Below are positions 1 to 64,000 of a stretch of 64,000 nucleotides of DNA, one piece after another. Location of the stretch: positions 18,380 through 82,379 of IMG/VR virus record IMGVR_UViG_3300000944_000006, one strand, 5' to 3'. The translations under genes and the position numbers were made by a program. This DNA is from a virus. Lineage: Duplodnaviria; Heunggongvirae; Uroviricota; Caudoviricetes. The first letter of the stretch is position 1, and each line of letters opens with the position of its first letter. The notes under the pieces are model-generated. The model was not told the DNA's origin and made no database searches. It worked only from the letters and a program-made list of their open reading frames with translations.

Positions 1-51
1 ACTAATATACCCATATACATCAGACCAGATACTGCGCTACTGGCGTACCAC

Positions 52-456
52 TTAAAAATTGAATGCTTCTGTTTTTCCATACTTTACTATAACAGATTCT
101 ATTTTATTTTGCAAGTACGCTTTATGCTTTGGAATGTATTTTAATGCACCACCATCAAACTTAGAAACGTCTTCAGAAGGCAGTACAAGTAAAGCACCTT
201 TCTCCAAATGATTGCGTATGATAGAAAATTCTTTATCAATGCGGTTACAGAATTTGTCATAGTCTTCTGATTTCCAAAACGCCCGCCCGTCTCTTCCTTC
301 AGATTTTTTCATGGATAGAATGCATGTGTTTCCATATGTGTTCAGTTCGCTATTATCAAGCTTTGTGTTTCCAAGAACGAATAAAAAGTTTGGATATCCT
401 TTTATCACGTCTTTAGTCATTTTATTAGGGGAAGATATAATTACTTTATTAACCAT
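52..456 (-). CDS. hypothetical protein (134 aa)
   Basis: Uninterrupted ORF in line with the minus-strand gene array. No motif recognised with confidence. Confidence 0.45.
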   Translation of the reverse strand: MVNKVIISSPNKMTKDVIKGYPNFLFVLGNTKLDNSELNTYGNTCILSMKKSEGRDGRAFWKSEDYDKFCNRIDKEFSIIRNHLEKGALLVLPSEDVSKFDGGALKYIPKHKAYLQNKIESVIVKYGKTEAFNF

Positions 457-710
457 TGTCTTTTCTTCTTTTTATTATTTTTATTTTAAAGTGGTTTTAT
501 AAGAATGATAACTGGCCTTTCTGTTTCGAGGTAGCCAGTGTGGTGAAAATCTTCACGACCCATTTAAAGAAACTTGTATCTTAGCCGTTAGGCCGCGATA
601 GCTTGTTCTGAAAAACCGTTAACATTTAATGCATCAGTTAAATACTATTTATAAAAATTATATAGTGTTGTCAAACGAAATCTTATGAAAACGACATTAT
701 TTTCTTTCGT

Positions 711-718
711 TATAAATA
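711..718 (+). promoter_or_regulatory. T4-type late promoter box TATAAATA upstream of the GIY-YIG gene
   Basis: Exact TATAAATA about 63 nt upstream of the ATG at 782. Single occurrences are also expected by chance in AT-rich DNA. Confidence 0.3.
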
Positions 719-781
719 ATAGTGAAGTCGCGGTTTCCTATAACCCACTTCTCTAACATTTTAACCAAAGGACTAACCTTC

Positions 782-1420
782 ATGTCAGCTAAACCATATT
801 TATACACTGTATACAAAACAACAAATTTAATCAATAACAAAATCTATGTAGGCGCTCATAAAACGACAAACCCAGATGATTCTTATTTAGGGTCTGGTGT
901 TTATTTAAAAAGGTGTATTAAAAAATATGGAAAAGAAAATTTTAAAAAAGAAGTTTTGTTTATTTTTGAAACAGAGAAGGAAGCCCTGATAAAAGAAAGT
1001 GAAATAGTAGATGAAAATTTTGTCAAAAGTAAAGAAACGTATAATTTAAAATTAGGCGGTGGTAGAAAATTAGGCACTTCTGGATATAAATTTACGGAAG
1101 AACAGAAAAAGAAAATGTGCATTTCACAGCAAAAAAGATGGTCTAATCTTACAGATGAAGAAAGAATTTTAATCCAAGAAAAAAGAAATCGTATTCCCAA
1201 TAAATTAAAAGGGAAGAAGTTGACAAAAAACCATGCTAAAAAAATTAGCGAAGCATTAAAATCTAAAAACTTATTAACACATAATAGTGTTAAAATATCT
1301 ATTAATGATGAAATATTTCTTTCAATAAATAGAGCAGCAAAGGAACTGGATATTAAACCTACTACAATAGTCGGAAGATTAAAAAATAAAAAATATAGAA
1401 AATATTTTAGAATAGAATAG
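782..1420 (+). CDS. GIY-YIG homing endonuclease (seg-like), C-terminal NUMOD3-like repeats
   Basis: N-terminus LYTVYKTTNLINNKIYVGAHKT...YLGSG has the GIY-YIG architecture. Repeated basic K/G-rich motifs (GYKFTEEQKKKM, KGKKLTKNHAKKISEALK) follow. Start moved from 722 to the ATG at 782, which has an AAGGA upstream. Paralog of 63077..63748. Confidence 0.75.
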   Translation: MSAKPYLYTVYKTTNLINNKIYVGAHKTTNPDDSYLGSGVYLKRCIKKYGKENFKKEVLFIFETEKEALIKESEIVDENFVKSKETYNLKLGGGRKLGTSGYKFTEEQKKKMCISQQKRWSNLTDEERILIQEKRNRIPNKLKGKKLTKNHAKKISEALKSKNLLTHNSVKISINDEIFLSINRAAKELDIKPTTIVGRLKNKKYRKYFRIE

Positions 1421-1436
1421 ATGTCTATCTAAAACC

Positions 1437-2510
1437 CTATGTCAACCCCATAAGTTTAATATCTGTACTTGATTTTCCTGCTAAAGCCGCAGGCGTGTTT
1501 AAGTCATCGAAAATTTTAGGAGCGTTATCATTCATTCTTGTTAGCAGTCTTCGCAATGTTTTTTCAGATTGCTTTAGGCTATCAAACGACCATGTTGTTT
1601 CAAAACGATAATAAGATTTCAACAACGCCAAGCGAATAACTTTACCGTCCCAATCTTTAAGTAAATCATGGATATATACAGTATTGCCGAGAGACTTTGA
1701 CATCTTATCACCGCCAATCTTTAAAAATTCATTATGTATCCAGTATTTTGCAAATGTTTTGCCATTAGCACATTCACTTTGGGCACGTTCATTTTCATGA
1801 TGTGGAAATTTTAAATCTATTCCACCTGTATGAATATCAATAGTTTCGCCCAACGTAGCCTTAGCCATAGCAGAACATTCTATGTGCCAACCAACACGAC
1901 CTTTACCAAATGGTGATATCCATCCGACACCATCTTTTTCAGGCTTCCAAAGAACAAAGTCTTCTACATTCTTTTTAATGTCGGTTGTCGAATCAGAAAC
2001 GCGACTGCCTTTTCGCAATTTAGACAAAGTATTTCCAGATAGTTTTCCATAAGAATCATATTTTGTTACATCGAAAAACACATGCCCGTCTTTGACATAT
2101 GCATAGTCAGTTTCGACAAGACCTTTTATCATATCAATCATGTTTTGAATATTATCTGTGGCTTTTGGTTGATATGTTGGTTCAAGACATCCTAATTTAG
2201 TCAAATCATCTTGATATATCTTTGTATATTTTTCGGTTATCTGCTTTATCGACACACCTGTTTCAACAGACTTATTAATGATTTTGTCATCAATATCTGT
2301 AATATTTCTAGCATACAGAACACTATCTTCGCCATAAACATGACGTAGAACGCGAAAAAGAACGTCTGTGACAATAGCAGCGCGAGCATTGCCTATGTGA
2401 GCATAATTATATACAGTGGGGCCGCAGCCATACATGGTCACGCGCTTGGCATCTTGCGGAACAAAAATTTCTTTGTTGTTTGTGGCAGAATTATATAAAC
2501 GGATTTTCAT
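1437..2510 (-). CDS. cysS: cysteinyl-tRNA synthetase, class I catalytic core; C-terminal region truncated relative to bacterial CysRS
   Basis: CGPTVYNYAHIGNARAA (HIGH-type motif), KMSKS present, RNITDIDDKII, WHIECSAM and DDLNTPAA blocks align with bacterial CysRS. The protein stops about 90 aa short of the E. coli length, immediately convergent with the GIY-YIG gene. Start set at MKIRLYN. Confidence 0.8.
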   Translation of the reverse strand: MKIRLYNSATNNKEIFVPQDAKRVTMYGCGPTVYNYAHIGNARAAIVTDVLFRVLRHVYGEDSVLYARNITDIDDKIINKSVETGVSIKQITEKYTKIYQDDLTKLGCLEPTYQPKATDNIQNMIDMIKGLVETDYAYVKDGHVFFDVTKYDSYGKLSGNTLSKLRKGSRVSDSTTDIKKNVEDFVLWKPEKDGVGWISPFGKGRVGWHIECSAMAKATLGETIDIHTGGIDLKFPHHENERAQSECANGKTFAKYWIHNEFLKIGGDKMSKSLGNTVYIHDLLKDWDGKVIRLALLKSYYRFETTWSFDSLKQSEKTLRRLLTRMNDNAPKIFDDLNTPAALAGKSSTDIKLMGLT

Positions 2511-2878
2511 TTTACTAAATCTTCTCTGTCTACCCATGAGCGTTTTTCACTTGGAAATCGTAAAGATACGTGGCGAGTAAGTATGTAATTCTTTAAATCA
2601 TGTAGTTTTTCGAGTGAAATATTGTAGTTTCTAGTATTAAATGCCATTCCAAGAAATATAGATAATGTTGCATTTAATATAGATGCTTCGACAGCAAACG
2701 CTTCTGCCTTATATGCATATGCGTCATCAGTAATTCTTTCACGCGCCCATAAGTAAGCTACTGGTGCAATATCACAATCTGGGCATGCTCCTTCTAGTAC
2801 AGCCAAAATGTTTATGTCTAAAATTGAATAATTGCTCATGGTGATTCCCAAATCGTTTTCTACAACACATATTATCAT
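2507..2878 (-). CDS. hypothetical protein (123 aa)
   Basis: ORF directly downstream of the promoter-cassette copy at 2836-2915. Confidence 0.5.
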   Translation of the reverse strand: MIICVVENDLGITMSNYSILDINILAVLEGACPDCDIAPVAYLWARERITDDAYAYKAEAFAVEASILNATLSIFLGMAFNTRNYNISLEKLHDLKNYILTRHVSLRFPSEKRSWVDREDLVK

Positions 2879-2915
2879 AATATGTTGTGCATTGCAACAG
2901 TTATTTAAAGAATTT
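2836..2915 (-). promoter_or_regulatory. early promoter/leader cassette copy C (TTGCAA-N17-TAATAT, palindrome TGTTGTGCATTGCAACA, conserved leader ...GTAGAAAACGATTTGGGAATCACC-ATG)
   Basis: Homologous over about 80 nt to the cassettes at 41530, 50855 and 30606. The palindrome overlaps the -35 element. The cassette sits immediately 5' of the ATG at 2878. Confidence 0.6.
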
Positions 2916-3178
2916 TGGAAAGTGAGAAGGGAAGATTTGGGTGTACTTCCAACCGCCGATTCAATACCGTTTGATATTTAAGCGGAACTTTTCTACCTTG
3001 GGTTAACAAAGCGTTCTTTAGCACTTGCTCGTCGAACGTCCTACTACAGGATAGAAAATCAGACTACAGCCTTGAAGAGGCTGTTATTATCTGCACTTCT
3101 CGATGTCGGGTTACGTCCCGACAATCTTCTAATAGACACTGTTTTTTCGTATGTCAACGTCTATTTTAAATTTATATT

Positions 3179-3484
3179 TTAAATATCGTCTACAGCAGCT
3201 TCGTACATTTCTGAAAGCATAATTTCATTTTCGTACTTAGCTTTATCTTTACGAATCTTTTTACGCTTAGATAAAACTTTACGGACAATAGACGGGTCAA
3301 GATTATATGTCTTGGCTTCTTCAAGAATAGTTTTCTTATCGAATTGAAGGTCTTCAATTTCGATTTCGACAGCTTCGGCACGTTGAACGATATTCTTCAA
3401 CTGCTGTATTTCAATGCTGTTCATTTGCGTAGTGTCTGCCATATATATTCTTTCCTTTTTATTATAGTTACAGGCTTGTTTCAT
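3179..3484 (-). CDS. hypothetical protein (101 aa)
   Basis: ORF with a charged, helical-looking sequence. Confidence 0.45.
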   Translation of the reverse strand: MKQACNYNKKERIYMADTTQMNSIEIQQLKNIVQRAEAVEIEIEDLQFDKKTILEEAKTYNLDPSIVRKVLSKRKKIRKDKAKYENEIMLSEMYEAAVDDI

Positions 3485-3815
3485 ACAACGTTTGTCTAGT
3501 CAACGTTATTTTTCTTTCCCATATTTGCTTCTTGCAAAAAATAAAATAACATCCTTCGATTTCTATTTTATTTTCGTCTATGATTTTAATCTTTGCATCA
3601 TAAGACTTTTGGTTCATTGGATTGACTATCATACCTTTTAAGTCTTTGTCAAAGTCAAAAAGTATCTTTGTCCCTTTTTTGGAATATCCGCAGATATATT
3701 CTCCGCAAGGTTTTATATGTATTTCTTTTTCGTTAGGTGTCATCCAAACACCAGTTAGAAGTATCAAAGAAAGCTGTTTAAATAGTTGCATCATCCGTCG
3801 AAGATAAATCGACAA
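3468..3815 (-). CDS. hypothetical protein, probable N-terminal signal/TM segment
   Basis: Hydrophobic LSLILLTGVWM near the N-terminus. The start may be the internal MMQLF. Confidence 0.4.
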   Translation of the reverse strand: MSIYLRRMMQLFKQLSLILLTGVWMTPNEKEIHIKPCGEYICGYSKKGTKILFDFDKDLKGMIVNPMNQKSYDAKIKIIDENKIEIEGCYFIFCKKQIWERKITLTRQTLYETSL

Positions 3816-4053
3816 TAACCTTTTCTAATTTTTTCGGACAGCAGAAAATCTGCCCACGTCCATATTCAACACCATTAATAGTGTAAGATGCTTCTGTAAG
3901 AATTTGATGATTACCTTCACCAAGACCTTCCAGAATAGCCTGCCATATATTTACAGGAAGCTTTGGAAAGTCTTTATATATCCATCCTTTCCGCTTTATA
4001 TGTTGCGGTAAAGGTGGTGAAGCATCTATAAAATTTTGATATTGATTAGCCAT
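3778..4053 (-). CDS. hypothetical protein (91 aa)
   Basis: ORF in the minus-strand array. Confidence 0.4.
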   Translation of the reverse strand: MANQYQNFIDASPPLPQHIKRKGWIYKDFPKLPVNIWQAILEGLGEGNHQILTEASYTINGVEYGRGQIFCCPKKLEKVIVDLSSTDDATI

Positions 4054-4065
4054 AATAAAAATTCC

Positions 4066-4362
4066 TCATAAGTCATACCATTTTACCCAAGCATCACACA
4101 CAATGTCTAATCTTCCTTTTTTATAAGTCTCTTTATATGGTTCAATATAAAGACCTTCTACTAAAGCAAAAACGATAAAGTCAGGCTTTTTTCTAATAAT
4201 TTTTATGATTTCTTCGACAACTGCATCACTGACTTTCACCAAACTTACAATTTTTTTGTAATTAGTATTCTCAAAAATCTTTCTTGGATTAGATTCGAGA
4301 GAAGTTTCATGTTTCCATACACTATAAAGTTCTATAAATTTTTGACAATTTTGTTTTTTCAT
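4066..4362 (-). CDS. hypothetical protein (98 aa)
   Basis: ORF in the minus-strand array. Confidence 0.4.
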   Translation of the reverse strand: MKKQNCQKFIELYSVWKHETSLESNPRKIFENTNYKKIVSLVKVSDAVVEEIIKIIRKKPDFIVFALVEGLYIEPYKETYKKGRLDIVCDAWVKWYDL

Positions 4363-4582
4363 AATAAAATCTATTAACGTATAATGGTTAATAAATCAAT
4401 AATTATTTTGTGTAGACACTACCTATGGTATAAGAAATAAATCCTATAATTAATAATATACTAACACCACCGACTATGATTTCAAATAGTGGATACATAA
4501 ACATAAGATATCCTAATATAACCGCCACTAAAATCATGCAAGATAATATTGCAGAGCCTATAAAAGTTTCTTTTACCATTTC

Positions 4583-5305
4583 TTACAACTCTATAATTAA
4601 CGGTTCGTATTTACCATATTTCTTGTCAAGAAGATATCGTTCTTCTGGATATCCGTGTGGATTTGCCACAACACGCGTGTCACCTAACATATAGTCAACA
4701 GGGTCATGAATATGTCCGTGGCCCCATAGTGCAGGCTTTCTTGTTTTGATAAAATTATCTAAATTATTATGAAAGAAGTCGTTAATGGGATTTCCTTTCC
4801 ATCTATCCACAACAGACATGTTAGACGGACTATGATGTGTGAACACTAAATCGCCTTCTTCAACAACATCCATAAGCCATTCATAAGACTTTTTAAATTC
4901 TTCATTGGCACGTTCACCGCTCCAATCGCCAATATAATTTGAATCATTTAGCTGCTTCTCATACATAATTTCACGTATGGGGGAAGACATGTGCGTCCAT
5001 AAGGTACACATATGTACCTTACGACCTTTCACATCTATTGTGTGATTATTGTATGATGAATTTAAATTATTAAAAACAAAATTATTTACATCATCAAAAT
5101 CTTGGTGATAATATTCATGGTTTCCTGCTAAATATGCAATCTTCTGTTCTTCAAGTTCTTTAACAGAATGTATGCGCGTCTGTACTTCATAAGGATTACC
5201 TATATCGCCTGCAAGAACATATAAATCGACATTTTCACTTTTAGGAATGATAGGAATGTTACTACCATTTCTCATGTGCGTATCTGATACAAGAGCAATT
5301 TTCAT
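4583..5305 (-). CDS. calcineurin-like metallophosphoesterase
   Basis: MKIALVSDTHM, LAGDIGNP and LAGNHEYY blocks (D-x-H, GD, GNHE motifs). Confidence 0.65.
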   Translation of the reverse strand: MKIALVSDTHMRNGSNIPIIPKSENVDLYVLAGDIGNPYEVQTRIHSVKELEEQKIAYLAGNHEYYHQDFDDVNNFVFNNLNSSYNNHTIDVKGRKVHMCTLWTHMSSPIREIMYEKQLNDSNYIGDWSGERANEEFKKSYEWLMDVVEEGDLVFTHHSPSNMSVVDRWKGNPINDFFHNNLDNFIKTRKPALWGHGHIHDPVDYMLGDTRVVANPHGYPEERYLLDKKYGKYEPLIIEL

Positions 5306-5309
5306 ATTT

Positions 5310-5861
5310 TTACCAACTTACCCATATGTCAATTGTGTCATCTTCGTCTGCCAAGTGTTTAAACGTGTCATGCCACACTTTCTGGATTTCTTTCTGCCAA
5401 GGTTCGGCAATGATATAACTATAATCTTCACCGATGTAAACAGAAGCTACGTTATCATTTCGAAAATTATCTGATACGCAGTTTGCTAATTGCCAATGCC
5501 AAAAGTCCATGTAAGGTGTTTCAAGCCATTTACCGTCTTCAACGTCTTTTTTGTATTGTGAAAAAAGTATTTTCGAAGACCCTTTGTGGTTTCCTTCGAT
5601 ATCGTAATCACGAAGACCTTTTTCTTTGTGCCAATCATTATAATCGCCAGTTTCGGGGTGAAAATGTTTACCTGCTTTTCTAGCGTTATATCCAAGTTTA
5701 TTGTCTATAACTTTGTTCATATCCATAAAATCATATGTCTGATAATATTTCTTTCGGACATCACTTGCGTCATTAAAAAGATTCTTTTTCGCATCGAAAG
5801 CTTTCTGACGGGCCTGTAGTTCATCAAAAAGTTCTTGGTCTGTGTAAGTTTTTAGTGTCAT
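5310..5861 (-). CDS. hypothetical protein (183 aa)
   Basis: ORF tightly packed after the phosphoesterase gene. Confidence 0.5.
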   Translation of the reverse strand: MTLKTYTDQELFDELQARQKAFDAKKNLFNDASDVRKKYYQTYDFMDMNKVIDNKLGYNARKAGKHFHPETGDYNDWHKEKGLRDYDIEGNHKGSSKILFSQYKKDVEDGKWLETPYMDFWHWQLANCVSDNFRNDNVASVYIGEDYSYIIAEPWQKEIQKVWHDTFKHLADEDDTIDIWVSW

Positions 5862-6073
5862 GTGACTTCACCTTTCAGCATCTGTCCAAGAAAATATTTC
5901 GTCGAAAAGCTGCAACTATTTGCATCATAGATATGTGACATGCTGTTAATAGTTCCTACCATGGCAGTGCCATCACCATTTTCATAGCGAAATGAATCGC
6001 CTTTGTTTATGTTAGCGTGTTCTGAAATACGAACAAGTTCTTTACCGTCAATTGTATGAATTGATTTTCTCAT
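5858..6073 (-). CDS. hypothetical protein (71 aa)
   Basis: 4-nt overlap with the downstream gene suggests coupling. Confidence 0.4.
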   Translation of the reverse strand: MRKSIHTIDGKELVRISEHANINKGDSFRYENGDGTAMVGTINSMSHIYDANSCSFSTKYFLGQMLKGEVT

Positions 6074-6180
6074 AATAATAACTCCTGTTTAATTTGGTGG
6101 AGATGTCGTCTTTGAAGACGAGTCCAGTCCCGATATTTCACGGTCTGTCGATACCATTTCATCCCCATATCTTTATTTAT

Positions 6181-6483
6181 TTACTTTAAATCATCTGGCG
6201 TTAAATTAAATTTAAATCCGTATTTGAAAAACGGTGAACATATAGTTGCAGCAATTAATCCTATAGGCCCAAGAAAAAATATAAAAGAAGCAAACATAAT
6301 ATCACCAAAACGTTCGTTCTTCCAAGAATCTTTAGAAATTATTCCGAGAGAAACATGTCTTTTGTATGTTGCATCGTTAGGATTTCCAAGAAAAGAAAAC
6401 TTTCTATGAAAAGTCGCCCATGTCGCGCCAAAACCCAACGTTCCGCAAAATGCCCAAAATAGTATAATTAAAAATGTTTCCAT
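6181..6483 (-). CDS. small membrane protein
   Basis: Two hydrophobic segments (ILFWAFCGTLGFGATWATF, IFFLGPIGLIAATI). Confidence 0.4.
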   Translation of the reverse strand: METFLIILFWAFCGTLGFGATWATFHRKFSFLGNPNDATYKRHVSLGIISKDSWKNERFGDIMFASFIFFLGPIGLIAATICSPFFKYGFKFNLTPDDLK

Positions 6484-6521
6484 TTTAATGGCCTTTCTTT
6501 TTTAAGTTGCGTAAGCGCCGT

Positions 6522-6812
6522 TCATCCCCGAAAAGTGTAAACAGCATTATTCTTATAAGCACTATAAGCTTTACGCATTGCAAAAAATCTTTCAATTTTA
6601 TTTTTATAATAAAATTTATTCGAAATCTTATGCTTTGTCAAGCTTCTATAAACCCCTATATACTCTTTCGGTAAATCATACGCATATCTTTGACCACTTG
6701 CGTATATAACACCATCTATTTTATCACTATCCCATTTAGGCAAATCTGGATAAAGAATGTTCAAACTTGCTAAAGACGATTTATGAAAAAATGCTTTAAA
6801 ATAATTTTTCAT
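6522..6812 (-). CDS. hypothetical protein (96 aa)
   Basis: ORF. Confidence 0.4.
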   Translation of the reverse strand: MKNYFKAFFHKSSLASLNILYPDLPKWDSDKIDGVIYASGQRYAYDLPKEYIGVYRSLTKHKISNKFYYKNKIERFFAMRKAYSAYKNNAVYTFRG

Positions 6813-6813
6813 T

Positions 6814-7041
6814 TTATTCTTTCTTTGTTGCTAAGTAATCTTTACGATTTTGAAACATATACCAAGTAAGTGCTAAAAGAGAAACCACTGTGAATACAAT
6901 TTGTATGAAAGAAGTTTGTGATATTAGCAACCGTAGCTGAAATATCACCAAGCATATTAGTAAATATATAGCATATGGCGCAAAGGTATCATCAGTATCT
7001 GCCCATCCAGAATAAAAAAGTGATTTTATAAATTCTTTCAT
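6814..7041 (-). CDS. small membrane protein
   Basis: Hydrophobic core segments. Confidence 0.35.
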   Translation of the reverse strand: MKEFIKSLFYSGWADTDDTFAPYAIYLLICLVIFQLRLLISQTSFIQIVFTVVSLLALTWYMFQNRKDYLATKKE

Positions 7042-7045
7042 AACT

Positions 7046-7243
7046 TTACTTTCTCTTCTGTCTTATCAATTTTAAAATAGCTAATGGTATGACCAGTATA
7101 AACAACATTCCCGCTAAAAGAAACTCAATAATCAGCAAACTAGAATCTTCTGTTTCTTTTCCACCGCCTGTTAAGGCATAAAGAAATATAGAAAGCATCA
7201 TCATGACGCATATACATATACATATAAACATAAACAATTCCAT
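7046..7243 (-). CDS. small membrane protein
   Basis: Very hydrophobic 65-aa ORF. Confidence 0.35.
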   Translation of the reverse strand: MELFMFICICICVMMMLSIFLYALTGGGKETEDSSLLIIEFLLAGMLFILVIPLAILKLIRQKRK

Positions 7244-7246
7244 AAT

Positions 7247-7438
7247 CTAAGTTCCTTCGTTATAATCTGCAATAGATTGTATGACTTCATCAAATGTTTC
7301 CAGACACCACACATTATATCCGTTGTAAATTGAGATAATAGTGTCGCCTTTGTGTGTATCAATAGTTTTGATAAACTTCGGATTGATTGCAACACGTTTT
7401 ATGACGTTATGTTTTGTTCTTTTGGTAACTGTAATCAT
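7247..7438 (-). CDS. hypothetical protein (63 aa)
   Basis: ORF. Confidence 0.35.
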   Translation of the reverse strand: MITVTKRTKHNVIKRVAINPKFIKTIDTHKGDTIISIYNGYNVWCLETFDEVIQSIADYNEGT

Positions 7439-7444
7439 AATTTA

Positions 7445-7702
7445 TTAACTTGCTAATGGAACAAAACTAGTAATGCCGACTCTTGTTCCATTATTATTTT
7501 CTTTAATAATTTCTTCCCAATCTTCAATAGTTTCACGCGTAGGATGTATTGATGAAGACGACACAAATGTTCTTCCAAGACATCCATTTTCAAGAAAATA
7601 ATGCACTAAATAGTGGTACGGAAAATCGTCCGCCGTAGCTTCGTTATTTTCATCTTCATTATTTTTGGATTTACCGCTATTAATACTAATAACATTTGAC
7701 AT
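7445..7702 (-). CDS. hypothetical protein (85 aa)
   Basis: ORF. Confidence 0.4.
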   Translation of the reverse strand: MSNVISINSGKSKNNEDENNEATADDFPYHYLVHYFLENGCLGRTFVSSSSIHPTRETIEDWEEIIKENNNGTRVGITSFVPLAS

Positions 7703-7848
7703 GATTATCTCTCTTTAAATTTAATAGTTGTTTTATAATTATCGCATTTTTCGCATGTCATGCCAAGTAAGATACCAGACGGTGCTACAAATTTATCTGT
7801 TAAAACATATCTATGCATACAGAATATTTGTTTTAGAAACTTTTTCAT

Positions 7849-8550
7849 TTAACGAACTTTCTTTCTAAACGACCACTTATCAAACCCTTTTTTACCGACC
7901 CATTCTTTTTCGGTCAATGGTAAAGGCTCTTTGTAATCGACATTACAAAGTTCATTTGTAAAATACATACTAATTTCTTGAAAAGAATCCCAAGGGTTTT
8001 TAACTTTGGCAAATCCACGTTCTTTAAGATTGATATCTTTGTCAATAATAATCTTACCTGCCGTAGGATAAATTAAAAGAATCGGTGTTTTATTGTCTAA
8101 GCAAATCTGGTCAAGGTCTGGATAAGGGATATTTTCAAAGAAATCTAAAAGTTTTTGAAGTGTTCTTTTGCCAATATTTTCTTTAAGAAATTCCATGTCA
8201 CTTTCTACATGAAATGGAAAAAATCTCTCATATCTAGTTTTACCACTTCTACGAACACCATTAGTATCGTAGTAATCTTTTTGACTTGTATAAAATTCGA
8301 GAAATGGATATTTCTTTCCGCAGAAGTAAATAATATATTTGCTCATTCTACGCTCATGCGAATAGGTTACGTCATCAACAGTAAATTTAGTTGTCGTAGA
8401 AAGATTTCTCCAAATACTACTACTATAATCTAGTGACCAACTTTTTTCTAAGACAGTTTCTTCTTTGCGATTATAAACAATTGTCTTATCCACTCCCGCA
8501 GATTTAATAATCGTGTCATAATAATCGTGAAATTTTGAATTAATAATCAT
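7849..8550 (-). CDS. hypothetical protein (233 aa)
   Basis: Long ORF. No motif recognised. Confidence 0.5.
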   Translation of the reverse strand: MIINSKFHDYYDTIIKSAGVDKTIVYNRKEETVLEKSWSLDYSSSIWRNLSTTTKFTVDDVTYSHERRMSKYIIYFCGKKYPFLEFYTSQKDYYDTNGVRRSGKTRYERFFPFHVESDMEFLKENIGKRTLQKLLDFFENIPYPDLDQICLDNKTPILLIYPTAGKIIIDKDINLKERGFAKVKNPWDSFQEISMYFTNELCNVDYKEPLPLTEKEWVGKKGFDKWSFRKKVR

Positions 8551-8888
8551 GGCTTTTCCGCTTCACGTTCCCATAAATCTCTTTTAATAATTGTCATATA
8601 AATTACTCTTTTTGAGAAATTTGCCATAAAGATATCCCACTTATCGTCGGGATTCTCAAAAACAATATTGTAGACTTTACCTTCTTTAGTGTCGTCATAA
8701 ACAGTTTCTTTATATATAATATTCAATTCATCACAACCACCACCAATTCCCCAGACACTACCGCTCATATCTACATCAACAGACGCTAAAACGATATCGT
8801 CTGTCTTGTTAAGAATTACAACGTCAAGGTCTGCTACTTTAATGTTACCACTCTTATCAGAAACATAATTTAAAGAAGCTTTCATCAT
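8547..8888 (-). CDS. hypothetical protein (113 aa)
   Basis: 4-nt overlap with neighbours. Confidence 0.45.
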   Translation of the reverse strand: MMKASLNYVSDKSGNIKVADLDVVILNKTDDIVLASVDVDMSGSVWGIGGGCDELNIIYKETVYDDTKEGKVYNIVFENPDDKWDIFMANFSKRVIYMTIIKRDLWEREAEKP

Positions 8889-9427
8889 GACAAAAGCTTT
8901 CTAAAAGTAAGTGACACTCTCGGCTTAGCAGGGTCATAAGACATCTTAGGAATTCTATGAAGATGTGTTTGTTGCATACCCGCAGGCATGATAAACAACG
9001 ACCCATTTTCCAAAACTTTTTTATTGATAGAATCAACGCCTTTTGAACCAATTTCTTTCCAATTGATTTCACGATTTTGTCCGAAAGAAATGACAGCAAT
9101 AGGACATGTGTGGTCAATGCCTGCATCATCATCAGAATGCCATCCTAACCAATCCTTGCGTGTATCATATTTGTTAAGAAAACAGCCTTCGAAATATACG
9201 CCAGTTTTGACCAAAAGTTCAGCACGATAATATTCAATAAGGTCAAGATTTTCGTTCGGCTCATATGTACGCACACCACGGCCTGCGCCATATGTGTAAG
9301 GCTTGTTAAGTGTCGTATCCCAATATTCTTTACGTGGCGTATTCTCGCGCTGTATCCAATCTATTTCAAGAAGAGTTTCGTAATCTAATACGTCTGCGAA
9401 ATTTTTAAAATATAAAGGTTCCATCAT
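8885..9427 (-). CDS. 2OG-Fe(II) oxygenase superfamily protein
   Basis: WHSDDD (HxD), distal QTHLHRI histidine and RVSLTFR (2OG-binding Arg). Typical double-stranded beta-helix dioxygenase facial triad. Confidence 0.6.
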   Translation of the reverse strand: MMEPLYFKNFADVLDYETLLEIDWIQRENTPRKEYWDTTLNKPYTYGAGRGVRTYEPNENLDLIEYYRAELLVKTGVYFEGCFLNKYDTRKDWLGWHSDDDAGIDHTCPIAVISFGQNREINWKEIGSKGVDSINKKVLENGSLFIMPAGMQQTHLHRIPKMSYDPAKPRVSLTFRKLLS

Positions 9428-9627
9428 GGCAGAACTTCCTTTTCTATAATTTCAAATTCAATATCAACATATTTAGAAGATTTATTACCTTTTCTTCGCT
9501 TAATATTTTTTAGCGCAGATTTTGCAGATGTTTCATTGCCAAAAACATCTACGATTTGCGTATCTTGATATCCTTCATAGGACAACAGGGAGTCTGTAAT
9601 TTTAAGTATTATGAAAACGGTTTTCAT
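9424..9627 (-). CDS. hypothetical protein (67 aa)
   Basis: ORF. Confidence 0.35.
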   Translation of the reverse strand: MKTVFIILKITDSLLSYEGYQDTQIVDVFGNETSAKSALKNIKRRKGNKSSKYVDIEFEIIEKEVLP

Positions 9628-9629
9628 AA

Positions 9630-10121
9630 CTAAAAATCTGTCATTTTTTTATTTTCTACAAAGCCATTCTTTAAAAGAATATTCTTAACATCGTCAAAAC
9701 CGTCACTCTTTTTTAGCATATACATATTTTCTGATGCTTCATATAGTTCAGTATCAAACACAGAAAGTCCTGTTAAGAATTTTAGCATATAATCACAGCT
9801 TCTATCTGGTATAGAATTATTCTTTTCCCAAAAAAATTCTGACGAAAAGCACATGACTTCAGGAAGACCATTTTCATCATATCCAATACCAAAAAGCTGA
9901 TTTCCACACTCCCATGTCATATAATCAAGGTCTTCGCCTTCTTCATATTCATCTTCGTCCGCAGTATATACTAGAACTTCTAGTCCAGTTTGTTTGTTTT
10001 TAAACTTTCGGAAATAGTCTTCGAATCTATGCTTTTTCTTAGAAAGTCGTTTCCAATCAGAAGTATTTCCGCCATATTCTTCAACTAGAATTTCTTCTTT
10101 AATATAATCTGTAACAGTCAT
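9630..10121 (-). CDS. hypothetical protein (163 aa)
   Basis: ORF. Confidence 0.45.
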   Translation of the reverse strand: MTVTDYIKEEILVEEYGGNTSDWKRLSKKKHRFEDYFRKFKNKQTGLEVLVYTADEDEYEEGEDLDYMTWECGNQLFGIGYDENGLPEVMCFSSEFFWEKNNSIPDRSCDYMLKFLTGLSVFDTELYEASENMYMLKKSDGFDDVKNILLKNGFVENKKMTDF

Positions 10122-10327
10122 AATAATATAATCCCAAATAAACCAAATAATAAAGTTCTGGCTAATCTTTTTTGATTATCGCGCACTAATTTGCTGCTGA
10201 TAACCCAAAAGACAGACGAGACATATCTTTTATACGGATGTAATGAACAGAAAGGGCAATATTCAAAACATCTTCAAAATAATATGTTAACCCCGAAAGG
10301 CCAGATTGACTATACCTTAAAGAAGTT

Positions 10328-10774
10328 TTATGTGCTTGTCAAGCCATTTCGTAATTCTTCACGAACCTTCATTATTATCTTACCAAGCTTGTTTTCACCT
10401 ACACCATTACACACGCCCCAAAACGTATCGTTCCATGTATTATCTTCTACGATTAGACAATTACCTGTGCCTAGAAGTTTTGGCGTAAGGAACATATCAT
10501 TTCGATATTTCTCCCGCGTAAGTTCTAGCATAATATTTTCTTTGATGGAATCCCAATCTTTTCGTATTTTAAGATTTCTTCCATATTTTTTAGCATCGCC
10601 TGCATAGGTTAGTTTAGATATTTTGATTCGTTCTTCTTCGTCTAATGTCTTAGCAGCGACATATGCATGTTCTACAGAAGGATACAAAATATATTCAAAC
10701 ATTATGTCTACACGTTGAAAGTTAGACAACCATCTATATTTGCCATGAAAGCCAATTATATCTTCTTGAAGCAT
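10328..10774 (-). CDS. NADAR-domain protein (YbiA-like; NAD/ADP-ribose-associated)
   Basis: FHGKYRWLSNFQ...YPSVEHAYVAAK...GNCLIVEDNTWNDTFWGV matches the F-x-G-x-Y-x-x-LSNF signature of NADAR/DUF1768. Confidence 0.7.
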   Translation of the reverse strand: MLQEDIIGFHGKYRWLSNFQRVDIMFEYILYPSVEHAYVAAKTLDEEERIKISKLTYAGDAKKYGRNLKIRKDWDSIKENIMLELTREKYRNDMFLTPKLLGTGNCLIVEDNTWNDTFWGVCNGVGENKLGKIIMKVREELRNGLTST

Positions 10775-11016
10775 TAAGTTTCTAACTGTTCAGGAAAAAG
10801 ACATTTATCTGCACGGCAGTCATCAACTAACATTTCAAGCATTGTCAAGGCTTTTTGACGCATTTTATGTTGACTTCTTCCATACACACGAACAGATTGC
10901 ATTGTAGGAATGTGCGTTACAGTCATCCAAGAATTATTTGGGCCGCAATGCCACTGTCCCTTTAATGGCTTGTCAGTATTACCTACAATTTTTATATCTT
11001 TTTCGTCTAACATCAC
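10774..11016 (-). CDS. hypothetical protein (80 aa)
   Basis: ORF. Confidence 0.4.
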   Translation of the reverse strand: MMLDEKDIKIVGNTDKPLKGQWHCGPNNSWMTVTHIPTMQSVRVYGRSQHKMRQKALTMLEMLVDDCRADKCLFPEQLET

Positions 11017-11921
11017 ATGTCCCGCTTTTTTGTTTCGTAGAAGTGTTTAGCGATACCAAAACGAGGGACACCGCGCGGTGTAAGGTTTTGGTATTTGATT
11101 GTCGCAGGATTGCCAATATATTTTTCTTTATTTTTTAAAAGATATCGACAAAATGCCGTGTTGCCTTTTATACCTGCCTTGGCAGTCAATTCACCATCGA
11201 CTCTATAAAGAACACTCTTAGCAGCGCCCATCCATTTACCAGTACCTTCTATAATATCCAAAACTTCGTATTCAGCATCATAGAACTTTTTAACTTTCCA
11301 AATATATTTTGAAATCTTTTGTTCATATGGAGAATCGTGGGGAAAGCGTATCATTATGCCTTCATAACCTTGCTCAATACACATATCTAATTCTTCTTTA
11401 ATAGATTCAATATTAGAATCAAAAAATGCAGTATTAATCAAGTTAACTACACCGCCGTTTTCTGACAGTTGTCCTATGAATTTTTTATAATACATCCAAC
11501 GATTAAAAAATGACATATCAGAACCGTCATAAAAATCGAAAATATGAAACTGTAGATGTTCAACAGCTAATTCAATTTCTTCTTTTGTCGGAACTTGTTT
11601 TTTCGCGAGCGAAATGATTTGATTAAAATCATCTTTGAAGTCGTGATTATAAAGTTCTCCATCTATCACAAGTTTAGGAAATATTTTGAAAACAGGACGA
11701 AGAATATCTTGTATATGTCCTGTTGTTTGGAACAGATTGCCTTCTTTTGTGTAAGCCCCGTCTATAGTGATATAGCATCGAATACCGTCTGCTTTAGGCT
11801 GTCTACAAAGGGCTGTCACACTTGGTGTTGTTTTTATATTTCTAGCAAACCACTTTTCAAGTTCGACTTGCTTATCTTCATCTATCGGGAATGTCCGCGA
11901 TAACATAGGTTTAAATTTCAT
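11013..11921 (-). CDS. ATP-dependent DNA ligase, minimal (adenylation + OB domains only)
   Basis: Motif I KADGIRC (the K-x-D-G-x-R form typical of DNA ligases, as in T4 gp30 KADGAR), DGELY (motif III), YEGIMIR (motif IV). At 302 aa it lacks an N-terminal DNA-binding domain. Confidence 0.7.
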   Translation of the reverse strand: MKFKPMLSRTFPIDEDKQVELEKWFARNIKTTPSVTALCRQPKADGIRCYITIDGAYTKEGNLFQTTGHIQDILRPVFKIFPKLVIDGELYNHDFKDDFNQIISLAKKQVPTKEEIELAVEHLQFHIFDFYDGSDMSFFNRWMYYKKFIGQLSENGGVVNLINTAFFDSNIESIKEELDMCIEQGYEGIMIRFPHDSPYEQKISKYIWKVKKFYDAEYEVLDIIEGTGKWMGAAKSVLYRVDGELTAKAGIKGNTAFCRYLLKNKEKYIGNPATIKYQNLTPRGVPRFGIAKHFYETKKRDM

Positions 11922-12022
11922 TATTATCCTTTTATATTTAAAACCTGCTTCAGTGTATGGACGATTTCAACAAGGTCTTCTTGCGCTGCCATAACATTAT
12001 TTATGTCTTTTAAGAATATTTA

Positions 12023-12370
12023 CTATTTTTTGACAAAGTTATCTCCTGTTGTTTCTTTCTTTTCTTTTCGCTTAAAGAACCAAATCCACAGCAAAAATAA
12101 CACAGTAGGAGTTCCTATGACAACAGGACATGTAAATAATGCTAAAAGAAATCCCAACACAATCATAAGACAAGCACAGATAAACAGTGCCTGAATGAAA
12201 AGTATAGCTGTCGCAAGACCAAGTTTATTACGTCTATCTTTATCAAATTTAATACTCTTATCGAAAAGAGATGTTAAAAGCGGAACATCAGTTTCCCATC
12301 TAAACTTTCCCTCTCTTTCCTTCTCATAAAAAACATTATTCCAGAAGTTTGTCCATACATGCTTAACCAT
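12023..12370 (-). CDS. membrane protein
   Basis: Two strong TM segments. Confidence 0.4.
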   Translation of the reverse strand: MVKHVWTNFWNNVFYEKEREGKFRWETDVPLLTSLFDKSIKFDKDRRNKLGLATAILFIQALFICACLMIVLGFLLALFTCPVVIGTPTVLFLLWIWFFKRKEKKETTGDNFVKK

Positions 12371-12719
12371 AATTTCCTACACAATACCATCTTCCAAATT
12401 TTACAAAATGCTGTTGCATGTTGTCATGCTCACGTAAAAATTTATTAAGAAGTTTCTTTTGCACCTTTACTTTTGCTTGTGGATTTGCCTTTGTTTTACG
12501 CACATCCATGTTAACGGCTTGCGCCATATCTTCATATTCCTTGTTACTAACAGACGTTTTATAGTCTGTCAACACACGTTCCATTTCTGTGTGGTCGCGA
12601 AATAATAGAAAAATATATTTAGAATCTATTTGAATATATCCATTTGCCTTGGATTTAGATTCTTTTACGATATCATTAATCGTGTCTATATCGTCATATG
12701 TTGTCTTGATAGTTATCAT
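12363..12719 (-). CDS. hypothetical protein (118 aa)
   Basis: ORF. Confidence 0.45.
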   Translation of the reverse strand: MITIKTTYDDIDTINDIVKESKSKANGYIQIDSKYIFLLFRDHTEMERVLTDYKTSVSNKEYEDMAQAVNMDVRKTKANPQAKVKVQKKLLNKFLREHDNMQQHFVKFGRWYCVGNYG

Positions 12720-13054
12720 AGTGTTGATAGAGGATTTGCAATTTTCATTGGGGGATGTTTAAGACGTTGAAAGCCAGAAATCTTTTTAATTTTAGGTGAT
12801 GCTAGGTCTGATATATCAACAAGACAAAATATTCGAAGATAGCTGTCTGGCTTAATAAGATATTGTTCAGGAACTTTAAGTGTCTCGTTAGTATTAAAAT
12901 CCATAGGTAGAATTCCCTTGATTAAGGGCGATACGGTTATGTCCATATCAAATCTTATCGCATAATTAGTATAATTAAAAAAATATGTTACTGACGAATC
13001 GCTAGATTTGTATATATTAATTTTTGAAATATCTATGAAAAATTTATATAACAT
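12716..13054 (-). CDS. hypothetical protein (112 aa)
   Basis: ORF. Confidence 0.4.
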   Translation of the reverse strand: MLYKFFIDISKINIYKSSDSSVTYFFNYTNYAIRFDMDITVSPLIKGILPMDFNTNETLKVPEQYLIKPDSYLRIFCLVDISDLASPKIKKISGFQRLKHPPMKIANPLSTL

Positions 13055-13388
13055 CGTTTTTTGTTACTCTTTTTCCGTTAACTGTTATAAAATCAATCTT
13101 GGTTAACTTAAAACGTGAACTAATATATCCATATACTACAATAGTGTTAGGATTTTTTCTTGTATATTTAACTACACCGTTCTTTCCTAAAAATTCTCTT
13201 TCATAAAATTTACCCAACGTCTTACTTAAATGTTCTCCATCAAATAACGTATTTTTATCTATTACAATAAAAGACTGCGTTTGCTTAATATGCGGATTTA
13301 ATTTTTTGCCGTATGAAATTATTCGCATATATTGCTTTACAGTATAAAATTCTAAGACATCTATCGTAATTTTAACTTTCTTTACCAT
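13044..13388 (-). CDS. hypothetical protein (114 aa)
   Basis: ORF. Confidence 0.4.
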   Translation of the reverse strand: MVKKVKITIDVLEFYTVKQYMRIISYGKKLNPHIKQTQSFIVIDKNTLFDGEHLSKTLGKFYEREFLGKNGVVKYTRKNPNTIVVYGYISSRFKLTKIDFITVNGKRVTKNDVI

Positions 13389-13545
13389 AACTATGTTCTA
13401 TCGTTTGCAACTTCTAATTCTTCAAATGTGACATACGGATAGACAGGCTTATATACAAGTTCAAAATCATTTTGAATGTAAAGGTCTTCAGGTGTTATCC
13501 AAAACGCGCATGAAGAGTAGTAATTCATAATATACGGTAATGTTA

Positions 13546-13971
13546 TTAAAATGGCGGGTGTCTCTCTAATAGCAAATCGTGAATATATACGCGGTCTGAT
13601 TTATTAGTTGCCCCAAATAATCCTGCTAGTTTAGATGCCATAGCAAATCGTTTGAAATACGTTTCATCAGCCTCTTCGGGATTTAGTAAGATGACGTTCA
13701 GTTTACCAAAACGATAATTATCAAATTTATCACTGCCCTGTTTTTTTGTATAACTATGCGTTTCTATAGCCCAACGCTCGTTAATCAAATAATTTTGAAT
13801 AAGTTTGTAATTCGCAACACTTTTTGGGTAAATCAAAAAATCATAATCAGAAGGGACAACTTGATTTACTAATTGAGAACCGACAGCAGCTATACGTGTC
13901 CCTTCAAGTTTCTCACAAAAAAGCATGAGGCCTGTTATTTTTTGAAGAGAAGCTTTTTGAATATTTAGCAT
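13546..13971 (-). CDS. hypothetical protein (141 aa)
   Basis: ORF. Confidence 0.45.
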   Translation of the reverse strand: MLNIQKASLQKITGLMLFCEKLEGTRIAAVGSQLVNQVVPSDYDFLIYPKSVANYKLIQNYLINERWAIETHSYTKKQGSDKFDNYRFGKLNVILLNPEEADETYFKRFAMASKLAGLFGATNKSDRVYIHDLLLERHPPF

Positions 13972-13988
13972 CTAGTAATGTCCTTTTT

Positions 13989-14558
13989 TTAAGGAAGTGC
14001 GTAGAAAACGTGATTTCCTACTTGTTCGATTTTGTGTTTAGGGCTTGCCCAAAATGGGTTTACGTGGTGTGCATGATAGTGTAAAACATCGTTAGGTACA
14101 AGTCTTTCTTTACGATTTTTCTCCAAGGTTTTCATGCCGATACGAATAGAATCTTTCACGGCGTCTGAATATTCGCCATTTGGTGTGAAAGCTTTCTTGG
14201 CTTTCAGTAGGTTAGGGTCATTTTCATTCCACATAGAGAACTGCCAAGGCTGCTTTACAACACCACAAATAGTGTTGGGGTATTTTGGTGAATCCACACG
14301 ATTTAATATTACTGTAGCAATCAATTCTTTTCCAAGGTCTGATTCGCTTCTACCTTCACCCCAAATCGTCATGTACAGGCAGTTTGTTTCGCTGATTTGT
14401 ATGTCAGAAACTTTTGTTTTAACCGCTTCTATAACAGGCGTATATGTCTTCTCTGGGACTTGTGTATATGTCACGTCAGACATCATTGCATACATAAATG
14501 TTGTTAATATTGTTGCAGACACTGTAAACCTATTTACCATTACCATCGTCATAATCAT
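13989..14558 (-). CDS. SleB-type cell wall hydrolase (Hydrolase_2 family) with N-terminal signal/anchor
   Basis: MTIWGEGRSE...ATVILNRVDSPKYPNTICGVVKQPWQFSMW matches the SleB/Hydrolase_2 signature. Hydrophobic N-terminus. Confidence 0.65.
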   Translation of the reverse strand: MIMTMVMVNRFTVSATILTTFMYAMMSDVTYTQVPEKTYTPVIEAVKTKVSDIQISETNCLYMTIWGEGRSESDLGKELIATVILNRVDSPKYPNTICGVVKQPWQFSMWNENDPNLLKAKKAFTPNGEYSDAVKDSIRIGMKTLEKNRKERLVPNDVLHYHAHHVNPFWASPKHKIEQVGNHVFYALP

Positions 14559-14657
14559 ATTCCTTTTTTCTTAACTTGACTAAGAAATATGATATATCAG
14601 CATATAATTTAAAAAGCATTAATGCAACAAAAAAAATAACAGCAATAAAAAACCGTA

Positions 14658-14936
14658 TCATCGTGCCAATATTTCGTATTTTCGTAATATAATTTCATCT
14701 GATGGGATGTAATAATGTGTGATTTCGCTTTTTAGGTTTGTGTATGCAGATAAAGAATGTTTTATTTCAAAATATATAATAGAATTTAAATAGTCTTGTT
14801 CGGATAACAAGCTTCTAAAAATTTCGCTGTGTATATAAAATATTTCTTCTGGGTGGTTTCCTCGGAATCTTCGTTCGTTGTCTTTTCTCCGCGCCATAAA
14901 TCCAGTTGCTTTATATTTAAATTCAAACTTATACAT
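14658..14936 (-). CDS. small protein, FKYK...Y-x-IP-x-D-E-I family member
   Basis: N-term MYKFEFKYKATG, C-term YYIPSDEIILRKYEI. Paralog of the 14936, 15186, 39809, 40068 and 40333 genes. Confidence 0.5.
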   Translation of the reverse strand: MYKFEFKYKATGFMARRKDNERRFRGNHPEEIFYIHSEIFRSLLSEQDYLNSIIYFEIKHSLSAYTNLKSEITHYYIPSDEIILRKYEILAR

Positions 14937-15208
14937 TATATATCCGATATCTTTACGATTTCAATTTCTTCTTCTGGTATTCTAAAGTTTGCCCATTTTT
15001 TATATTCAATGAAATCGCGCTTTAAATGTACATAAAATGTATAATTCTTTTTTATCGTAATATTATGCACGCACCTTGGCCCAAAAGCTGTAGAAAATAT
15101 TATGATACGATACGACTTATACGCATGTTTCATTGTTAATGCATAGCCGCCTACAAGATGTCTTTGTTTAGCAGTAAGTTTGTATTTAAATGTCATAGAT
15201 ATTTTCAA
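14936..15208 (-). CDS. small protein, FKYKLT...IPEEEIEI family member
   Basis: MTFKYKLTAKQ ... FRIPEEEIEIVKISDI. Confidence 0.5.
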   Translation of the reverse strand: MKISMTFKYKLTAKQRHLVGGYALTMKHAYKSYRIIIFSTAFGPRCVHNITIKKNYTFYVHLKRDFIEYKKWANFRIPEEEIEIVKISDI

Positions 15209-15476
15209 TTTTATGAATAGTAATATGGTCTTCAGGAAAGCGATACTTATCTAAAGATATGAAACGGCTATGTTCTTTGTAAAAATTAATCGGATTTTCT
15301 AATGAAAAATGTATATAACATTTTTCATTCACATAATGAATTTTTCTAAATGCATCACTATAAAACGCAATTGTTTTATTAAATTGATGGACAGACTCTG
15401 GAATAGACAATACTTTCCCCATGCTAGTATGTATAATAGCACCTTCTGTTCTATATTTAAATTCTCTTTCAGACAT
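15186..15476 (-). CDS. small protein, same family
   Basis: EFKYRTEG ... YRFPEDHITIHKIENI. Confidence 0.5.
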   Translation of the reverse strand: MSEREFKYRTEGAIIHTSMGKVLSIPESVHQFNKTIAFYSDAFRKIHYVNEKCYIHFSLENPINFYKEHSRFISLDKYRFPEDHITIHKIENIYDI

Positions 15477-15516
15477 ATGTAATCATTATACAGCATATAG
15501 AACGACTAAACAATGT

Positions 15517-16245
15517 TTATTTTTTGGCGTTCCAGAACGTTATAAGACGCTTTAACAAAGCCTTTTTATGGTCGTTAATGTTTCCTTCAAACACTTGGAA
15601 CTTGCCATCTTGTATAGACACTAAAATCTTATATTTTTCAACATCAAGGTTATACATTTCATTAATCATAAGAGCATACATAGTACACTGTAGTCTATAA
15701 TCATTAATAAAAATTTGTTTCTTTGGTTTACGAGAATTTTTAAAATCAACAATCGTTACTTCACCGTCAATAATACCTACACAGTCACATGTACCTGCGA
15801 TTTTATATTTGTGCGAATATAAAGGTATTTCTATGCCCATCACTACATCTAAACGCTGTGAAAGATATTCTAGCATAGGCTTGAACATACGGTTTTCGCG
15901 GTCTGTCATGGCTTCGACAGTTTCGCCTAAAAGATATTTTTCACATGCATCATGAAGTTTGTTACCAATACCAGAAGAATCTTCTAAAATTCGAGTAGCT
16001 TCGTGTAATCCCTTGCGTTCATACCAATCGTCTAAAGGCTTACGGTCTTCGTCTGACAGGGATGCAGAAAGTATTGTTGTGACAGAAGGATATGACTTAC
16101 CATCTGGCGTCATATATGTTCTATACGCACCTGTATCATCGCGCACGATAGGTTTTATTTCTAATAGATTCTTTTTAAAATCTTTTTGAACTTTTAGAAA
16201 GACTTCTTTTTCAGAAAGTCGGTTAAGTATCTGATTTAGATTCAT
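15517..16245 (-). CDS. PD-(D/E)xK nuclease (RecB/lambda-exonuclease/Cas4-like)
   Basis: GTCDCVGIIDGEVTIVDFK (D...E-x-x-x-D-x-K) followed by a QCTMY (Q-x-x-x-Y) motif. Confidence 0.55.
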   Translation of the reverse strand: MNLNQILNRLSEKEVFLKVQKDFKKNLLEIKPIVRDDTGAYRTYMTPDGKSYPSVTTILSASLSDEDRKPLDDWYERKGLHEATRILEDSSGIGNKLHDACEKYLLGETVEAMTDRENRMFKPMLEYLSQRLDVVMGIEIPLYSHKYKIAGTCDCVGIIDGEVTIVDFKNSRKPKKQIFINDYRLQCTMYALMINEMYNLDVEKYKILVSIQDGKFQVFEGNINDHKKALLKRLITFWNAKK

Positions 16246-16549
16246 TCTTTGCTGTGTCGTTACTAAACGGTTTTAATTTATACGCTATGTAATAAAAATT
16301 CTTGCGAATAAGCGTTCGCATTTGTATAAAAGAAAGCCCAACAGAAAGCAACACAGCAAAAACATATGCGCCTGTGACGATAGACATGGCTATAAGAAAA
16401 TATGCACAAAGATATGCCATAAAACTTACTATAGGACTTTCGAACATAGCGTCATTCATGACATTAGGTGTTGACTTGTACATACGAAAAGGTTCTGCGA
16501 AAAATCCTACAACTTTTTCTTTGATTAATATTAATCTATCTTTGACCAT
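16223..16549 (-). CDS. membrane protein
   Basis: Multiple hydrophobic helices. Confidence 0.4.
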   Translation of the reverse strand: MVKDRLILIKEKVVGFFAEPFRMYKSTPNVMNDAMFESPIVSFMAYLCAYFLIAMSIVTGAYVFAVLLSVGLSFIQMRTLIRKNFYYIAYKLKPFSNDTAKNESKSDT

Positions 16550-17087
16550 ATGTTATTCCGTGTTTTGTGCCTTTTTTGTTTATAGTAAGAACTTCTCGGC
16601 GCTGTCTATCTTTGTCTGCATCGTAGGACACATGTACCCATCCACTTTGCGGAGAATCTTTGTAATGAAATTCAAGAATAAGTTGGTCAAACACAAGACC
16701 AGAATTTGCGATATGTTGTGCGACATAATAATTATCAAGACCAAGTATTTCAAAATCAACAGCACATCCTTTCATGTGTTGTGAATTTTTAGCACCTTTA
16801 ATTTTTGTGTTAAGTTCTTTGCTACGATACCCAGAAGATATCACAAGTGGTCTTTTATAGAAGTCACGGATAGGCTGTAGAACATATCTACAAAGGTCAA
16901 CAAGTGCTAAAAATTCTTCTTTGGAAGGAATGTTTTCTATACCATGCCTAGATGCGGTCTGTGAAACTAGAAATTCATTCAACCTAAAGTTCTTTGAAAG
17001 GAATGGGTTTTTCTTAAGAAGTTTTTTATATTCCACATCATCATCAGAAAATCTGATATGAGAATAACTATACCTGCGCCCAAACAT
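16536..17087 (-). CDS. zinc D-Ala-D-Ala carboxypeptidase-like peptidase (M15 family)
   Basis: SSGYRS...SQHMKGCAVDFE...WVHVSYD gives the H-D-H zinc ligand pattern of M15/VanY-like peptidases. Confidence 0.6.
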   Translation of the reverse strand: MFGRRYSYSHIRFSDDDVEYKKLLKKNPFLSKNFRLNEFLVSQTASRHGIENIPSKEEFLALVDLCRYVLQPIRDFYKRPLVISSGYRSKELNTKIKGAKNSQHMKGCAVDFEILGLDNYYVAQHIANSGLVFDQLILEFHYKDSPQSGWVHVSYDADKDRQRREVLTINKKGTKHGITYGQR

Positions 17088-17357
17088 TTAAAATTCTTTG
17101 CTTAAATCGACAGAATCACTTATAGTCGACCTTCGACCGACATAGTTATCAATGTCCTTTAGGCGTTTACCAAGTTCGCCATTAACTTTTCTTCCAGAAC
17201 CTTTACTTTGTATAAAGCCGCCGAATGCTATTATGACATGTTCAGTATTAGAAGATTCGCAATTCTCACATGGATGCGAATCTTCTCGTTCACTCATTTT
17301 ACACCAGACTTCATATATTTCTTCGCAATCATTGCATTTGAAATTATATACTATCAT
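17088..17357 (-). CDS. FmdB-like zinc-ribbon protein
   Basis: FKCNDCEE...HPCENCES forms a CxxC...CxxC ribbon at the N-terminus. Confidence 0.45.
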   Translation of the reverse strand: MIVYNFKCNDCEEIYEVWCKMSEREDSHPCENCESSNTEHVIIAFGGFIQSKGSGRKVNGELGKRLKDIDNYVGRRSTISDSVDLSKEF

Positions 17358-17363
17358 AGGTGC

Positions 17364-17549
17364 TTAGTGTACTTTCTGACGTGGTAGACGGTCATAAACG
17401 CCTGTGATAACCCATCGTTTCTGATTCATATAGTCTGGATTGCCAAGATTTTTATAGTCGTCTGCACAAGTAATGCCAGTTTTGACATCACCCATTTTTT
17501 GCCAACGATTATATTTTCCATCAGGGCGTTTTGTAAATTCTGTACGCAT
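17364..17549 (-). CDS. hypothetical protein (61 aa)
   Basis: ORF preceded by the conserved 19-mer CTAAGAAAGACTAAGTAAA. Confidence 0.4.
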   Translation of the reverse strand: MRTEFTKRPDGKYNRWQKMGDVKTGITCADDYKNLGNPDYMNQKRWVITGVYDRLPRQKVH

Positions 17550-17550
17550 A

Positions 17551-17569
17551 TTTACTTAGTCTTTCTTAG
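17551..17569. repeat. 19-bp perfect direct repeat, copy 1 (TTTACTTAGTCTTTCTTAG)
   Basis: Identical to 19465..19483. This copy contains the last codons and stop of the upstream gene and lies 1 nt from the next ATG. Confidence 0.8.
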
Positions 17570-18197
17570 CTTTTGGGGTTTCTTTCGGCGTTACGACTTT
17601 TTGTTCAGCAGGTTTATCAGTTGAAGCTTGCGAAACTTTAACAGGTTCTTTAGTAGCGTCTGTTTCGTTTTTAACCGCTTTTTCGACTTTCTTTTTAGTT
17701 GCCTTTTTCTTGGCAGGTTTTTCATCAGCAACTTTATCGACTTTTTTAGGTGCTTTTTCAGCAACTTTCTTCTTAACAGGTTTTTCTGCTGTGGGAAAGT
17801 CGAAACCAAAGACTTCCGAAATGATTTCATTAGAAAGATATGGAAGGTCTTCACCCGCGAAAATAGTTTCTACGAAGTCATATTCAAACGGATGTAGTGT
17901 ATCCATAAGACCTAAATAGATTGATTGTAGACGGTCTGCGCGAACGCGCGTAGGTTCTACAAAATAATTAAACACTTTATATTGTGATACAAGTGATGGC
18001 GCACGTCCAAGAGGATGATTACGCTTTGCAGCAGACACACCTTCTGGCAGTTGCCACATTTTGACTTCAGGATTTACAAGCAATCCCATAAAGTATTCAA
18101 AGCGTGGAAAGTTTTTATTTTCTTCGAGAAAAGCTTTTTTCTCTTCGTCAGTCTTCATGCCTGCGATTTTATTTAAAATTTCACCGATAGATTTCAT
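17556..18197 (-). CDS. hypothetical protein with lysine-rich histone-H1-like C-terminal tail
   Basis: C-terminus KKKVAEKAPKKVDKVADEKPAKKKATKKKVEKAVK... Start set at MKSIGEILNK (internal to the ORF-track start). Confidence 0.5.
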   Translation of the reverse strand: MKSIGEILNKIAGMKTDEEKKAFLEENKNFPRFEYFMGLLVNPEVKMWQLPEGVSAAKRNHPLGRAPSLVSQYKVFNYFVEPTRVRADRLQSIYLGLMDTLHPFEYDFVETIFAGEDLPYLSNEIISEVFGFDFPTAEKPVKKKVAEKAPKKVDKVADEKPAKKKATKKKVEKAVKNETDATKEPVKVSQASTDKPAEQKVVTPKETPKAKKD

Positions 18198-18214
18198 TAT
18201 TCTTTTTTCCTTTT

Positions 18215-18574
18215 TTAATGTATAGCGGTTGTTGGCGAAAGCACATCGAAGACTTTCTTGCATGTGTATTTATAAACCATGCCATTATCCCCATCTAGCT
18301 TTTGTTCTACGCCCATTTCATAATGTGGTGATGTAGCAGACATAGATGCTTCTGTTAGTTCAAAATGCTGTGACATGCCAAAATATGTCACAGACGATGT
18401 GTTTGCACATTGTATCGCTGACAGGATAGTCATATCCGATAGCAATTTCTGCATGAATACAGGACGTTGATAGATATCCGAAACTGAAAAGGTTATATTT
18501 CCAAGACGTTTTCGAATATCCGTCTTTTCGTCCATTTCATCGGCATAATCCATTAAATGTTCTTTTGTATTCAT
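18215..18574 (-). CDS. hypothetical protein (119 aa)
   Basis: ORF. Confidence 0.45.
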   Translation of the reverse strand: MNTKEHLMDYADEMDEKTDIRKRLGNITFSVSDIYQRPVFMQKLLSDMTILSAIQCANTSSVTYFGMSQHFELTEASMSATSPHYEMGVEQKLDGDNGMVYKYTCKKVFDVLSPTTAIH

Positions 18575-18588
18575 GTGATAATTTCCTT

Positions 18589-19092
18589 TTAAGTGTCTGT
18601 CAGTTCAGTTTGAACTGATTTTTCGTCTTTACGTGCATTAATTTCATAATTTATCATATCTTGTATAAGTTGTGATAGCATATGAGCGACAAGTGTTGCC
18701 TGTGTGCTTGACATAGATTTAATATCGTATGTTTTAGCAAGATTTTGGATAACGTCAAGAGAATCTTCTTCAATAATTTTATCTAATTCTTCCTTTAATC
18801 CCCCCATGTCTTCTTCTTTAACTTCGTCCACAAATGCGTTTATAACAGATGTTATAATTTTTTGGCGCTCTTTCCATTCACCATTTATCTTGTCTACAAC
18901 ACCTGAAGCAGGTTCATGTACGATAAGTATATTGCCATCATCTACAGGATATTGGCCTATCACATATCGATATACAGATTCTTTGTCTGGGGAATTTGTG
19001 GGGGAAGAAGGGGTTTTGCGGGATTTTTGTTGTTTTGTAAAATCAACTACATTATTATTGTTATTATTATCAGTTGTTTCGTCGGTAGGCAT
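18589..19092 (-). CDS. hypothetical protein with poly-Asn N-terminus
   Basis: TDNNNNNNVVDF. Acidic protein. Confidence 0.45.
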   Translation of the reverse strand: MPTDETTDNNNNNNVVDFTKQQKSRKTPSSPTNSPDKESVYRYVIGQYPVDDGNILIVHEPASGVVDKINGEWKERQKIITSVINAFVDEVKEEDMGGLKEELDKIIEEDSLDVIQNLAKTYDIKSMSSTQATLVAHMLSQLIQDMINYEINARKDEKSVQTELTDT

Positions 19093-19459
19093 TCAATATT
19101 TTTACTTGTCCTTTGTTGTTTATAAGTCGGTTCTTTAAAATTGGCATGTCATATTCATCTATGTAATTATATAACACATCAATTGCCTTAACCTTTACAA
19201 CATTCCCGTTTAAGCTGTCAAGGTCTAAATACACAATAAAAGATTTCATGAAATTAAATTCGTTTAATGAAAACCCATACTTACTAAACACTTTCTTGTT
19301 ATTCATAAAATAAGAAGACTGTTTATCTAAAACATATTTTTTGCCTTCATGTATTAGATAATAAGGTTTTGTTTTAGACTTAGAGCAAGCCCGTTCTCGA
19401 AATGAAACCTTCAATATTCTTGTTGAATATTTATTTTTTTCCGAAAAAGGCTTGCTCAT
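19070..19459 (-). CDS. hypothetical protein (129 aa)
   Basis: ORF preceded by the 19-mer repeat copy 2. Confidence 0.45.
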   Translation of the reverse strand: MSKPFSEKNKYSTRILKVSFRERACSKSKTKPYYLIHEGKKYVLDKQSSYFMNNKKVFSKYGFSLNEFNFMKSFIVYLDLDSLNGNVVKVKAIDVLYNYIDEYDMPILKNRLINNKGQVKILNAYRRNN

Positions 19460-19464
19460 TTTAG

Positions 19465-19483
19465 TTTACTTAGTCTTTCTTAG
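19465..19483. repeat. 19-bp perfect direct repeat, copy 2
   Basis: Identical to 17551..17569. This copy is non-coding and lies 5 nt upstream of the ATG at 19459. Confidence 0.8.
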
Positions 19484-19595
19484 TAAGTTTGTTGATGTCG
19501 CGTCTGTGCTAGACCCCATCTACTTGGCTACAAGCAACTTAATCCACCGTTCAAAAGTGTGCTAAGTCTTGTTAAGATTATACATTTCTTTGGAA

Positions 19596-19925
19596 TTAGT
19601 CAATAAGTATCTTGTCTATTTTGACTTGATAAGATTCAATTTCATCTGATTCGTATTCGCTACCAGTGATAGTAAAATAAAGAGTGTGTGGTTGTTTTAC
19701 GCGATATTCACTAACGTTTTGCCAATTGTCTCCGTTTGCATTTGGCAATGGCGTGATATCAATATAATTGAGGATTTGTTTTGCATCAATGTCAAGATAT
19801 ATTGCATCTGTGAGTCTTGAAGGTTTAATATATAACCCAATCAAATTATCTACTTTATTGTGGATAATTTCTGAATTATAAACTATGGAACTATGCGCTT
19901 TGTATTTTTTGCCGATAATAAACAT
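19596..19925 (-). CDS. hypothetical protein (109 aa)
   Basis: ORF. Confidence 0.45.
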   Translation of the reverse strand: MFIIGKKYKAHSSIVYNSEIIHNKVDNLIGLYIKPSRLTDAIYLDIDAKQILNYIDITPLPNANGDNWQNVSEYRVKQPHTLYFTITGSEYESDEIESYQVKIDKILID

Positions 19926-19961
19926 TTTTCTTCAATATATTATCGTAACATCAATTGCAAA

Positions 19962-20363
19962 TTATTCTTTGGTAAAATTTCCCCTGCCAAAGATTTTTAC
20001 ACTTGTGTACATAATACGTGCGCGATGTTTGGCAACACCAGATGCGTCCATAATATATCTGAATTCTTTGTCTGCGAAAGATTTTGTTTTTAATCCATGT
20101 TCGTAAAGATAATCGTGTATTACAGCAGCAAATGTATATTTTCCGAATGGCGGTACAAACGCCCATAATGGCCTTGGTACGCTTGCTAAATCAGTATGTG
20201 TGCCTTTGGGTATAAATATTTCTGTATCGTCAGTAAGTTTTATTTGTATGTCTCTTGTCGTAACAAATCCATATTCAGAAACTTGCGTCACTGTATTATA
20301 TTGATACTCTTTTACATAATTTCTATAATGTGCAATACCTTTATACTTAAACATTATTTTCAC
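19962..20363 (-). CDS. DUF1353-like protein
   Basis: DLASVPRPLW...FGKYTFAAVIHDYLYEHG...ADKEFRYIMD resembles the DUF1353 conserved core. Confidence 0.4.
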   Translation of the reverse strand: MKIMFKYKGIAHYRNYVKEYQYNTVTQVSEYGFVTTRDIQIKLTDDTEIFIPKGTHTDLASVPRPLWAFVPPFGKYTFAAVIHDYLYEHGLKTKSFADKEFRYIMDASGVAKHRARIMYTSVKIFGRGNFTKE

Positions 20364-20406
20364 CCGTTATTTGCTGATAAAAATATTTATAATTTTCGCA
20401 CTTAGG

Positions 20407-20736
20407 TTAACATAAATTTATACTACATTGATTCAATTTCGCTGAATCTAATTTAATATTTCTTATATCGGCTCTTATAATATCTAAATTAGTCAATTTA
20501 AGGATTTCAATTGATTTAGAAGTTTTGAAATAAAGCGTTTCTTTACTATCTTTAAATTTTACGAAAACTTTGTTCAAAAAGTTTTGTTGTGTATCATTTC
20601 CTACATGAAAGTGTACACTAAATAAAACCTCACGCAACCCGTCCTCGGCATAATATCTTAAGCATACATCATTGTGGCCCATGTAATATACACTAACATC
20701 GCGTATATTTGAAAAGTCTATTTTATATTTGTACAT
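20407..20736 (-). CDS. small protein, MYKYKI family
   Basis: Starts MYKYKIDFSN. Paralogous N-termini at 20723, 28514, 29413, 33604 and 35719. Confidence 0.45.
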   Translation of the reverse strand: MYKYKIDFSNIRDVSVYYMGHNDVCLRYYAEDGLREVLFSVHFHVGNDTQQNFLNKVFVKFKDSKETLYFKTSKSIEILKLTNLDIIRADIRNIKLDSAKLNQCSINLC

Positions 20737-21100
20737 GTCTTTGCGTAACCGTGTCTACAAATCGAAAATCTTCAAATGTTAATTCGACTGTATGTGAAGG
20801 AAAATTGAAAGATGTGCTATGTATAGTTGACACACAAAGAATAGCTTCAAAATATAAAATAGATTTTTCTTTGTTAAAATGATTTATAACACGTCTTAGA
20901 ATTGAATTTGCGAAGTCAGTGTTCATTTGTTCATCGCTCGTAGGAAAAATATGTGCATAAATCTTGTGCGTACCTACAAAATAACTAACCATAACATTGC
21001 CACTATCTGTAATAATGACATCCCATGCAGTAGAAAAATCTATTTTAAATTTTTGCGGCGTTTCTAACATGGTTGAAATCTTTCTTTTCTTTAAAAGCAC
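20723..21100 (-). CDS. small protein, MYKYKI-family-like (QKFKIDFST)
   Basis: N-terminal region similar to the neighbouring gene. Confidence 0.4.
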   Translation of the reverse strand: MLLKKRKISTMLETPQKFKIDFSTAWDVIITDSGNVMVSYFVGTHKIYAHIFPTSDEQMNTDFANSILRRVINHFNKEKSILYFEAILCVSTIHSTSFNFPSHTVELTFEDFRFVDTVTQRHVQI

Positions 21101-22448
21101 CGTTATTATAAACTGTCGTTAGTTTATTGTCATCAAGTATATCATCTTCGCCTGTTGTATATTCTCCATTTAGATTAACAGATGTCAGAAATCCTTTTTT
21201 GAATTTCTTTGAATTGTTGGTGAATGATTTGAATGCGGCACGGCGTCCACCATCATCAATAAAAGAATTGGCAGAAGACATAAACTGAAACGTGTTTTTC
21301 GAAACATTTTGGTACATGCTTCCGCGCATACACAGCACAAAGTTGTTAATAGATACTTTACTTGCCTTACATAACTTAACAAAATTTTCAAAATCTTTTA
21401 GAGACTGCCAATCATACTGGAACATAATTTTAACACGATGCGAAATGCGATATCCACGGTCTGTTGTTGTCTGGGGGAAAGTTGCCAAAATCTTTTCCAT
21501 AAGCGCAATGACTTCTTCTTGTGTGATGCCGTTACCACATTTAAGATGCACTTTACGTGTTGTATATGATTCTATTTTTTCTTTTAATATTTCGCATATA
21601 TATGTTTCAACAGCATCTTCGGCATTATGTGTGTCAATAGTTAATGCGGTATTATCTGGCGTTTGCTCGCTGTCAAAGCTTTCTAAAAAGTGTTGATATG
21701 CAAGAACTTCGTTTTGAACGCCCCACGACAATGTGACAAGATTGTCATTTCCATTATATCCACTATTATCTGTAAAGAAATTAGAATAAATTTCATTTCC
21801 AATATTTACGGCAGATGTTGCTTCTGTTGTGTCAAAATTTATAAGATGTGCGATAGCTGTTATATCTGCTGTTTCCTTCGAAGACATTTCAGAAAAGCTT
21901 TCATCATGCAGTACAATATCTTCTGGGCCAATATCATCATATCCAATAGACGTTTCTTCGTCTATAATATCTTTTAAAATTTTCTTTATTTCTCGCGAAA
22001 TTGTAGCAACTGTGGATGGTAGCCATATCGCACGTAACAAAGCCTTTTCTATGTGCGACACAAGCCATGCACACTTAGGGTCTGTGTTGATGACTTGGTA
22101 TAAAGGCGTCTTAAACGGTACAACAGACCCTTCTGGCAGGGCTTGTATTTTTATTGGTATAGCGCCGTCATATGTTTTTAAAATATATTCCCATCCTTCG
22201 TAATTAAATTCCATACCAGATTTTTCTGCAACATTTTGTGCAATTTTCAAATCATCTTCTGTGATAGGTTTCGAAAGATGTTGATTTATAAAAAGGTGAT
22301 GTCCTGTATAGACCATTTCCTTAATAGGTTTGTACTTATCGTCAGACGAACCATTTGCTTCACCACACACAGACGCGTGTTCTAATGTTAATTGGTAATG
22401 ACGTGCAGCGTCAAGTTTGTGGAATAATGTGTTAAGAATAATGCTCAT
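21045..22448 (-). CDS. nicotinamide phosphoribosyltransferase (NAMPT/NadV) family protein, divergent; possibly non-catalytic
   Basis: Block EGWEYILKTYDGAIPIKIQALPEGSVVPFKTPLYQVINTDPKCAWLVSHIEKALLRAIWLPSTVATISREIKKIL aligns closely with NAMPT ([74 protein letters not shown]). Where NAMPT has HDFGYRG the phage protein has HDESFSE, and the His247-equivalent position appears to be Asp. Confidence 0.7.
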   Translation of the reverse strand: MSIILNTLFHKLDAARHYQLTLEHASVCGEANGSSDDKYKPIKEMVYTGHHLFINQHLSKPITEDDLKIAQNVAEKSGMEFNYEGWEYILKTYDGAIPIKIQALPEGSVVPFKTPLYQVINTDPKCAWLVSHIEKALLRAIWLPSTVATISREIKKILKDIIDEETSIGYDDIGPEDIVLHDESFSEMSSKETADITAIAHLINFDTTEATSAVNIGNEIYSNFFTDNSGYNGNDNLVTLSWGVQNEVLAYQHFLESFDSEQTPDNTALTIDTHNAEDAVETYICEILKEKIESYTTRKVHLKCGNGITQEEVIALMEKILATFPQTTTDRGYRISHRVKIMFQYDWQSLKDFENFVKLCKASKVSINNFVLCMRGSMYQNVSKNTFQFMSSANSFIDDGGRRAAFKSFTNNSKKFKKGFLTSVNLNGEYTTGEDDILDDNKLTTVYNNGAFKEKKDFNHVRNAAKI

Positions 22449-22498
22449 ATGGGAATACCTATTTTTTAATAGCTTATTAGATATTTACATACAAGATG

Positions 22499-22837
22499 TC
22501 AACGCTTTTTCACGTAATGGTCAATTTCGATACGGCCAATTTTAGTTGCTGTAACATCAACATAGAAATAATTGCCACTACCAGACGAATATGCTTCTTT
22601 TTCAAAAGATACGTCTTCTTTAGTAAATTCTCCATACACATTATACTGAATTGGCCCAAGATAGAAAAATTTATTTTTATCCACAAGATATTTCGGGATA
22701 ATTATCTTTGCATAGGCAGTTAAAGTTTTACCTTCTTCTTCAGAATATACAGTACCAATTTTTACATAAGAATAATAAATATCGTCGGTAGTTTTAAGTT
22801 CTATACCTTTCCAAACAGTTTTCATTATACTTGTCAT
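22499..22837 (-). CDS. hypothetical protein (112 aa)
   Basis: ORF. Confidence 0.45.
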   Translation of the reverse strand: MTSIMKTVWKGIELKTTDDIYYSYVKIGTVYSEEEGKTLTAYAKIIIPKYLVDKNKFFYLGPIQYNVYGEFTKEDVSFEKEAYSSGSGNYFYVDVTATKIGRIEIDHYVKKR

Positions 22838-23121
22838 GTGTTTATTTCTATTTTATCAAGATTAATGACTTTAAGATATACTATTTTTGCAGTAAATCCA
22901 CTTTTAGTTTCCTCTTCGCCTTTTTTGACTACTTCGAAACCCCCATACACATCAACACAGACGCCTTTCCATAAAAACTGTTCGGGTATGATAGATACGT
23001 CTTCAATAAGAAATCGTATATTATACTTTTCATCTTCATTAGTATGAAAAATTTTTTGAAGATACAGTTCACCAGTATTTGAATACTCGCAGACTTCAAG
23101 CTTTTTGATAACGCCCTTCAT
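22834..23121 (-). CDS. hypothetical protein (95 aa)
   Basis: ORF, 4-nt overlap. Confidence 0.45.
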   Translation of the reverse strand: MKGVIKKLEVCEYSNTGELYLQKIFHTNEDEKYNIRFLIEDVSIIPEQFLWKGVCVDVYGGFEVVKKGEEETKSGFTAKIVYLKVINLDKIEINT

Positions 23122-23123
23122 GG

Positions 23124-23750
23124 TTACAAACCACCAAGACCACCAAGCAGACCATTACCACCTTTGCCTTTAAGCAAGTTGTGCAGACCTTTTGTGATGC
23201 CGTCAATTGCAAGCATAGAATCAATATCGATTGTAAAATTATACTTGTGCGCCGCACAGATTTCAAGTTTTTCGACATCTTCTTTAAATCCAATAAAGGA
23301 TTTCTGGACAAACTTTTCAGCACCAGATGGAAGTGTAAGCTTTGATAAAGGGTGTGAATCTATTGCAGAAATATAAAGAGAACGAAGAATAATATCTTCG
23401 TCAAACGTAAGATGACGCTTCTTTTCTATGACATCATCAAAAGAATGATGGTCTTTGCCTGTACGTGATGCAATTTCTATAGATGCAACACGAAGCATTG
23501 TCTGGGAAGTCTTTTCATCATTTTTTACTGAAGTGCTATAGTGCGTGTCCATGTAATGCAACAGGAACATAAATTCTGCGTATGATGTGCGCGAACCTTT
23601 TGTGAAAACAGACCATGCAAGATATTCTTCGATTTTTAAACGAAGGTGTTTGTCTACACTTTCCCAATTCATAACGTCTTTATCGGTGTGTACAAAAACA
23701 TTATCTAGTTGTTCGCACGGCTCATACTGAAAAATGTTAATATCAGTCAT
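23124..23750 (-). CDS. hypothetical protein with Gly-rich C-terminus
   Basis: Ends KGKGGNGLLGGLGGL. Confidence 0.45.
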   Translation of the reverse strand: MTDINIFQYEPCEQLDNVFVHTDKDVMNWESVDKHLRLKIEEYLAWSVFTKGSRTSYAEFMFLLHYMDTHYSTSVKNDEKTSQTMLRVASIEIASRTGKDHHSFDDVIEKKRHLTFDEDIILRSLYISAIDSHPLSKLTLPSGAEKFVQKSFIGFKEDVEKLEICAAHKYNFTIDIDSMLAIDGITKGLHNLLKGKGGNGLLGGLGGL

Positions 23751-23759
23751 AGTTTTCTC

Positions 23760-24341
23760 CTAAGAAAGTTCTTCAAAAACAGATGGAAAATCATCCGAAA
23801 AATGACCTTCGATTAAATTTTCTAATACAGTTTTGTTTAAGAAACATGACCGTATCTGGTGATTGACATAATACCATATAAAATCTAAACATAAAAGTGT
23901 GTACGCATATGGCTTAAACATGTCTGGATAAGGAAAGAATAATAAAAAGCCTGCGGTTGCAAGAAATACCATAGATGATATTATGGATGTTTTTTTGACA
24001 TATATTTTAATATCTTCTTGCCACACAAACCAGTAGCTAATTGTAGGTAGTGGATTTGGGTATCTTTTATATTTTGCGGCATATTCTACAACTTTTTTTA
24101 GCTGCTCATTAACAACCTTATGACGCTGTTTCAAAACACCATTTGCAGTATTTTGTAGACCAGTGAGGCCGACAGACATTGCTACAACACAACATGTAAA
24201 AATTTTGATGAGTATTAGGCCAGAAAGAAGAAGTTCCATATATGGGAAATTGATTGCAAACATTGCTGCAAGAAATGCTACACCAACAGTACTAGCAAGT
24301 ACATATTTCAACAATATTTTTTCCATAATAAAATTTCTCAT
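23760..24341 (-). CDS. integral membrane protein (about 4 TM)
   Basis: Several long hydrophobic segments. Confidence 0.45.
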   Translation of the reverse strand: MRNFIMEKILLKYVLASTVGVAFLAAMFAINFPYMELLLSGLILIKIFTCCVVAMSVGLTGLQNTANGVLKQRHKVVNEQLKKVVEYAAKYKRYPNPLPTISYWFVWQEDIKIYVKKTSIISSMVFLATAGFLLFFPYPDMFKPYAYTLLCLDFIWYYVNHQIRSCFLNKTVLENLIEGHFSDDFPSVFEELS

Positions 24342-24391
24342 TTGTTTGGTGTTATACTACGCCAATATAATCTAGATGTCAAATTTATATG

Positions 24392-24468
24392 TGGTACGCG
24401 AGGCAAGATTCGAACTTGCGATAGTTCCGTTATGAGCGGAAAGCTTTAGACCACTTAGCTACTCGCGC
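24392..24468 (-). tRNA. tRNA-Met or tRNA-Ile2 (anticodon CAU), CCA encoded
   Basis: Hand-folded cloverleaf: acceptor GCGCGAG/CTCGCGT, anticodon stem TTCCG/CGGAA, loop CTCATAA, T-arm GCAAG-TTCGAAT-CTTGC. 77 nt. Not initiator-like. Confidence 0.7.
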
Positions 24469-24482
24469 ACGACATATAAATT

Positions 24483-24529
24483 TGGAGCGAACAACGGGAC
24501 TCGAACCCGTATATCCGCTTGGTGTTGTT
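24483..24529 (-). pseudogene. tRNA 3' half remnant (T-arm GGGTTCGAGTCCC + acceptor 3' strand + CCA-like end), no 5' half
   Basis: Only 47 nt separate the flanking tRNAs. It contains a perfect T-arm and a 6-bp AACAAC/GTTGTT stem but no D-arm or anticodon arm. Confidence 0.4.
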
Positions 24530-24604
24530 TGGCATGCCCGACAGGACTTGAACCTGTGACCCCAGATTAAAAATCTGATGTTCTACCAACTGAACTACGG
24601 GCAT
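24530..24604 (-). tRNA. tRNA-Lys (anticodon UUU)
   Basis: Acceptor ATGCCCG/CGGGCAT, D-arm GTTC-AGTTGGTAG-AAC, anticodon stem TCAGA/TCTGG with loop TTTTTAA, T-arm ACAGG-TTCAAGT-CCTGT, discriminator G + CCA. Confidence 0.7.
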
Positions 24605-24749
24605 ATCTAACAACAATGTTTTTATCGAATCTAAAGGTACGTTCGATATACCTTTGCAAGTTCCAACGTCTTGGGTAATAATGCATACCGAACATCTTAC
24701 CAAGTGCAAAAGTAAATTTATAGAATCAATATTAAACCTTTTTGGCTAT

Positions 24750-25031
24750 TTAGTAAAGAGGAATAAGTTGCTTACAAGAAACTTTATTTTCTTTTCCATC
24801 AACGCTTATTACATTAACATAATGTTCATCTGAAGACACTATAAAAACTGTCCCAAGAATATTGTGTGCATATGGCTTACTATATTCACAGGACGTTCCT
24901 GTAACAGTTTCGTTTTTATAGCTATGGGGCGGCGGATATAATGCTAAAGAAGCTACAGCTAATATTAACACCAATCCTATCAAAACTGAAAAGAAAATAA
25001 CTTCGAAGCTTAAGTCGTCACAGTGCTTCAT
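24750..25031 (-). CDS. small membrane-anchored protein
   Basis: N-terminal TM VIFFSVLIGLVLILAVASLALY. Confidence 0.4.
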   Translation of the reverse strand: MKHCDDLSFEVIFFSVLIGLVLILAVASLALYPPPHSYKNETVTGTSCEYSKPYAHNILGTVFIVSSDEHYVNVISVDGKENKVSCKQLIPLY

Positions 25032-25183
25032 TTTTTATCCCTGTGTTGTTGATGTTACTATTACAAGAAATATGGCTATGCACACTAAAGAAATAGGCCA
25101 AAGTGCCTTAATAGCAACAACTTTATCTTCGTAGTTTTTCATAATAAAACATTTTAAATCAATTAAAACATTACGTCAATATG

Positions 25184-25909
25184 TTATCTTAGTCGATTAC
25201 GTCTTTTCTTGTTAGACCGCTTTTTAGACGATGCATTACCTTTAGAAAAAAGCTGCTTAGAATGTCTACTGTCTCGTTGCCCTTCTTTTGATTTAATATC
25301 GTTATCGCCAGACCTGTATTTTTCGTAGACCTTGTGTGCAGGTGATTTAAATGTCCAAAGGCGCTTTGTCATAACCTGTATTTCGCATATAACACCGTCT
25401 ATGTCGACTTTAAAATGATGACTTCCGTAATAGCCATAATCTTTATCACGACCTTTTTCTTTATAGTCATATTTAAAAATTATAGCTTTTTTCTTTAAAG
25501 CCTTTACAACTTTTTCAACTTCGTAATCGTCTTTAAGAAGAATAGCGCCTCGCAGAAAATCATGTATGTCACCTGCCGACACACCGCGCTTAAAAACTTT
25601 ATCAATAAAAGAATCTGCGGGCTTAACACCTATTAAAATTTTAGCACCTTTGCCAGATACATGTTTCATCAAACTTTCAAACTTTTTTGTCCGCACAGTG
25701 ATGTATTTCTTTGCAACAAAATCATATGCGGCAAATCTTTCATCGTCATTATTTGTAGGAAGGTCTTTAAAGTCCTTTGCCCAAGGCTGTTTCTTTACAT
25801 TAGACTTACGGCGTTCTGTCAAAAGAGAATCAAAGATGTCCCAATTTTCATTAAACTGTATTTTATTTTCTATCAAATCTTCATAATAAAAATCTGTAAA
25901 TCTATGCAT
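25184..25909 (-). CDS. RelA/SpoT-homolog small alarmone synthetase-like nucleotidyltransferase (toxSAS-like) with basic C-terminal tail
   Basis: RTKKFESLMK (R-x-K-x3-S-x2/3-K), DFLRGAIL (D-x-x-G-x-R region), YYGSHHF (Y-x-S-x-H), VICEIQVMTKRLW (E-x-Q-x-R/M-T) reproduce the RSH synthetase-domain motif order. C-terminus KKRSNKKRRNRLR. Confidence 0.65.
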   Translation of the reverse strand: MHRFTDFYYEDLIENKIQFNENWDIFDSLLTERRKSNVKKQPWAKDFKDLPTNNDDERFAAYDFVAKKYITVRTKKFESLMKHVSGKGAKILIGVKPADSFIDKVFKRGVSAGDIHDFLRGAILLKDDYEVEKVVKALKKKAIIFKYDYKEKGRDKDYGYYGSHHFKVDIDGVICEIQVMTKRLWTFKSPAHKVYEKYRSGDNDIKSKEGQRDSRHSKQLFSKGNASSKKRSNKKRRNRLR

Positions 25910-26324
25910 TCTTAACCTTGTTAAAATAAAAGCTGTCGCCGTTCACGTAGTATTTATAATTAAACTTATCAACAATTTCTTTTGCGAAGCGTTCATAGAT
26001 AATGAATTTCTTTTCTGTTCCGCCGCTTGTTGTGAAATAGAAGCTATTTGGACAGTTTTCAGTGATGTAAGCGAAGATATGGTTACGAACAGTAGCAAAG
26101 ACCTTAAGAGGGTTTTTTATGCGGTTCCCGTAACTTTTCGTTGAAGAGAATGTCCCAAAGAATTCTGTTTCATGTGTGATGAATGGCATACCATGCTTAT
26201 CGTATCCGCCAATGATATAGAACGTTATGTCACGGTCTTTTACTTCGAAGACATAATCTGTTCCATCAACAGTAAAGGCTTTTAAAACATGCTTAGTCAT
26301 AATAATATCGCATTTCTCCATCAA
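25902..26324 (-). CDS. hypothetical protein overlapping the RSH gene start by 8 nt (candidate partner/antitoxin)
   Basis: Translationally coupled gene immediately upstream of the RSH gene. Confidence 0.45.
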   Translation of the reverse strand: MMEKCDIIMTKHVLKAFTVDGTDYVFEVKDRDITFYIIGGYDKHGMPFITHETEFFGTFSSTKSYGNRIKNPLKVFATVRNHIFAYITENCPNSFYFTTSGGTEKKFIIYERFAKEIVDKFNYKYYVNGDSFYFNKVKNA

Positions 26325-26365
26325 TACGGCTTACCTTACCATAAAAGAACAATGATGTCAAATGG

Positions 26366-27193
26366 TTAGCTAAGATTTTCGAAAATATGCTTAAAGGATG
26401 GTAAAGATATGTCACAGCTTTCGACAGTATATTTCTTTTCACGGTCTTTAGGGCGGAAGTTTTTCTTTCTCATGATGGTTGTAGCAACTAAATCAAATTC
26501 TTTCTTAGAATTATCCCATTTTAAAAAGAATGGGCTGTTAACATTTGTCTTAAGGTCTGTAAGCACAGCACCTATGTCCTTGTGTCTGTTACCTGACTTG
26601 TTTATGTTTTTACCATGCTTTTTAAACGCTTTTATAAACAGGTCTTTTAATTCTTCTATAGTAATTTGCTTACCATTTCGAGAATCATTTAATCTGTCAA
26701 TAAAATGACGTGTAAATTCAATATCAATATCTAAGTTTTTCCACACGCGGTCAAGATAGTTTTCAAGTTCTTTTAACTGCTTTCTTGTGACAGGCGGGTC
26801 TTTTGATTCAAAAATAGTTTTTGAAAATGACTTTGGAAATTTATGTGCAAGACTTAAAAGACGTTCTATAGGTGTTGCTACAAGATATACAGCTATCTTT
26901 TCATCTGGATTTTCATACATCACGCCCATATATCTATGATGTCCATCAAGAATTTTCTTGTCTGAAGAAACGATTAAAGGCTTCTTCATAATTTCTTTAA
27001 CGCCCTTTTCTTTAATCAATCGAGCAAATTGTTGTATCTTCATGTGATTAAAATCAGATTGTGTTGGTTTAAGATTTCCTACGCGCACATATGTTTTGAT
27101 AGTTCGTATATTATGCTGCGTTTTAAGCCATTTAATAAAATCTTTAGCATGGGCCGATTTTATCTGGGGCATGTCTTTACGTTTGATGTCCAT
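26366..27193 (-). CDS. ParB/Srx-like nuclease domain protein
   Basis: LKPTQSDF...KKILDGHHRY matches the ParB N-terminal nuclease-domain signature (L-x-P-T-Q ... DGHHR). Confidence 0.6.
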   Translation of the reverse strand: MDIKRKDMPQIKSAHAKDFIKWLKTQHNIRTIKTYVRVGNLKPTQSDFNHMKIQQFARLIKEKGVKEIMKKPLIVSSDKKILDGHHRYMGVMYENPDEKIAVYLVATPIERLLSLAHKFPKSFSKTIFESKDPPVTRKQLKELENYLDRVWKNLDIDIEFTRHFIDRLNDSRNGKQITIEELKDLFIKAFKKHGKNINKSGNRHKDIGAVLTDLKTNVNSPFFLKWDNSKKEFDLVATTIMRKKNFRPKDREKKYTVESCDISLPSFKHIFENLS

Positions 27194-27208
27194 AAAGACT
27201 ATTTATAG

Positions 27209-27502
27209 TTAAGAAAATTTTATATTGTGTATATACATTTGACCATATTCAAGATGGCCCGAATCTAATTCTAAAGACGTTTCAAAAAATTTAATATTAC
27301 CACTGTTTCTCCAAGCATATGTTAAATCATCCATATCAATTTCAAAGTAAATATATTTTGCATGTTGGGGTATGTTAGTAGAATTTGGAAAATAAATTCT
27401 GGTATATATTTTAACATTATCGAAACGTAAATAATGTCTGTGTTTACCTAAAAAGTGTCTACCATCATTTTCAGACATATTGATTTTAATTTTTTTAAGC
27501 AT
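27209..27502 (-). CDS. hypothetical small protein
   Basis: ORF in a dense array of small genes. Confidence 0.4.
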   Translation of the reverse strand: MLKKIKINMSENDGRHFLGKHRHYLRFDNVKIYTRIYFPNSTNIPQHAKYIYFEIDMDDLTYAWRNSGNIKFFETSLELDSGHLEYGQMYIHNIKFS

Positions 27503-27816
27503 TATAAAAACTTTAATCCATAGATAGGTATGTGATAAAATAATTCTTTGTTTGTAGGCAAACTTTCTTCAAAAAATTCTGGCGAATAACCTTTTTGAAG
27601 GCATAGTCTAACAGCGTCTATATCAACTAGAAAATACGCATACGAAAAATCTTCAGTAGGCGTTTGATGTGTTGGAAGGTTTATGTCACAAGATACATCT
27701 GGTTCAATTTCAACAGCAAATACTTCTGCATTACCATCACCATAAACGCTTTTGCTTACGCTTCTACGAAACATATTCATATCTATTTTTAGTTTAACTT
27801 TAGTAAGATTTTTCAT
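27502..27816 (-). CDS. hypothetical small protein
   Basis: ORF in the array. Confidence 0.4.
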   Translation of the reverse strand: MKNLTKVKLKIDMNMFRRSVSKSVYGDGNAEVFAVEIEPDVSCDINLPTHQTPTEDFSYAYFLVDIDAVRLCLQKGYSPEFFEESLPTNKELFYHIPIYGLKFL

Positions 27817-28157
27817 TTTATAATAATTTCATGCATCGGTAAAAACCACGCGTTAGGTTCTCCGTTTTCATATCTAGGCAATTGGTTATAATAAATAGTA
27901 TCACAAAGTACAGGTGAATTATGTAATTTTTTCAGCACTTTATTAATTGCGTTAATATCACACTTAAAATAGATATTTTTCTCTCGGTGGTCGTTAAAAG
28001 AAATTATAGGCAATATAGTATCTACGCCCTTACGACTTTTGTGGAATCTAAAATAAATTCTTTTACCCAAATTGATGTCAAAAACCCATTCGTAAATACC
28101 ATCAGAATAAAAAGCGTCTGGACTATATAATTTAACATTAACCTTATTCATGTGCAT
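27813..28157 (-). CDS. hypothetical small protein
   Basis: ORF in the array. Confidence 0.4.
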   Translation of the reverse strand: MHMNKVNVKLYSPDAFYSDGIYEWVFDINLGKRIYFRFHKSRKGVDTILPIISFNDHREKNIYFKCDINAINKVLKKLHNSPVLCDTIYYNQLPRYENGEPNAWFLPMHEIIIK

Positions 28158-28533
28158 TATCCAAGATTTTTACAATTCTTCCAACAGTATTTGCGCCATC
28201 CCATGTTCTACATTTTCCTAAACATTCTTCAACAACGTTTATACGTTTTCCGCTTCTAAGAAATTCTTCTATTACATTAGGTGGTAAACTACACTTAAAT
28301 AAAATCGTATATTCGACACTTTTTACGTGGGTTTTATCTAACATAAAATTTTTTAATTTTCCATATGTGAGTGGCGATATATAAAAATCAAATGTATTAT
28401 ATTCTTCCAGACCTTTTCCTACCATAGTTTCTATGACATGAGTTTGTGTATCGCCAGAATCTAATTCTGTCGTGATATAGCTATTCTCTATGGAAGTTAT
28501 ATTTATTTTATAGTTATGTAACATCATCACCAA
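28144..28533 (-). CDS. hypothetical small protein
   Basis: ORF in the array. Confidence 0.4.
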   Translation of the reverse strand: MVMMLHNYKINITSIENSYITTELDSGDTQTHVIETMVGKGLEEYNTFDFYISPLTYGKLKNFMLDKTHVKSVEYTILFKCSLPPNVIEEFLRSGKRINVVEECLGKCRTWDGANTVGRIVKILDNAHE

Positions 28534-28924
28534 GCTTTTTAATATGTGTTATTTTTCCGCGTATAGCCATACCTTCATGCATCGATTTTGGCGTAATACC
28601 ATCTTCCAAAAAATTTATACGAGGTTGGTAAGAGGTATTTCTATCAAATTCTTTAAAAAAATAAAACATCTCTGCTGCAGAGATAGAGCATTCAAAAAAT
28701 ATTTCAACGTGGTTTATTATACCTGTGCCAACAATTTGTTCATTAAGGTTATGCAAGGAATATAAAAACTCTCTGTGTCCGTTTCTTAAATAGAAATCAA
28801 ATGGATTGGAACAGATATAATCACCATCAATAGTCAAGTGAAAACCAACTTCAATAAAGTCATTTTTTGTATCGGCATATTTTTCAAAACATATATTTTC
28901 AGCAATTATTTTATACTTATACAT
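28514..28924 (-). CDS. small protein, MYKYKI family
   Basis: MYKYKIIAEN. Start set at the MYKYK methionine. Confidence 0.45.
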   Translation of the reverse strand: MYKYKIIAENICFEKYADTKNDFIEVGFHLTIDGDYICSNPFDFYLRNGHREFLYSLHNLNEQIVGTGIINHVEIFFECSISAAEMFYFFKEFDRNTSYQPRINFLEDGITPKSMHEGMAIRGKITHIKKLGDDVT

Positions 28925-28938
28925 TTTTTCTGTCATTA

Positions 28939-29406
28939 TTATTCACCATCAATTTCTGTCAAACAGGATATATCCCAAAAACATCCAGACGCACAATCCC
29001 ATCCATAATACCAGTTTATATCATAGCGACAAGACCATTGATAAGGCGTTATTAAAATACCTTTATACGCACCATAAACCTTTTTCCAATCTATTCTGTA
29101 AAGACTAAGCAAGCCACCATTATTAGGATTTGGCTTTGCCCATTTCTTGTCAAATCGGCGTAATTCACTTTGCGATTTGATATGCAAAACATCTGTCATG
29201 TCGACATCAAATTTATACTCATGCTCACATTTTCTAAATGATTCGGTATCGCACCATGTTTTCCACCCAAGTTCTTGTTCATCAGACAACCAAAAACCGA
29301 CAGGCTTACCACATGCGCCTTCGTCTTTATCATATACTTCGAAAGAGCGGTTCTTATCGAACTGCCAATCTTCGGGATTACGTGATGGAAAATGTGATAA
29401 TATCAT
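28939..29406 (-). CDS. hypothetical Cys/Trp-rich protein
   Basis: GWDCASGCFWDISC motif. No family assigned. Confidence 0.4.
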   Translation of the reverse strand: MILSHFPSRNPEDWQFDKNRSFEVYDKDEGACGKPVGFWLSDEQELGWKTWCDTESFRKCEHEYKFDVDMTDVLHIKSQSELRRFDKKWAKPNPNNGGLLSLYRIDWKKVYGAYKGILITPYQWSCRYDINWYYGWDCASGCFWDISCLTEIDGE

Positions 29407-29412
29407 AATAGT

Positions 29413-29799
29413 CTATTCGTTATATACTGTAATACCGCTTCTTTCATCAACAATCTTGATTATATTACCTGTCGGCATTTGACCGAAAGAATAAGAATTT
29501 GTCTCTGGCGTTTCTAATATGTTTAAGCGGCGAGAGATTTTCTCGTCTCCTGTCTCAAAATATCCAATAATGTGGTCTTTGTGCATATCACATTCAAAGT
29601 ATAATGTATATTCGCCCGTAATTTTATCAATAGATTCAAATAAAGAAACTCTTTTATAGTCATCAAAATAAAAATCAATAATATTTGTATCTCGATGTTT
29701 TTTGTAACTATCGCTGTAGCATTCTATAAACTTTAAAGAATCTTCATCAGAGTAGATACTTAGACTAATAGACGTTATTTTTATTTTATACTTGTACAT
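29413..29799 (-). CDS. small protein, MYKYKI family
   Basis: MYKYKIKITS. Confidence 0.45.
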   Translation of the reverse strand: MYKYKIKITSISLSIYSDEDSLKFIECYSDSYKKHRDTNIIDFYFDDYKRVSLFESIDKITGEYTLYFECDMHKDHIIGYFETGDEKISRRLNILETPETNSYSFGQMPTGNIIKIVDERSGITVYNE

Positions 29800-29977
29800 T
29801 ATTTTCCAACAATATCAAAATTTTCCAATACGGGCTTGCAATCTGTCCCTCTTTACCTTCTTTGGCTAATTTGTAATGTGTGCTTATTGTAGACCGATTC
29901 ACACCACATATCTTGGCCCATTGATTTTGATTCAAACCCAAAGATTCAATTCTCTCGATATAATTCGTTTTATCCAT
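29786..29977 (-). CDS. helix-turn-helix DNA-binding protein (63 aa)
   Basis: LGLNQNQWAKICGVNRSTIS is an HTH signature. Confidence 0.5.
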   Translation of the reverse strand: MDKTNYIERIESLGLNQNQWAKICGVNRSTISTHYKLAKEGKEGQIASPYWKILILLENNVQV

Positions 29978-30030
29978 TTTGGATATCCTTATTTCTCGAC
30001 TTTAGAAAACTACTTCCCATAAACTAAATA

Positions 30031-30606
30031 TTAAAGTTGGCTACGAATCGTTCCGTGGTCGTTCAAGCAAGGGATTTTCATATCATCAATTTTGATATAG
30101 GCGGTTTCTTTTCCAAGAAATTCTTGTTTGCAAACTTCAACGCCGTTCCAATCAATATAACCATATTCAGGGTTTTTAGTAAGGGCTTCAACACTTGCTG
30201 TCAATGATTCAAATGTCCGTTCGCGACGAGCAAAAACATAGTCAGCGCCGCTTGAAATCAACACAGCACCTTCTACAGGGGCTTCGTTTTCTTGGCTTTC
30301 GACATATCCCATACTACCAGTTGTTCCTTGCACAACAGCTATAGACGCTGTTCCGTCAGGATGTAGCCACATCTTTTTGTAATAGGCCATATCAATCATA
30401 CCATCAAAACCTTTACCACTAAAAGCGTTGATAATTTCTTCAACTTCAGACTGCTTAGGCCCGTCTGTGTAAGAAACGTTAATAGATGCGCCACCTGCGT
30501 ATTTTTCAGACCGAACTGAAAACTTCGTTTCTGGGTATTTTGATTTTAAAGTCTTACGAATGATTTTCGCAATTTCGACAACAGATTTATAAACAGCTTC
30601 TGCCAT
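30031..30606 (-). CDS. hypothetical protein (about 191 aa), expressed from promoter cassette copy D
   Basis: Start set at MAEAVYK with GGAGAA 8 nt upstream. Confidence 0.5.
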   Translation of the reverse strand: MAEAVYKSVVEIAKIIRKTLKSKYPETKFSVRSEKYAGGASINVSYTDGPKQSEVEEIINAFSGKGFDGMIDMAYYKKMWLHPDGTASIAVVQGTTGSMGYVESQENEAPVEGAVLISSGADYVFARRERTFESLTASVEALTKNPEYGYIDWNGVEVCKQEFLGKETAYIKIDDMKIPCLNDHGTIRSQL

Positions 30607-30695
30607 AACATTTTCTCCATTTTTGCTACGAACTATAATTATCACACTATGTTGTGTATTGCAACACTTATTTTGATTTATTTTTAAATTTATCT
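30606..30695 (-). promoter_or_regulatory. early promoter/leader cassette copy D (TTGCAA, palindrome TGTTGTGTATTGCAACA)
   Basis: A 34-nt stretch AAATAAATCAAAATAAGTGTTGCAATACACAACA is identical to copy B (50855..). The leader is homologous to copies A and C. Confidence 0.6.
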
Positions 30696-30800
30696 TGCAA
30701 AAATAATATAAATTTATTTTTCTTTTTCAGATGTATCAATCTTTCGTTGTTATGCTGAATATCAGTATGCGCTTTGTATAACAGCCATTTTTACAATCCT

Positions 30801-30840
30801 CTAAATAAAGAAAAAAGAAGAGGAAATTGTTCCTCTTCTT
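30801..30840 (-). terminator. rho-independent terminator (11-bp stem AAGAAGAGGAA/TTCCTCTTCTT, 4-nt loop, U-run on minus strand)
   Basis: Hairpin 17 nt after the stop of the 30858..31373 gene, followed on the minus strand by TTTTCTTTATTT. Confidence 0.6.
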
Positions 30841-30857
30841 TATAATATCAGCAGGTA

Positions 30858-31373
30858 TTAAGCTGCTTGTCGCTGATGTTCAGTAGCTTTCCATTCAGCA
30901 AAACGTTGCATTGTGACGCGCGAATCATCTGTTGAATATTTGCGAATCATTTTTTCAATAGCAGACCAATTTGGCGTTGTCCGCGTCTGGGGGTTTTCCA
31001 TATGTGTGTATGGTGTACCGCGTAGGAAACCGTATGCAAGATGCGTAGACCGTGCGGCGGAACGAACAATTGTTTTACGATGGTCTTGAAGGCTCTTATA
31101 CGCGTTTAGACGTGCGCGGGCCTGCTGTTGCCATTTTTCAAGCTTTTCAGGCGATACATTGTTTTGTGCAATATACGCTTTTTGCTTTTCAAGTTGGCGC
31201 TTCAGCTTCGTTTCTTCTGTGCGAATCGTCCGTGATTCGTCAGAAAGGTTTTTCAATTTGATTTTCATTTTAATAGACATATAATTCCTCTTTGTCTGTC
31301 TTTGTGCGAATGTTTGTTGTTTCATAATAATAAAATAAGGAATTATTTTACGGCGGTGATTTATTGCGTTCAC
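30858..31373 (-). CDS. hypothetical protein
   Basis: ORF in a locally GC-richer segment. The true start may be an internal Met (MSIKMK). Confidence 0.45.
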   Translation of the reverse strand: MNAINHRRKIIPYFIIMKQQTFAQRQTKRNYMSIKMKIKLKNLSDESRTIRTEETKLKRQLEKQKAYIAQNNVSPEKLEKWQQQARARLNAYKSLQDHRKTIVRSAARSTHLAYGFLRGTPYTHMENPQTRTTPNWSAIEKMIRKYSTDDSRVTMQRFAEWKATEHQRQAA

Positions 31374-31428
31374 AAATTACGCATAGTGATATCCTTTTCT
31401 GCTAATGTTTAAATCTTTTTACAAAATT

Positions 31429-31499
31429 TGGAGGAATACTAGGGACTCGAACCCCATGCTTTAAGGATTGAAAGCCTTAGCAAACCCGCGTTGTATTCC
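31429..31499 (-). ncRNA. tRNA-like element with non-canonical structure (7-bp acceptor GGAATAC/GTATTCC, T-arm GGGGTTCGAGTCCC, CCA end, short D-arm, apparent 8-nt anticodon loop CTTTCAAT)
   Basis: Hand folding gives a perfect acceptor stem, canonical T-arm and encoded CCA, but only 11 nt for the D region and the stem TAAGG/CCTTA closing an 8-nt loop. Confidence 0.4.
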
Positions 31500-31555
31500 A
31501 CATATAATCATTATTTATGGGAAAGCAACCAGTAGCAGCAGCTTTCCCAATGTTA

Positions 31556-32416
31556 CTATTTATTAACGTTGATGAACGGTACTGCGCCAGACCCCATATA
31601 AGTCGGTAATTGACCATTCCAAGATTCGACAGAACGTAGTTCAATCACTTGTGGATTACGGGCAATCGCATCGCCTTCCAAATCTAGTGCATCAGCTTTA
31701 GCTTTTGCTTCGATAAGAATTGCTTCAGCACGGCCTTTTGATTCCGCAATTTTAATTTGCGCTTCGGCGTTAGCTGTTTGAATTTGGTTCTCACGTTCTT
31801 GTGCGACCTGCGTGGCACGAATTTTCGCGTCGATAGACTGCACAACAGATGGTGGTAAATTCATTTCACCAATCCAGTAAAGTTTTTCGATATTGATACC
31901 GAATTGCTTAACTTGCGCCTGTACGTTAGCTTGGGCGTTTTTCATAAGCGTCACCTTACCTTCGCCATAAACAGCTTCGATAGGCATTACAGACCCGCCT
32001 TCAACAAGTGCATCACGTACCATGTTACGAAGATATACATCCGTAATTTCATGGATACCACGACGATATTTCTGGAATAGAATATCAACTTTTTCAGGGT
32101 CGACATAATACGACATACCAATATCAGCAGATACTACAAGACCGCCTCTTGTTTGGAATGAAACGCTTTCGTCAGTTTTAGAACCACGGCGCGAATCAGA
32201 AGTCCATTCTTCGTTTTGGGTAAATGTCGGGAAGATATGAAGTTCTTGCGTAGGCGGAATAAATTCATATCCCACACCTACCACTTCTTCATTGACAGCA
32301 TTGTCAGACCCTAATTTGTCAACTTTGACCCCCACATGCCCTACAGGGACTTTTGAACAAGCTGATACTGCTACGAGCGCAAGGGCTGCAATAAATGGTG
32401 TGAAAAATCGTTTCAT
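31556..32416 (-). CDS. SPFH/band-7 (HflK/HflC-stomatin-like) lipoprotein
   Basis: Lipobox LVAVSAC after a signal peptide. Central region and C-terminal coiled-coil AEAQIKIAESKGRAEAILIEAKAKADA are typical of SPFH-domain proteins. Confidence 0.65.
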   Translation of the reverse strand: MKRFFTPFIAALALVAVSACSKVPVGHVGVKVDKLGSDNAVNEEVVGVGYEFIPPTQELHIFPTFTQNEEWTSDSRRGSKTDESVSFQTRGGLVVSADIGMSYYVDPEKVDILFQKYRRGIHEITDVYLRNMVRDALVEGGSVMPIEAVYGEGKVTLMKNAQANVQAQVKQFGINIEKLYWIGEMNLPPSVVQSIDAKIRATQVAQERENQIQTANAEAQIKIAESKGRAEAILIEAKAKADALDLEGDAIARNPQVIELRSVESWNGQLPTYMGSGAVPFINVNK

Positions 32417-32443
32417 ACGAATCTCTTTCTTTTTGTTTAAGGA

Positions 32444-32653
32444 TTACTCTTCGATAGAATTGGGAAGAAGAATTTTTTTGGCGCTATCTTTACCCATTGC
32501 ATAAGCGAATAGACATACTGCTAAAACAGCAAGAAATCCAAACGCAACAATAAAGCCACTACCACTATTTAATAAGTGCGGAATTATCATTCCTGCGGCA
32601 ACTGCCAGTAAAAACATACGGGCGATGTGATAAAAAATTCTAAGTAAATACAT
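32444..32653 (-). CDS. small two-TM membrane protein upstream of the SPFH gene
   Basis: 69 aa, two hydrophobic helices. Same-strand neighbour 27 nt upstream of the SPFH gene. Confidence 0.45.
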   Translation of the reverse strand: MYLLRIFYHIARMFLLAVAAGMIIPHLLNSGSGFIVAFGFLAVLAVCLFAYAMGKDSAKKILLPNSIEE

Positions 32654-32862
32654 ACGCTTTATAAATCCTTCATTCTCAATTTATGCATTAATGTTAATTA
32701 AGCTTTTCTATATTGTCAATAATTATTTTAATATTTTTAAATGGATTACTATTTTTTTTCTGGTGTAATATTCGAAAGCTTACAAGCTTTTTTTAAATCT
32801 TCGGTACTACAATAAGCGGGCTATATATGTAAGACGCCGCACGAATTTTTCTTGCAAGGATT

Positions 32863-33273
32863 TTACGCATTTTTTGTTATCACTTTTTCTATTTTTATAG
32901 TTATGCAATCATATATTTCGCGGAAATCTATATGTGGAACACTGTACGCTGATTTTATAAAATTTTCAATGTCTTTTCTTTTCCCTGTGATATTAAAATA
33001 TATATCATGGGTTTCGTCAAACAAGCGATTAGTGTGCGTGCCTTTATCTTCTTCCGTTGTATTAAAAACATCCTGCAATTCAGATAAAGATTTTTTTAAC
33101 AAATACAACGGCAATTTGACATCAATAGTTTTAGGATGGTCTTGGGTAAACATAATATTGCATAAAGCGCGTGATGCACCAGACAAGCTTGGGTATAAGA
33201 AAATGCCTACGAAATGAGCATTTGGTATACGATATTTGGCTGTAATAAATTCGTTTTCTTTATTTTCTGTCAT
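32863..33273 (-). CDS. hypothetical protein (136 aa)
   Basis: ORF. Confidence 0.45.
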   Translation of the reverse strand: MTENKENEFITAKYRIPNAHFVGIFLYPSLSGASRALCNIMFTQDHPKTIDVKLPLYLLKKSLSELQDVFNTTEEDKGTHTNRLFDETHDIYFNITGKRKDIENFIKSAYSVPHIDFREIYDCITIKIEKVITKNA

Positions 33274-33293
33274 TAACTTTTGCGCCTAGCATT

Positions 33294-33530
33294 TTAAAAC
33301 TGTCCGTTATTTCTGCGATTGATATCGCGAACAATCATCTTAACTGATATGTTAACATTCTTGTTACTTGGCGAACCGCTTGCAGTAAGCTTCATACGAT
33401 TTTTCTTGAAGTTATATTCTACACTAAAATGTCCATTTTTAGTGCGAGAAATGTCAACAAATTCGACATCTTTAATGCCGTTGACTTCCCTTTTGAGAAT
33501 CTTTTTAGCTTTAGAATTCCAGATTGACAT
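33294..33530 (-). CDS. hypothetical protein (78 aa)
   Basis: ORF. Confidence 0.4.
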   Translation of the reverse strand: MSIWNSKAKKILKREVNGIKDVEFVDISRTKNGHFSVEYNFKKNRMKLTASGSPSNKNVNISVKMIVRDINRRNNGQF

Positions 33531-33603
33531 AATAATCTCCTATATGTGTGTCTATGCGTCACCGTATCATAATAATAACAATGTGTCAAACATTACATTT
33601 GTA

Positions 33604-33981
33604 CTATCGTGTTATCTTAACAAGATTAACGCCCATTACATCTGTGAAAGATAATATACGATTAGATTCTTTAATAGGCGGATTATTAGATTTGAAATAA
33701 AAAGTATTTGGATATTTTTCAAAATATCTATCGACTATAGTATCCTTTATATAGTATTTAGATTTGTCTTTATTTGGGTATTTGTCATTGTAGACATACA
33801 GATACTGATTACTGTCGCGCAAATTAACATTAAAATAATCCAACATTTCTTCATATAATTTCACATTGTTCTCAAAAACAATGCAGTTGGAATCGCCTAA
33901 TCCAAAAACCACGCTTGATATTCTTGTATCAAATTCTATAAGCGAAACTTTATTAAAAGGTATTTTGAATTTATACATCAT
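33604..33981 (-). CDS. small protein, MYKYKI family (MMYKFKIPF)
   Basis: N-terminal family motif. Confidence 0.45.
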   Translation of the reverse strand: MMYKFKIPFNKVSLIEFDTRISSVVFGLGDSNCIVFENNVKLYEEMLDYFNVNLRDSNQYLYVYNDKYPNKDKSKYYIKDTIVDRYFEKYPNTFYFKSNNPPIKESNRILSFTDVMGVNLVKITR

Positions 33982-34345
33982 ATTTTCTAATTTTACGAAT
34001 ACAGTTCAAAATTTTAAATTTATAACGTTCCTTATCCTTTTTTTGAATATCTAAAAACAAGTATAAAGAAGGGTCTTGTTTTCTTACCCATTTTGCTAAT
34101 CTGCGTGAATATAATGTCCCGTAATTATCAAGACGGCTTGCCCAATACTCTTGCCGAACATCATGAGATGAAAACTTGGTTTCTTGGTCAAGATATAAAA
34201 TTTTACTTAGGTCAAATTTACAATGCTTCTTGCGGAAAAAATTATATATTTTACGCAAAGTTTTTCGCTTAGGGCTATATGCCCAAAACCAAAGATTTTC
34301 TAACAGACGTGAAAACTTCCGAAGTATTTTAAGTTTAAATAGCAC
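33971..34345 (-). CDS. hypothetical basic protein (124 aa)
   Basis: ORF, K/R rich. Confidence 0.4.
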   Translation of the reverse strand: MLFKLKILRKFSRLLENLWFWAYSPKRKTLRKIYNFFRKKHCKFDLSKILYLDQETKFSSHDVRQEYWASRLDNYGTLYSRRLAKWVRKQDPSLYLFLDIQKKDKERYKFKILNCIRKIRKYDV

Positions 34346-34346
34346 T

Positions 34347-34742
34347 TTACTTTTTCTTCTTACGTCTTGCTTTTTCAGCTATAATCGCATCTTCATTTTC
34401 ATCATACCAAGATTGCCATTTTTCAAGCTTTTTTTCGTATTGTTTGATATCTATATCATAAGAATAATCTGATTGGATATACTGTATGCAAAAATATACT
34501 TCATCACCATCGCCACGATACATACCACCTTCATATTCGAAAGAGCATTTCGAAAAGTCGTTTACAGGTGTCCACAATTGAGGGTCTACGCGTGTAGAAA
34601 AATATCCTTTTTCTTCGCCTGCTATAAACTTATCAAACACATCTTTTAATTGCTGAATAGTTTGGTCGGTGATTGCTTCCCAATATACACGATGGTCGAC
34701 AGTTTTCTTTTCTGGCTTAACAGGTTTTTTTCTTAAAATCAT
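34347..34742 (-). CDS. hypothetical protein (131 aa)
   Basis: ORF. Confidence 0.45.
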   Translation of the reverse strand: MILRKKPVKPEKKTVDHRVYWEAITDQTIQQLKDVFDKFIAGEEKGYFSTRVDPQLWTPVNDFSKCSFEYEGGMYRGDGDEVYFCIQYIQSDYSYDIDIKQYEKKLEKWQSWYDENEDAIIAEKARRKKKK

Positions 34743-34770
34743 AATAAAGAATATCCATAATAAATTTAGT

Positions 34771-35067
34771 CTAAATCTTAGACATTTTCAAATATTTATC
34801 AAGAACAAAATCCATAGAATATCGTTCTTTGTGTACGCGTGTTCTAAATGCGCCATTTTCTTCGCTGATAATAAAATCTGATATTTGTACAATACGCGTA
34901 TTTAAATCATGCAGACCGCTAAGTTTTTTGAAGGTAAGTTTGAAAAAGTCGCCAACATTTTCTTTGGTAAAGAACACTGTTTCGTTGCCAGTGTTCTTTA
35001 AAATTTCTTCCATATCCGTCTTAAGACTAATAGAGACATATGCATAAAATGTGTGCGTATTTTTCAT
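34771..35067 (-). CDS. hypothetical protein (98 aa)
   Basis: ORF. Confidence 0.4.
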   Translation of the reverse strand: MKNTHTFYAYVSISLKTDMEEILKNTGNETVFFTKENVGDFFKLTFKKLSGLHDLNTRIVQISDFIISEENGAFRTRVHKERYSMDFVLDKYLKMSKI

Positions 35068-35102
35068 AATAAGCCATATATTATTGACTTATTTTAAGTG
35101 TG

Positions 35103-35741
35103 TCAAACTATATTTGGCATGTCGTTATAAAAATCTACAAAGACATCATATACGTCTGCAAGAGCAACAAAATCACAAGACGCATCATCTATACCATCAC
35201 TGTTTAAATCTGCTGTGCTATTAGTTGTCACAAGTATTCCTAAAGGTTCTCCATATTCAGAAACAACAGGCGAACCAGACATTCCACCACCTACAGGCTG
35301 ATAATATATATGTTCATAGGCGTCATGCGACAATATAAGTGGTGGATTTTCCATTTTGGCTATCCAAGTAGGTGTTACATAACCATCAGAACCAGAAACA
35401 TCTCTTTTGTAATGAACGCGCATAACACGTTCTGAAAGATGCCCTGAAGCATGGGGGTATCCCCACGTATAAAGCCTTTCCCCGCGTTTTGGTTCGCGTG
35501 GTCTAGCCATAGAAGATAAATTACAACCGATTAAAGCTGCGTCTATAACACCTGTTCCTGCCATTATTTCTCCGCTCACAAATGGTGGTAGTTTACGTTC
35601 TTGTTCTTTTAAAACATGCATAGCAGTTACCCAACCACCTGCCCATTGCCAATATGTTCCAGACGCTTCTACACGCTTTGATGCGTGGAAATGCTTTTTT
35701 ATTATAAATCCAAAGTCTTCAGGTCTTTTCATCACAATCAT
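35103..35741 (-). CDS. trypsin/chymotrypsin-like serine peptidase
   Basis: Candidate catalytic His in TAMHVLKE and an oxyanion/Ser motif GGGMSGSPVV (GDSGGP-like). Locally GC-richer codon usage. Confidence 0.5.
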   Translation of the reverse strand: MIVMKRPEDFGFIIKKHFHASKRVEASGTYWQWAGGWVTAMHVLKEQERKLPPFVSGEIMAGTGVIDAALIGCNLSSMARPREPKRGERLYTWGYPHASGHLSERVMRVHYKRDVSGSDGYVTPTWIAKMENPPLILSHDAYEHIYYQPVGGGMSGSPVVSEYGEPLGILVTTNSTADLNSDGIDDASCDFVALADVYDVFVDFYNDMPNIV

Positions 35742-36021
35742 ATTTATAAATTATTTTTACAATACGTGTTTCATCAACAAAATAAATTCTTTGTAAAAAG
35801 TTTTCTATGCACAGTTGGTTCCAAAATTTAGTCGATGGCCCCATTCCTGTATTAATAAGTTCAAGCATTTTTTCGTCGTGAATACTATCTAATGGTATCG
35901 TTAAGGGTGTGCCCTGAATGTTCAAATTTATTTGAACATGTGGACTTGGATATGAAAAATTATCAGAAGTAGAAAGATATATACTATGTATGTCTTCAGT
36001 TTTAATATAAAATTTATACAT
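35719..36021 (-). CDS. small protein, MYKYKI family (MYKFYIKTED)
   Basis: Start set at the family methionine. Confidence 0.4.
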   Translation of the reverse strand: MYKFYIKTEDIHSIYLSTSDNFSYPSPHVQINLNIQGTPLTIPLDSIHDEKMLELINTGMGPSTKFWNQLCIENFLQRIYFVDETRIVKIIYKYDCDEKT

Positions 36022-36352
36022 AATCAATACCAACAATAGTTTTCATATTTGCGAAATAGATTCTTTTAATACCATCTGGTAATTTAATTTTATGCCATGC
36101 CTCATTATCTTGTGGTATAGGAGTTTGTTGCAACAACATACTTTGAAAAATTGGACATAATATGTGTTCAAACGATAATGTAAAATCTAATTGGCATTCT
36201 GTTTTCGTGCGTATATTTCGTGTAATTATATTTGCAGTATTTTGACTATATACATAGTTATTAGCAGACGCCAACCATATATACGGGTCGATATTTTTTC
36301 GTTGTATATAAAATTTCTCATAGTAGCAGTCATTTGTCATAGAGTTTCCCAT
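36014..36352 (-). CDS. hypothetical small protein
   Basis: ORF. Confidence 0.4.
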   Translation of the reverse strand: MGNSMTNDCYYEKFYIQRKNIDPYIWLASANNYVYSQNTANIITRNIRTKTECQLDFTLSFEHILCPIFQSMLLQQTPIPQDNEAWHKIKLPDGIKRIYFANMKTIVGIDYV

Positions 36353-36702
36353 ACAACATGGTCTATATCAGCATCAAGAAATAAACCATACGAATCTGAA
36401 GAAAATTCGTTTAATCTTGGATTAGATAAAAATATTTTTTTAAAGCCAAGATTATTTGAGTACACATATCTCCAATTTGTATCAGTATATCCAATTTTAC
36501 ATTTTGAATGTAAAAAGCCATTTAAAAATTTTCTACTATATAAGCATCTAATGGAAAATTCATTAAGACCGCCATGAAATATGACTATATTTTCATTTAC
36601 GTCAGAATAATTTTTATTTGTTGACGTAGAAATCAAAAATTTATTTACAATTCTACCATCTATAGTAAATTTTTTCGGTATATCTGTTATACTATGCTTC
36701 AT
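36337..36702 (-). CDS. hypothetical protein (121 aa)
   Basis: ORF. Confidence 0.4.
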   Translation of the reverse strand: MKHSITDIPKKFTIDGRIVNKFLISTSTNKNYSDVNENIVIFHGGLNEFSIRCLYSRKFLNGFLHSKCKIGYTDTNWRYVYSNNLGFKKIFLSNPRLNEFSSDSYGLFLDADIDHVVWETL

Positions 36703-36750
36703 AATATCTACGCTCTCACAGCATGGTCTAAGTTAGTTAATAAATTATTT

Positions 36751-37038
36751 TTATGAGAATCGGTAGAAGATGAAAGTGCAAATGCTGATATCTTCGATAG
36801 AAAGAGGGTCGATAGGTGTCCAATAATCTGTTTGATGCGGTTTTAAATACTTTAAAAATATTTTGTTAGTTTCTCTGGATTTTCGTATCAAAATTCTGTT
36901 TGATACAGCACCATATACTGGAAAAATTGCAACAGTTCCTATAGGATAAATTCTATGAAATGATGTGGCAACCGACATAGAACTTATGTCAGATACTTTG
37001 ATAAGAAATTTTTGTGGTAAAACAAAAGTATTTGACAT
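36751..37038 (-). CDS. hypothetical protein (95 aa)
   Basis: ORF. Confidence 0.4.
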   Translation of the reverse strand: MSNTFVLPQKFLIKVSDISSMSVATSFHRIYPIGTVAIFPVYGAVSNRILIRKSRETNKIFLKYLKPHQTDYWTPIDPLSIEDISICTFIFYRFS

Positions 37039-37061
37039 AAAATATTTCTCCTATAAAAAAA

Positions 37062-37138
37062 TGGCACACCTAACAGGACTCGAACCTGTAACATCCTGCT
37101 TAGAAGGCAAGCACTCTATCCAGTTGAGTTATAGGTGT
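37062..37138 (-). tRNA. tRNA-Arg (anticodon UCU), CCA encoded, followed by a U-run
   Basis: Acceptor ACACCTA..., D-loop TAACTCAACTGGATAGAGT, anticodon stem CTTGC/GCAGG with loop CTTCTAA, T-arm GGTTCGAGTCC. 77 nt. TTTTTTTATAGG follows the 3' end on the minus strand. Confidence 0.7.
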
Positions 37139-37262
37139 AAAAATAAAAAAATGGGTCGGATGTATCAATTCCTGTTACCTTATTTACAATTAAATACCAT
37201 AATTCATCGAAGCGGTGTATTGGGAGAAATCTTCTCTGAATCTTTTGTAAATGACCACAAGT

Positions 37263-37523
37263 TTATTTTATAAAATCTCCATCTTTTTCTTCCCGTATGT
37301 ATTCAAGAACTTCCGAATCCTGTTCTTTAGAATATATAACACCTTTGTAGTAACCTTGGTTGTCACCACTTTCCATATAACCAATTTCAGCAACTTTAAT
37401 ATTTTCAAATGATTCGCCAAGAAACACCACAAGGGACTGTTTCAAAAAATCAAAATCGTGATAGTCTTCCACATAAATAATTCGTGGTAAGTCAATCTTA
37501 AAGTTTTTCTCAATTTGCTTCAT
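37263..37523 (-). CDS. hypothetical protein (86 aa)
   Basis: ORF. Confidence 0.4.
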   Translation of the reverse strand: MKQIEKNFKIDLPRIIYVEDYHDFDFLKQSLVVFLGESFENIKVAEIGYMESGDNQGYYKGVIYSKEQDSEVLEYIREEKDGDFIK

Positions 37524-37533
37524 GTTTCTTACA

Positions 37534-37839
37534 TTAACATTTTACAATTTGGTTGTCAACATCAATAATCAAATTAGTTATATTTTCTGGCTGCAATCCT
37601 ACATGCATGACACCATTATAAAAATCTATATCCAACATGAATAAGTTTTCAATATTAAAGTAAAATGTCACGTTTTCAATATTTTCTAAGGTTGTGTACG
37701 TTCTTCCGCAAGCAACATCAAATAAAGATTTTGGTATATGTACTTTATACTTTTCTGTGCTGTTTCCCACAAACAAATCTCCAAATTCTTCTAAAGACAG
37801 TCGCATATTATCATCTAAAGAAAAGCTTGCCTTAAACAT
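37534..37839 (-). CDS. hypothetical protein (101 aa)
   Basis: ORF. Confidence 0.4.
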   Translation of the reverse strand: MFKASFSLDDNMRLSLEEFGDLFVGNSTEKYKVHIPKSLFDVACGRTYTTLENIENVTFYFNIENLFMLDIDFYNGVMHVGLQPENITNLIIDVDNQIVKC

Positions 37840-37994
37840 ACGCTGCTTAATAAAAATTTATTTAAGCTTGTTTTCGCGTACCTTTTGCGCTCGTAGCAAC
37901 TTTTCGTTCGTCATACCTTTAGTGAAATTGCCGTAGTGATTATTCTTCGTCCACGCATTGAAATATGCTTTTTGATTATTGTTTAAATTCATAA

Positions 37995-38456
37995 CTAGAA
38001 CAACTTAACAGTCTTACCATCATATTGCAACACGATATTTTTAGCGCGTGAAATCGTTGTATGATAACCGACATCAACAATATCAGAATCATAAACTTCG
38101 CAAAATACTTTCACGTCTTTGCTTTCGTATGGTACGCTGTCTCTTATAATCTTATGTATATTCCAATCTAAAAAAACTCTTCCAAATGGGTCGCCTATGC
38201 TATAATATACATGACCACCTTCAGTAATAGTATTAAATGGGCTGTCTGTCTTGCGATATATAAAGAATATCTTTTTTTGTGGCATATCAAACTGAAGAGT
38301 TGTTGTGCTAATACGATTAGTATTAATATGATAATGAATTAAACCATTTGAAGGCAGTATTCCGTTAGCATTTATACTTATCGATGATGTAGAAATCTGC
38401 TGTTTAGCATTTAGATATTGTTTAAGTATATGTTCTTCTTCGTCATCATTTTCCAT
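37995..38456 (-). CDS. hypothetical protein (153 aa)
   Basis: ORF. Confidence 0.45.
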   Translation of the reverse strand: MENDDEEEHILKQYLNAKQQISTSSISINANGILPSNGLIHYHINTNRISTTTLQFDMPQKKIFFIYRKTDSPFNTITEGGHVYYSIGDPFGRVFLDWNIHKIIRDSVPYESKDVKVFCEVYDSDIVDVGYHTTISRAKNIVLQYDGKTVKLF

Positions 38457-38461
38457 GTATA

Positions 38462-39115
38462 TTACCAGACTTTTCGTTTTTTACCTTCACAAAGTTTTAT
38501 TACTTGTTCGGTTGTCAATTTTTTATAACGCTCATTATTATATGTAAAATCCGCGCCTTCATCCTGTGCCATCAATTTATCTGTAAAACGTTTTTTAGGG
38601 AAAAATCCAAACTTAGCATGTTGCTCATTTACAGAAAATAGAACGTTAATATATTCGTCTAAAACATCACCATGTTGCGCTACACATAAGATATTCTCGC
38701 CTGTGCGCTTTTCATAATATCCGCCTGTAACATAATTATTCACAACGCTATTATCATCTTCAAGGTATGAAAGCGTTGCTATGTTAGGAACATTTGTTTC
38801 ATTTACGGTTTCGGGCGGAACTTTTGGATAATAGACTTCCATGACTTCTTCTGGCAAATCTTCATTAGAATTTATTTGTAATCTACCATAGCTTTTACGT
38901 CGACCAAGTGTTCCTAACAAGGACAGTGAAAGACTCTTGTATAAATCGCAATTTACGTTAATACGTTGCCCCCACGTATAAGACCACGAAAGGTCTTCGG
39001 CAGTAATCAAAGGCTTCTTCTTAAGCGCAAGTTTTCTATTCATGTCTTCTACAATAGTGTCCACAGAAGACTTGACGTGCTTTGGCATTTTTTCCAGTGT
39101 CGTTTCAACTTGCAT
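38462..39115 (-). CDS. hypothetical protein (217 aa)
   Basis: ORF. Confidence 0.5.
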   Translation of the reverse strand: MQVETTLEKMPKHVKSSVDTIVEDMNRKLALKKKPLITAEDLSWSYTWGQRINVNCDLYKSLSLSLLGTLGRRKSYGRLQINSNEDLPEEVMEVYYPKVPPETVNETNVPNIATLSYLEDDNSVVNNYVTGGYYEKRTGENILCVAQHGDVLDEYINVLFSVNEQHAKFGFFPKKRFTDKLMAQDEGADFTYNNERYKKLTTEQVIKLCEGKKRKVW

Positions 39116-39131
39116 AATTTTCTAATCCCGT

Positions 39132-39139
39132 TATAAATA
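39132..39139 (+). promoter_or_regulatory. T4-type late promoter box TATAAATA 6 nt upstream of the resolvase ATG
   Basis: Exact TATAAATA at 39132-39139, ATG at 39146. Confidence 0.35.
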
Positions 39140-39145
39140 AAATTA

Positions 39146-39712
39146 ATGAGCAATAAAACATTTTGCGGGATAGATTATTCATACACATCCCCCGCGTTCA
39201 CGCTATACGACTCTTCTACAAAATTGTATAAGACACATTATCTTACAAAAACAAAGCGATGTCAAGGTATTTTCAAATCTCCTAAAGGAAATTACGAACT
39301 TATTGGGGAACCTTCTTATGAAGGCATTATAAACGGCTCACAGCGTTACTACACGATTGCTAAATGGGTTTTAGAAGAACTACAGCCCTATGACATACAA
39401 ACCATTCTTATAGAAGGTTATAGCCTTGGGTCTAAAGGTTCGCGGGTCTTTGATATCGCAGAAAATGCGGGTATGTTAAAATACGCTTTGCTTGATAGCG
39501 GATATGATATTGTAGTTAAATCACCAAAAGAAATCAAAAAATGGTTTTGTGGTAATGGTAGTGTAGGGAAATATACCGTCGAAAAAGTTTTTAATTTAAC
39601 AACTGGTTTTGACATACGCGATGTTATTCTATCTAAAGCAGAAAATCCAGTTTCGGATATATGCGACAGTTTTGCTATGTGCGAAATGGCAAGGTCTGTT
39701 GACAAACTTTAA
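39146..39712 (+). CDS. RuvC-like Holliday junction resolvase
   Basis: N-terminal FCGIDYSYTSP (catalytic Asp), TILIEGYSLG (Glu), C-terminal DICDSFAMCEMA (Asp pair). RuvC/YqgF-fold acidic residue order. Confidence 0.55.
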   Translation: MSNKTFCGIDYSYTSPAFTLYDSSTKLYKTHYLTKTKRCQGIFKSPKGNYELIGEPSYEGIINGSQRYYTIAKWVLEELQPYDIQTILIEGYSLGSKGSRVFDIAENAGMLKYALLDSGYDIVVKSPKEIKKWFCGNGSVGKYTVEKVFNLTTGFDIRDVILSKAENPVSDICDSFAMCEMARSVDKL

Positions 39713-39753
39713 ATTTTAATTTAAGATTCTTCTTAATAGGAGAATTCAAAGAT

Positions 39754-39822
39754 ATGTCGCGCGAACATATTAATGTATTCGAAATTCCAGAAGATGAAAT
39801 TGTACATCATGTCGAAGCATAG
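39754..39822 (+). pseudogene. 22-codon minigene retaining only the C-terminal family motif (MSREHINVFEIPEDEIVHHVEA), preceded by a strong SD
   Basis: AGGAGAA 9 nt before the ATG. The peptide ends with the IPEDEI signature of the FKYKLTG family, whose intact members follow directly downstream. Confidence 0.4.
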
Positions 39823-40087
39823 ATACAAATATAAATTGACGGGGGAAATTGAGGAAGGCATTTTTAGTAATTTCTATATGTGGTGCAGTTCGAATAACAC
39901 AGGCAATAAAAATATATTTTTAGGCATTAAAGAATTAGAATCATATAATCTTGGAATTTCCACAGTGTATTTTACTTTGCCGAAAACCATTAATTCCTAT
40001 ATAGCACATGATAAATCTACTATTGTCACTTATTCAATACCAAATGGTGTTGTAGAAATTATATCGGTTGTATCACATGATTCATAA
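39809..40087 (+). CDS. small protein, FKYKLTG...Y-x-IP family member
   Basis: MSKHRYKYKLTGEIEEG ... YSIPNGVVEII. Start set at the ATG at 39809. Confidence 0.5.
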   Translation: MSKHRYKYKLTGEIEEGIFSNFYMWCSSNNTGNKNIFLGIKELESYNLGISTVYFTLPKTINSYIAHDKSTIVTYSIPNGVVEIISVVSHDS

Positions 40088-40355
40088 TTACAAAGTAACA
40101 TGCGAAGTGCAACAACTTAACCGTGGAGTAATTTATCTATATCTCAATGTTTATAAGAATGGTGTTGGTAATAAAATGATTTGTATAGATTCTAATTTAC
40201 TAGAACCATATATTAACATAGGAAACGTAATTTTATATTTTATCACCAAAAATAAAATTCATACTTACTACAGTAAATCGAAAAGTGGTATAACATATGA
40301 TGTTTATACAATACCAGATGACGACATAAGGATTGTCCGATATGTTCAAATATAA
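40068..40355 (+). CDS. small protein, same family
   Basis: C-terminus YDVYTIPDDDIRIV. Confidence 0.5.
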   Translation: MYHMIHNYKVTCEVQQLNRGVIYLYLNVYKNGVGNKMICIDSNLLEPYINIGNVILYFITKNKIHTYYSKSKSGITYDVYTIPDDDIRIVRYVQI

Positions 40356-40629
40356 ATTGACAGGTATTATAACAGATTGTGATGGTGAAACATCCTTATA
40401 CCATTATGTCTCTGAAGAAAAAGAGATATATGTTGATTGTCCCAAATTGCAAAATATACACACAAACAATTCAAAAGTAACTGTATATTTTACAACACCA
40501 AAGTTTATAGAATCTTATTTAAATACAAGCGACAGCGACAGTAATTATGATGTTTATACAATACCAGAAGACGAAATGGAAATTATGTCAAGCGATATCG
40601 TCATAGATAAATGGGAAGATGGTAGTTAA
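40333..40629 (+). CDS. small protein, same family
   Basis: MSDMFKYKLTGIITDCDG ... YDVYTIPEDEMEIM. Confidence 0.5.
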   Translation: MSDMFKYKLTGIITDCDGETSLYHYVSEEKEIYVDCPKLQNIHTNNSKVTVYFTTPKFIESYLNTSDSDSNYDVYTIPEDEMEIMSSDIVIDKWEDGS

Positions 40630-40976
40630 ACGTCTTTTTCTTCGGCAGATTTCTTAGAAGCTTCTTTTAGGTCTTTATAATCTTGCTCACACCAAAATCC
40701 CCTAATATATAAAAGCCTGTCAACATGCTTTGCACCACACTTAATTCTGTATCCGCCTGCAATCTTGTTATGCACAATCATATGACAGTCTTTACAAAGT
40801 GTTATGCCATTATCTACATCAAACCTTAATTCAGGACTGTATGTGGCGTGTTTAATGTGATGTGCATGGCGATTTTGTTTGGAACCACAGCACTGACAAA
40901 CTTTGTCACGCTTAACAACAGCAACTTTCCACATTCTATATTCTTTGGTTTTTCTCCAAGCTTGTTTACTAGACAT
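40626..40976 (-). CDS. HNH homing endonuclease
   Basis: CQCCGSKQNRHAHHIKH...NGITLCKDCHMIVHN forms an HNH zinc-binding/catalytic motif. Confidence 0.7.
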   Translation of the reverse strand: MSSKQAWRKTKEYRMWKVAVVKRDKVCQCCGSKQNRHAHHIKHATYSPELRFDVDNGITLCKDCHMIVHNKIAGGYRIKCGAKHVDRLLYIRGFWCEQDYKDLKEASKKSAEEKDV

Positions 40977-40978
40977 AT

Positions 40979-41245
40979 TTACGACTTCCCATAAAGAATT
41001 TCATATGCGGCGATAAGATGGTCGACGGCATTTTCAAATTGATATTCAGAAGATATACCCGCTTTACGAATACGGGCTTTGATGCTTTTTAAATCTTTAA
41101 TAGATTTATTTTTTACAGCGAAGTCAATAGAACGATACATGCCCGAAAATTCATGCATGTTGTTAGGTGTTTTAGATGCTCCCAGACGTTCGTTAATTTC
41201 ACGAACTTCATCAAGCCTATGTTTAAGTGTATTGTTATTGCTCAT
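40979..41245 (-). CDS. hypothetical protein (88 aa)
   Basis: ORF. A TATAAATA box (41251-41258, minus strand) lies 5 nt upstream of the ATG. Confidence 0.45.
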   Translation of the reverse strand: MSNNNTLKHRLDEVREINERLGASKTPNNMHEFSGMYRSIDFAVKNKSIKDLKSIKARIRKAGISSEYQFENAVDHLIAAYEILYGKS

Positions 41246-41529
41246 ACACCTATTTATAGTGAATCTATTCTATGTTAGAACAGTTTAAGTACGCTTGTAC
41301 CAGAATAACGTCCAACACGGCGGTTTTTACGGCGGCGGTAAGCAGAAGATACACGCGGCTTATCAGATACAACTGTTTTATTGTTGTTATTCTGGCTAGG
41401 TGTTTGGTTTTTCATCTTTGCATGTCCTTTTTAAAATATTAAAGATTGATTAAGGATATACTTATAATTTCATCACGAAAAAAAGTAGATACGTTTTGGC
41501 AATACAGCTATGCATTTATGCAAGGTGAA

Positions 41530-41602
41530 AATCAAAATAAATGTTGTAATGCACAACATACTGTGATAGAATGATTGTAGAAACGATTTGGGAGAATCAA
41601 AT
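41530..41602 (+). promoter_or_regulatory. early promoter/leader cassette copy A (TTGTAA-N17-TAGAAT, palindrome TGTTGTAATGCACAACA, leader ATGATTGTAGAAACGATTTGGGAGAATCAAAT-ATG)
   Basis: -35 at 41544-41549, -10 at 41567-41572. The 32-nt leader with GGGAGAA is identical to that of copy B. Confidence 0.65.
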
Positions 41603-41875
41603 ATGGCTTTTAAGTTCGAAAATATTGCTGAAATAGGTGAAACTATTAAATCATTTAGTTTTAAACCATTTCCAGATAGAGAAGACATGTATGTCCAAGG
41701 TAAAGTTATTGCCAAAGGTGATATAAATCATCCTACGCATGGTAACTACTATAAAGGATATACGGTCATAGCAGAAGTTTCAACAGATGGTAATATCAAA
41801 CAAGGCGACACCTTCTATGTTCCGTTTGAACTTTCTTTTATGGACTTTGATGAACGTGTTTCTAAAGTTGACTAA
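41603..41875 (+). CDS. hypothetical protein (90 aa) expressed from cassette copy A
   Basis: MAFKFENIAEIGE. Start ATG placed 8 nt after GGGAGAA. Confidence 0.55.
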   Translation: MAFKFENIAEIGETIKSFSFKPFPDREDMYVQGKVIAKGDINHPTHGNYYKGYTVIAEVSTDGNIKQGDTFYVPFELSFMDFDERVSKVD

Positions 41876-42447
41876 AGTGAAGTAGCAAGTCCAGTATGCT
41901 TTTCTATAGACTTCAAAAGCATATCGTTATATATGCCTTCGTCTTTAGATTTTGTTTTAACAGACGTTCCTCTTACAGAAAGATATTCAACATCATATAA
42001 ATCCATTGACGTAAGTGTTATACGCACGACATTAACGCCTTTTGAATTTCTTCCTATGCGAAATTGTAGGCCATCATTAGAACCAACAAGTTTTTTTGCT
42101 CCTATCATATAAAGGGCTTTGTTGCCAATCTGCCTAACGATTTCTTTCGAAACAGTCATATTAGTAGCTTCGTTTAAACTTGTTTGTGATACTTTACCTG
42201 TTTTAATAGGGTTACTTCCGACAACATATGTTTTTAAAGAACCTGTGCCTTTATATATTTTATATTGAGTGCCAGACTTTATGTTATATTTTTTAACAGC
42301 AGATTTGGCTTTTTCATTTAAACTTTCCAAGGAAAATTCGACTACTTTGTTAATGTTTCCAGAAAATTCACACACATATACTGTTTTATCAGAAGATTTT
42401 CCTTCACGAACAAGTTCTAATTTTTCAACCAATAGTTTATGTGTCAT
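41872..42447 (-). CDS. hypothetical protein (191 aa)
   Basis: ORF. Confidence 0.5.
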   Translation of the reverse strand: MTHKLLVEKLELVREGKSSDKTVYVCEFSGNINKVVEFSLESLNEKAKSAVKKYNIKSGTQYKIYKGTGSLKTYVVGSNPIKTGKVSQTSLNEATNMTVSKEIVRQIGNKALYMIGAKKLVGSNDGLQFRIGRNSKGVNVVRITLTSMDLYDVEYLSVRGTSVKTKSKDEGIYNDMLLKSIEKHTGLATSL

Positions 42448-42448
42448 A

Positions 42449-43945
42449 TTATATTTTCTCCCACCTATCCGTTATAGGGCGTCCTACAGGGGCCATAGAA
42501 AAGTTTTTGTATCCATACTTAGATATAAGATTAACAATGTTCTTAACGTACTCATGATTGCAGTCAGACACCAAACGATTTACTAAACCATGTTCATCAA
42601 TATATTCCAGTGTTAAAACACAATGGTCGTAATCATGTGAATGGTCGTCATTAATTGAACATACAGTAAGACGTAGCGCATCTTTGGGGAAGTTGTAATC
42701 CTGTCTAAGACGATAATAAACTTCCAATGCCATGTCTTCGCAGTTATGTCCTAAAATACCATTTTCAAAAACAAATGTAGACGTTCCTGCTACTGTTATA
42801 TCGTAACACTTCTTCACGCCATTAGAAGTAATATCTTTAGTTTTTATCCTAGTTTGCCCAAGACCTTCAAAACCATAGTCTTTTTGATGTGAAGAATTTT
42901 TGTTATATATTACTCTATATATAGGCTGTGTTCCAGAACCGCCATGTTTCTCTTGCGTGTAAATTCTAGCAGACTTACCAACACGCAGTAAAGCGGCCTG
43001 TATCCATTCAGCAAATTTTTTACATGACGTTGAATATGTTTTATCAGGTTCCGTACCCCATCCACCGTTACTAGATTTTACATGATAATGTCCATCACCT
43101 AAAAAATATCCTTCAAGTATATAATTTAGACATACTTCTGGAAGATTTAAGTATTTGTCCATACGAATATCAAAAGAATTTTCCTTAAGTGGTTTTAAGA
43201 AATCCTTAAACCAAGACTTCAAAAATCTTACACAAGGAACACCAGAATTATTTTTAAATAATGTATAAGGAATTTTATATTTATCTAAAATAGGAAGAAT
43301 AAATTCAGGAATGTCATGTCCAGATGTAGAAACTTTACTAATTTTATTACTTCCCTGCGGACGGTCTACCCATCCTTCTGCAAGATAATGTCCCACAACA
43401 AACCAAATATCGTCATCAAGAACATTCTCAATTTCTGTGTATGGTAGATTTAAAGCACACGGAACATATTCCCAATGAACACTCTTTCCATCAATAATTT
43501 CTTTCAATTTTCTTTTTGTGTATCCGTTTTGTTGTTGTTTTTCTTTAGACCACATATTATGATTTTCTGTAACAACAATTTCATTTCCGTTATGAAACGG
43601 TACAGTAAAGGTTTCTAAATTTCCTTTATCCATTTTATTTATGATAACTTTATCAATATATTTTTTTTCGACAAAATCATAAGACATACAAACATCACCT
43701 ATTTGTGCATCTTTGATTGGAACAGCTACATATTCATCATTACGTTTTAACCATATTTTTTGATTTTCTTCTACACAATCACCTAATAGAATAGGTCTGC
43801 CAAAGAAATCCACATCAACAGTAGGACGCGTCCAGTGTTCAGGTACTGCCCAATTATTTTGGTCTGAACGCCATACGAAAATAGATTTAACATCCTCATG
43901 TACTTTTTTAAAAGTAGCTACCTGTGCGTGTGTAAGTTTTAACAT
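42449..43945 (-). CDS. intein-containing protein: 153-aa extein resembling a papain/transglutaminase-like Cys hydrolase, split by a 345-aa LAGLIDADG intein
   Basis: Intein blocks: C at N-junction (LLGD/CVEENQ), VVTENHNMW (T-x-x-H block B), two LAGLIDADG motifs (FVVGHYLAEGWV, ILEGYFLGDGHY), C-terminal YDITV...FENGILGHN followed by C. Spliced extein junction GDCEDMA (G-x-C-x-x-x-A) plus downstream HSHDYDH suggests a Cys-His-Asp hydrolase. Confidence 0.6.
   Translation of the reverse strand: MLKLTHAQVATFKKVHEDVKSIFVWRSDQNNWAVPEHWTRPTVDVDFFGRPILLGDCVEENQKIWLKRNDEYVAVPIKDAQIGDVCMSYDFVEKKYIDKVIINKMDKGNLETFTVPFHNGNEIVVTENHNMWSKEKQQQNGYTKRKLKEIIDGKSVHWEYVPCALNLPYTEIENVLDDDIWFVVGHYLAEGWVDRPQGSNKISKVSTSGHDIPEFILPILDKYKIPYTLFKNNSGVPCVRFLKSWFKDFLKPLKENSFDIRMDKYLNLPEVCLNYILEGYFLGDGHYHVKSSNGGWGTEPDKTYSTSCKKFAEWIQAALLRVGKSARIYTQEKHGGSGTQPIYRVIYNKNSSHQKDYGFEGLGQTRIKTKDITSNGVKKCYDITVAGTSTFVFENGILGHNCEDMALEVYYRLRQDYNFPKDALRLTVCSINDDHSHDYDHCVLTLEYIDEHGLVNRLVSDCNHEYVKNIVNLISKYGYKNFSMAPVGRPITDRWEKI
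42743..43777 (-). mobile_element. LAGLIDADG homing-endonuclease intein (about 345 aa)
   Basis: Boundaries computed from junctions ...PILLGD|CVEEN and ...GILGHN|CEDMA. Confidence 0.6.
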
Positions 43946-43946
43946 A

Positions 43947-44813
43947 TTACTTCGTCAGACTCCAAAATTTATTCATAAGTATATTGAAGTCTTTAGACGT
44001 TCCTGTATTAACAATCTTTTCTACATTAGCAATTGCCTTAGGCGACTTAAGTTGTTTGAAAACTTGCGTCACAAGATTGGCAGATTGCGCGTCTACCAAA
44101 ACTTCTTTCTTATCAGAAAATTTAATTTTCATTGCTTGGTGACGCTTTGTGATATCAAAGATTTGGTTAAGATTTGTGTCTTTAGTTTCGTTTAAAGATT
44201 CTTGCAAAAGGTCTTTTTCTTTAAGAAGTGCTTTTACTCTTTTAATAACATCAGAATCTGTGATAGAATCGGTTTTATATTGTTGGTTTAATTCTCCAAC
44301 TTTTGTACTAACCATAAATTTATTTTTTATGAAATTATTAAGCATTTTAGCGGTTGCGACTTTTTTTGAATCTGTCATGCCAATAAAAATTTTAAACTTT
44401 TTTAAAGATATTGCTCCTGCAAAGTAGTCATCCATAGCCATTAAAGCGCCTTTACTATCTACACCATAATTACCACTTGTTTTGAAGTTTTTTGTTTGTG
44501 CTATTATTTTAGATTCGTTTAACATAGACGATTGAACGACTTTACCAGTTCCTTCCTTCACTTCTTCTAAACGACTTTCAAAAAGTTTCGTAGGAAATGT
44601 AAATCCGTCATATTCGTATTTTTCTGTTTTATTTTCTTCGTTCATTTTTTTATTTTTCCAAGTAGCTATTACTTTACCTTTATCTAACAAGTTTACAACT
44701 TTATGTAGACCAATTTTAGCATGGTCAAATTCAACTTTTGCCATACGTCCTATAGAAAATGTTCCTAACGACTTCGTTTCACCGTATTTGTCGGTTGCTT
44801 TTACCTCATACAT
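43947..44813 (-). CDS. structural-module protein related to the downstream leader-bearing trio (shares the LG-x-x-G repeat unit), lacks the N-terminal leader
   Basis: Start set at MYEVKATDKYGE. Segment KYGETKSLGTFSIGRMAKVEFDH resembles EKYFLGVKGHSGTAMLFEYN of the 44818 gene. Confidence 0.45.
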   Translation of the reverse strand: MYEVKATDKYGETKSLGTFSIGRMAKVEFDHAKIGLHKVVNLLDKGKVIATWKNKKMNEENKTEKYEYDGFTFPTKLFESRLEEVKEGTGKVVQSSMLNESKIIAQTKNFKTSGNYGVDSKGALMAMDDYFAGAISLKKFKIFIGMTDSKKVATAKMLNNFIKNKFMVSTKVGELNQQYKTDSITDSDVIKRVKALLKEKDLLQESLNETKDTNLNQIFDITKRHQAMKIKFSDKKEVLVDAQSANLVTQVFKQLKSPKAIANVEKIVNTGTSKDFNILMNKFWSLTK

Positions 44814-44817
44814 TTGA

Positions 44818-45156
44818 TTACAAAAACTTCTTAAGGATAGAAGATGTTTTCTTAGTGAGAACAATATCACTATATCTTTTGTTGTTATATTCAAAAAGCA
44901 TAGCTGTTCCGCTATGACCTTTAACACCTAAAAAATATTTTTCACCCACTTCTAAAACAACTGAATTTTTATTTTCTTCTACTTTGTCACCTTTAAAATT
45001 TTTAAAACGAATTGGTTTCCCTACACGACCTTTGTTTAATTTCACATACATGTCGCGTAAATCTAAGTCTGTTTTAATGTTTTCTCTCAAAACGTCTTCA
45101 TCGTCATTATTTGATGAACGCATTTCTACAAGATGTTGTTTAATATTCTTTGTCAT
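44818..45156 (-). CDS. putative capsid-targeted internal protein 1 (N-terminal MTKNIKQHLVE/MR leader)
   Basis: N-terminus conserved with the 45376 and 45671 genes and ends in L-x-E, the T4 prohead protease cleavage motif. Confidence 0.5.
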   Translation of the reverse strand: MTKNIKQHLVEMRSSNNDDEDVLRENIKTDLDLRDMYVKLNKGRVGKPIRFKNFKGDKVEENKNSVVLEVGEKYFLGVKGHSGTAMLFEYNNKRYSDIVLTKKTSSILKKFL

Positions 45157-45164
45157 GTTATTTC

Positions 45165-45374
45165 CTATCCTTCTTCATCACTCACGCACAATTCGCTCTG
45201 TGGATTATCTTCGCAGAATAATCTTGCACCGTAAGGGGCTGTGATTGTAGTGTTATCTCTTATGGCAGTATCTTCACTACTTCCTTTGGTTGTGGCACAC
45301 CCTAATGAAGACGCTGCAACCATAAGACAAACGAATAAAAAACAAAGTGATTTTAATTTAAAATTCTTGAACAT
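45165..45374 (-). CDS. small lipoprotein
   Basis: Signal peptide with lipobox SSLGC. Confidence 0.45.
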   Translation of the reverse strand: MFKNFKLKSLCFLFVCLMVAASSLGCATTKGSSEDTAIRDNTTITAPYGARLFCEDNPQSELCVSDEEG

Positions 45375-45375
45375 G

Positions 45376-45696
45376 TTATTTCCTAAATATTCTTCCAGAA
45401 TTAAAGATTATACCTTCGTCTTTAAGATAATCTTTATAGTGCGAATACTCTTCTACAAATTCATCATAAGCCTTTTCGACTTTTTTTATGCGATTTAAAG
45501 CTTTACGTGACTTTCTAACTTTAAATTCTTTTTTAAGATTTTGTACATCTTTTCTAAGTTCGAAAACTACGTTGTCAAATTTTTCGACAACGTTATCACC
45601 AGAAATCCCGTTAGTTAAACCTTCATCAAGACGTATTTCTGCAAGATGTTCGTGGATTTTCTTTGTCATGTTATTTTTGATTCTCTTCTTTAACAT
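45376..45696 (-). CDS. putative capsid-targeted internal protein 2 (MTKKIHEHLAE/IR leader)
   Basis: Shared N-terminal leader. Confidence 0.5.
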   Translation of the reverse strand: MLKKRIKNNMTKKIHEHLAEIRLDEGLTNGISGDNVVEKFDNVVFELRKDVQNLKKEFKVRKSRKALNRIKKVEKAYDEFVEEYSHYKDYLKDEGIIFNSGRIFRK

Positions 45697-46660
45697 ATTC
45701 AGGTGTTTTATAATTAGATTTAGTGTTTTTATTACCTAGCATATATGCTTCGCCAAGTGCGTCTTGAACAGACGGGGAAAACTTTAATTTATATTTCTTT
45801 GCGATTTTTTCCAAAGCGTCACTAAAGGAAACTTTCTTACCTTCGTTCAAAGTACCATCACTTTTTTGCTTTTTAGCGACTTTAGGATTATCAACAACAC
45901 GTCCAACAGCAGCTTTACGTGCAACATGAACTTGGTAGCCGTTGCGACCAATAATTCCATAACCTTTACGCGACTTTAAGAAGTTGTTTGCATCACTTTC
46001 TGTGTTGAAACAATATGTCTGATACATTTTACCATCTTTTTTAAATACGGAACGAACATCACCATCAGAAGCAGATTGTATTTTATTCCATTCCGTAGGT
46101 TTTACAGGTTCGTTTTCGTCAAGAGAAACTTCTTCTTTGAAGTATTCAACTTTACTGTGCGAAATCATTTGACGATAATTACCAGATTTTTTAGGATAGT
46201 CTCTTTCACTTACGCGCGAAGGATTAATTTCTTTCCAAGAATTATTTTGCTTTCCAAGAAATTCGCCTAGTGCATTAGCATTTTTAAAAACTTTAACTTT
46301 ATATCTAGGACGACGACCACTTACAGTCATTTTTTCAAATTCTTTTTCTGCGGCATAAAATTTATTCTCGTTCAGATACCCATCATCAGATTGTTTGACA
46401 GTTACGTTATCACCGCCTTCATTATCTTTAGCAACATGTATCATTTCACCTTGTTTGCCAATAACACCAAGCTTATCACCGCCATTACCAACGATTTTTT
46501 CTATATATGAATTAGCAGCAGATTCGGAATTAAATTTAATAGTATCAAAGATTTTACCATTCTTTTCGAATGTTGACGTAACGCCACAATCAATTTTTTC
46601 TTTGTTAGGGGATTTCTTTGCAGAACGCATTTCCCAAAGGTGTTCGCGAATATTCTTCAT
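45671..46660 (-). CDS. putative capsid-targeted internal protein 3 (MKNIREHLWE/MR leader) with internal duplication
   Basis: Shared leader. Two internal repeats (FDTIKFNSESAANSYIEK...IHVAKDN and YQTYCFNTESDANNFLKS...VHVARKA). Confidence 0.5.
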   Translation of the reverse strand: MKNIREHLWEMRSAKKSPNKEKIDCGVTSTFEKNGKIFDTIKFNSESAANSYIEKIVGNGGDKLGVIGKQGEMIHVAKDNEGGDNVTVKQSDDGYLNENKFYAAEKEFEKMTVSGRRPRYKVKVFKNANALGEFLGKQNNSWKEINPSRVSERDYPKKSGNYRQMISHSKVEYFKEEVSLDENEPVKPTEWNKIQSASDGDVRSVFKKDGKMYQTYCFNTESDANNFLKSRKGYGIIGRNGYQVHVARKAAVGRVVDNPKVAKKQKSDGTLNEGKKVSFSDALEKIAKKYKLKFSPSVQDALGEAYMLGNKNTKSNYKTPEYVKEENQK

Positions 46661-46715
46661 TTTATGTCTAAAGCCTTTTTATATTAAAATACATTATATA
46701 TTTATAATGTTTATT

Positions 46716-47063
46716 TTATTGGCTTGAAAGACCTTGAAGAATCGCTGATTGAATGCCTGCTACATCGCCCGCAAGGATAAGATTATCGAAAGCACCACTT
46801 TTAACTTGTGCTTCTATTGTTTTATAAGTGCTTTCAAAGTTAATAAGGACACGCTTTGTGCCTTCTTCAAGAACAACACCTGTGATAAAATCTGCTGCAA
46901 AGGCTTCAATATATTGTGTATATGTAACAGGATTAAGCATCAAAGGATAGACGCCTTCTTCATCTGGGTCTTTCGATGTATCTTCTATTTCAAAAGACCA
47001 TCCACGACTGATTGCTAGGATAATTGCTATATTATCTGGTAATTCGAAAGAAATTTCTGCCAT
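46716..47063 (-). CDS. hypothetical structural-module protein (115 aa)
   Basis: ORF in the late block. Confidence 0.45.
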   Translation of the reverse strand: MAEISFELPDNIAIILAISRGWSFEIEDTSKDPDEEGVYPLMLNPVTYTQYIEAFAADFITGVVLEEGTKRVLINFESTYKTIEAQVKSGAFDNLILAGDVAGIQSAILQGLSSQ

Positions 47064-47069
47064 ATTATA

Positions 47070-48596
47070 TTACGCCTGTACCCATGTGTCTGTTCCACCA
47101 CTATTTATAACTCTTCTATATAGTATTCCATCATCACCTTCGCGAATTTCTGCCCGAATAGCTTCTGGTGTCCATCCAAGCATAAGAGTTTCATCGTCAT
47201 TATCTGCAATACCCACAGAAGTTGTTCCGTTTTGACTTCTTATAGAAATTGTCTCTTGGAAATGGTCTGCGCCATTTTGAACAACAACAGTAATAGGTAC
47301 GTTAGCAATAATTACACCTGCGCCTAACGTACCTACAAGTGTATTTGTGGCTTCTGCGTCATTTGATATTAGACCTGCTGTAGGATGATTTTGGTCTTCT
47401 TTAGAATTAACTGTGACATTTGTACGATTAAGTGGTACGGTATATCTTAACACTAAAGAACTTGTTGCTGCATCCCATTCATAGACTTTAGCTTCACCTA
47501 CATATGGTGATGCAATAGCAACACCTGAATTGCCCCCATCGCCATTGTCGGCAATATAAAATGGTTGTGCAACAACTTGTGACATAGCTGTAACAGGCAT
47601 AGCAGGTGATGCTTCAAGACCTGCACTATCTGCGCCTGAATACCATGTACCAAGACCATTAATAAGTGTTCTTGTAGCGCCATTTGGTTCGTAATCTGAA
47701 TCTGTTGCGCCTGTGATAGAATCAATAGGTTGTGGCGATGCAGGATTTACAGTAAAACTTCCACTCACACCGTCCCTAACATAATAGTTGAAAACAGTTC
47801 CTGAAAAAGGTGCTGAAGCGTCACCAGAACGCGGCCAAGATATTAAATCATTTGATAGTGGCATGATAAGACGGCTATCATAATATTGATTAGAATCCAT
47901 ATTTGCGTTTGTACATGCCATGACGGGATTAGCCCCTTCAAGAATATATTCACGAACGCCTGTGCCGTGCAATTCGATATATTCCCAAGGGGCTAGTTTT
48001 ATATCTTCTTGTCCGTCAATTGTATTACCAAAACCGTCTGTTAATTTAATTGTATTTGCAAGAGGGCCGTTAACAACATGTATCAAACCTTCGTTTAAAT
48101 TTGTATTAGAACCAAAGTTTCTAAACCCAAAGAAGAATGTAAAATCAAAACCTAAACCGTATGACAATAGTGGCATAGGCGATTCATTACTGCCTGTAAC
48201 TTGGTCAGAAACACCATAAAAACCTTGTGTAGATGTGATGATAGCGCCATTAGAAAGACCTGTAAAAACGATAGGTTCGCCAAGAGACATAAATTCTCGA
48301 TAAAGAACGTTCCCCGCATTAAAGTCTGCGCCAGATGCATAAACTTCTATTGTATTTCCGTTTCCTAAAGAGACGCCTTGAACTTTACCAGTGTCCGTGT
48401 AACCAACAGCCAAAACAGTTAGCGCAGGTTGCCCTGCATTTGCTAAAAGCTGTTGTTCAAGACCTAGTGTAGACCCTGAAGCAATATCTCCTACATCAGA
48501 AATAAGTGCTACAGGGTTTTCGACAGTTGCAGCAGGATTTCCACCCACTTCAAATGCCGATGTACCGTCTTTAGTAATATCGACTAAAGAACGCAT
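47070..48596 (-). CDS. putative tail fibre/structural protein (Gly/Ser/Thr/Asn-rich, 508 aa)
   Basis: Composition and size typical of fibre proteins. Much higher GC and small-residue content than neighbouring genes. Confidence 0.45.
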   Translation of the reverse strand: MRSLVDITKDGTSAFEVGGNPAATVENPVALISDVGDIASGSTLGLEQQLLANAGQPALTVLAVGYTDTGKVQGVSLGNGNTIEVYASGADFNAGNVLYREFMSLGEPIVFTGLSNGAIITSTQGFYGVSDQVTGSNESPMPLLSYGLGFDFTFFFGFRNFGSNTNLNEGLIHVVNGPLANTIKLTDGFGNTIDGQEDIKLAPWEYIELHGTGVREYILEGANPVMACTNANMDSNQYYDSRLIMPLSNDLISWPRSGDASAPFSGTVFNYYVRDGVSGSFTVNPASPQPIDSITGATDSDYEPNGATRTLINGLGTWYSGADSAGLEASPAMPVTAMSQVVAQPFYIADNGDGGNSGVAIASPYVGEAKVYEWDAATSSLVLRYTVPLNRTNVTVNSKEDQNHPTAGLISNDAEATNTLVGTLGAGVIIANVPITVVVQNGADHFQETISIRSQNGTTSVGIADNDDETLMLGWTPEAIRAEIREGDDGILYRRVINSGGTDTWVQA

Positions 48597-48605
48597 GGCA
48601 GTTTA

Positions 48606-49265
48606 TTACGCTAGTACGATAACACGTATTTCGTTTGTAGAAGGTGCTACAGCGAAAGATACGTCCACCGTGTTTGCATCTACACGTGTAGAATCTGCAA
48701 TGACAGTTTCGCCAGTAGCAACGTCTACGAACTGTACCATAACATCAAGTGTTGCAAGGTTATGCGTAAGTGTATAAGATGTTAACGAACCATCACCAAC
48801 AGTTTCTTGATAACGTTTGATAGACAGAATATTTGCAATATCGTCTTCGTTATCACGAATAAGTGCTGTAAATTCAGCAATTGTATCAACAGTTGCATCG
48901 ACAGCATCATTTGTAAATGCGGCTGTAATACGACCATCAATAACAGTTACAAGGTCTGTGATTTGGGCAGATGTGTGTGTATGACCTACAAGCGCGAACG
49001 CAGAAGGTTCAAGACCACGGAATAAGTCAGCATCGAGGCCAGAGCCTTGTCCATCAACAGTTAAAAGCGCATTAAGAATATCTGTTGCAGGCATGTCGCC
49101 TGAAATTGGATTCCACTGAACACCGTCTGCATATTTGATAAGACTTTCCGTTGTATTATAATAAATACGGCCTGCTGTTGGTACGGCAGGGTCTGTTGGT
49201 AGGTTTTCGAGAACAAGATTCAATATTGAATTTAGAACCATGTCCAATTTAGTTAAGTGTCTCAT
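48606..49265 (-). CDS. putative tail fibre protein with tail-collar-like GHTHT motif
   Basis: ALVGHTHTSAQITDL resembles the conserved G-x-H-x-H segment of phage tail-collar fibre domains. Confidence 0.4.
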   Translation of the reverse strand: MRHLTKLDMVLNSILNLVLENLPTDPAVPTAGRIYYNTTESLIKYADGVQWNPISGDMPATDILNALLTVDGQGSGLDADLFRGLEPSAFALVGHTHTSAQITDLVTVIDGRITAAFTNDAVDATVDTIAEFTALIRDNEDDIANILSIKRYQETVGDGSLTSYTLTHNLATLDVMVQFVDVATGETVIADSTRVDANTVDVSFAVAPSTNEIRVIVLA

Positions 49266-49281
49266 TTTTTAATTTTCCTTT

Positions 49282-49629
49282 TTAATCGACTCTTGCTGTT
49301 CCCATCACAGGAATTGAAAAAACAACGGTTGTAATGTTTTCGTTGTCATGTGTTATTTCGCCTATAATCTGCTTGCCGTTTTCGTCATAAATCGTCACAT
49401 CAGCAATGTGACCACGATTATGAACGAGCGTCCAAATAGTTGAAGGTGTCTCTTGTATATATATAAAAGGTAATGCGACTTGCGGTTGTGTAAACTGTGT
49501 TTGCGCTAATACCGATACTACTTTTGCAGAAACTTTCATAGAACGTCTTCGCAGCATAAGCTTACCTGCTTTACCTACAAATTCACCAGATGCTTGATAA
49601 TATGCGGATAATTTACCAGACCCTGACAT
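49282..49629 (-). CDS. hypothetical late protein (115 aa)
   Basis: ORF abutting the next gene (shared nucleotide). Confidence 0.45.
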   Translation of the reverse strand: MSGSGKLSAYYQASGEFVGKAGKLMLRRRSMKVSAKVVSVLAQTQFTQPQVALPFIYIQETPSTIWTLVHNRGHIADVTIYDENGKQIIGEITHDNENITTVVFSIPVMGTARVD

Positions 49630-49943
49630 TATCGAGTAATACCTTCTATAATTTCAAAACTATCTGTTTCTGTACGAATTTCGCCACCCGCAGGACTTGT
49701 TAATTTTATATCAATAAAAACTTTTCCAAGGGGCCATTCATCAGTGTTTGCAAAATGCAATTGACAGACACAATTAGTAGCATCTAACCAAGCAAAATCT
49801 AAGTCTGCGACAAGATTCAATCCATCTGTTCGTATTTGTGATTCGCCTGTCCATCCCGTAAGGTCTGCCAGTGTTTCATTATCTATTGTCTGAACTTGTA
49901 TTTCACCTATGAATGAAAATGTATCGCCTCTTTTAAATTGCAC
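49629..49943 (-). CDS. hypothetical late protein (104 aa), GTG start
   Basis: First gene after the late promoter. GTG at 49941-49943 preceded by AAGG. Confidence 0.45.
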   Translation of the reverse strand: MQFKRGDTFSFIGEIQVQTIDNETLADLTGWTGESQIRTDGLNLVADLDFAWLDATNCVCQLHFANTDEWPLGKVFIDIKLTSPAGGEIRTETDSFEIIEGITR

Positions 49944-49973
49944 AGAAAACCTTATAAAATATACTTATGTCTG

Positions 49974-49981
49974 TATTTATA
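49974..49981 (-). promoter_or_regulatory. T4-type late promoter TATAAATA driving the leftward structural block
   Basis: Exact TATAAATA on the minus strand 30 nt upstream of the GTG start. Confidence 0.45.
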
Positions 49982-50000
49982 AAAGCAATTTAAACTTCCC

Positions 50001-50029
50001 TTGACAAAAGTATATTTTTTGAATAGTAT
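50001..50029 (+). promoter_or_regulatory. sigma70-like early promoter TTGACA-N17-TAGTAT
   Basis: Perfect -35 hexamer, 17-nt AT-rich spacer, good -10. The gene starts 31 nt downstream with GGAAGGA. Confidence 0.6.
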
Positions 50030-50060
50030 TGTTTTAAAATTGTATTGGAAGGATATTATT

Positions 50061-50711
50061 ATGGGCGGTTCTGTTAATGTAGCTATTCGATTAAAAAATG
50101 GCGAAGCATTTTGTGTTGAACGTTGGACTAACAATATTCCATTTTGGCTTATAAACCATGAAATGTATGTTGATGATAAACATGCCGTGAAATATCTATC
50201 AATGACGTTAGAAAATGACCCTAAAGTAGACAAATATTGCACAGGCAAACCACAGCGTTTATGCAATAGTTCATACGGAATTATTATTTTTGATTATGTC
50301 ACAAATACTATTATTGATAATAATGAATATTCACACCTTAACCGAATATCATCAATAAGTTCTTTCGAGAGAGGGTATTCAAAAGATATGAAAGAAACCA
50401 AATATAAAATACACGACCATGTTAAGGGTCTTATAGAAGCAGGTCGTATAAAAGACATATTGAAATGGAATAATACCCCAATCATAAAAAATCCTACTAA
50501 AACACAAGTCTATGATTTTCTTGAAAAAGAAAAACATGATAGATTCGAAAAAAGCGGATATTTGATGATTAACACAAACCCTATGATGTATTGTCAATAT
50601 CCTAGTAATCACAACAAAGGCTCTTTCAAACTAATCAAAAAACATTTGAAGGATATAAATTTCCCTATGAATAAATCACAGGGACTTAATAAAACTAAAT
50701 GGATAAAATAA
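50061..50711 (+). CDS. hypothetical protein (216 aa)
   Basis: Start set at the ATG at 50061 (MGGSVNVAIRLKNGEAF). Confidence 0.55.
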   Translation: MGGSVNVAIRLKNGEAFCVERWTNNIPFWLINHEMYVDDKHAVKYLSMTLENDPKVDKYCTGKPQRLCNSSYGIIIFDYVTNTIIDNNEYSHLNRISSISSFERGYSKDMKETKYKIHDHVKGLIEAGRIKDILKWNNTPIIKNPTKTQVYDFLEKEKHDRFEKSGYLMINTNPMMYCQYPSNHNKGSFKLIKKHLKDINFPMNKSQGLNKTKWIK

Positions 50712-50854
50712 CATGAAGCTATTTATTGAGTGTCTTATTTCTTCATTATACATAAAAGTTATCTGGGGAAAACGATGTTCGACATATGAAGAATCATGTA
50801 TAGTTTGCGAAAAGTGGAAAGAACATGACGAAATGTTCGAATAATATATAAATA

Positions 50855-50935
50855 AAAATAAATCAAAATAAGTGTTGCAATACACAACAGTCTATGCTAC
50901 ATAATGATTGTAGAAACGATTTGGGAGAATCAAAA
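50855..50935 (+). promoter_or_regulatory. early promoter/leader cassette copy B (TTGCAA, palindrome TGTTGCAATACACAACA, leader identical to copy A)
   Basis: The 32-nt leader ATGATTGTAGAAACGATTTGGGAGAATCAAA is identical to copy A. The upstream 34 nt are identical to copy D. Confidence 0.65.
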
Positions 50936-51100
50936 ATAACTGAATATACAGATTTAAAAGCGAACGTTATTAAAGGTGTTATATCTTCATTAACAAAAAA
51001 AGGTCTGTTGTTCGATGCATATGGCGACCACGAAAGCAAAAAAGTTCTGAACTGGATTTCAGACAAAGGTATTGATGCTTATTACGAAAACTTTGGTTAA
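50936..51100 (+). CDS. ORF downstream of cassette copy B whose expected ATG is ATA (start uncertain; possibly defective)
   Basis: Where copy A has ...GGGAGAATCAAATATGGC, copy B has ...GGGAGAATCAAAAATAACT. The only in-frame ATG (50894) lies inside the promoter -10 region. Confidence 0.3.
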   Translation: MTEYTDLKANVIKGVISSLTKKGLLFDAYGDHESKKVLNWISDKGIDAYYENFG

Positions 51101-51112
51101 AGAAAGCGAGAA

Positions 51113-51361
51113 TTGACTATGAAAATATTATTTCAAATGGCATGTGTCATTATAGGTGTTCTTTTAGCATTGCTATACCAAGCAAACGAAGAACTTTCTA
51201 CATCAGTAGATTTTGTAAAACTATCTGAACATGCATCAGAAGTTAATAAAAAAGAATGGTGTGAAATTTTAACGTCGATAGAAGATGAAGAATTAGGGCA
51301 GAAAATTTACAGCATAAATTCGGATTTGTCTTTTTGTTTTGTAAGTGTAACTATATACTAA
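51113..51361 (+). CDS. small membrane-anchored protein (82 aa)
   Basis: N-terminal TM ILFQMACVIIGVLLALLY. Confidence 0.4.
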   Translation: MTMKILFQMACVIIGVLLALLYQANEELSTSVDFVKLSEHASEVNKKEWCEILTSIEDEELGQKIYSINSDLSFCFVSVTIY

Positions 51362-51501
51362 GTTATGAGAAAAAGTTACAAATATAATTTTGAAGGCGTT
51401 ACTATGAAAGCAACAGCCATATCAAAAGAAGACGCTTTGAAAAAGATAAAACTATTTTATCCAGAAGCGTCTTCTAAAGATGTTAAGCAGGTTAGCCGTA
51501 G

Positions 51502-51813
51502 TTAAATACTTTCATAAGTTTTCTCGAAGATATCGCTTCGACATGGATATAATTCACCTTCCACACCACGTATGATATAATCGTTTTCAGAAACTTTCAT
51601 GTTTCCTTCTAGCGTGGTGATGTATATGTCACCTTCTTCAATTTTATAAAGTGCGTTATTGTCAATAATAAACGCCATCACTTCTTTAGAATTTTCAAGA
51701 CGATTTTGAATTGCCTGTATAACAACAGGTCTTTTGCGATAATTGTTAATCATATATGTAGTCATTTCCTTGTTCTTTATATTTTCTTTTATATTTTCTA
51801 CCAACCTTTTCAT
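51502..51813 (-). CDS. hypothetical protein (103 aa)
   Basis: ORF. Confidence 0.4.
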   Translation of the reverse strand: MKRLVENIKENIKNKEMTTYMINNYRKRPVVIQAIQNRLENSKEVMAFIIDNNALYKIEEGDIYITTLEGNMKVSENDYIIRGVEGELYPCRSDIFEKTYESI

Positions 51814-52423
51814 AAGTCAAAGTATCACCAGAAGGATGGTAATATGATGTGATTGATGATTTTGCCTGTCCATAATACTCATTAGAAAAAATGTACCAAG
51901 CATAATTATGTCTTGGTGAAGACGACTCTGGCGTTTTTTCTACCCATAACGGACGTTTTTGTATGACTATCTTATGAGCAAAATAATCGCTATTAAAAAT
52001 GTCGTTACGCTTCCCTGCACAGTCCCATTCGTTTCTTAGAAGAACCGACATGGTTACGTTTCGTGCAGAATTACGATACTTGGAAAGAACCTTTAATCCT
52101 TCACGAACAAATTTTTCAGATTGGTCAAACGGGGGATTTGTAATTATATCATAATATCCCTTCTTCACGCCATATTCAGGGTCTTCAAAATAATCAACGC
52201 CACTTTTTAAATCCGTAGACAAGACATCATAACCACGATTTTTTAGATATGTTGTAATGTGCTTACCGCCCGCGCAAGGTTCCCAAATCTTACCTTTACT
52301 CGGAGTATATTTACCCGCATGAGCATATAAAGAATCCATAAGAATTATGTCGCGTGAGTAATAAGCTTCATTTTGTATTCGGTCAAAATTTGATTTAACC
52401 ATTGCTTTATCAGTATATGTCAT
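51746..52423 (-). CDS. DNA N6-adenine (or N4-cytosine) methyltransferase, Dam-like
   Basis: EPCAGGKH (motif I, AdoMet-binding glycines) and ITNPPF (catalytic (D/N)PP(F/Y) motif IV). Confidence 0.55.
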   Translation of the reverse strand: MTYTDKAMVKSNFDRIQNEAYYSRDIILMDSLYAHAGKYTPSKGKIWEPCAGGKHITTYLKNRGYDVLSTDLKSGVDYFEDPEYGVKKGYYDIITNPPFDQSEKFVREGLKVLSKYRNSARNVTMSVLLRNEWDCAGKRNDIFNSDYFAHKIVIQKRPLWVEKTPESSSPRHNYAWYIFSNEYYGQAKSSITSYYHPSGDTLTYEKVGRKYKRKYKEQGNDYIYD

Positions 52424-52578
52424 ATTATTTTTTCAGCAGTCTTCGAGAAACTTCACGTAAAATATCTGTGTCAATTTTTCTTGGCACATGTATTCCACTT
52501 GGATTATCTATGTCAGTTGTTCCAAGAAGATATCTAACAAGTCGTTCGTTTGAACATTTACTATAAGTTCTTCCGTAG

Positions 52579-52770
52579 CTATCTGGCATTATTACTGTTC
52601 ATCTTTCTAATTTTTTTTATTTTATTTTTTATTTTAAAATTTAATTTGTGATATTTCCACAAATACCTTGCAAAATCTATAGCAAAAAATGCAATGATTA
52701 TTGCAAGATATATTAAAGATATATCGTCAAAATTAGTAACGCTTACCGCCTTCTTTTGTACGATTTTCAA
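52579..52770 (-). CDS. small membrane protein
   Basis: TM segment LIYLAIIIAFFAIDF. Confidence 0.35.
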   Translation of the reverse strand: MKIVQKKAVSVTNFDDISLIYLAIIIAFFAIDFARYLWKYHKLNFKIKNKIKKIRKMNSNNAR

Positions 52771-53194
52771 GTTTATGGTCTGGACGATTAGCGTTAAACT
52801 TCATCTTATCGCTTAATGCGCTTTCAGAAGCATCTCCAAGACCTTCCTGTTCATCAAGCTTTCCAAGAAGGTCAAATGTACGAATAAGTACATCACATAA
52901 TTCCACACGTAGCATAGAATATTGTGGCAATTTATCGTCTTGAAGACCTTTTCTATCCCCTTCCATTGCTTCCGCAACTTCTGAAACAATAAGCATAAGC
53001 TTTTCTGGAACCTTATCAAAGACATCCATATCCGCGCCTGTAGCAAGGTCTGTCCACCAACCTGCTTCTTTAGATGCACCATAACAAGCTGCTTTAAGGT
53101 GCTGTGCAGAAATGTATATAGAATAGTATTTAGCCTGTTCTGCTGTCATATCATTCATACCATTCATATCTTCAGAATCTTTTTTATACGTCAT
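52733..53194 (-). CDS. MazG-like nucleoside triphosphate pyrophosphohydrolase
   Basis: EVAEAMEG (E-x-x-E-x-x-E) and ELCDVLIRTFDLL (E-x-x-D) all-alpha NTP-PPase motifs. Confidence 0.5.
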   Translation of the reverse strand: MTYKKDSEDMNGMNDMTAEQAKYYSIYISAQHLKAACYGASKEAGWWTDLATGADMDVFDKVPEKLMLIVSEVAEAMEGDRKGLQDDKLPQYSMLRVELCDVLIRTFDLLGKLDEQEGLGDASESALSDKMKFNANRPDHKLENRTKEGGKRY

Positions 53195-53200
53195 ATTTTT

Positions 53201-53383
53201 TTATTTTCCTTTTGAAATTTTTTCTGCAAAAGACATAACTTTTTTTAACTGTTCCATGTTCATATCTTGAAGTAAGTTATCTATATCTTCTAAGATACCA
53301 CTTTCTGCAATAACAACGAGTTTAGCAACTTCTATTGGAGAAATTGCTGAAACTTTTTCGACATGCTCATGAACTTTCAACAC
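53201..53383 (-). CDS. hypothetical protein (60 aa)
   Basis: ORF. Confidence 0.35.
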   Translation of the reverse strand: MLKVHEHVEKVSAISPIEVAKLVVIAESGILEDIDNLLQDMNMEQLKKVMSFAEKISKGK

Positions 53384-53814
53384 TATTTCTCCAATAGAAA
53401 TTTAAGAACGTTCGTGTGGATATCCATAGCGGATTCTTCGCCAACAATATCGCCATAAGCTTTTTCAACATCAGTTTCGTCTAGCTGAAAAATGTCTTTA
53501 TATGGCTTTGCATCATCAGCAAATGAAATGCTTTTGATACCTGTCATATTTACCATAAGTTGTGTGATTTCGTCCATAGTGATGTTCGCATACACCATAC
53601 CGATATCTGCATTAGAAGAAATTACATCAACGCCCATATCAGATAAAGTTTTTTCAAAGTCTGTAAATTCTATCATCAACAAATCTAAAATAATCTGTGA
53701 CTTTGTGCTTACGGTTGTTGCGCCAGAATGCATCTGTACAGTTGGTATATCTGCTTGCAAATTTGGCGTTTCGCTTGATGCTGCATTTTTGATGTCGTGT
53801 CCATTTAATTCCAT
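53383..53814 (-). CDS. hypothetical protein (143 aa)
   Basis: ORF. Confidence 0.45.
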   Translation of the reverse strand: MELNGHDIKNAASSETPNLQADIPTVQMHSGATTVSTKSQIILDLLMIEFTDFEKTLSDMGVDVISSNADIGMVYANITMDEITQLMVNMTGIKSISFADDAKPYKDIFQLDETDVEKAYGDIVGEESAMDIHTNVLKFLLEK

Positions 53815-54024
53815 TTAATCAGTTTCCTTTGCCTGCGGCTTTTGTGGATGTTTTGATTTGCTGAAGTCTGGCTGCGAACGAAGATGTGATGATATAGCAT
53901 AAGCAGAAGTGCCTAGTAAAAGTCTCTTTTTAAATATTCCCATCTTTTTTTCCTTCATTTGGTTTCGTAACTTCAAATAATTCTTTGTAGTCTTCATCGT
54001 TTCGTAACTGTTCCCAAGCTTCAT
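53815..54024 (-). CDS. hypothetical protein (69 aa)
   Basis: ORF. Confidence 0.35.
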   Translation of the reverse strand: MKLGNSYETMKTTKNYLKLRNQMKEKKMGIFKKRLLLGTSAYAISSHLRSQPDFSKSKHPQKPQAKETD

Positions 54025-54235
54025 CGCCTGCGATTTTAAGTCTTTCGAAACTTAAAGTTCCGCATCTTTTACACACATGCTCGTTATATGCAACCTTCCC
54101 AATAAGCTTTTCTCGTATTTTTTTAAATATTTTCATTACAAATCCTTCATTCAAAGTGAACATTAACGTGTGGTATGATTTTTGACATAACATTATCAAA
54201 ATCATCTGGTACATCATCATTCCACACGCCTTCAT
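53930..54235 (-). CDS. hypothetical protein (101 aa)
   Basis: ORF, partly overlapping neighbours. Confidence 0.35.
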   Translation of the reverse strand: MKACGMMMYQMILIMLCQKSYHTLMFTLNEGFVMKIFKKIREKLIGKVAYNEHVCKRCGTLSFERLKIAGDEAWEQLRNDEDYKELFEVTKPNEGKKDGNI

Positions 54236-54350
54236 GTGCGCGTAACCAAGCTGTGAAAATATCTTCGTCAGAAACTACAATATTATGCTTAGTCATAAGT
54301 TTCTGTAATTTTTGTATAATACTATGCTTCACAAGCAAAACATTCTCCAT
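54147..54350 (-). CDS. hypothetical protein downstream of nrdA
   Basis: Start set at internal MENVLLVK. Confidence 0.35.
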   Translation of the reverse strand: MENVLLVKHSIIQKLQKLMTKHNIVVSDEDIFTAWLRAHEGVWNDDVPDDFDNVMSKIIPHVNVHFE

Positions 54351-57135
54351 TTGATGCCTGAACACCTGCTTCAGACCGTATATAATATAATGACTTAATA
54401 TAAGGATTGACAAAAGCTTCTGAATGTATCATCGCAACATATTCTGGGTCTTCATCAGCAGATATATACAAATTTATAGATTGTGCTTGGTCAATATATT
54501 TTTGTCGTTGTGCCGCATAACGTATAATCGTCAATTGGTCAATCTCAAAAGCTGTTTTGAACAAAGCCTTTTCATCGTCACTAAAAAATTCTAAATGCTG
54601 AACAGACCCTTTATTATCGACAATGGAATCAATAATTGCATCTGTATATTGTCCATGCTTTTCAAGATATTCGATAAGAACTGGATTTATACGGTTCATT
54701 TTACCTGCGGCTGTACCTTGCGTATAAACATTTTTAGGAAATGGTGATATGCCTTCAGAAACACTACCACACACAATAGCAGATGATAGAGTAGGTGCTA
54801 CTGCCATAAGTGTAGCATTGCGTCGACCAAGACCCTTACAAGATTCTGGTTCACCTAATTCTGCGGCAAGCCATTCCGTAGCAGCTTCTGCTTGTACTTG
54901 GATATTTTTAAATATTTCCACATTTTTAAATTGCGCTTCAAGGCTTTCCCAAGGAATACCATTTTTCTGAAAATATGTGTGAAGACCGAGTGTGCCCAAG
55001 CCTAATGCACGGAAACGTTGTGTGAAACGAACGACTTTTTCAAGACCTTCCATATCTTTACCGCGCTGTATAAGGTCTTCGCAAACGCAATCTAAAAGAA
55101 CAATTGCTGTTTCAATCGCATTCGTATCTTTCCATTCATCATATTTTGCCAGATTCATAGACGATAGAACGCAAGAAAATGTATGTTCTTCATCAGAAGG
55201 TAGCGCAATTTCAGAGCAGTTAAATGTTTTCATGCCCTGTGCAATAAATATGTGTTCATCTGTATGTACAGTTGGACAATATACATCTTCTTTACCATAA
55301 TACTCTATAGATTTTATTTTGTAACCCTTTTTAGAATTATCACGATACTTTCGATTTTCTAAATGAACACCTTTTCGGGATAAAAATCCTGTATGTTTTT
55401 CGACAACCAAGCAATCATTTTTATTTCCTACAATAAGTCTCCAACAATCTTTTGTGTTATATAGCTTTTGTCCACCTTTTCCATCTGGCAATAATGATTC
55501 ACCTGCTTTTCTTAGTATTCGTATAGAAGTTTGAAGTCCTAAGTTTTGGAATAAAATTTGAAGTTCTTTAATAAAATCTAAGTTAATATCTGTGTATGAT
55601 AAATGTATAGGATTTCCTTTTGAAGGAGATACATTTATTGTACCATCTGCGTATAATAGCCCGCGAACATATTCCCATTGTGTCTTTTCGTCAGATTCCC
55701 ATATCCAAGAAGGGACATACCCTTTTTCAAAATTCAAGGCTTTTTTAAGAGTAGCAGAAGACAATGTTCTTTTTCTATGGCTTCCTTCGCGAACATGTGA
55801 TTCGCGAAACTTAGCAGGTGTTCTTCCGCGATATTTTCCAGTTTTTCCTATTTCATATTTATCGCATCCGTATTTGTAATGTATTCGGTCAAATTTTTCT
55901 TTGATTTCATTCTCTAAATCAAAATCATTTTCCCAAAGACACAGATGAATAGAATTTTTGTGTTGCGTTCCGTCCGATTGATACTGACCTAACAAAAATG
56001 CTTCATCTTGCATATCGGCATTTCCAAAAATACCTTTGTTAGTTTGAATTGCAATTTTATGACCTATGTTCAGGTCTTTCAATTCAATTCGTGTGATATT
56101 ATTTCTTGCATCAATAACAGGAAACCCATGATTATCCGTGGCTTTAATTTCCATTCCATTTTCTAATGTAACTTTATAAACATCTTGGTTTTCGCCACGT
56201 AAAATCATTTTTGTAGAATTTACCTTATTTTCGCCGTCAAATAATACCAAAGATTCATTTATATCATGAAGTTCTTTAGCTGTTAAATATCCATATGACG
56301 AAACTACGCGCGTATCACCTGTTATACAAAGATTAGAAGCTTTGATTAGCATACCACTATTTTTAATAGCAGGTGGTGCTAAATCATTCATGCGGTCAAT
56401 AAAACAAAAATATCCCTTGCCTGTAACAAGCTTACGCAACAACGCACGTTTAAAGCGAGAATTTGCTTCTTTGTCGCCATTCACTAATCGTGCAATAAAT
56501 TCATCAGAAATATTCCAACCAATATTTAAATCATCTGGATAATTTTTCATATGGTCGCAAATATCCCAAAAATCTCCATGTTCGATTGGAAGATAGCCTG
56601 CCCATGCACCGCGTCTCGAAGACCCTTGTGACACTTGAACTGCTGTATTAACATGTCCTTGGATAACAGGAACTACCCCATCTGCAACACCGTCTACACC
56701 ATATTTCTCGCCACGCGGACGTATATCCCCAAGATATGATGACGTTCCAAAGCCATATTTTGAAAGCATTGCCGTTTCTGTATAAGACCCAAAGAAACCT
56801 GCTATACTATCTGGTGTATAGTTTCCAGAACAGCTTACAGAAAGCCCTTTTTCCGTCCCTGTATTGGACATAACAGGCGTTGAAAGAGAAAGATAACCTT
56901 TCCACACAACATCAAAGAAACGCTTCTCCCAATGCTTAGAATTAGGCATATGGGCGGCGAGTGTTTTAGATATTCTCTTTAATTGCTCTTTATATGTTGT
57001 AGCTTCGAACAGATATTTTTGTTTGAACATAGACCATCCAATAGTTGTAAACCACATAGGAAGGTCGCCATCTTCTTGCATTTTTTTCCGCTCTTGCGAA
57101 AGTTCTTCATAAGTATTTTCGTTTAAATTATCCAC
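54322..57135 (-). CDS. nrdA: ribonucleotide reductase class I large subunit (no ATP-cone), interrupted by an intein at the active-site cysteine
   Basis: Extein junction ...IKASNL|CSEIALPS restores the catalytic SNLCSEI motif. C-terminal CFAC pair present. Extein about 567 aa. Confidence 0.8.
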   Translation of the reverse strand: MDNLNENTYEELSQERKKMQEDGDLPMWFTTIGWSMFKQKYLFEATTYKEQLKRISKTLAAHMPNSKHWEKRFFDVVWKGYLSLSTPVMSNTGTEKGLSVSCSGNYTPDSIAGFFGSYTETAMLSKYGFGTSSYLGDIRPRGEKYGVDGVADGVVPVIQGHVNTAVQVSQGSSRRGAWAGYLPIEHGDFWDICDHMKNYPDDLNIGWNISDEFIARLVNGDKEANSRFKRALLRKLVTGKGYFCFIDRMNDLAPPAIKNSGMLIKASNLCITGDTRVVSSYGYLTAKELHDINESLVLFDGENKVNSTKMILRGENQDVYKVTLENGMEIKATDNHGFPVIDARNNITRIELKDLNIGHKIAIQTNKGIFGNADMQDEAFLLGQYQSDGTQHKNSIHLCLWENDFDLENEIKEKFDRIHYKYGCDKYEIGKTGKYRGRTPAKFRESHVREGSHRKRTLSSATLKKALNFEKGYVPSWIWESDEKTQWEYVRGLLYADGTINVSPSKGNPIHLSYTDINLDFIKELQILFQNLGLQTSIRILRKAGESLLPDGKGGQKLYNTKDCWRLIVGNKNDCLVVEKHTGFLSRKGVHLENRKYRDNSKKGYKIKSIEYYGKEDVYCPTVHTDEHIFIAQGMKTFNCSEIALPSDEEHTFSCVLSSMNLAKYDEWKDTNAIETAIVLLDCVCEDLIQRGKDMEGLEKVVRFTQRFRALGLGTLGLHTYFQKNGIPWESLEAQFKNVEIFKNIQVQAEAATEWLAAELGEPESCKGLGRRNATLMAVAPTLSSAIVCGSVSEGISPFPKNVYTQGTAAGKMNRINPVLIEYLEKHGQYTDAIIDSIVDNKGSVQHLEFFSDDEKALFKTAFEIDQLTIIRYAAQRQKYIDQAQSINLYISADEDPEYVAMIHSEAFVNPYIKSLYYIRSEAGVQASNGECFACEA
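55219..56328 (-). mobile_element. LAGLIDADG homing-endonuclease intein in nrdA (370 aa)
   Basis: Starts CITGDTRVV, contains FLLGQYQSDGT and RGLLYADGT LAGLIDADG motifs, ends ...GMKTFN before Cys+1. Penultimate residue is Phe rather than His. Confidence 0.7.
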
Positions 57136-58129
57136 GCGCTACAAACCCCAACTTTTCTTCAGGCCAATCCCGATTATAATCACTCCCAATATTAAAGAAG
57201 AAGTCATGTACTTGACCGCCCCCAATCATTTTATAAAACCATTTTGCAATAGGATTATAGTTATTCTCAATTTCAAAAATTGGTTCAATGTCGAGTTGTT
57301 CTAAACACAAATTTATACGGGACTTAACAAAATTCTTCATTTGCTTTTTTGTTATTCCAAGTATCTTTCCTTTTTCAAATATCATTTCAATAATTTGCTT
57401 TTCATGTTCCCATATTTTGTAAGCAGCTTTTACAATACGGGCTTCAAGTGGAATGATAGAACGTTTATCAAGATTCATTTCCTTCTTAAGTGTTTTGTAA
57501 AGCCATGCACCACCAACAGAATGTAGCATTTCGTCTTTCACAGAAAATGCAATTCCTGCATTAATATTAACTAACTTATTCTTTGGCTGATTCTGGAAGT
57601 GACATAGAAACGCAAACGAAGAATAAAGAACAGCACCTTCTACAATAGAAAATACTCCCAATGATGTTAACTTATCTTCGTGGTCAATATATTCATCAAT
57701 AAATTCCATGCGCTCTTTAAGTACAGGATTGTCTACATAACCAAGATAAAATTCTGGTGTGGATAGACCAAGAAGACGATTGATTTCGTCATAAAATACG
57801 GCATGAACATTACTTTCCATATATGAAAATGCCGTTGCCATTTGTTGTATATCAGGTCGCGGAAAGTCTCGCATAACTCTATCTCCCCAATATTCACCAC
57901 CTGCTTTAAGTTCATATGTCGTAAAAAGTCGAAGAACTGTTATAACACCGTGCTTTTCAGATTCGGTTAAATTTGTTTTCATGTCCTGTATATCTTTTGA
58001 TACTAGGATTTCATCTGGCGTCCAAAGTATTTTTCGCTGTTGTTTTGCTAGTTCAGTTGCTTGGGGATAGTATTTTGTGTAGTCCATAGTCGGAATACAC
58101 ATGCGGGGAAGGTCGCCGTGTGTTTTCAT
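57128..58129 (-). CDS. nrdB: ribonucleotide reductase class I small subunit
   Basis: Di-iron ligand segments ESNVHAVFYDE and SVKDEMLH (cf. RDEALH). 8-nt overlap with the nrdA start. Confidence 0.75.
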   Translation of the reverse strand: MKTHGDLPRMCIPTMDYTKYYPQATELAKQQRKILWTPDEILVSKDIQDMKTNLTESEKHGVITVLRLFTTYELKAGGEYWGDRVMRDFPRPDIQQMATAFSYMESNVHAVFYDEINRLLGLSTPEFYLGYVDNPVLKERMEFIDEYIDHEDKLTSLGVFSIVEGAVLYSSFAFLCHFQNQPKNKLVNINAGIAFSVKDEMLHSVGGAWLYKTLKKEMNLDKRSIIPLEARIVKAAYKIWEHEKQIIEMIFEKGKILGITKKQMKNFVKSRINLCLEQLDIEPIFEIENNYNPIAKWFYKMIGGGQVHDFFFNIGSDYNRDWPEEKLGFVARG

Positions 58130-58173
58130 CGTTTATTATTGCCTTATTATTTTATTATTATTGGTCATATTAT

Positions 58174-59217
58174 TTATAGGTTTTTCCACTGTGTGAACTT
58201 GATTTTTGCATTTAATCCGACATAAGAATTGTCTAAAAAATATTGGTCTAAACCATCCTTTTCAACTTCACCTTGTAGTATCATATCATTTACATCTTTT
58301 GATTTTATATTGTGCGGTAAGAGAGTAACACGATATCCATCATCGATAGTTTTCTTGATATTTCGTAAAGTCTCTTTGTGACGAGTCTCATTATCAAAGA
58401 CTATACATAGCTGATTTTTTGGTATTACGTCTTTAACACGTCCGAATGAAGAACCAGATGCAGAAACAGCATTTCTAAAGAACATTGAATCGAATTGCCC
58501 TTCTGTCACAATAACTTTTTCGGACAAATTTATTTTGTCAAGATTGTATATTAGTGGTGCATTCTCATTCAACTTTACGTGAAGATATTTTATAGGGTGA
58601 TGTTTTTTAAGACTTCGCATAGAAAATCCTATCAAAACACCTTTACGATTTCGGTAAGGAATGATGATACGACCATCTTTACTATTCTTTAATTTCTCTT
58701 TGTATTTCGGAAGTATGTTAGACATCTTTGATATATCGTCCATATAATATAAGTCAGATATATCAGGCAACTTTCTTGCGTTTAAATAAGCCCGTGCAGG
58801 ATGGCTTCTTTCTAATTTCTGCACGGGCAGCATCAATTCATGAAGTACCGACTTTTCTTCTTCAATTACTACTGGCGCAAACACAGCATTTGTAAGGTCT
58901 ACATGTGTATCAGATTGTTTGATAGAAGACTTTCCTTTATTTAGATAAACATTTTTTACAACTTCATTGTAAATAGACGTGTCGAAATCTTTTAAGAAAA
59001 ATTGATATTTTTTGTGATATTCGCAGTTATGACATTTATACCAAAGGTTTTTGTCATGCGTGTTAACATATATGTATCCTCTTGCGCGAGTAGAAACACG
59101 CTTAGAGTCGCCACATATGGGACAAGAAAAGTTCCAAAGGTATGTATTTACCTTCTTAAAATTTTTAAGTTTGTACTGAATCATTGAAACTGATTCAGCA
59201 AGGTCATGTAATTCCAT
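58174..59217 (-). CDS. DNA primase, T4 gp61-like (zinc ribbon + TOPRIM)
   Basis: FSCPICGDSK...ARGYIY...YKCHNCEY zinc ribbon, VTEGQFDS and FDNETRH TOPRIM acidic motifs, SKDVNDMI block as in T4 gene 61 protein. Confidence 0.7.
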   Translation of the reverse strand: MELHDLAESVSMIQYKLKNFKKVNTYLWNFSCPICGDSKRVSTRARGYIYVNTHDKNLWYKCHNCEYHKKYQFFLKDFDTSIYNEVVKNVYLNKGKSSIKQSDTHVDLTNAVFAPVVIEEEKSVLHELMLPVQKLERSHPARAYLNARKLPDISDLYYMDDISKMSNILPKYKEKLKNSKDGRIIIPYRNRKGVLIGFSMRSLKKHHPIKYLHVKLNENAPLIYNLDKINLSEKVIVTEGQFDSMFFRNAVSASGSSFGRVKDVIPKNQLCIVFDNETRHKETLRNIKKTIDDGYRVTLLPHNIKSKDVNDMILQGEVEKDGLDQYFLDNSYVGLNAKIKFTQWKNL

Positions 59218-59233
59218 GCGTCCCTGTTTATTA

Positions 59234-59806
59234 TTATTTTTTTAGAACAGTGACGCTTTCATTAACGGATATAATTTCATTATGCAACGATTTATTTTCA
59301 TCATTTCCAATTTTAAATTGGATTTTTGGTAAATGGATTGCTTCTTCATCATCAACATACATATTAACTATGTAAAAATACATACCATCTTCAAAATCTG
59401 TTGGTATGTCTACGTTAACTCGTATTTTATAACAATATGGCTTTAAGACGTTTTCGAAAAGATTTCTTTTCTTTTGTTCAGATAACATTGGCGGATACAG
59501 GTCATATGTTACATCATTTAAATTTATAATTTTACCATTACGGATATGTCTACGAAGCTGAATGTTTTTTAGCCTTGGTTCTGAAAGACACACTTCGCGA
59601 TTAAAACTTAATTTTCTGTCTTTGCTATCTACTTTATATACAACAGGGTCATATTGATTAAGGTATTTAACTTTCTGGTCAAAGTTTTTTGAGGAAAAAA
59701 TAGCAATAATGAACGCGATAACGCCGACATGAAAATATAAAATTAAATCTTTTAAGAGCATTGTTAAATTATTGTTTGAATAAGAGCGCCTAAAAATGCC
59801 ATACAA
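59234..59806 (-). CDS. N-terminally membrane-anchored protein (190 aa)
   Basis: TM VGVIAFIIAIFSS near the N-terminus. Confidence 0.4.
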   Translation of the reverse strand: MYGIFRRSYSNNNLTMLLKDLILYFHVGVIAFIIAIFSSKNFDQKVKYLNQYDPVVYKVDSKDRKLSFNREVCLSEPRLKNIQLRRHIRNGKIINLNDVTYDLYPPMLSEQKKRNLFENVLKPYCYKIRVNVDIPTDFEDGMYFYIVNMYVDDEEAIHLPKIQFKIGNDENKSLHNEIISVNESVTVLKK

Positions 59807-59976
59807 ATAGCCGTAATAACGGTAAAAATTATTTTTTGTAATACAGTAACATCTTTTTTATCAGCTTTTGTAGCTAATGCATCTCTGTTTTCGTCAATCC
59901 TTTCGTCATTTCTAGCAACCGAACCTTCTAGTTTCGCTATCTTTACTTCAGTATTATCCGTCATTTTATGTTTCAT
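59764..59976 (-). CDS. small C-terminally anchored membrane protein (70 aa)
   Basis: C-terminal TM IIFTVITAICMAFLGALI. Confidence 0.4.
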   Translation of the reverse strand: MKHKMTDNTEVKIAKLEGSVARNDERIDENRDALATKADKKDVTVLQKIIFTVITAICMAFLGALIQTII

Positions 59977-60023
59977 CCCAACTTAATTATTTATATTAAC
60001 ACTTTTTTAGATTTGTAAAGTGG

Positions 60024-60533
60024 TTATGTTATCGGGCCAGATAAGCGTCTGGCAATCGGTTTGTCGTAAGATTTTTCCATAGCCCTACGCCCGAACCAGA
60101 AAGTTACAATAGACGAAAACAACGTTTGTGTATTTGCATCCCACATAGTTGCAATCAAATCGAGATTTAATTCTGCTTGTTTTAAAAGTACACAGAATGT
60201 CACAACCTTTAAGAAAACAAACAAAAAGAAAAACAAATACGTCACGACAGGACGTACTGATGCTCTAAGGTTAGACATAAATTCAGATTGATTTGCGCCA
60301 ATAGCAATATCATGTTCATACAATTTTTTCATTTCTTCAATGTCAGCTTCGACATTAAGAACTTGGATTTTTTGAAGGGTTTCTGCGCTAGCAATTTTAG
60401 CACGTTCTTTCGTCATGGCAAGTTCATGAGCAAAAGCCTGTTTCTGTTTGCGTATTTCAACAATTTCAGTAGCAATTGCCGAACCTAAGCCTAAAGCTGT
60501 GCCTAAAACACTCCCTGTAATATTCGCTTCCAT
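60024..60533 (-). CDS. membrane protein (169 aa)
   Basis: Amphipathic N-terminus and central TM YLFFFLFVFLKVVTFCVLL. Confidence 0.4.
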   Translation of the reverse strand: MEANITGSVLGTALGLGSAIATEIVEIRKQKQAFAHELAMTKERAKIASAETLQKIQVLNVEADIEEMKKLYEHDIAIGANQSEFMSNLRASVRPVVTYLFFFLFVFLKVVTFCVLLKQAELNLDLIATMWDANTQTLFSSIVTFWFGRRAMEKSYDKPIARRLSGPIT

Positions 60534-60537
60534 ATTC

Positions 60538-61092
60538 CTAAGACCTTTTTTTCTTTACCAAATACTTTGTTTTCTTCTTCTTTTTACGGAGTCCGATAAG
60601 TTCTGGTTGTTTACGTCTAGCAATATTTATATCATTTTTACCCTGTATAATGGTATCTTGTGTTAATTCTGGTACACCTACACCTGCTGTGTTCACAGTA
60701 GGTAAATCTTCCAAAATCATATTATAGTCAAAATCTGGGTCAATATTCTCTTGAATATATTTTGTAAATTCGTTTTTTGCGATATTAAAGTCCATATTTT
60801 CATCTTCATAATGCTCTTTAAGAAGGGCAAATGCTGTAACAATTTTTAGTGAAGATGATGATGAAAACTTATCTAAAGTCTTCTTTATCGTCAAAACAAT
60901 CGAATGAAAGCGTGTGAAAGCTTTCTTTTCTTGCGAAGTTTTACGTTGAACACGTTTCTTAATGATATTACCGTCTTTATCAATAATGCCATGTTCAAAA
61001 GCATCCCATTCATCAAAATCTTTAAGCAAGAGCGTTATAAAACGTCTTGTGTAAAGGATATCCATGACGAGGGATTTAGTAGAATCTGCCAT
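60538..61092 (-). CDS. hypothetical protein with Lys-rich C-terminus
   Basis: Ends LRKKKKKTKYLVKKKRS. Confidence 0.45.
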   Translation of the reverse strand: MADSTKSLVMDILYTRRFITLLLKDFDEWDAFEHGIIDKDGNIIKKRVQRKTSQEKKAFTRFHSIVLTIKKTLDKFSSSSSLKIVTAFALLKEHYEDENMDFNIAKNEFTKYIQENIDPDFDYNMILEDLPTVNTAGVGVPELTQDTIIQGKNDINIARRKQPELIGLRKKKKKTKYLVKKKRS

Positions 61093-61649
61093 TATTTTAT
61101 CTGGTCAAATAGCCTATTAACATTATCAAAATGCTTATCAACATCTTCAGGAGAAATTATTTCAAACTTACCTTCTATAGAATCTCTATCTGATAAAGTT
61201 CGTGTCAATACCATAATAAGGGAGCCGCGAGAACCTTTTTTAATAGTTAAAGATGCTCTTCTAGTTTTAATAACAACATTTTTGCGAATTTTGACATCCC
61301 ATTTTTCAGCAACAGCATTTTTATTTAAATTATATCGTTCAGTATTTTCATTTAAATATTCATCAAAGCCAAAAGATTCTTTAACCACATGCTTAATATC
61401 GTCTTTGTAATGTGAATTTGACAGCATAGATTTTTGCATAGAGATTTTTTTCTTCTTGCCCTTATACATCTGATATCCTTGAAACCCTTTGTCACCAACT
61501 TTCGTGACCGTCATGGTTACTTTACCGTTAGCCATAATAAGTTCATCGCCTACTGACACGTCATCTGGATTGATATCCACTTTTTTACTTTCGCGAATAT
61601 TTAAAAGCTTATCAGCAATCGTCTTTTGTTCTTCTGGCGTTATATACAT
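61092..61649 (-). CDS. hypothetical protein (185 aa)
   Basis: ORF. Confidence 0.45.
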   Translation of the reverse strand: MYITPEEQKTIADKLLNIRESKKVDINPDDVSVGDELIMANGKVTMTVTKVGDKGFQGYQMYKGKKKKISMQKSMLSNSHYKDDIKHVVKESFGFDEYLNENTERYNLNKNAVAEKWDVKIRKNVVIKTRRASLTIKKGSRGSLIMVLTRTLSDRDSIEGKFEIISPEDVDKHFDNVNRLFDQIK

Positions 61650-61653
61650 TTTA

Positions 61654-63093
61654 TTAAATTCCTTTTATTATATTTAGAACAAATTTTCTTACGCGCAGGT
61701 CAACCTTTTCGCCCATCAATACAGACGCGAACATTTCTGCCCAAAATTCTCTTACATTTGTTCTAGCATATTCAGTCACGAACCATGAATCATCATAGAT
61801 AAAATCGCCATTTCTTCTTTTGGTTTTTGGTGTTAGTATTCTACGAAGCTTTTGTAATGTTGTCGGACGGCCTTTATAAGTCATGGTAACAAATCCTTTT
61901 GTAAGCATTTCATGAGACTTTCCCATATAATCCCCACTACCATCTGATGTTACGACTATGCCAAAAGGTTTATTTCTAGCACCTTCTTTACCAAAAGACA
62001 GTATTTGGCGACCAGAAGACATATCCAAGACATCTCTTACCATTTCTTCGCCCTTAGAAAGACCATATTTTTTATTTTTGCTTTTATTCCAATAAAATTT
62101 AATATCGTTTGTGTTTTTTATAGATGAAAAAAGGGCTTTTTTAAAAACTGTATAATCTGCGCTACGAACCATGTGCCTTTTAAATTCTTCATCTTTTCTT
62201 ATTTTAGCGTTTTTACCATTAGACTTTTTAGCTTGCGAATAAACTTCTTCTAATGCCTTTCTATCCTTTGAAGAAAAATATTCATAATCTATTTTGTGAC
62301 CTATTTCATGAATAATAACCCGAATAAAAAATCGGTCTGTGTCATGGCGAGGGTCGATAACAAGTTCTTTACTATTAGAATAGTAAAGTCCTGCTGCACG
62401 TCTTGATGAAATAGTCCCAATTATTATATCAGAATTGTCCCATACATTTTCTATTTTTGTACGTTTCATGATACGATATGCTACATTAAGACTTTTCTTA
62501 ACTTTATCTAACTTCTTTGGGTCAAAATTTTCTCTTACCTTAATTTCATTTTTACCTACTTTGATAGTGTTGGTAGATGTTTTGTTAAAAGATGATTTTA
62601 CTTCATCCCAATTAACTTTTTCGGAAAATCTTTTAACCCAATCATGATTAAGCTTTTTATTATTTGTTGCCCATTTATAAAAATCTATAGACGTTTTAAA
62701 AACAATTTTTTCAAGGGCTTTTGGAAATCTTCTTGATACAGCTTCACATGCTTTTAAGTACATGTCCACATTACCATCAAGTTTAGGATAATGAAATGCA
62801 TGTCTAAGTTCTTCGACATAATCATACATTAAACTGTCTGAATATTCCAAACCACTCATAAATTCATTATCAGACCCGTCCCATGATGTGTTGATAAATT
62901 TAGAAAAGTCTTTCTTAGCAATAAACACGTAATGTTTTTCATCCAAACCATTACTATTTTCCGTGTTATAGGGAAAAATAACCATATGATTAGTACGAAA
63001 AGGTGTGCGCGTTGCCATTCTTGCTATACAAGAATTAGAATCGTCGTAATACGGCCTTTCGAATCTTGCCATTTTATTATTCACCATCCACAT
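61654..63093 (-). CDS. large protein with HExxH zinc-metallopeptidase motif
   Basis: VIIHEIGHKIDYEY contains HEIGH. Confidence 0.45.
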   Translation of the reverse strand: MWMVNNKMARFERPYYDDSNSCIARMATRTPFRTNHMVIFPYNTENSNGLDEKHYVFIAKKDFSKFINTSWDGSDNEFMSGLEYSDSLMYDYVEELRHAFHYPKLDGNVDMYLKACEAVSRRFPKALEKIVFKTSIDFYKWATNNKKLNHDWVKRFSEKVNWDEVKSSFNKTSTNTIKVGKNEIKVRENFDPKKLDKVKKSLNVAYRIMKRTKIENVWDNSDIIIGTISSRRAAGLYYSNSKELVIDPRHDTDRFFIRVIIHEIGHKIDYEYFSSKDRKALEEVYSQAKKSNGKNAKIRKDEEFKRHMVRSADYTVFKKALFSSIKNTNDIKFYWNKSKNKKYGLSKGEEMVRDVLDMSSGRQILSFGKEGARNKPFGIVVTSDGSGDYMGKSHEMLTKGFVTMTYKGRPTTLQKLRRILTPKTKRRNGDFIYDDSWFVTEYARTNVREFWAEMFASVLMGEKVDLRVRKFVLNIIKGI

Positions 63094-63748
63094 AAAAAAT
63101 GTTTGGATATTTTTTAGACTTTACTCTATTTCTATAATAGCTTGGGTTCTTTTTCAAAAGTCTTTCTGCTGTTCCACATGTTTCATAAATTACACCATCT
63201 ACAGAAATTCTTTTGCCCGCACTAGGATTATTTCTACCCAATTTAGATTTTCGTAATTTAGTTTTAGTTTCTTCTGAATGTTTATATCCATTTTTCATTC
63301 GTGTTGATATAGATTTTTCAACAATTTCTTTTGGAATGGTTCTGCCGATTAAAGATTTAGATATATTTTCTCTTCGTTTTTTTGTATGTTTTGTTCCTTT
63401 TAAAGAATTTGAAATTTTCAATTTTGTTTCATCAGAATGTTGATATCCGTGCCTTCCATATTTTTCATTGCCGCCAACACCACCTTGCCTTAAATTATAT
63501 GTGTTAGGATTTTTTACAAATTCTTTATTTACTACCTCTTTTTCCTTCTTAAAAATTTCTTCCTTTGACAAACATTCAAATAATATTTCTTTTTTAAAGT
63601 TTTTCCTACCATATTTTTTTATAGATTTTTTAATAACTACGCCACTTCCCAAATATCCATCATTTGGGTTAGATGTTTTGTGAACGCCAACATAAATTTT
63701 TCCATTTATAACATTTGTTATCTTATAAAGCGTATATATTTTTTTCAT
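63077..63748 (-). CDS. GIY-YIG homing endonuclease (second copy)
   Basis: MKKIYTLYKITNVINGKIYVGVHKT...YLGSG... plus NUMOD3-like repeats. About 60% identical over the N-terminal domain to the 782..1420 protein. Start set at MKKIY. TATAAATA (63754-63761, minus) lies 5 nt upstream. Confidence 0.7.
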   Translation of the reverse strand: MKKIYTLYKITNVINGKIYVGVHKTSNPNDGYLGSGVVIKKSIKKYGRKNFKKEILFECLSKEEIFKKEKEVVNKEFVKNPNTYNLRQGGVGGNEKYGRHGYQHSDETKLKISNSLKGTKHTKKRRENISKSLIGRTIPKEIVEKSISTRMKNGYKHSEETKTKLRKSKLGRNNPSAGKRISVDGVIYETCGTAERLLKKNPSYYRNRVKSKKYPNIFYVDGE

Positions 63749-63771
63749 AATATTATTTATAAGATAACAAA

Positions 63772-64000
63772 TCAGTTGAACCAATCCGCTAACTGACTTA
63801 CAACAAGTTTTTTCCACATTGGGTCTGATAAATCAGCCGCATAAGGCACAAGATATCCAAATTCACGAATAGGTATGTACTTGTCTTTCGGCAGTCTACT
63901 AAACCAATCTTTACAAAGTTTTAAAAGAACTTTTTTATTCTCTAAAGGAACGTCATATCTATCGCCAACAAATTCAAGAATATCTTCAAGACGCCCAAAA
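63772..64000 (-). CDS. partial CDS running off the window edge (C-terminal about 75 codons)
   Basis: Open minus-strand frame ending ...QLADWFN stop at 63772. The N-terminus lies outside the window. Confidence 0.4.
   Translation of the reverse strand, partial: FGRLEDILEFVGDRYDVPLENKKVLLKLCKDWFSRLPKDKYIPIREFGYLVPYAADLSDPMWKKLVVSQLADWFN

Follow-up and report, generated by a model that had tools for sequence, protein, structure and literature searches.

Three minus-strand genes lying close together in the genome of a tailed phage from IMG/VR begin with almost the same short peptide, and the question raised by this locus is what such a shared N-terminus is for. We addressed it in a 64-kb stretch of DNA of this phage (here called the window). 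A preliminary description had likened the N-termini to the capsid-targeting sequences of the internal proteins (IPs) of phage T4, i.e., to propeptides ending in L-x-E, and had pictured the genes as a tandem trio with related bodies just upstream of a structural block. The leaders, the proteins that carry them, and their genomic surroundings are considered in turn below.

A shared leader at three N-termini

The three ORFs within 44818..46660 were described as having a common leader that ends in L-x-E, and their sequences confirm this. Gene A (45671..46660, minus strand, 329 aa) starts with MKNIREHLWEMR, the leader MKNIREHLWE (46631..46660) being followed by MR; gene B (45376..45669, minus strand, 97 aa) starts with MTKKIHEHLAEIR, with the leader MTKKIHEHLAE (45637..45669) before IR; and gene D (44818..45156, minus strand, 112 aa) starts with MTKNIKQHLVEMR, with the leader MTKNIKQHLVE (45124..45156) before MR. 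The consensus of 10 to 11 residues reads M-(T)-K-x-I-x-[EQ]-H-L-x-E, then x-R. Each of the patterns I..HL.E and HL.E[MIL]R has exactly three matches in a six-frame translation of the 64-kb window, all of them these N-termini. For a broader leader pattern, with an internal rate of 1.65e-4 per residue, about 0.2 chance matches were estimated at the 538 candidate ATG starts of the window, compared with the three adjacent ones observed. A Sec or lipoprotein signal was rejected, because the leader is charged and not hydrophobic.

The leader genes are indeed clustered, but they do not form a strict tandem: a lipoprotein gene (45165..45374, minus strand, 69 aa, lipobox LGC, no leader) lies between genes B and D and thus splits the second leader gene from the third. 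The same lipoprotein gene is conserved beside a leader gene in a related metagenome locus, L001. An intein-bearing peptidase gene is likewise interleaved within the cluster, which also includes leaderless basic proteins. Gene E (43947..44813, minus strand, 288 aa, pI 9.6, 16% Lys) has no canonical leader and is a possible candidate for a co-processed member. A 191-aa basic protein (41872..42447, minus strand) contains L-V-E at residues 6-8 and L-N-E at residues 43-45 and 91-93, the last site directly preceding a conserved C-terminal domain of ~95 aa (phrog_9437), while an 88-aa basic protein (40979..41245, minus strand) has a weaker, 13-residue leader-like N-terminus, MSNNNTLKHRLDE|VR.

Relatedness of the proteins and selection on the leader

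Behind the leaders, the proteins part company. BLASTP among the three leader-protein bodies revealed no similarity beyond the leaders, and hhalign comparisons of the repeated-domain profile of gene A with B, D, and gene E gave probabilities of <1%. The repeated unit, G-[VI]-IG-x-x-G, marks an internally duplicated domain of ~75 aa that occurs only in the 329-aa gene A protein, whose layout comprises two copies of a beta-beta-alpha-beta-beta domain of ~55 aa plus middle and C-terminal regions. Two earlier proposals, that the bodies have an LG-x-x-G unit in common and that the leaderless ORF 44813..43947 consists of the same body, therefore had to be abandoned. Simple paralogy of the three leader genes was rejected as well, since their bodies lack a detectable relationship; what this one phage has in common among otherwise not detectably related proteins is a short N-terminal propeptide-like segment. 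None of the leader proteins matched a Pfam, PHROG, or NCBIfam family at the curated threshold. The AlphaFold model of gene D was unusable (pLDDT of 47.6), and a Foldseek search with the 329-aa model against PDB and BFVD yielded no match with an E value of <0.03, so that the fold of the cargo supplies no function to back a role as an injected effector.

Orthologues of gene A on two other metagenome contigs retain the leader, as MKTIQEHLFE|QR in L001 and MKTIVTHLNE|QR in L107; at the sequence level, the leaders thus end in L-W-E, L-A-E, and L-V-E in the window and in L-F-E and L-N-E in the orthologues. In the alignment of gene A with L001, the ~30 residues after the leader are variable and contain indels, and the leader appears as an island of conservation between ~48%-identical orthologues, followed by this indel-rich stretch. 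The invariant residues include I4, H7, L8, and E10. Synonymous codon differences were found at five of the six invariant residues, and the variable positions change non-synonymously; selection on the leader acts at the protein level. The conservation statistics are thin, because only three members of the lineage are available for comparison. A word-index homologue search with gene A retrieved itself and one relative only, and neither a word-index extein search nor a leader-alignment search produced matches. Scans of IMG/VR with gene A, a neighboring C93-like protein, and a degenerate leader DNA pattern gave chance matches only, and no match was obtained for the region by megablast against GenBank phages or in a scan of GTDB genomes.

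Comparison with the T4 capsid-targeting sequence

The capsid-targeting sequence of T4 is MKTYQEFIAE (PMC8442874). Translation of T4 DNA gave ...FIAE|ARVG for IPII and ...FIAE|ASVV for IPIII, and the T4 leader ends in I-A-E and I-T-E. Among the 538 candidate N-termini of the window, the leader of gene A ranks first against the T4 sequence, and the L001 leader MKTIQEHLFE|QR is identical to T4 MKTYQEFIAE|AR at 6 of 10 positions. Mutagenesis in T4 has assigned residues 4 and 7 to targeting and residues 8 and 10 to processing (PMC9026906); these are exactly the invariant I4, H7, L8, and E10 of the window-type leaders. The likeness extends to the M-K-T/N start and to the L/I-x-E end followed by x-R or x-S. 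In contrast, T4 has an aromatic residue (Y/F) at position 4 and F at position 7, where the window leaders have I and H, and two of the three window leaders carry an extra Thr after Met, unlike T4.

The gap between the two forms is narrowed by environmental sequences. The broader leader pattern, whose matches in a 16-kb segment of T4 are precisely ipII and ipIII, also fits many ORF starts in 80 T4-like IMG/VR loci, one of which, L071, contains a tandem set of the leaders MKTFKTFLLE, MKTYEELNEELIVE, and MKTFKQHLIE. The last of these, MKTFKQHLIE|SA, is a link between the leaders of T4 and those of the window.

Like the T4 IPs, the window proteins are small and basic, come from one phage, and have a tag of 10 to 11 residues in common but are otherwise unrelated; they are sited among accessory genes in a phage with T4-type replication genes. 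Their mature forms have pI values of 9.3 to 9.6, and the full-length proteins contain ~15% Lys (gene A, pI 9.5 and 14.9% Lys; gene B, 86 aa when mature, pI 9.3 and 15.5% Lys; gene D, 101 aa when mature, pI 9.55 and 15.2% Lys), compared with pI 9.33 and 15% Lys for IPII and pI 9.54 and 13.5% Lys for IPIII. Mature size (about 10 to 36 kDa), pI, and Lys content are thus similar to those of T4 IPs, but charge is weak evidence by itself, because 15% of the window ORFs are equally basic and Lys-rich. The cargo differs from T4 IPI-III in having no sequence or detectable fold relationship to them, and the largest window protein is, unlike T4 IPs, multidomain, with extra L-N-E motifs at its domain borders.

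Genomic context and possible T4 affiliation

The octamer TATAAATA, the T4 late-promoter consensus, is located at 46699..46706 (minus strand), 38 nt upstream of gene A and within the one intergenic gap of appreciable size in the cluster; another copy lies 5 nt upstream of the gene for the 88-aa basic protein. Of the 112 minus-strand gene starts, 11 have it within -60 to +3, against an expectation of 1.6 derived from shuffled upstream windows, and it is the commonest of all 56 octamers composed of five A and three T. Alignment of the upstream regions that carry it showed no extended common element, and a sigma-70 promoter and terminator scan of the 40.5- to 50.5-kb region did not rise above shuffled sequences.

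The phage encodes a T4 gp61-type primase, which matched 2394 phage records, mostly with hosts of T4-like phages, and the gene order gp61-nrdB-nrdA(intein) is the same as in the environmental T4-like locus L071. The identity of gp61 to that of Tequatrovirus is 30-37%, non-T4-like genes are present (a T5-A1-like protein and a RuvC-like resolvase), and close relatives were not found among GenBank phages or in IMG/VR. One replication module and the promoter-like motif point to a possible affiliation of this phage with T4. The placement of the cluster just upstream of a structural block was partly substantiated: three acidic fiber- or decoration-like genes lie at 46716..49265, but the window contains no head genes, its remaining genes being devoted to replication, nucleotide metabolism, and accessory functions. 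Since genes for a prohead protease, major capsid protein, portal, or scaffold were absent from the window and from 10 kb beyond it, the identity and specificity of the prohead protease are assumed.

L-x-E sites within the proteins

The leader is not the only place where the motif accumulates. L-N-E is tenfold enriched in the cluster, with 6 occurrences in 1114 aa versus 9 in 16,978 aa (Poisson p = 3.6e-5; shuffle mean, 0.44), and L-x-E as a whole was counted 21 times where ~6.3 would be expected from the background rate (p = 3e-6). The internal sites fall into segments that were modeled with a pLDDT of <50, between domains predicted to fold with confidence. In gene A, L-N-E at residues 96-98 (46367..46375, minus strand) lies in a low-confidence linker just after domain copy 1 and is conserved, in alignment, as the L-F-E closing a 25-aa extension at the N-terminus of a separate, 338-aa protein of L001. 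L-D-E at residues 180-182 (46115..46123, minus strand) stands just before domain copy 2; in the orthologues, the matching position ahead of their own second copy reads KLIE|QR and KLFE|AR. A further L-N-E at residues 271-273 (45842..45850, minus strand) comes just after domain copy 2. Two L-N-E sites are found in gene E (44514..44522 and 44187..44195, minus strand).

The enrichment of L-N-E in linkers that are predicted to be disordered at domain borders suggests multisite processing, and given these extra L-N-E and L-D-E motifs the larger proteins would probably be cut into small domains. A tentative extension is that the cluster is a polyprotein-style effector cassette, in which leader-tagged multidomain basic proteins would be cut at L-N-E linkers inside the head and a cocktail of domains injected with the DNA. 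It is conceivable, at the same low level of confidence, that these domains include a widespread, unnamed beta-beta-alpha-beta-beta module of ~55 aa, and that in related phages they shift from one setting to another, being found behind a leader, inside a protein, or as free-standing units. If the cassette exists, L-x-E motifs flanking a domain would mark injected effectors of uncultivated T4-like phages in general and make them searchable.

Alternative explanations

A different role for the leader, which we consider unlikely, would be that of an N-terminal docking or regulatory helix for a partner other than the capsid core, e.g., a phage protease, a chaperone, or a host target, with L-x-E being cut, if at all, in the cytoplasm. 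Candidate phage proteases are at hand, and neither the window nor its 10-kb flank showed a head protease: a transglutaminase-like Cys peptidase (C93-like, 42449..43945) lies directly downstream of the cluster genes and is kept in both the window phage and L001, and a trypsin-like peptidase (35103..35741), 9 kb from the cluster, belongs to the Trypsin_2 family above the Pfam threshold and has TATAAATA at its start codon. Glu-specific endopeptidases do occur in the trypsin-like fold class. The C93 match is under the Pfam cutoff (16.7 versus 27 bits), and substrates of LapG-type enzymes of this family carry a di-alanine cleavage site within an N-terminal retention module, whereas the conserved motif of the leaders and internal sites is L-x-E. 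The only other relatives detected for the C93-like gene follow tail genes and precede holin-like genes, in phages without nearby leader genes; a metagenome scan anchored on the C93-like gene found only two unrelated tail-module loci. No link of this neighbor to the leaders was found, and it was rejected as the processing enzyme. Docking elsewhere than on the capsid core leaves unexplained why the leaders match T4 in detail at the positions that are functional there.

The similar 5' ends might also be footprints of gene shuffling, the start region (RBS and first dozen codons) serving as a recombination joint and the peptide itself having no function. Hyperplastic ip loci of T-even phages recombine through conserved flanks, according to Repoila et al. 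(1994) as cited in PMC12373910; the three window leader copies are similar at the DNA level too, two of the leader genes have AGGAAATAACATG-type start regions in common with the lipoprotein gene, and domains have visibly been shuffled between the window and L001. Yet a functionless joint is improbable given the synonymous changes at invariant residues and the island of conservation described above, and the lipoprotein gene possesses the start-region DNA but not the leader peptide. Recombination of this kind is compatible with capsid targeting and does not exclude it. Least probable is an RNA-level translational control element in the 5' coding sequence, either a repressor site or a structure at the start codon. 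Repressors of the T4 RegA type target start regions rich in A and U, and the leaders are AT-rich and start-proximal, but conservation tracks amino acids and not nucleotides, and no conserved upstream sequence was seen. RNAalifold predicted no base pairing when the five start regions were aligned, and for want of a consensus structure an RNA element was rejected.

The leaders as probable capsid-targeting propeptides

Overall, the three N-termini are probably capsid-targeting propeptides of the T4 internal-protein type. Although the strict tandem arrangement and the shared bodies proposed in the preliminary description were wrong, its central idea of a T4-IP-like propeptide ending in L-x-E is supported by the similarity to T4, the coincidence with functional positions, protein-level selection, and charge and size, and further by the T4-type synteny, TATAAATA, the intermediate environmental leaders, and the L-x-E motifs at domain borders. 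The cluster genes from 46660 down to about 41872, tightly packed on the minus strand, would be read as a single unit behind TATAAATA. By analogy with T4, the leader of 10 to 11 residues may form a short helix by which the freshly synthesized basic protein would be attached to the scaffolding core during prohead assembly, and a Glu-specific protease, expected to be T4 gp21-like, would then cut after L-x-E and free the Lys-rich protein in the head. Larger cluster proteins would probably be cut into separate small domains, in the manner of a polyprotein. The mature protein would stay with the DNA and probably be expelled into the host at infection. All of these steps, from packaging and cleavage by such a protease to ejection, are inferred from the T4 model, and an anti-defense role would be a matter of analogy alone.

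Relation to known systems

The T4 proteins IPI, IPII, and IPIII are inhibitors of GmrSD enzymes, each of a different one (PMC12373910), and in view of this precedent the window leader proteins would be good candidates for anti-defense factors, provided that the assignment is correct. In that case, conservation of the T4 capsid-targeting tag reaches well past the T-even phages, and in uncultivated phages the tag can serve as a sequence handle for proteins that are packaged and probably injected. A second handle would be L-N-E, whose tenfold enrichment at the borders of domains hints at cleavable multidomain precursors, and the I4/H7 variant of the leader would be natural variation for the engineering of T4-style protein-packaging vectors.

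Inner-body or ejection proteins of the giant phages phiKZ, 201phi2-1, and SPN3US are also processed by gp21-related prohead proteases (PMC5694885, PMC7411985, and PMC9026906). The window proteins would resemble them as head-internal proteins with propeptides, multiple redundant post-Glu sites, and several fragments. The cleavage motif of phiKZ-type phages is S/A/G-x-E. These phages, which have much larger genomes, are not known to possess a short common leader of 10 residues like that of T4. In the window, the sites are L-x-E, and the source contig of 151 kb does not represent a giant-phage context.

A further close parallel is provided by the hypervariable ip loci of T-even and T4-like phages, in which ip genes are recognized by their signal sequence, as reported by Repoila et al. 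(1994) in the account given in PMC12373910. As in those loci, the window presents an array of unrelated genes with the leader alone in common, and domain and gene content differs between related phages (the window and L001); L071 and other environmental T4-like loci are arranged in the same way. Differences from the ip loci of Tequatrovirus are the distant lineage (gp61 identity of 30-37% and no nucleotide match to a GenBank phage), the shifted leader consensus, and the interleaved genes for a lipoprotein and an intein-bearing peptidase. The window leaders are most likely a divergent new example of a known packaging system and not a new kind of system, which would leave the known mechanism unchanged and extend its range.

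Gene organization of the leader cluster

The cluster region of the window has minus-strand genes throughout. Gene A (46660..45671; 329 aa; N-terminus MKNIREHLWEMR) is followed by gene B (45669..45376; 97 aa; N-terminus MTKKIHEHLAEIR), a gene for a 69-aa lipoprotein with the lipobox LGC (45374..45165), and gene D (45156..44818; 112 aa; N-terminus MTKNIKQHLVEMR). Then come gene E (44813..43947), encoding a basic 288-aa protein without the leader, a transglutaminase-like cysteine peptidase gene that is interrupted by a LAGLIDADG intein and has a weak Pfam C93 match (43945..42449), and the gene of a basic 191-aa protein (42447..41872). Gaps of merely 0 to 5 nt separate the latter three genes downstream of the leader genes, and the cluster has a single real intergenic gap, of 55 nt, before gene A. 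The preliminary description of a tandem trio is correct regarding the three leaders, but the trio is not strictly tandem because the lipoprotein gene separates B from D.

The lineage of gene A is rare. When 1.84 billion representatives were searched exhaustively with HMMER, three members were obtained, i.e., A itself, P0002, and P0003, together with the 338-aa protein P0004, which is encoded beside P0002 and matches only the middle region of A. GenBank phages provided no nucleotide match to the region, and IMG/VR contained relatives of neither A nor the peptidase. The 3.7-kb metagenome contig encoding P0002 (L001) is syntenic with the cluster, with the order leader protein, lipoprotein, protein with the middle domain of A, inteinless peptidase (2052-2516), and a 144-aa protein starting with MSKIREQLAE. 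Its lipoprotein (779-991) is 44% identical to that of the window and shares the motif PYGA-x-x-FC-x-DN-x-x-SELCV with two cysteines; the protein could be a spanin or a superinfection-exclusion protein. The peptidase intein of the window sits exactly before the catalytic cysteine (...LLGD/C...GHN/CEDMALEVYY), and the only other detectable peptidase relatives, located on L024 and L025 from unrelated phages, are preceded by tail genes and followed by holin-like genes.

A conserved leader resembling the T4 capsid-targeting sequence

The shared N-terminal leader ending in L-x-E is real and its motif is unique to three N-termini: translation of the 64 kb in six frames contains both I..HL.E and HL.E[MIL]R exactly three times each, always at the starts of A, B, and D. 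Based on the internal frequency of a looser pattern (1.65e-4 per residue), about 0.2 chance matches are expected among the 538 candidate ATG starts of the window, compared with three adjacent ones observed. The orthologues of A begin with MKTIQEHLFE/QR (L001) and MKTIVTHLNE/QR (contig L107; slashes in leaders mark predicted cleavage points). K, I4, H7, L8, E10, and R12 are invariant, and the approximately 30 residues after the leader are variable and rich in indels in the alignment of A with L001. In the AlphaFold model of the gene A protein, the leader forms a short helix.

T4 uses MKTYQEFIAE for capsid targeting (PMC8442874), and the T4 DNA reads MKTYQEFIAE/ARVG for the internal protein IPII, MKTYQEFIAE/ASVV for IPIII, and MKTFKEFTSTTTPVSTITE/ATLT for IPI. 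Six of 10 positions of this tag are identical in the L001 leader, and the leader of A scores best against it among the 538 candidate N-termini. In suppressor mutagenesis by Mullaney and Black (PMC9026906), T4 targeting depended mainly on residues 4 and 7 and processing on residues 8 and 10; all four positions are invariant in the window-type leaders.

A wider pattern applied to ORF starts, M-[TS]?-[KR]-x-[YFIWLVM]-x-x-[FYHW]-[ILV]-x-E, retrieved exactly ipII and ipIII from 16 kb of T4 and many starts in environmental T4-like loci (e.g., MKTYKEFIKE, MKKFKDFVAE, and MKSFLEFIYE), whose proteins are mostly, though not all, basic. One such locus, L071, carries a tandem set within a few kilobases of gp61 (MKTFKTFLLE/GG, MKTYEELNEELIVE/A, and MKTFKQHLIE/SA); the last bridges the T4 and window forms, because KQHL[IV]E is common to it and gene D. 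This family matches the literature on T-even ip genes, which have the leader alone in common and are recognized by it (PMC12373910; PMC3012670). A two-domain protein of 275 aa (26366-27193, minus strand) has an internal leader-like KSFSKTIFE/S at its domain border, which aligns with the N-terminal end of a stand-alone ORF of 140 aa within the leader-gene cluster of L071 (2281-2703; 40% identity over 131 aa).

Affiliation of the phage

The primase (59217..58174) is a gp61 homologue (35 to 37% identity) matching 2394 phage records, among which hosts of T4-like phages dominate. It is followed by nrdB and nrdA (54322-57135, minus strand), the latter with an intein containing a LAGLIDADG endonuclease; L071 has the same order and likewise an nrdA intein. 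Homologues of several other window genes occur in 80 gp61-anchored IMG/VR loci. The octamer TATAAATA, the T4 late-promoter consensus, is present within -60..+3 of 11 of the 112 minus-strand gene starts, compared with 1.6 expected, and occurs more often than any other of the 56 octamers with its base composition. The copy at 46699-46706 precedes gene A by 38 nt, and others are found, e.g., at 47102-47109, 25951-25958, and 58171-58178 (all minus strand). Its spacing to the ATG falls mainly into two classes of about 38 to 41 nt and 6 nt or less; it precedes the gene of the 275-aa protein by 6 nt.

Three points count against a T4 affiliation, namely, a T5-A1-like gene just beyond the window, a RuvC-like resolvase, and the many window proteins without phage relatives. 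The former encodes a "DNA transfer protein" (L026 982-2631, beyond window coordinate 64000; phrog_1745, E = 7e-141) with the best match in the Xanthomonas jumbo phage XacN1 (46.5%), which is unexpected in a T4-type genome. Taking the arguments for and against together, the phage is therefore a putative relative of T4 in a broad sense. Neither head genes nor a prohead protease were found in the window or the examined 10-kb flank. Further minus-strand genes encode a 366-aa protein (1437-2537) with 45 to 49% identity to phage "cysteinyl-tRNA synthetase" genes of, e.g., Sinorhizobium phage Phosso and Acinetobacter phage MD-2021a, the match spanning only the first 324 of 473 PHROG profile positions, a nicotinamide phosphoribosyltransferase (21045-22448), a protein with Pfam "Large polyvalent protein associated domain 29" (LPD29; 30031-30645), and three tRNAs (Met, Lys, and Arg; 24392-24604 and 37062-37138).

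Protein bodies and internal L-x-E sites

The bodies had been thought to share a repeated LG-x-x-G unit, with E representing the same body without a leader. Neither proposal found support: BLASTP detected no similarity between A, B, D, and E outside the leaders, hhalign with a profile built from the repeated domain of A gave probabilities below 1% against B, D, and E, and the unit, G-[VI]-IG-x-x-G, stems from a ~75-aa domain that is duplicated within A. Both copies are confidently modeled by AlphaFold (pLDDT about 90; beta-beta-alpha-beta-beta). The ~55-aa beta-beta-alpha-beta-beta domain duplicated in A (residues ~25-80 and ~200-250; motif F-N-[ST]-E-S-x-A-N-x-F...YG-[VI]-IG...HVA) belongs to a wide family (P0005-P0018) of small single-domain and 600- to 900-aa proteins; Pfam lacks a model for it, and, like the cargo fold as a whole, it gave no significant structural match. 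The leader proteins had no family match at the curated threshold. The mature products of the leader genes have predicted pIs of 9.3 to 9.6 and the full-length proteins about 15% Lys, resembling T4 IPII (pI 9.33, 15% Lys) and IPIII (pI 9.54, 13.5% Lys), and only 15% of the window ORFs are equally basic and lysine-rich; three fibre-like proteins upstream of the cluster are strongly acidic.

In the cluster proteins, L-N-E shows a tenfold enrichment, with 6 occurrences in 1114 aa compared with 9 in 16,978 aa (Poisson p = 3.6e-5). Shuffles that preserved the composition contained 0.44 on average, and a count of 6 was not attained in any of the 5000. L-x-E as a whole occurs 21 times versus ~6.3 expected at the background rate. 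The internal sites of A (L-N-E at residues 96-98 and 271-273, L-D-E at 180-182) lie in segments with pLDDT <50 between the two folded domain copies of the AlphaFold model, and L-N-E at 91-93 of the 191-aa protein directly precedes the conserved phrog_9437 domain. In A orthologues, KLIE/QR and KLFE/AR before the second domain copy echo the leader ends, and YLNE/NKFYAAEKEF of A aligns with TLFE/EGYAAEQEF, where an N-terminal extension of 25 aa ends in another L001 protein. Such a pattern is expected for substrates of a protease cutting after L-x-E at several exposed linkers.

Interpretation of the leader

The best-supported reading, which we consider probable, is T4-type capsid targeting with processing at both leader and linkers. 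The leader would dock the basic protein onto the core during assembly, a prohead protease with Glu specificity would remove the leader after L-x-E and also cleave the inter-domain linkers, and the mature pieces would remain in the head and probably be ejected. Alternatively, though improbably, the leader might dock to, or be processed by, another protease encoded nearby, for which a 212-aa Trypsin_2-family serine peptidase (35103-35741, minus strand; 30.7 bits versus a cutoff of 27.6) comes into question. This type of fold could in principle be Glu-specific. TATAAATA overlaps the start codon of the peptidase gene, whose product has no sequence relative in the PDB.

The shared 5' ends could also represent a recombination joint whose peptide lacks a function, or an RNA element. 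Five of the six invariant leader residues (K, I, H, L, and R) differ synonymously between the genes, the x positions change the amino acid, and RNAalifold predicted no structure in the start regions; the constraint thus acts on the peptide. The codon comparison contradicts both explanations, and the lack of a predicted structure additionally contradicts the RNA element. We rate the joint, which would in any case be compatible with capsid targeting, as very unlikely and the RNA element as less likely still.

The original observation is confirmed in part, for the leaders but not for the shared bodies. Capsid targeting, its proposed interpretation, is likewise partly supported, the core idea being strengthened by, e.g., the likeness to the T4 tag, the conserved positions, and the charge. 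An anti-defence role of the cargo would be pure analogy. Judged by their sequences, A, B, and D are putative divergent additions to the T4-type internal proteins that carry a capsid-targeting sequence, and their apparently polyprotein-like L-N-E architecture is of added interest over the known members.
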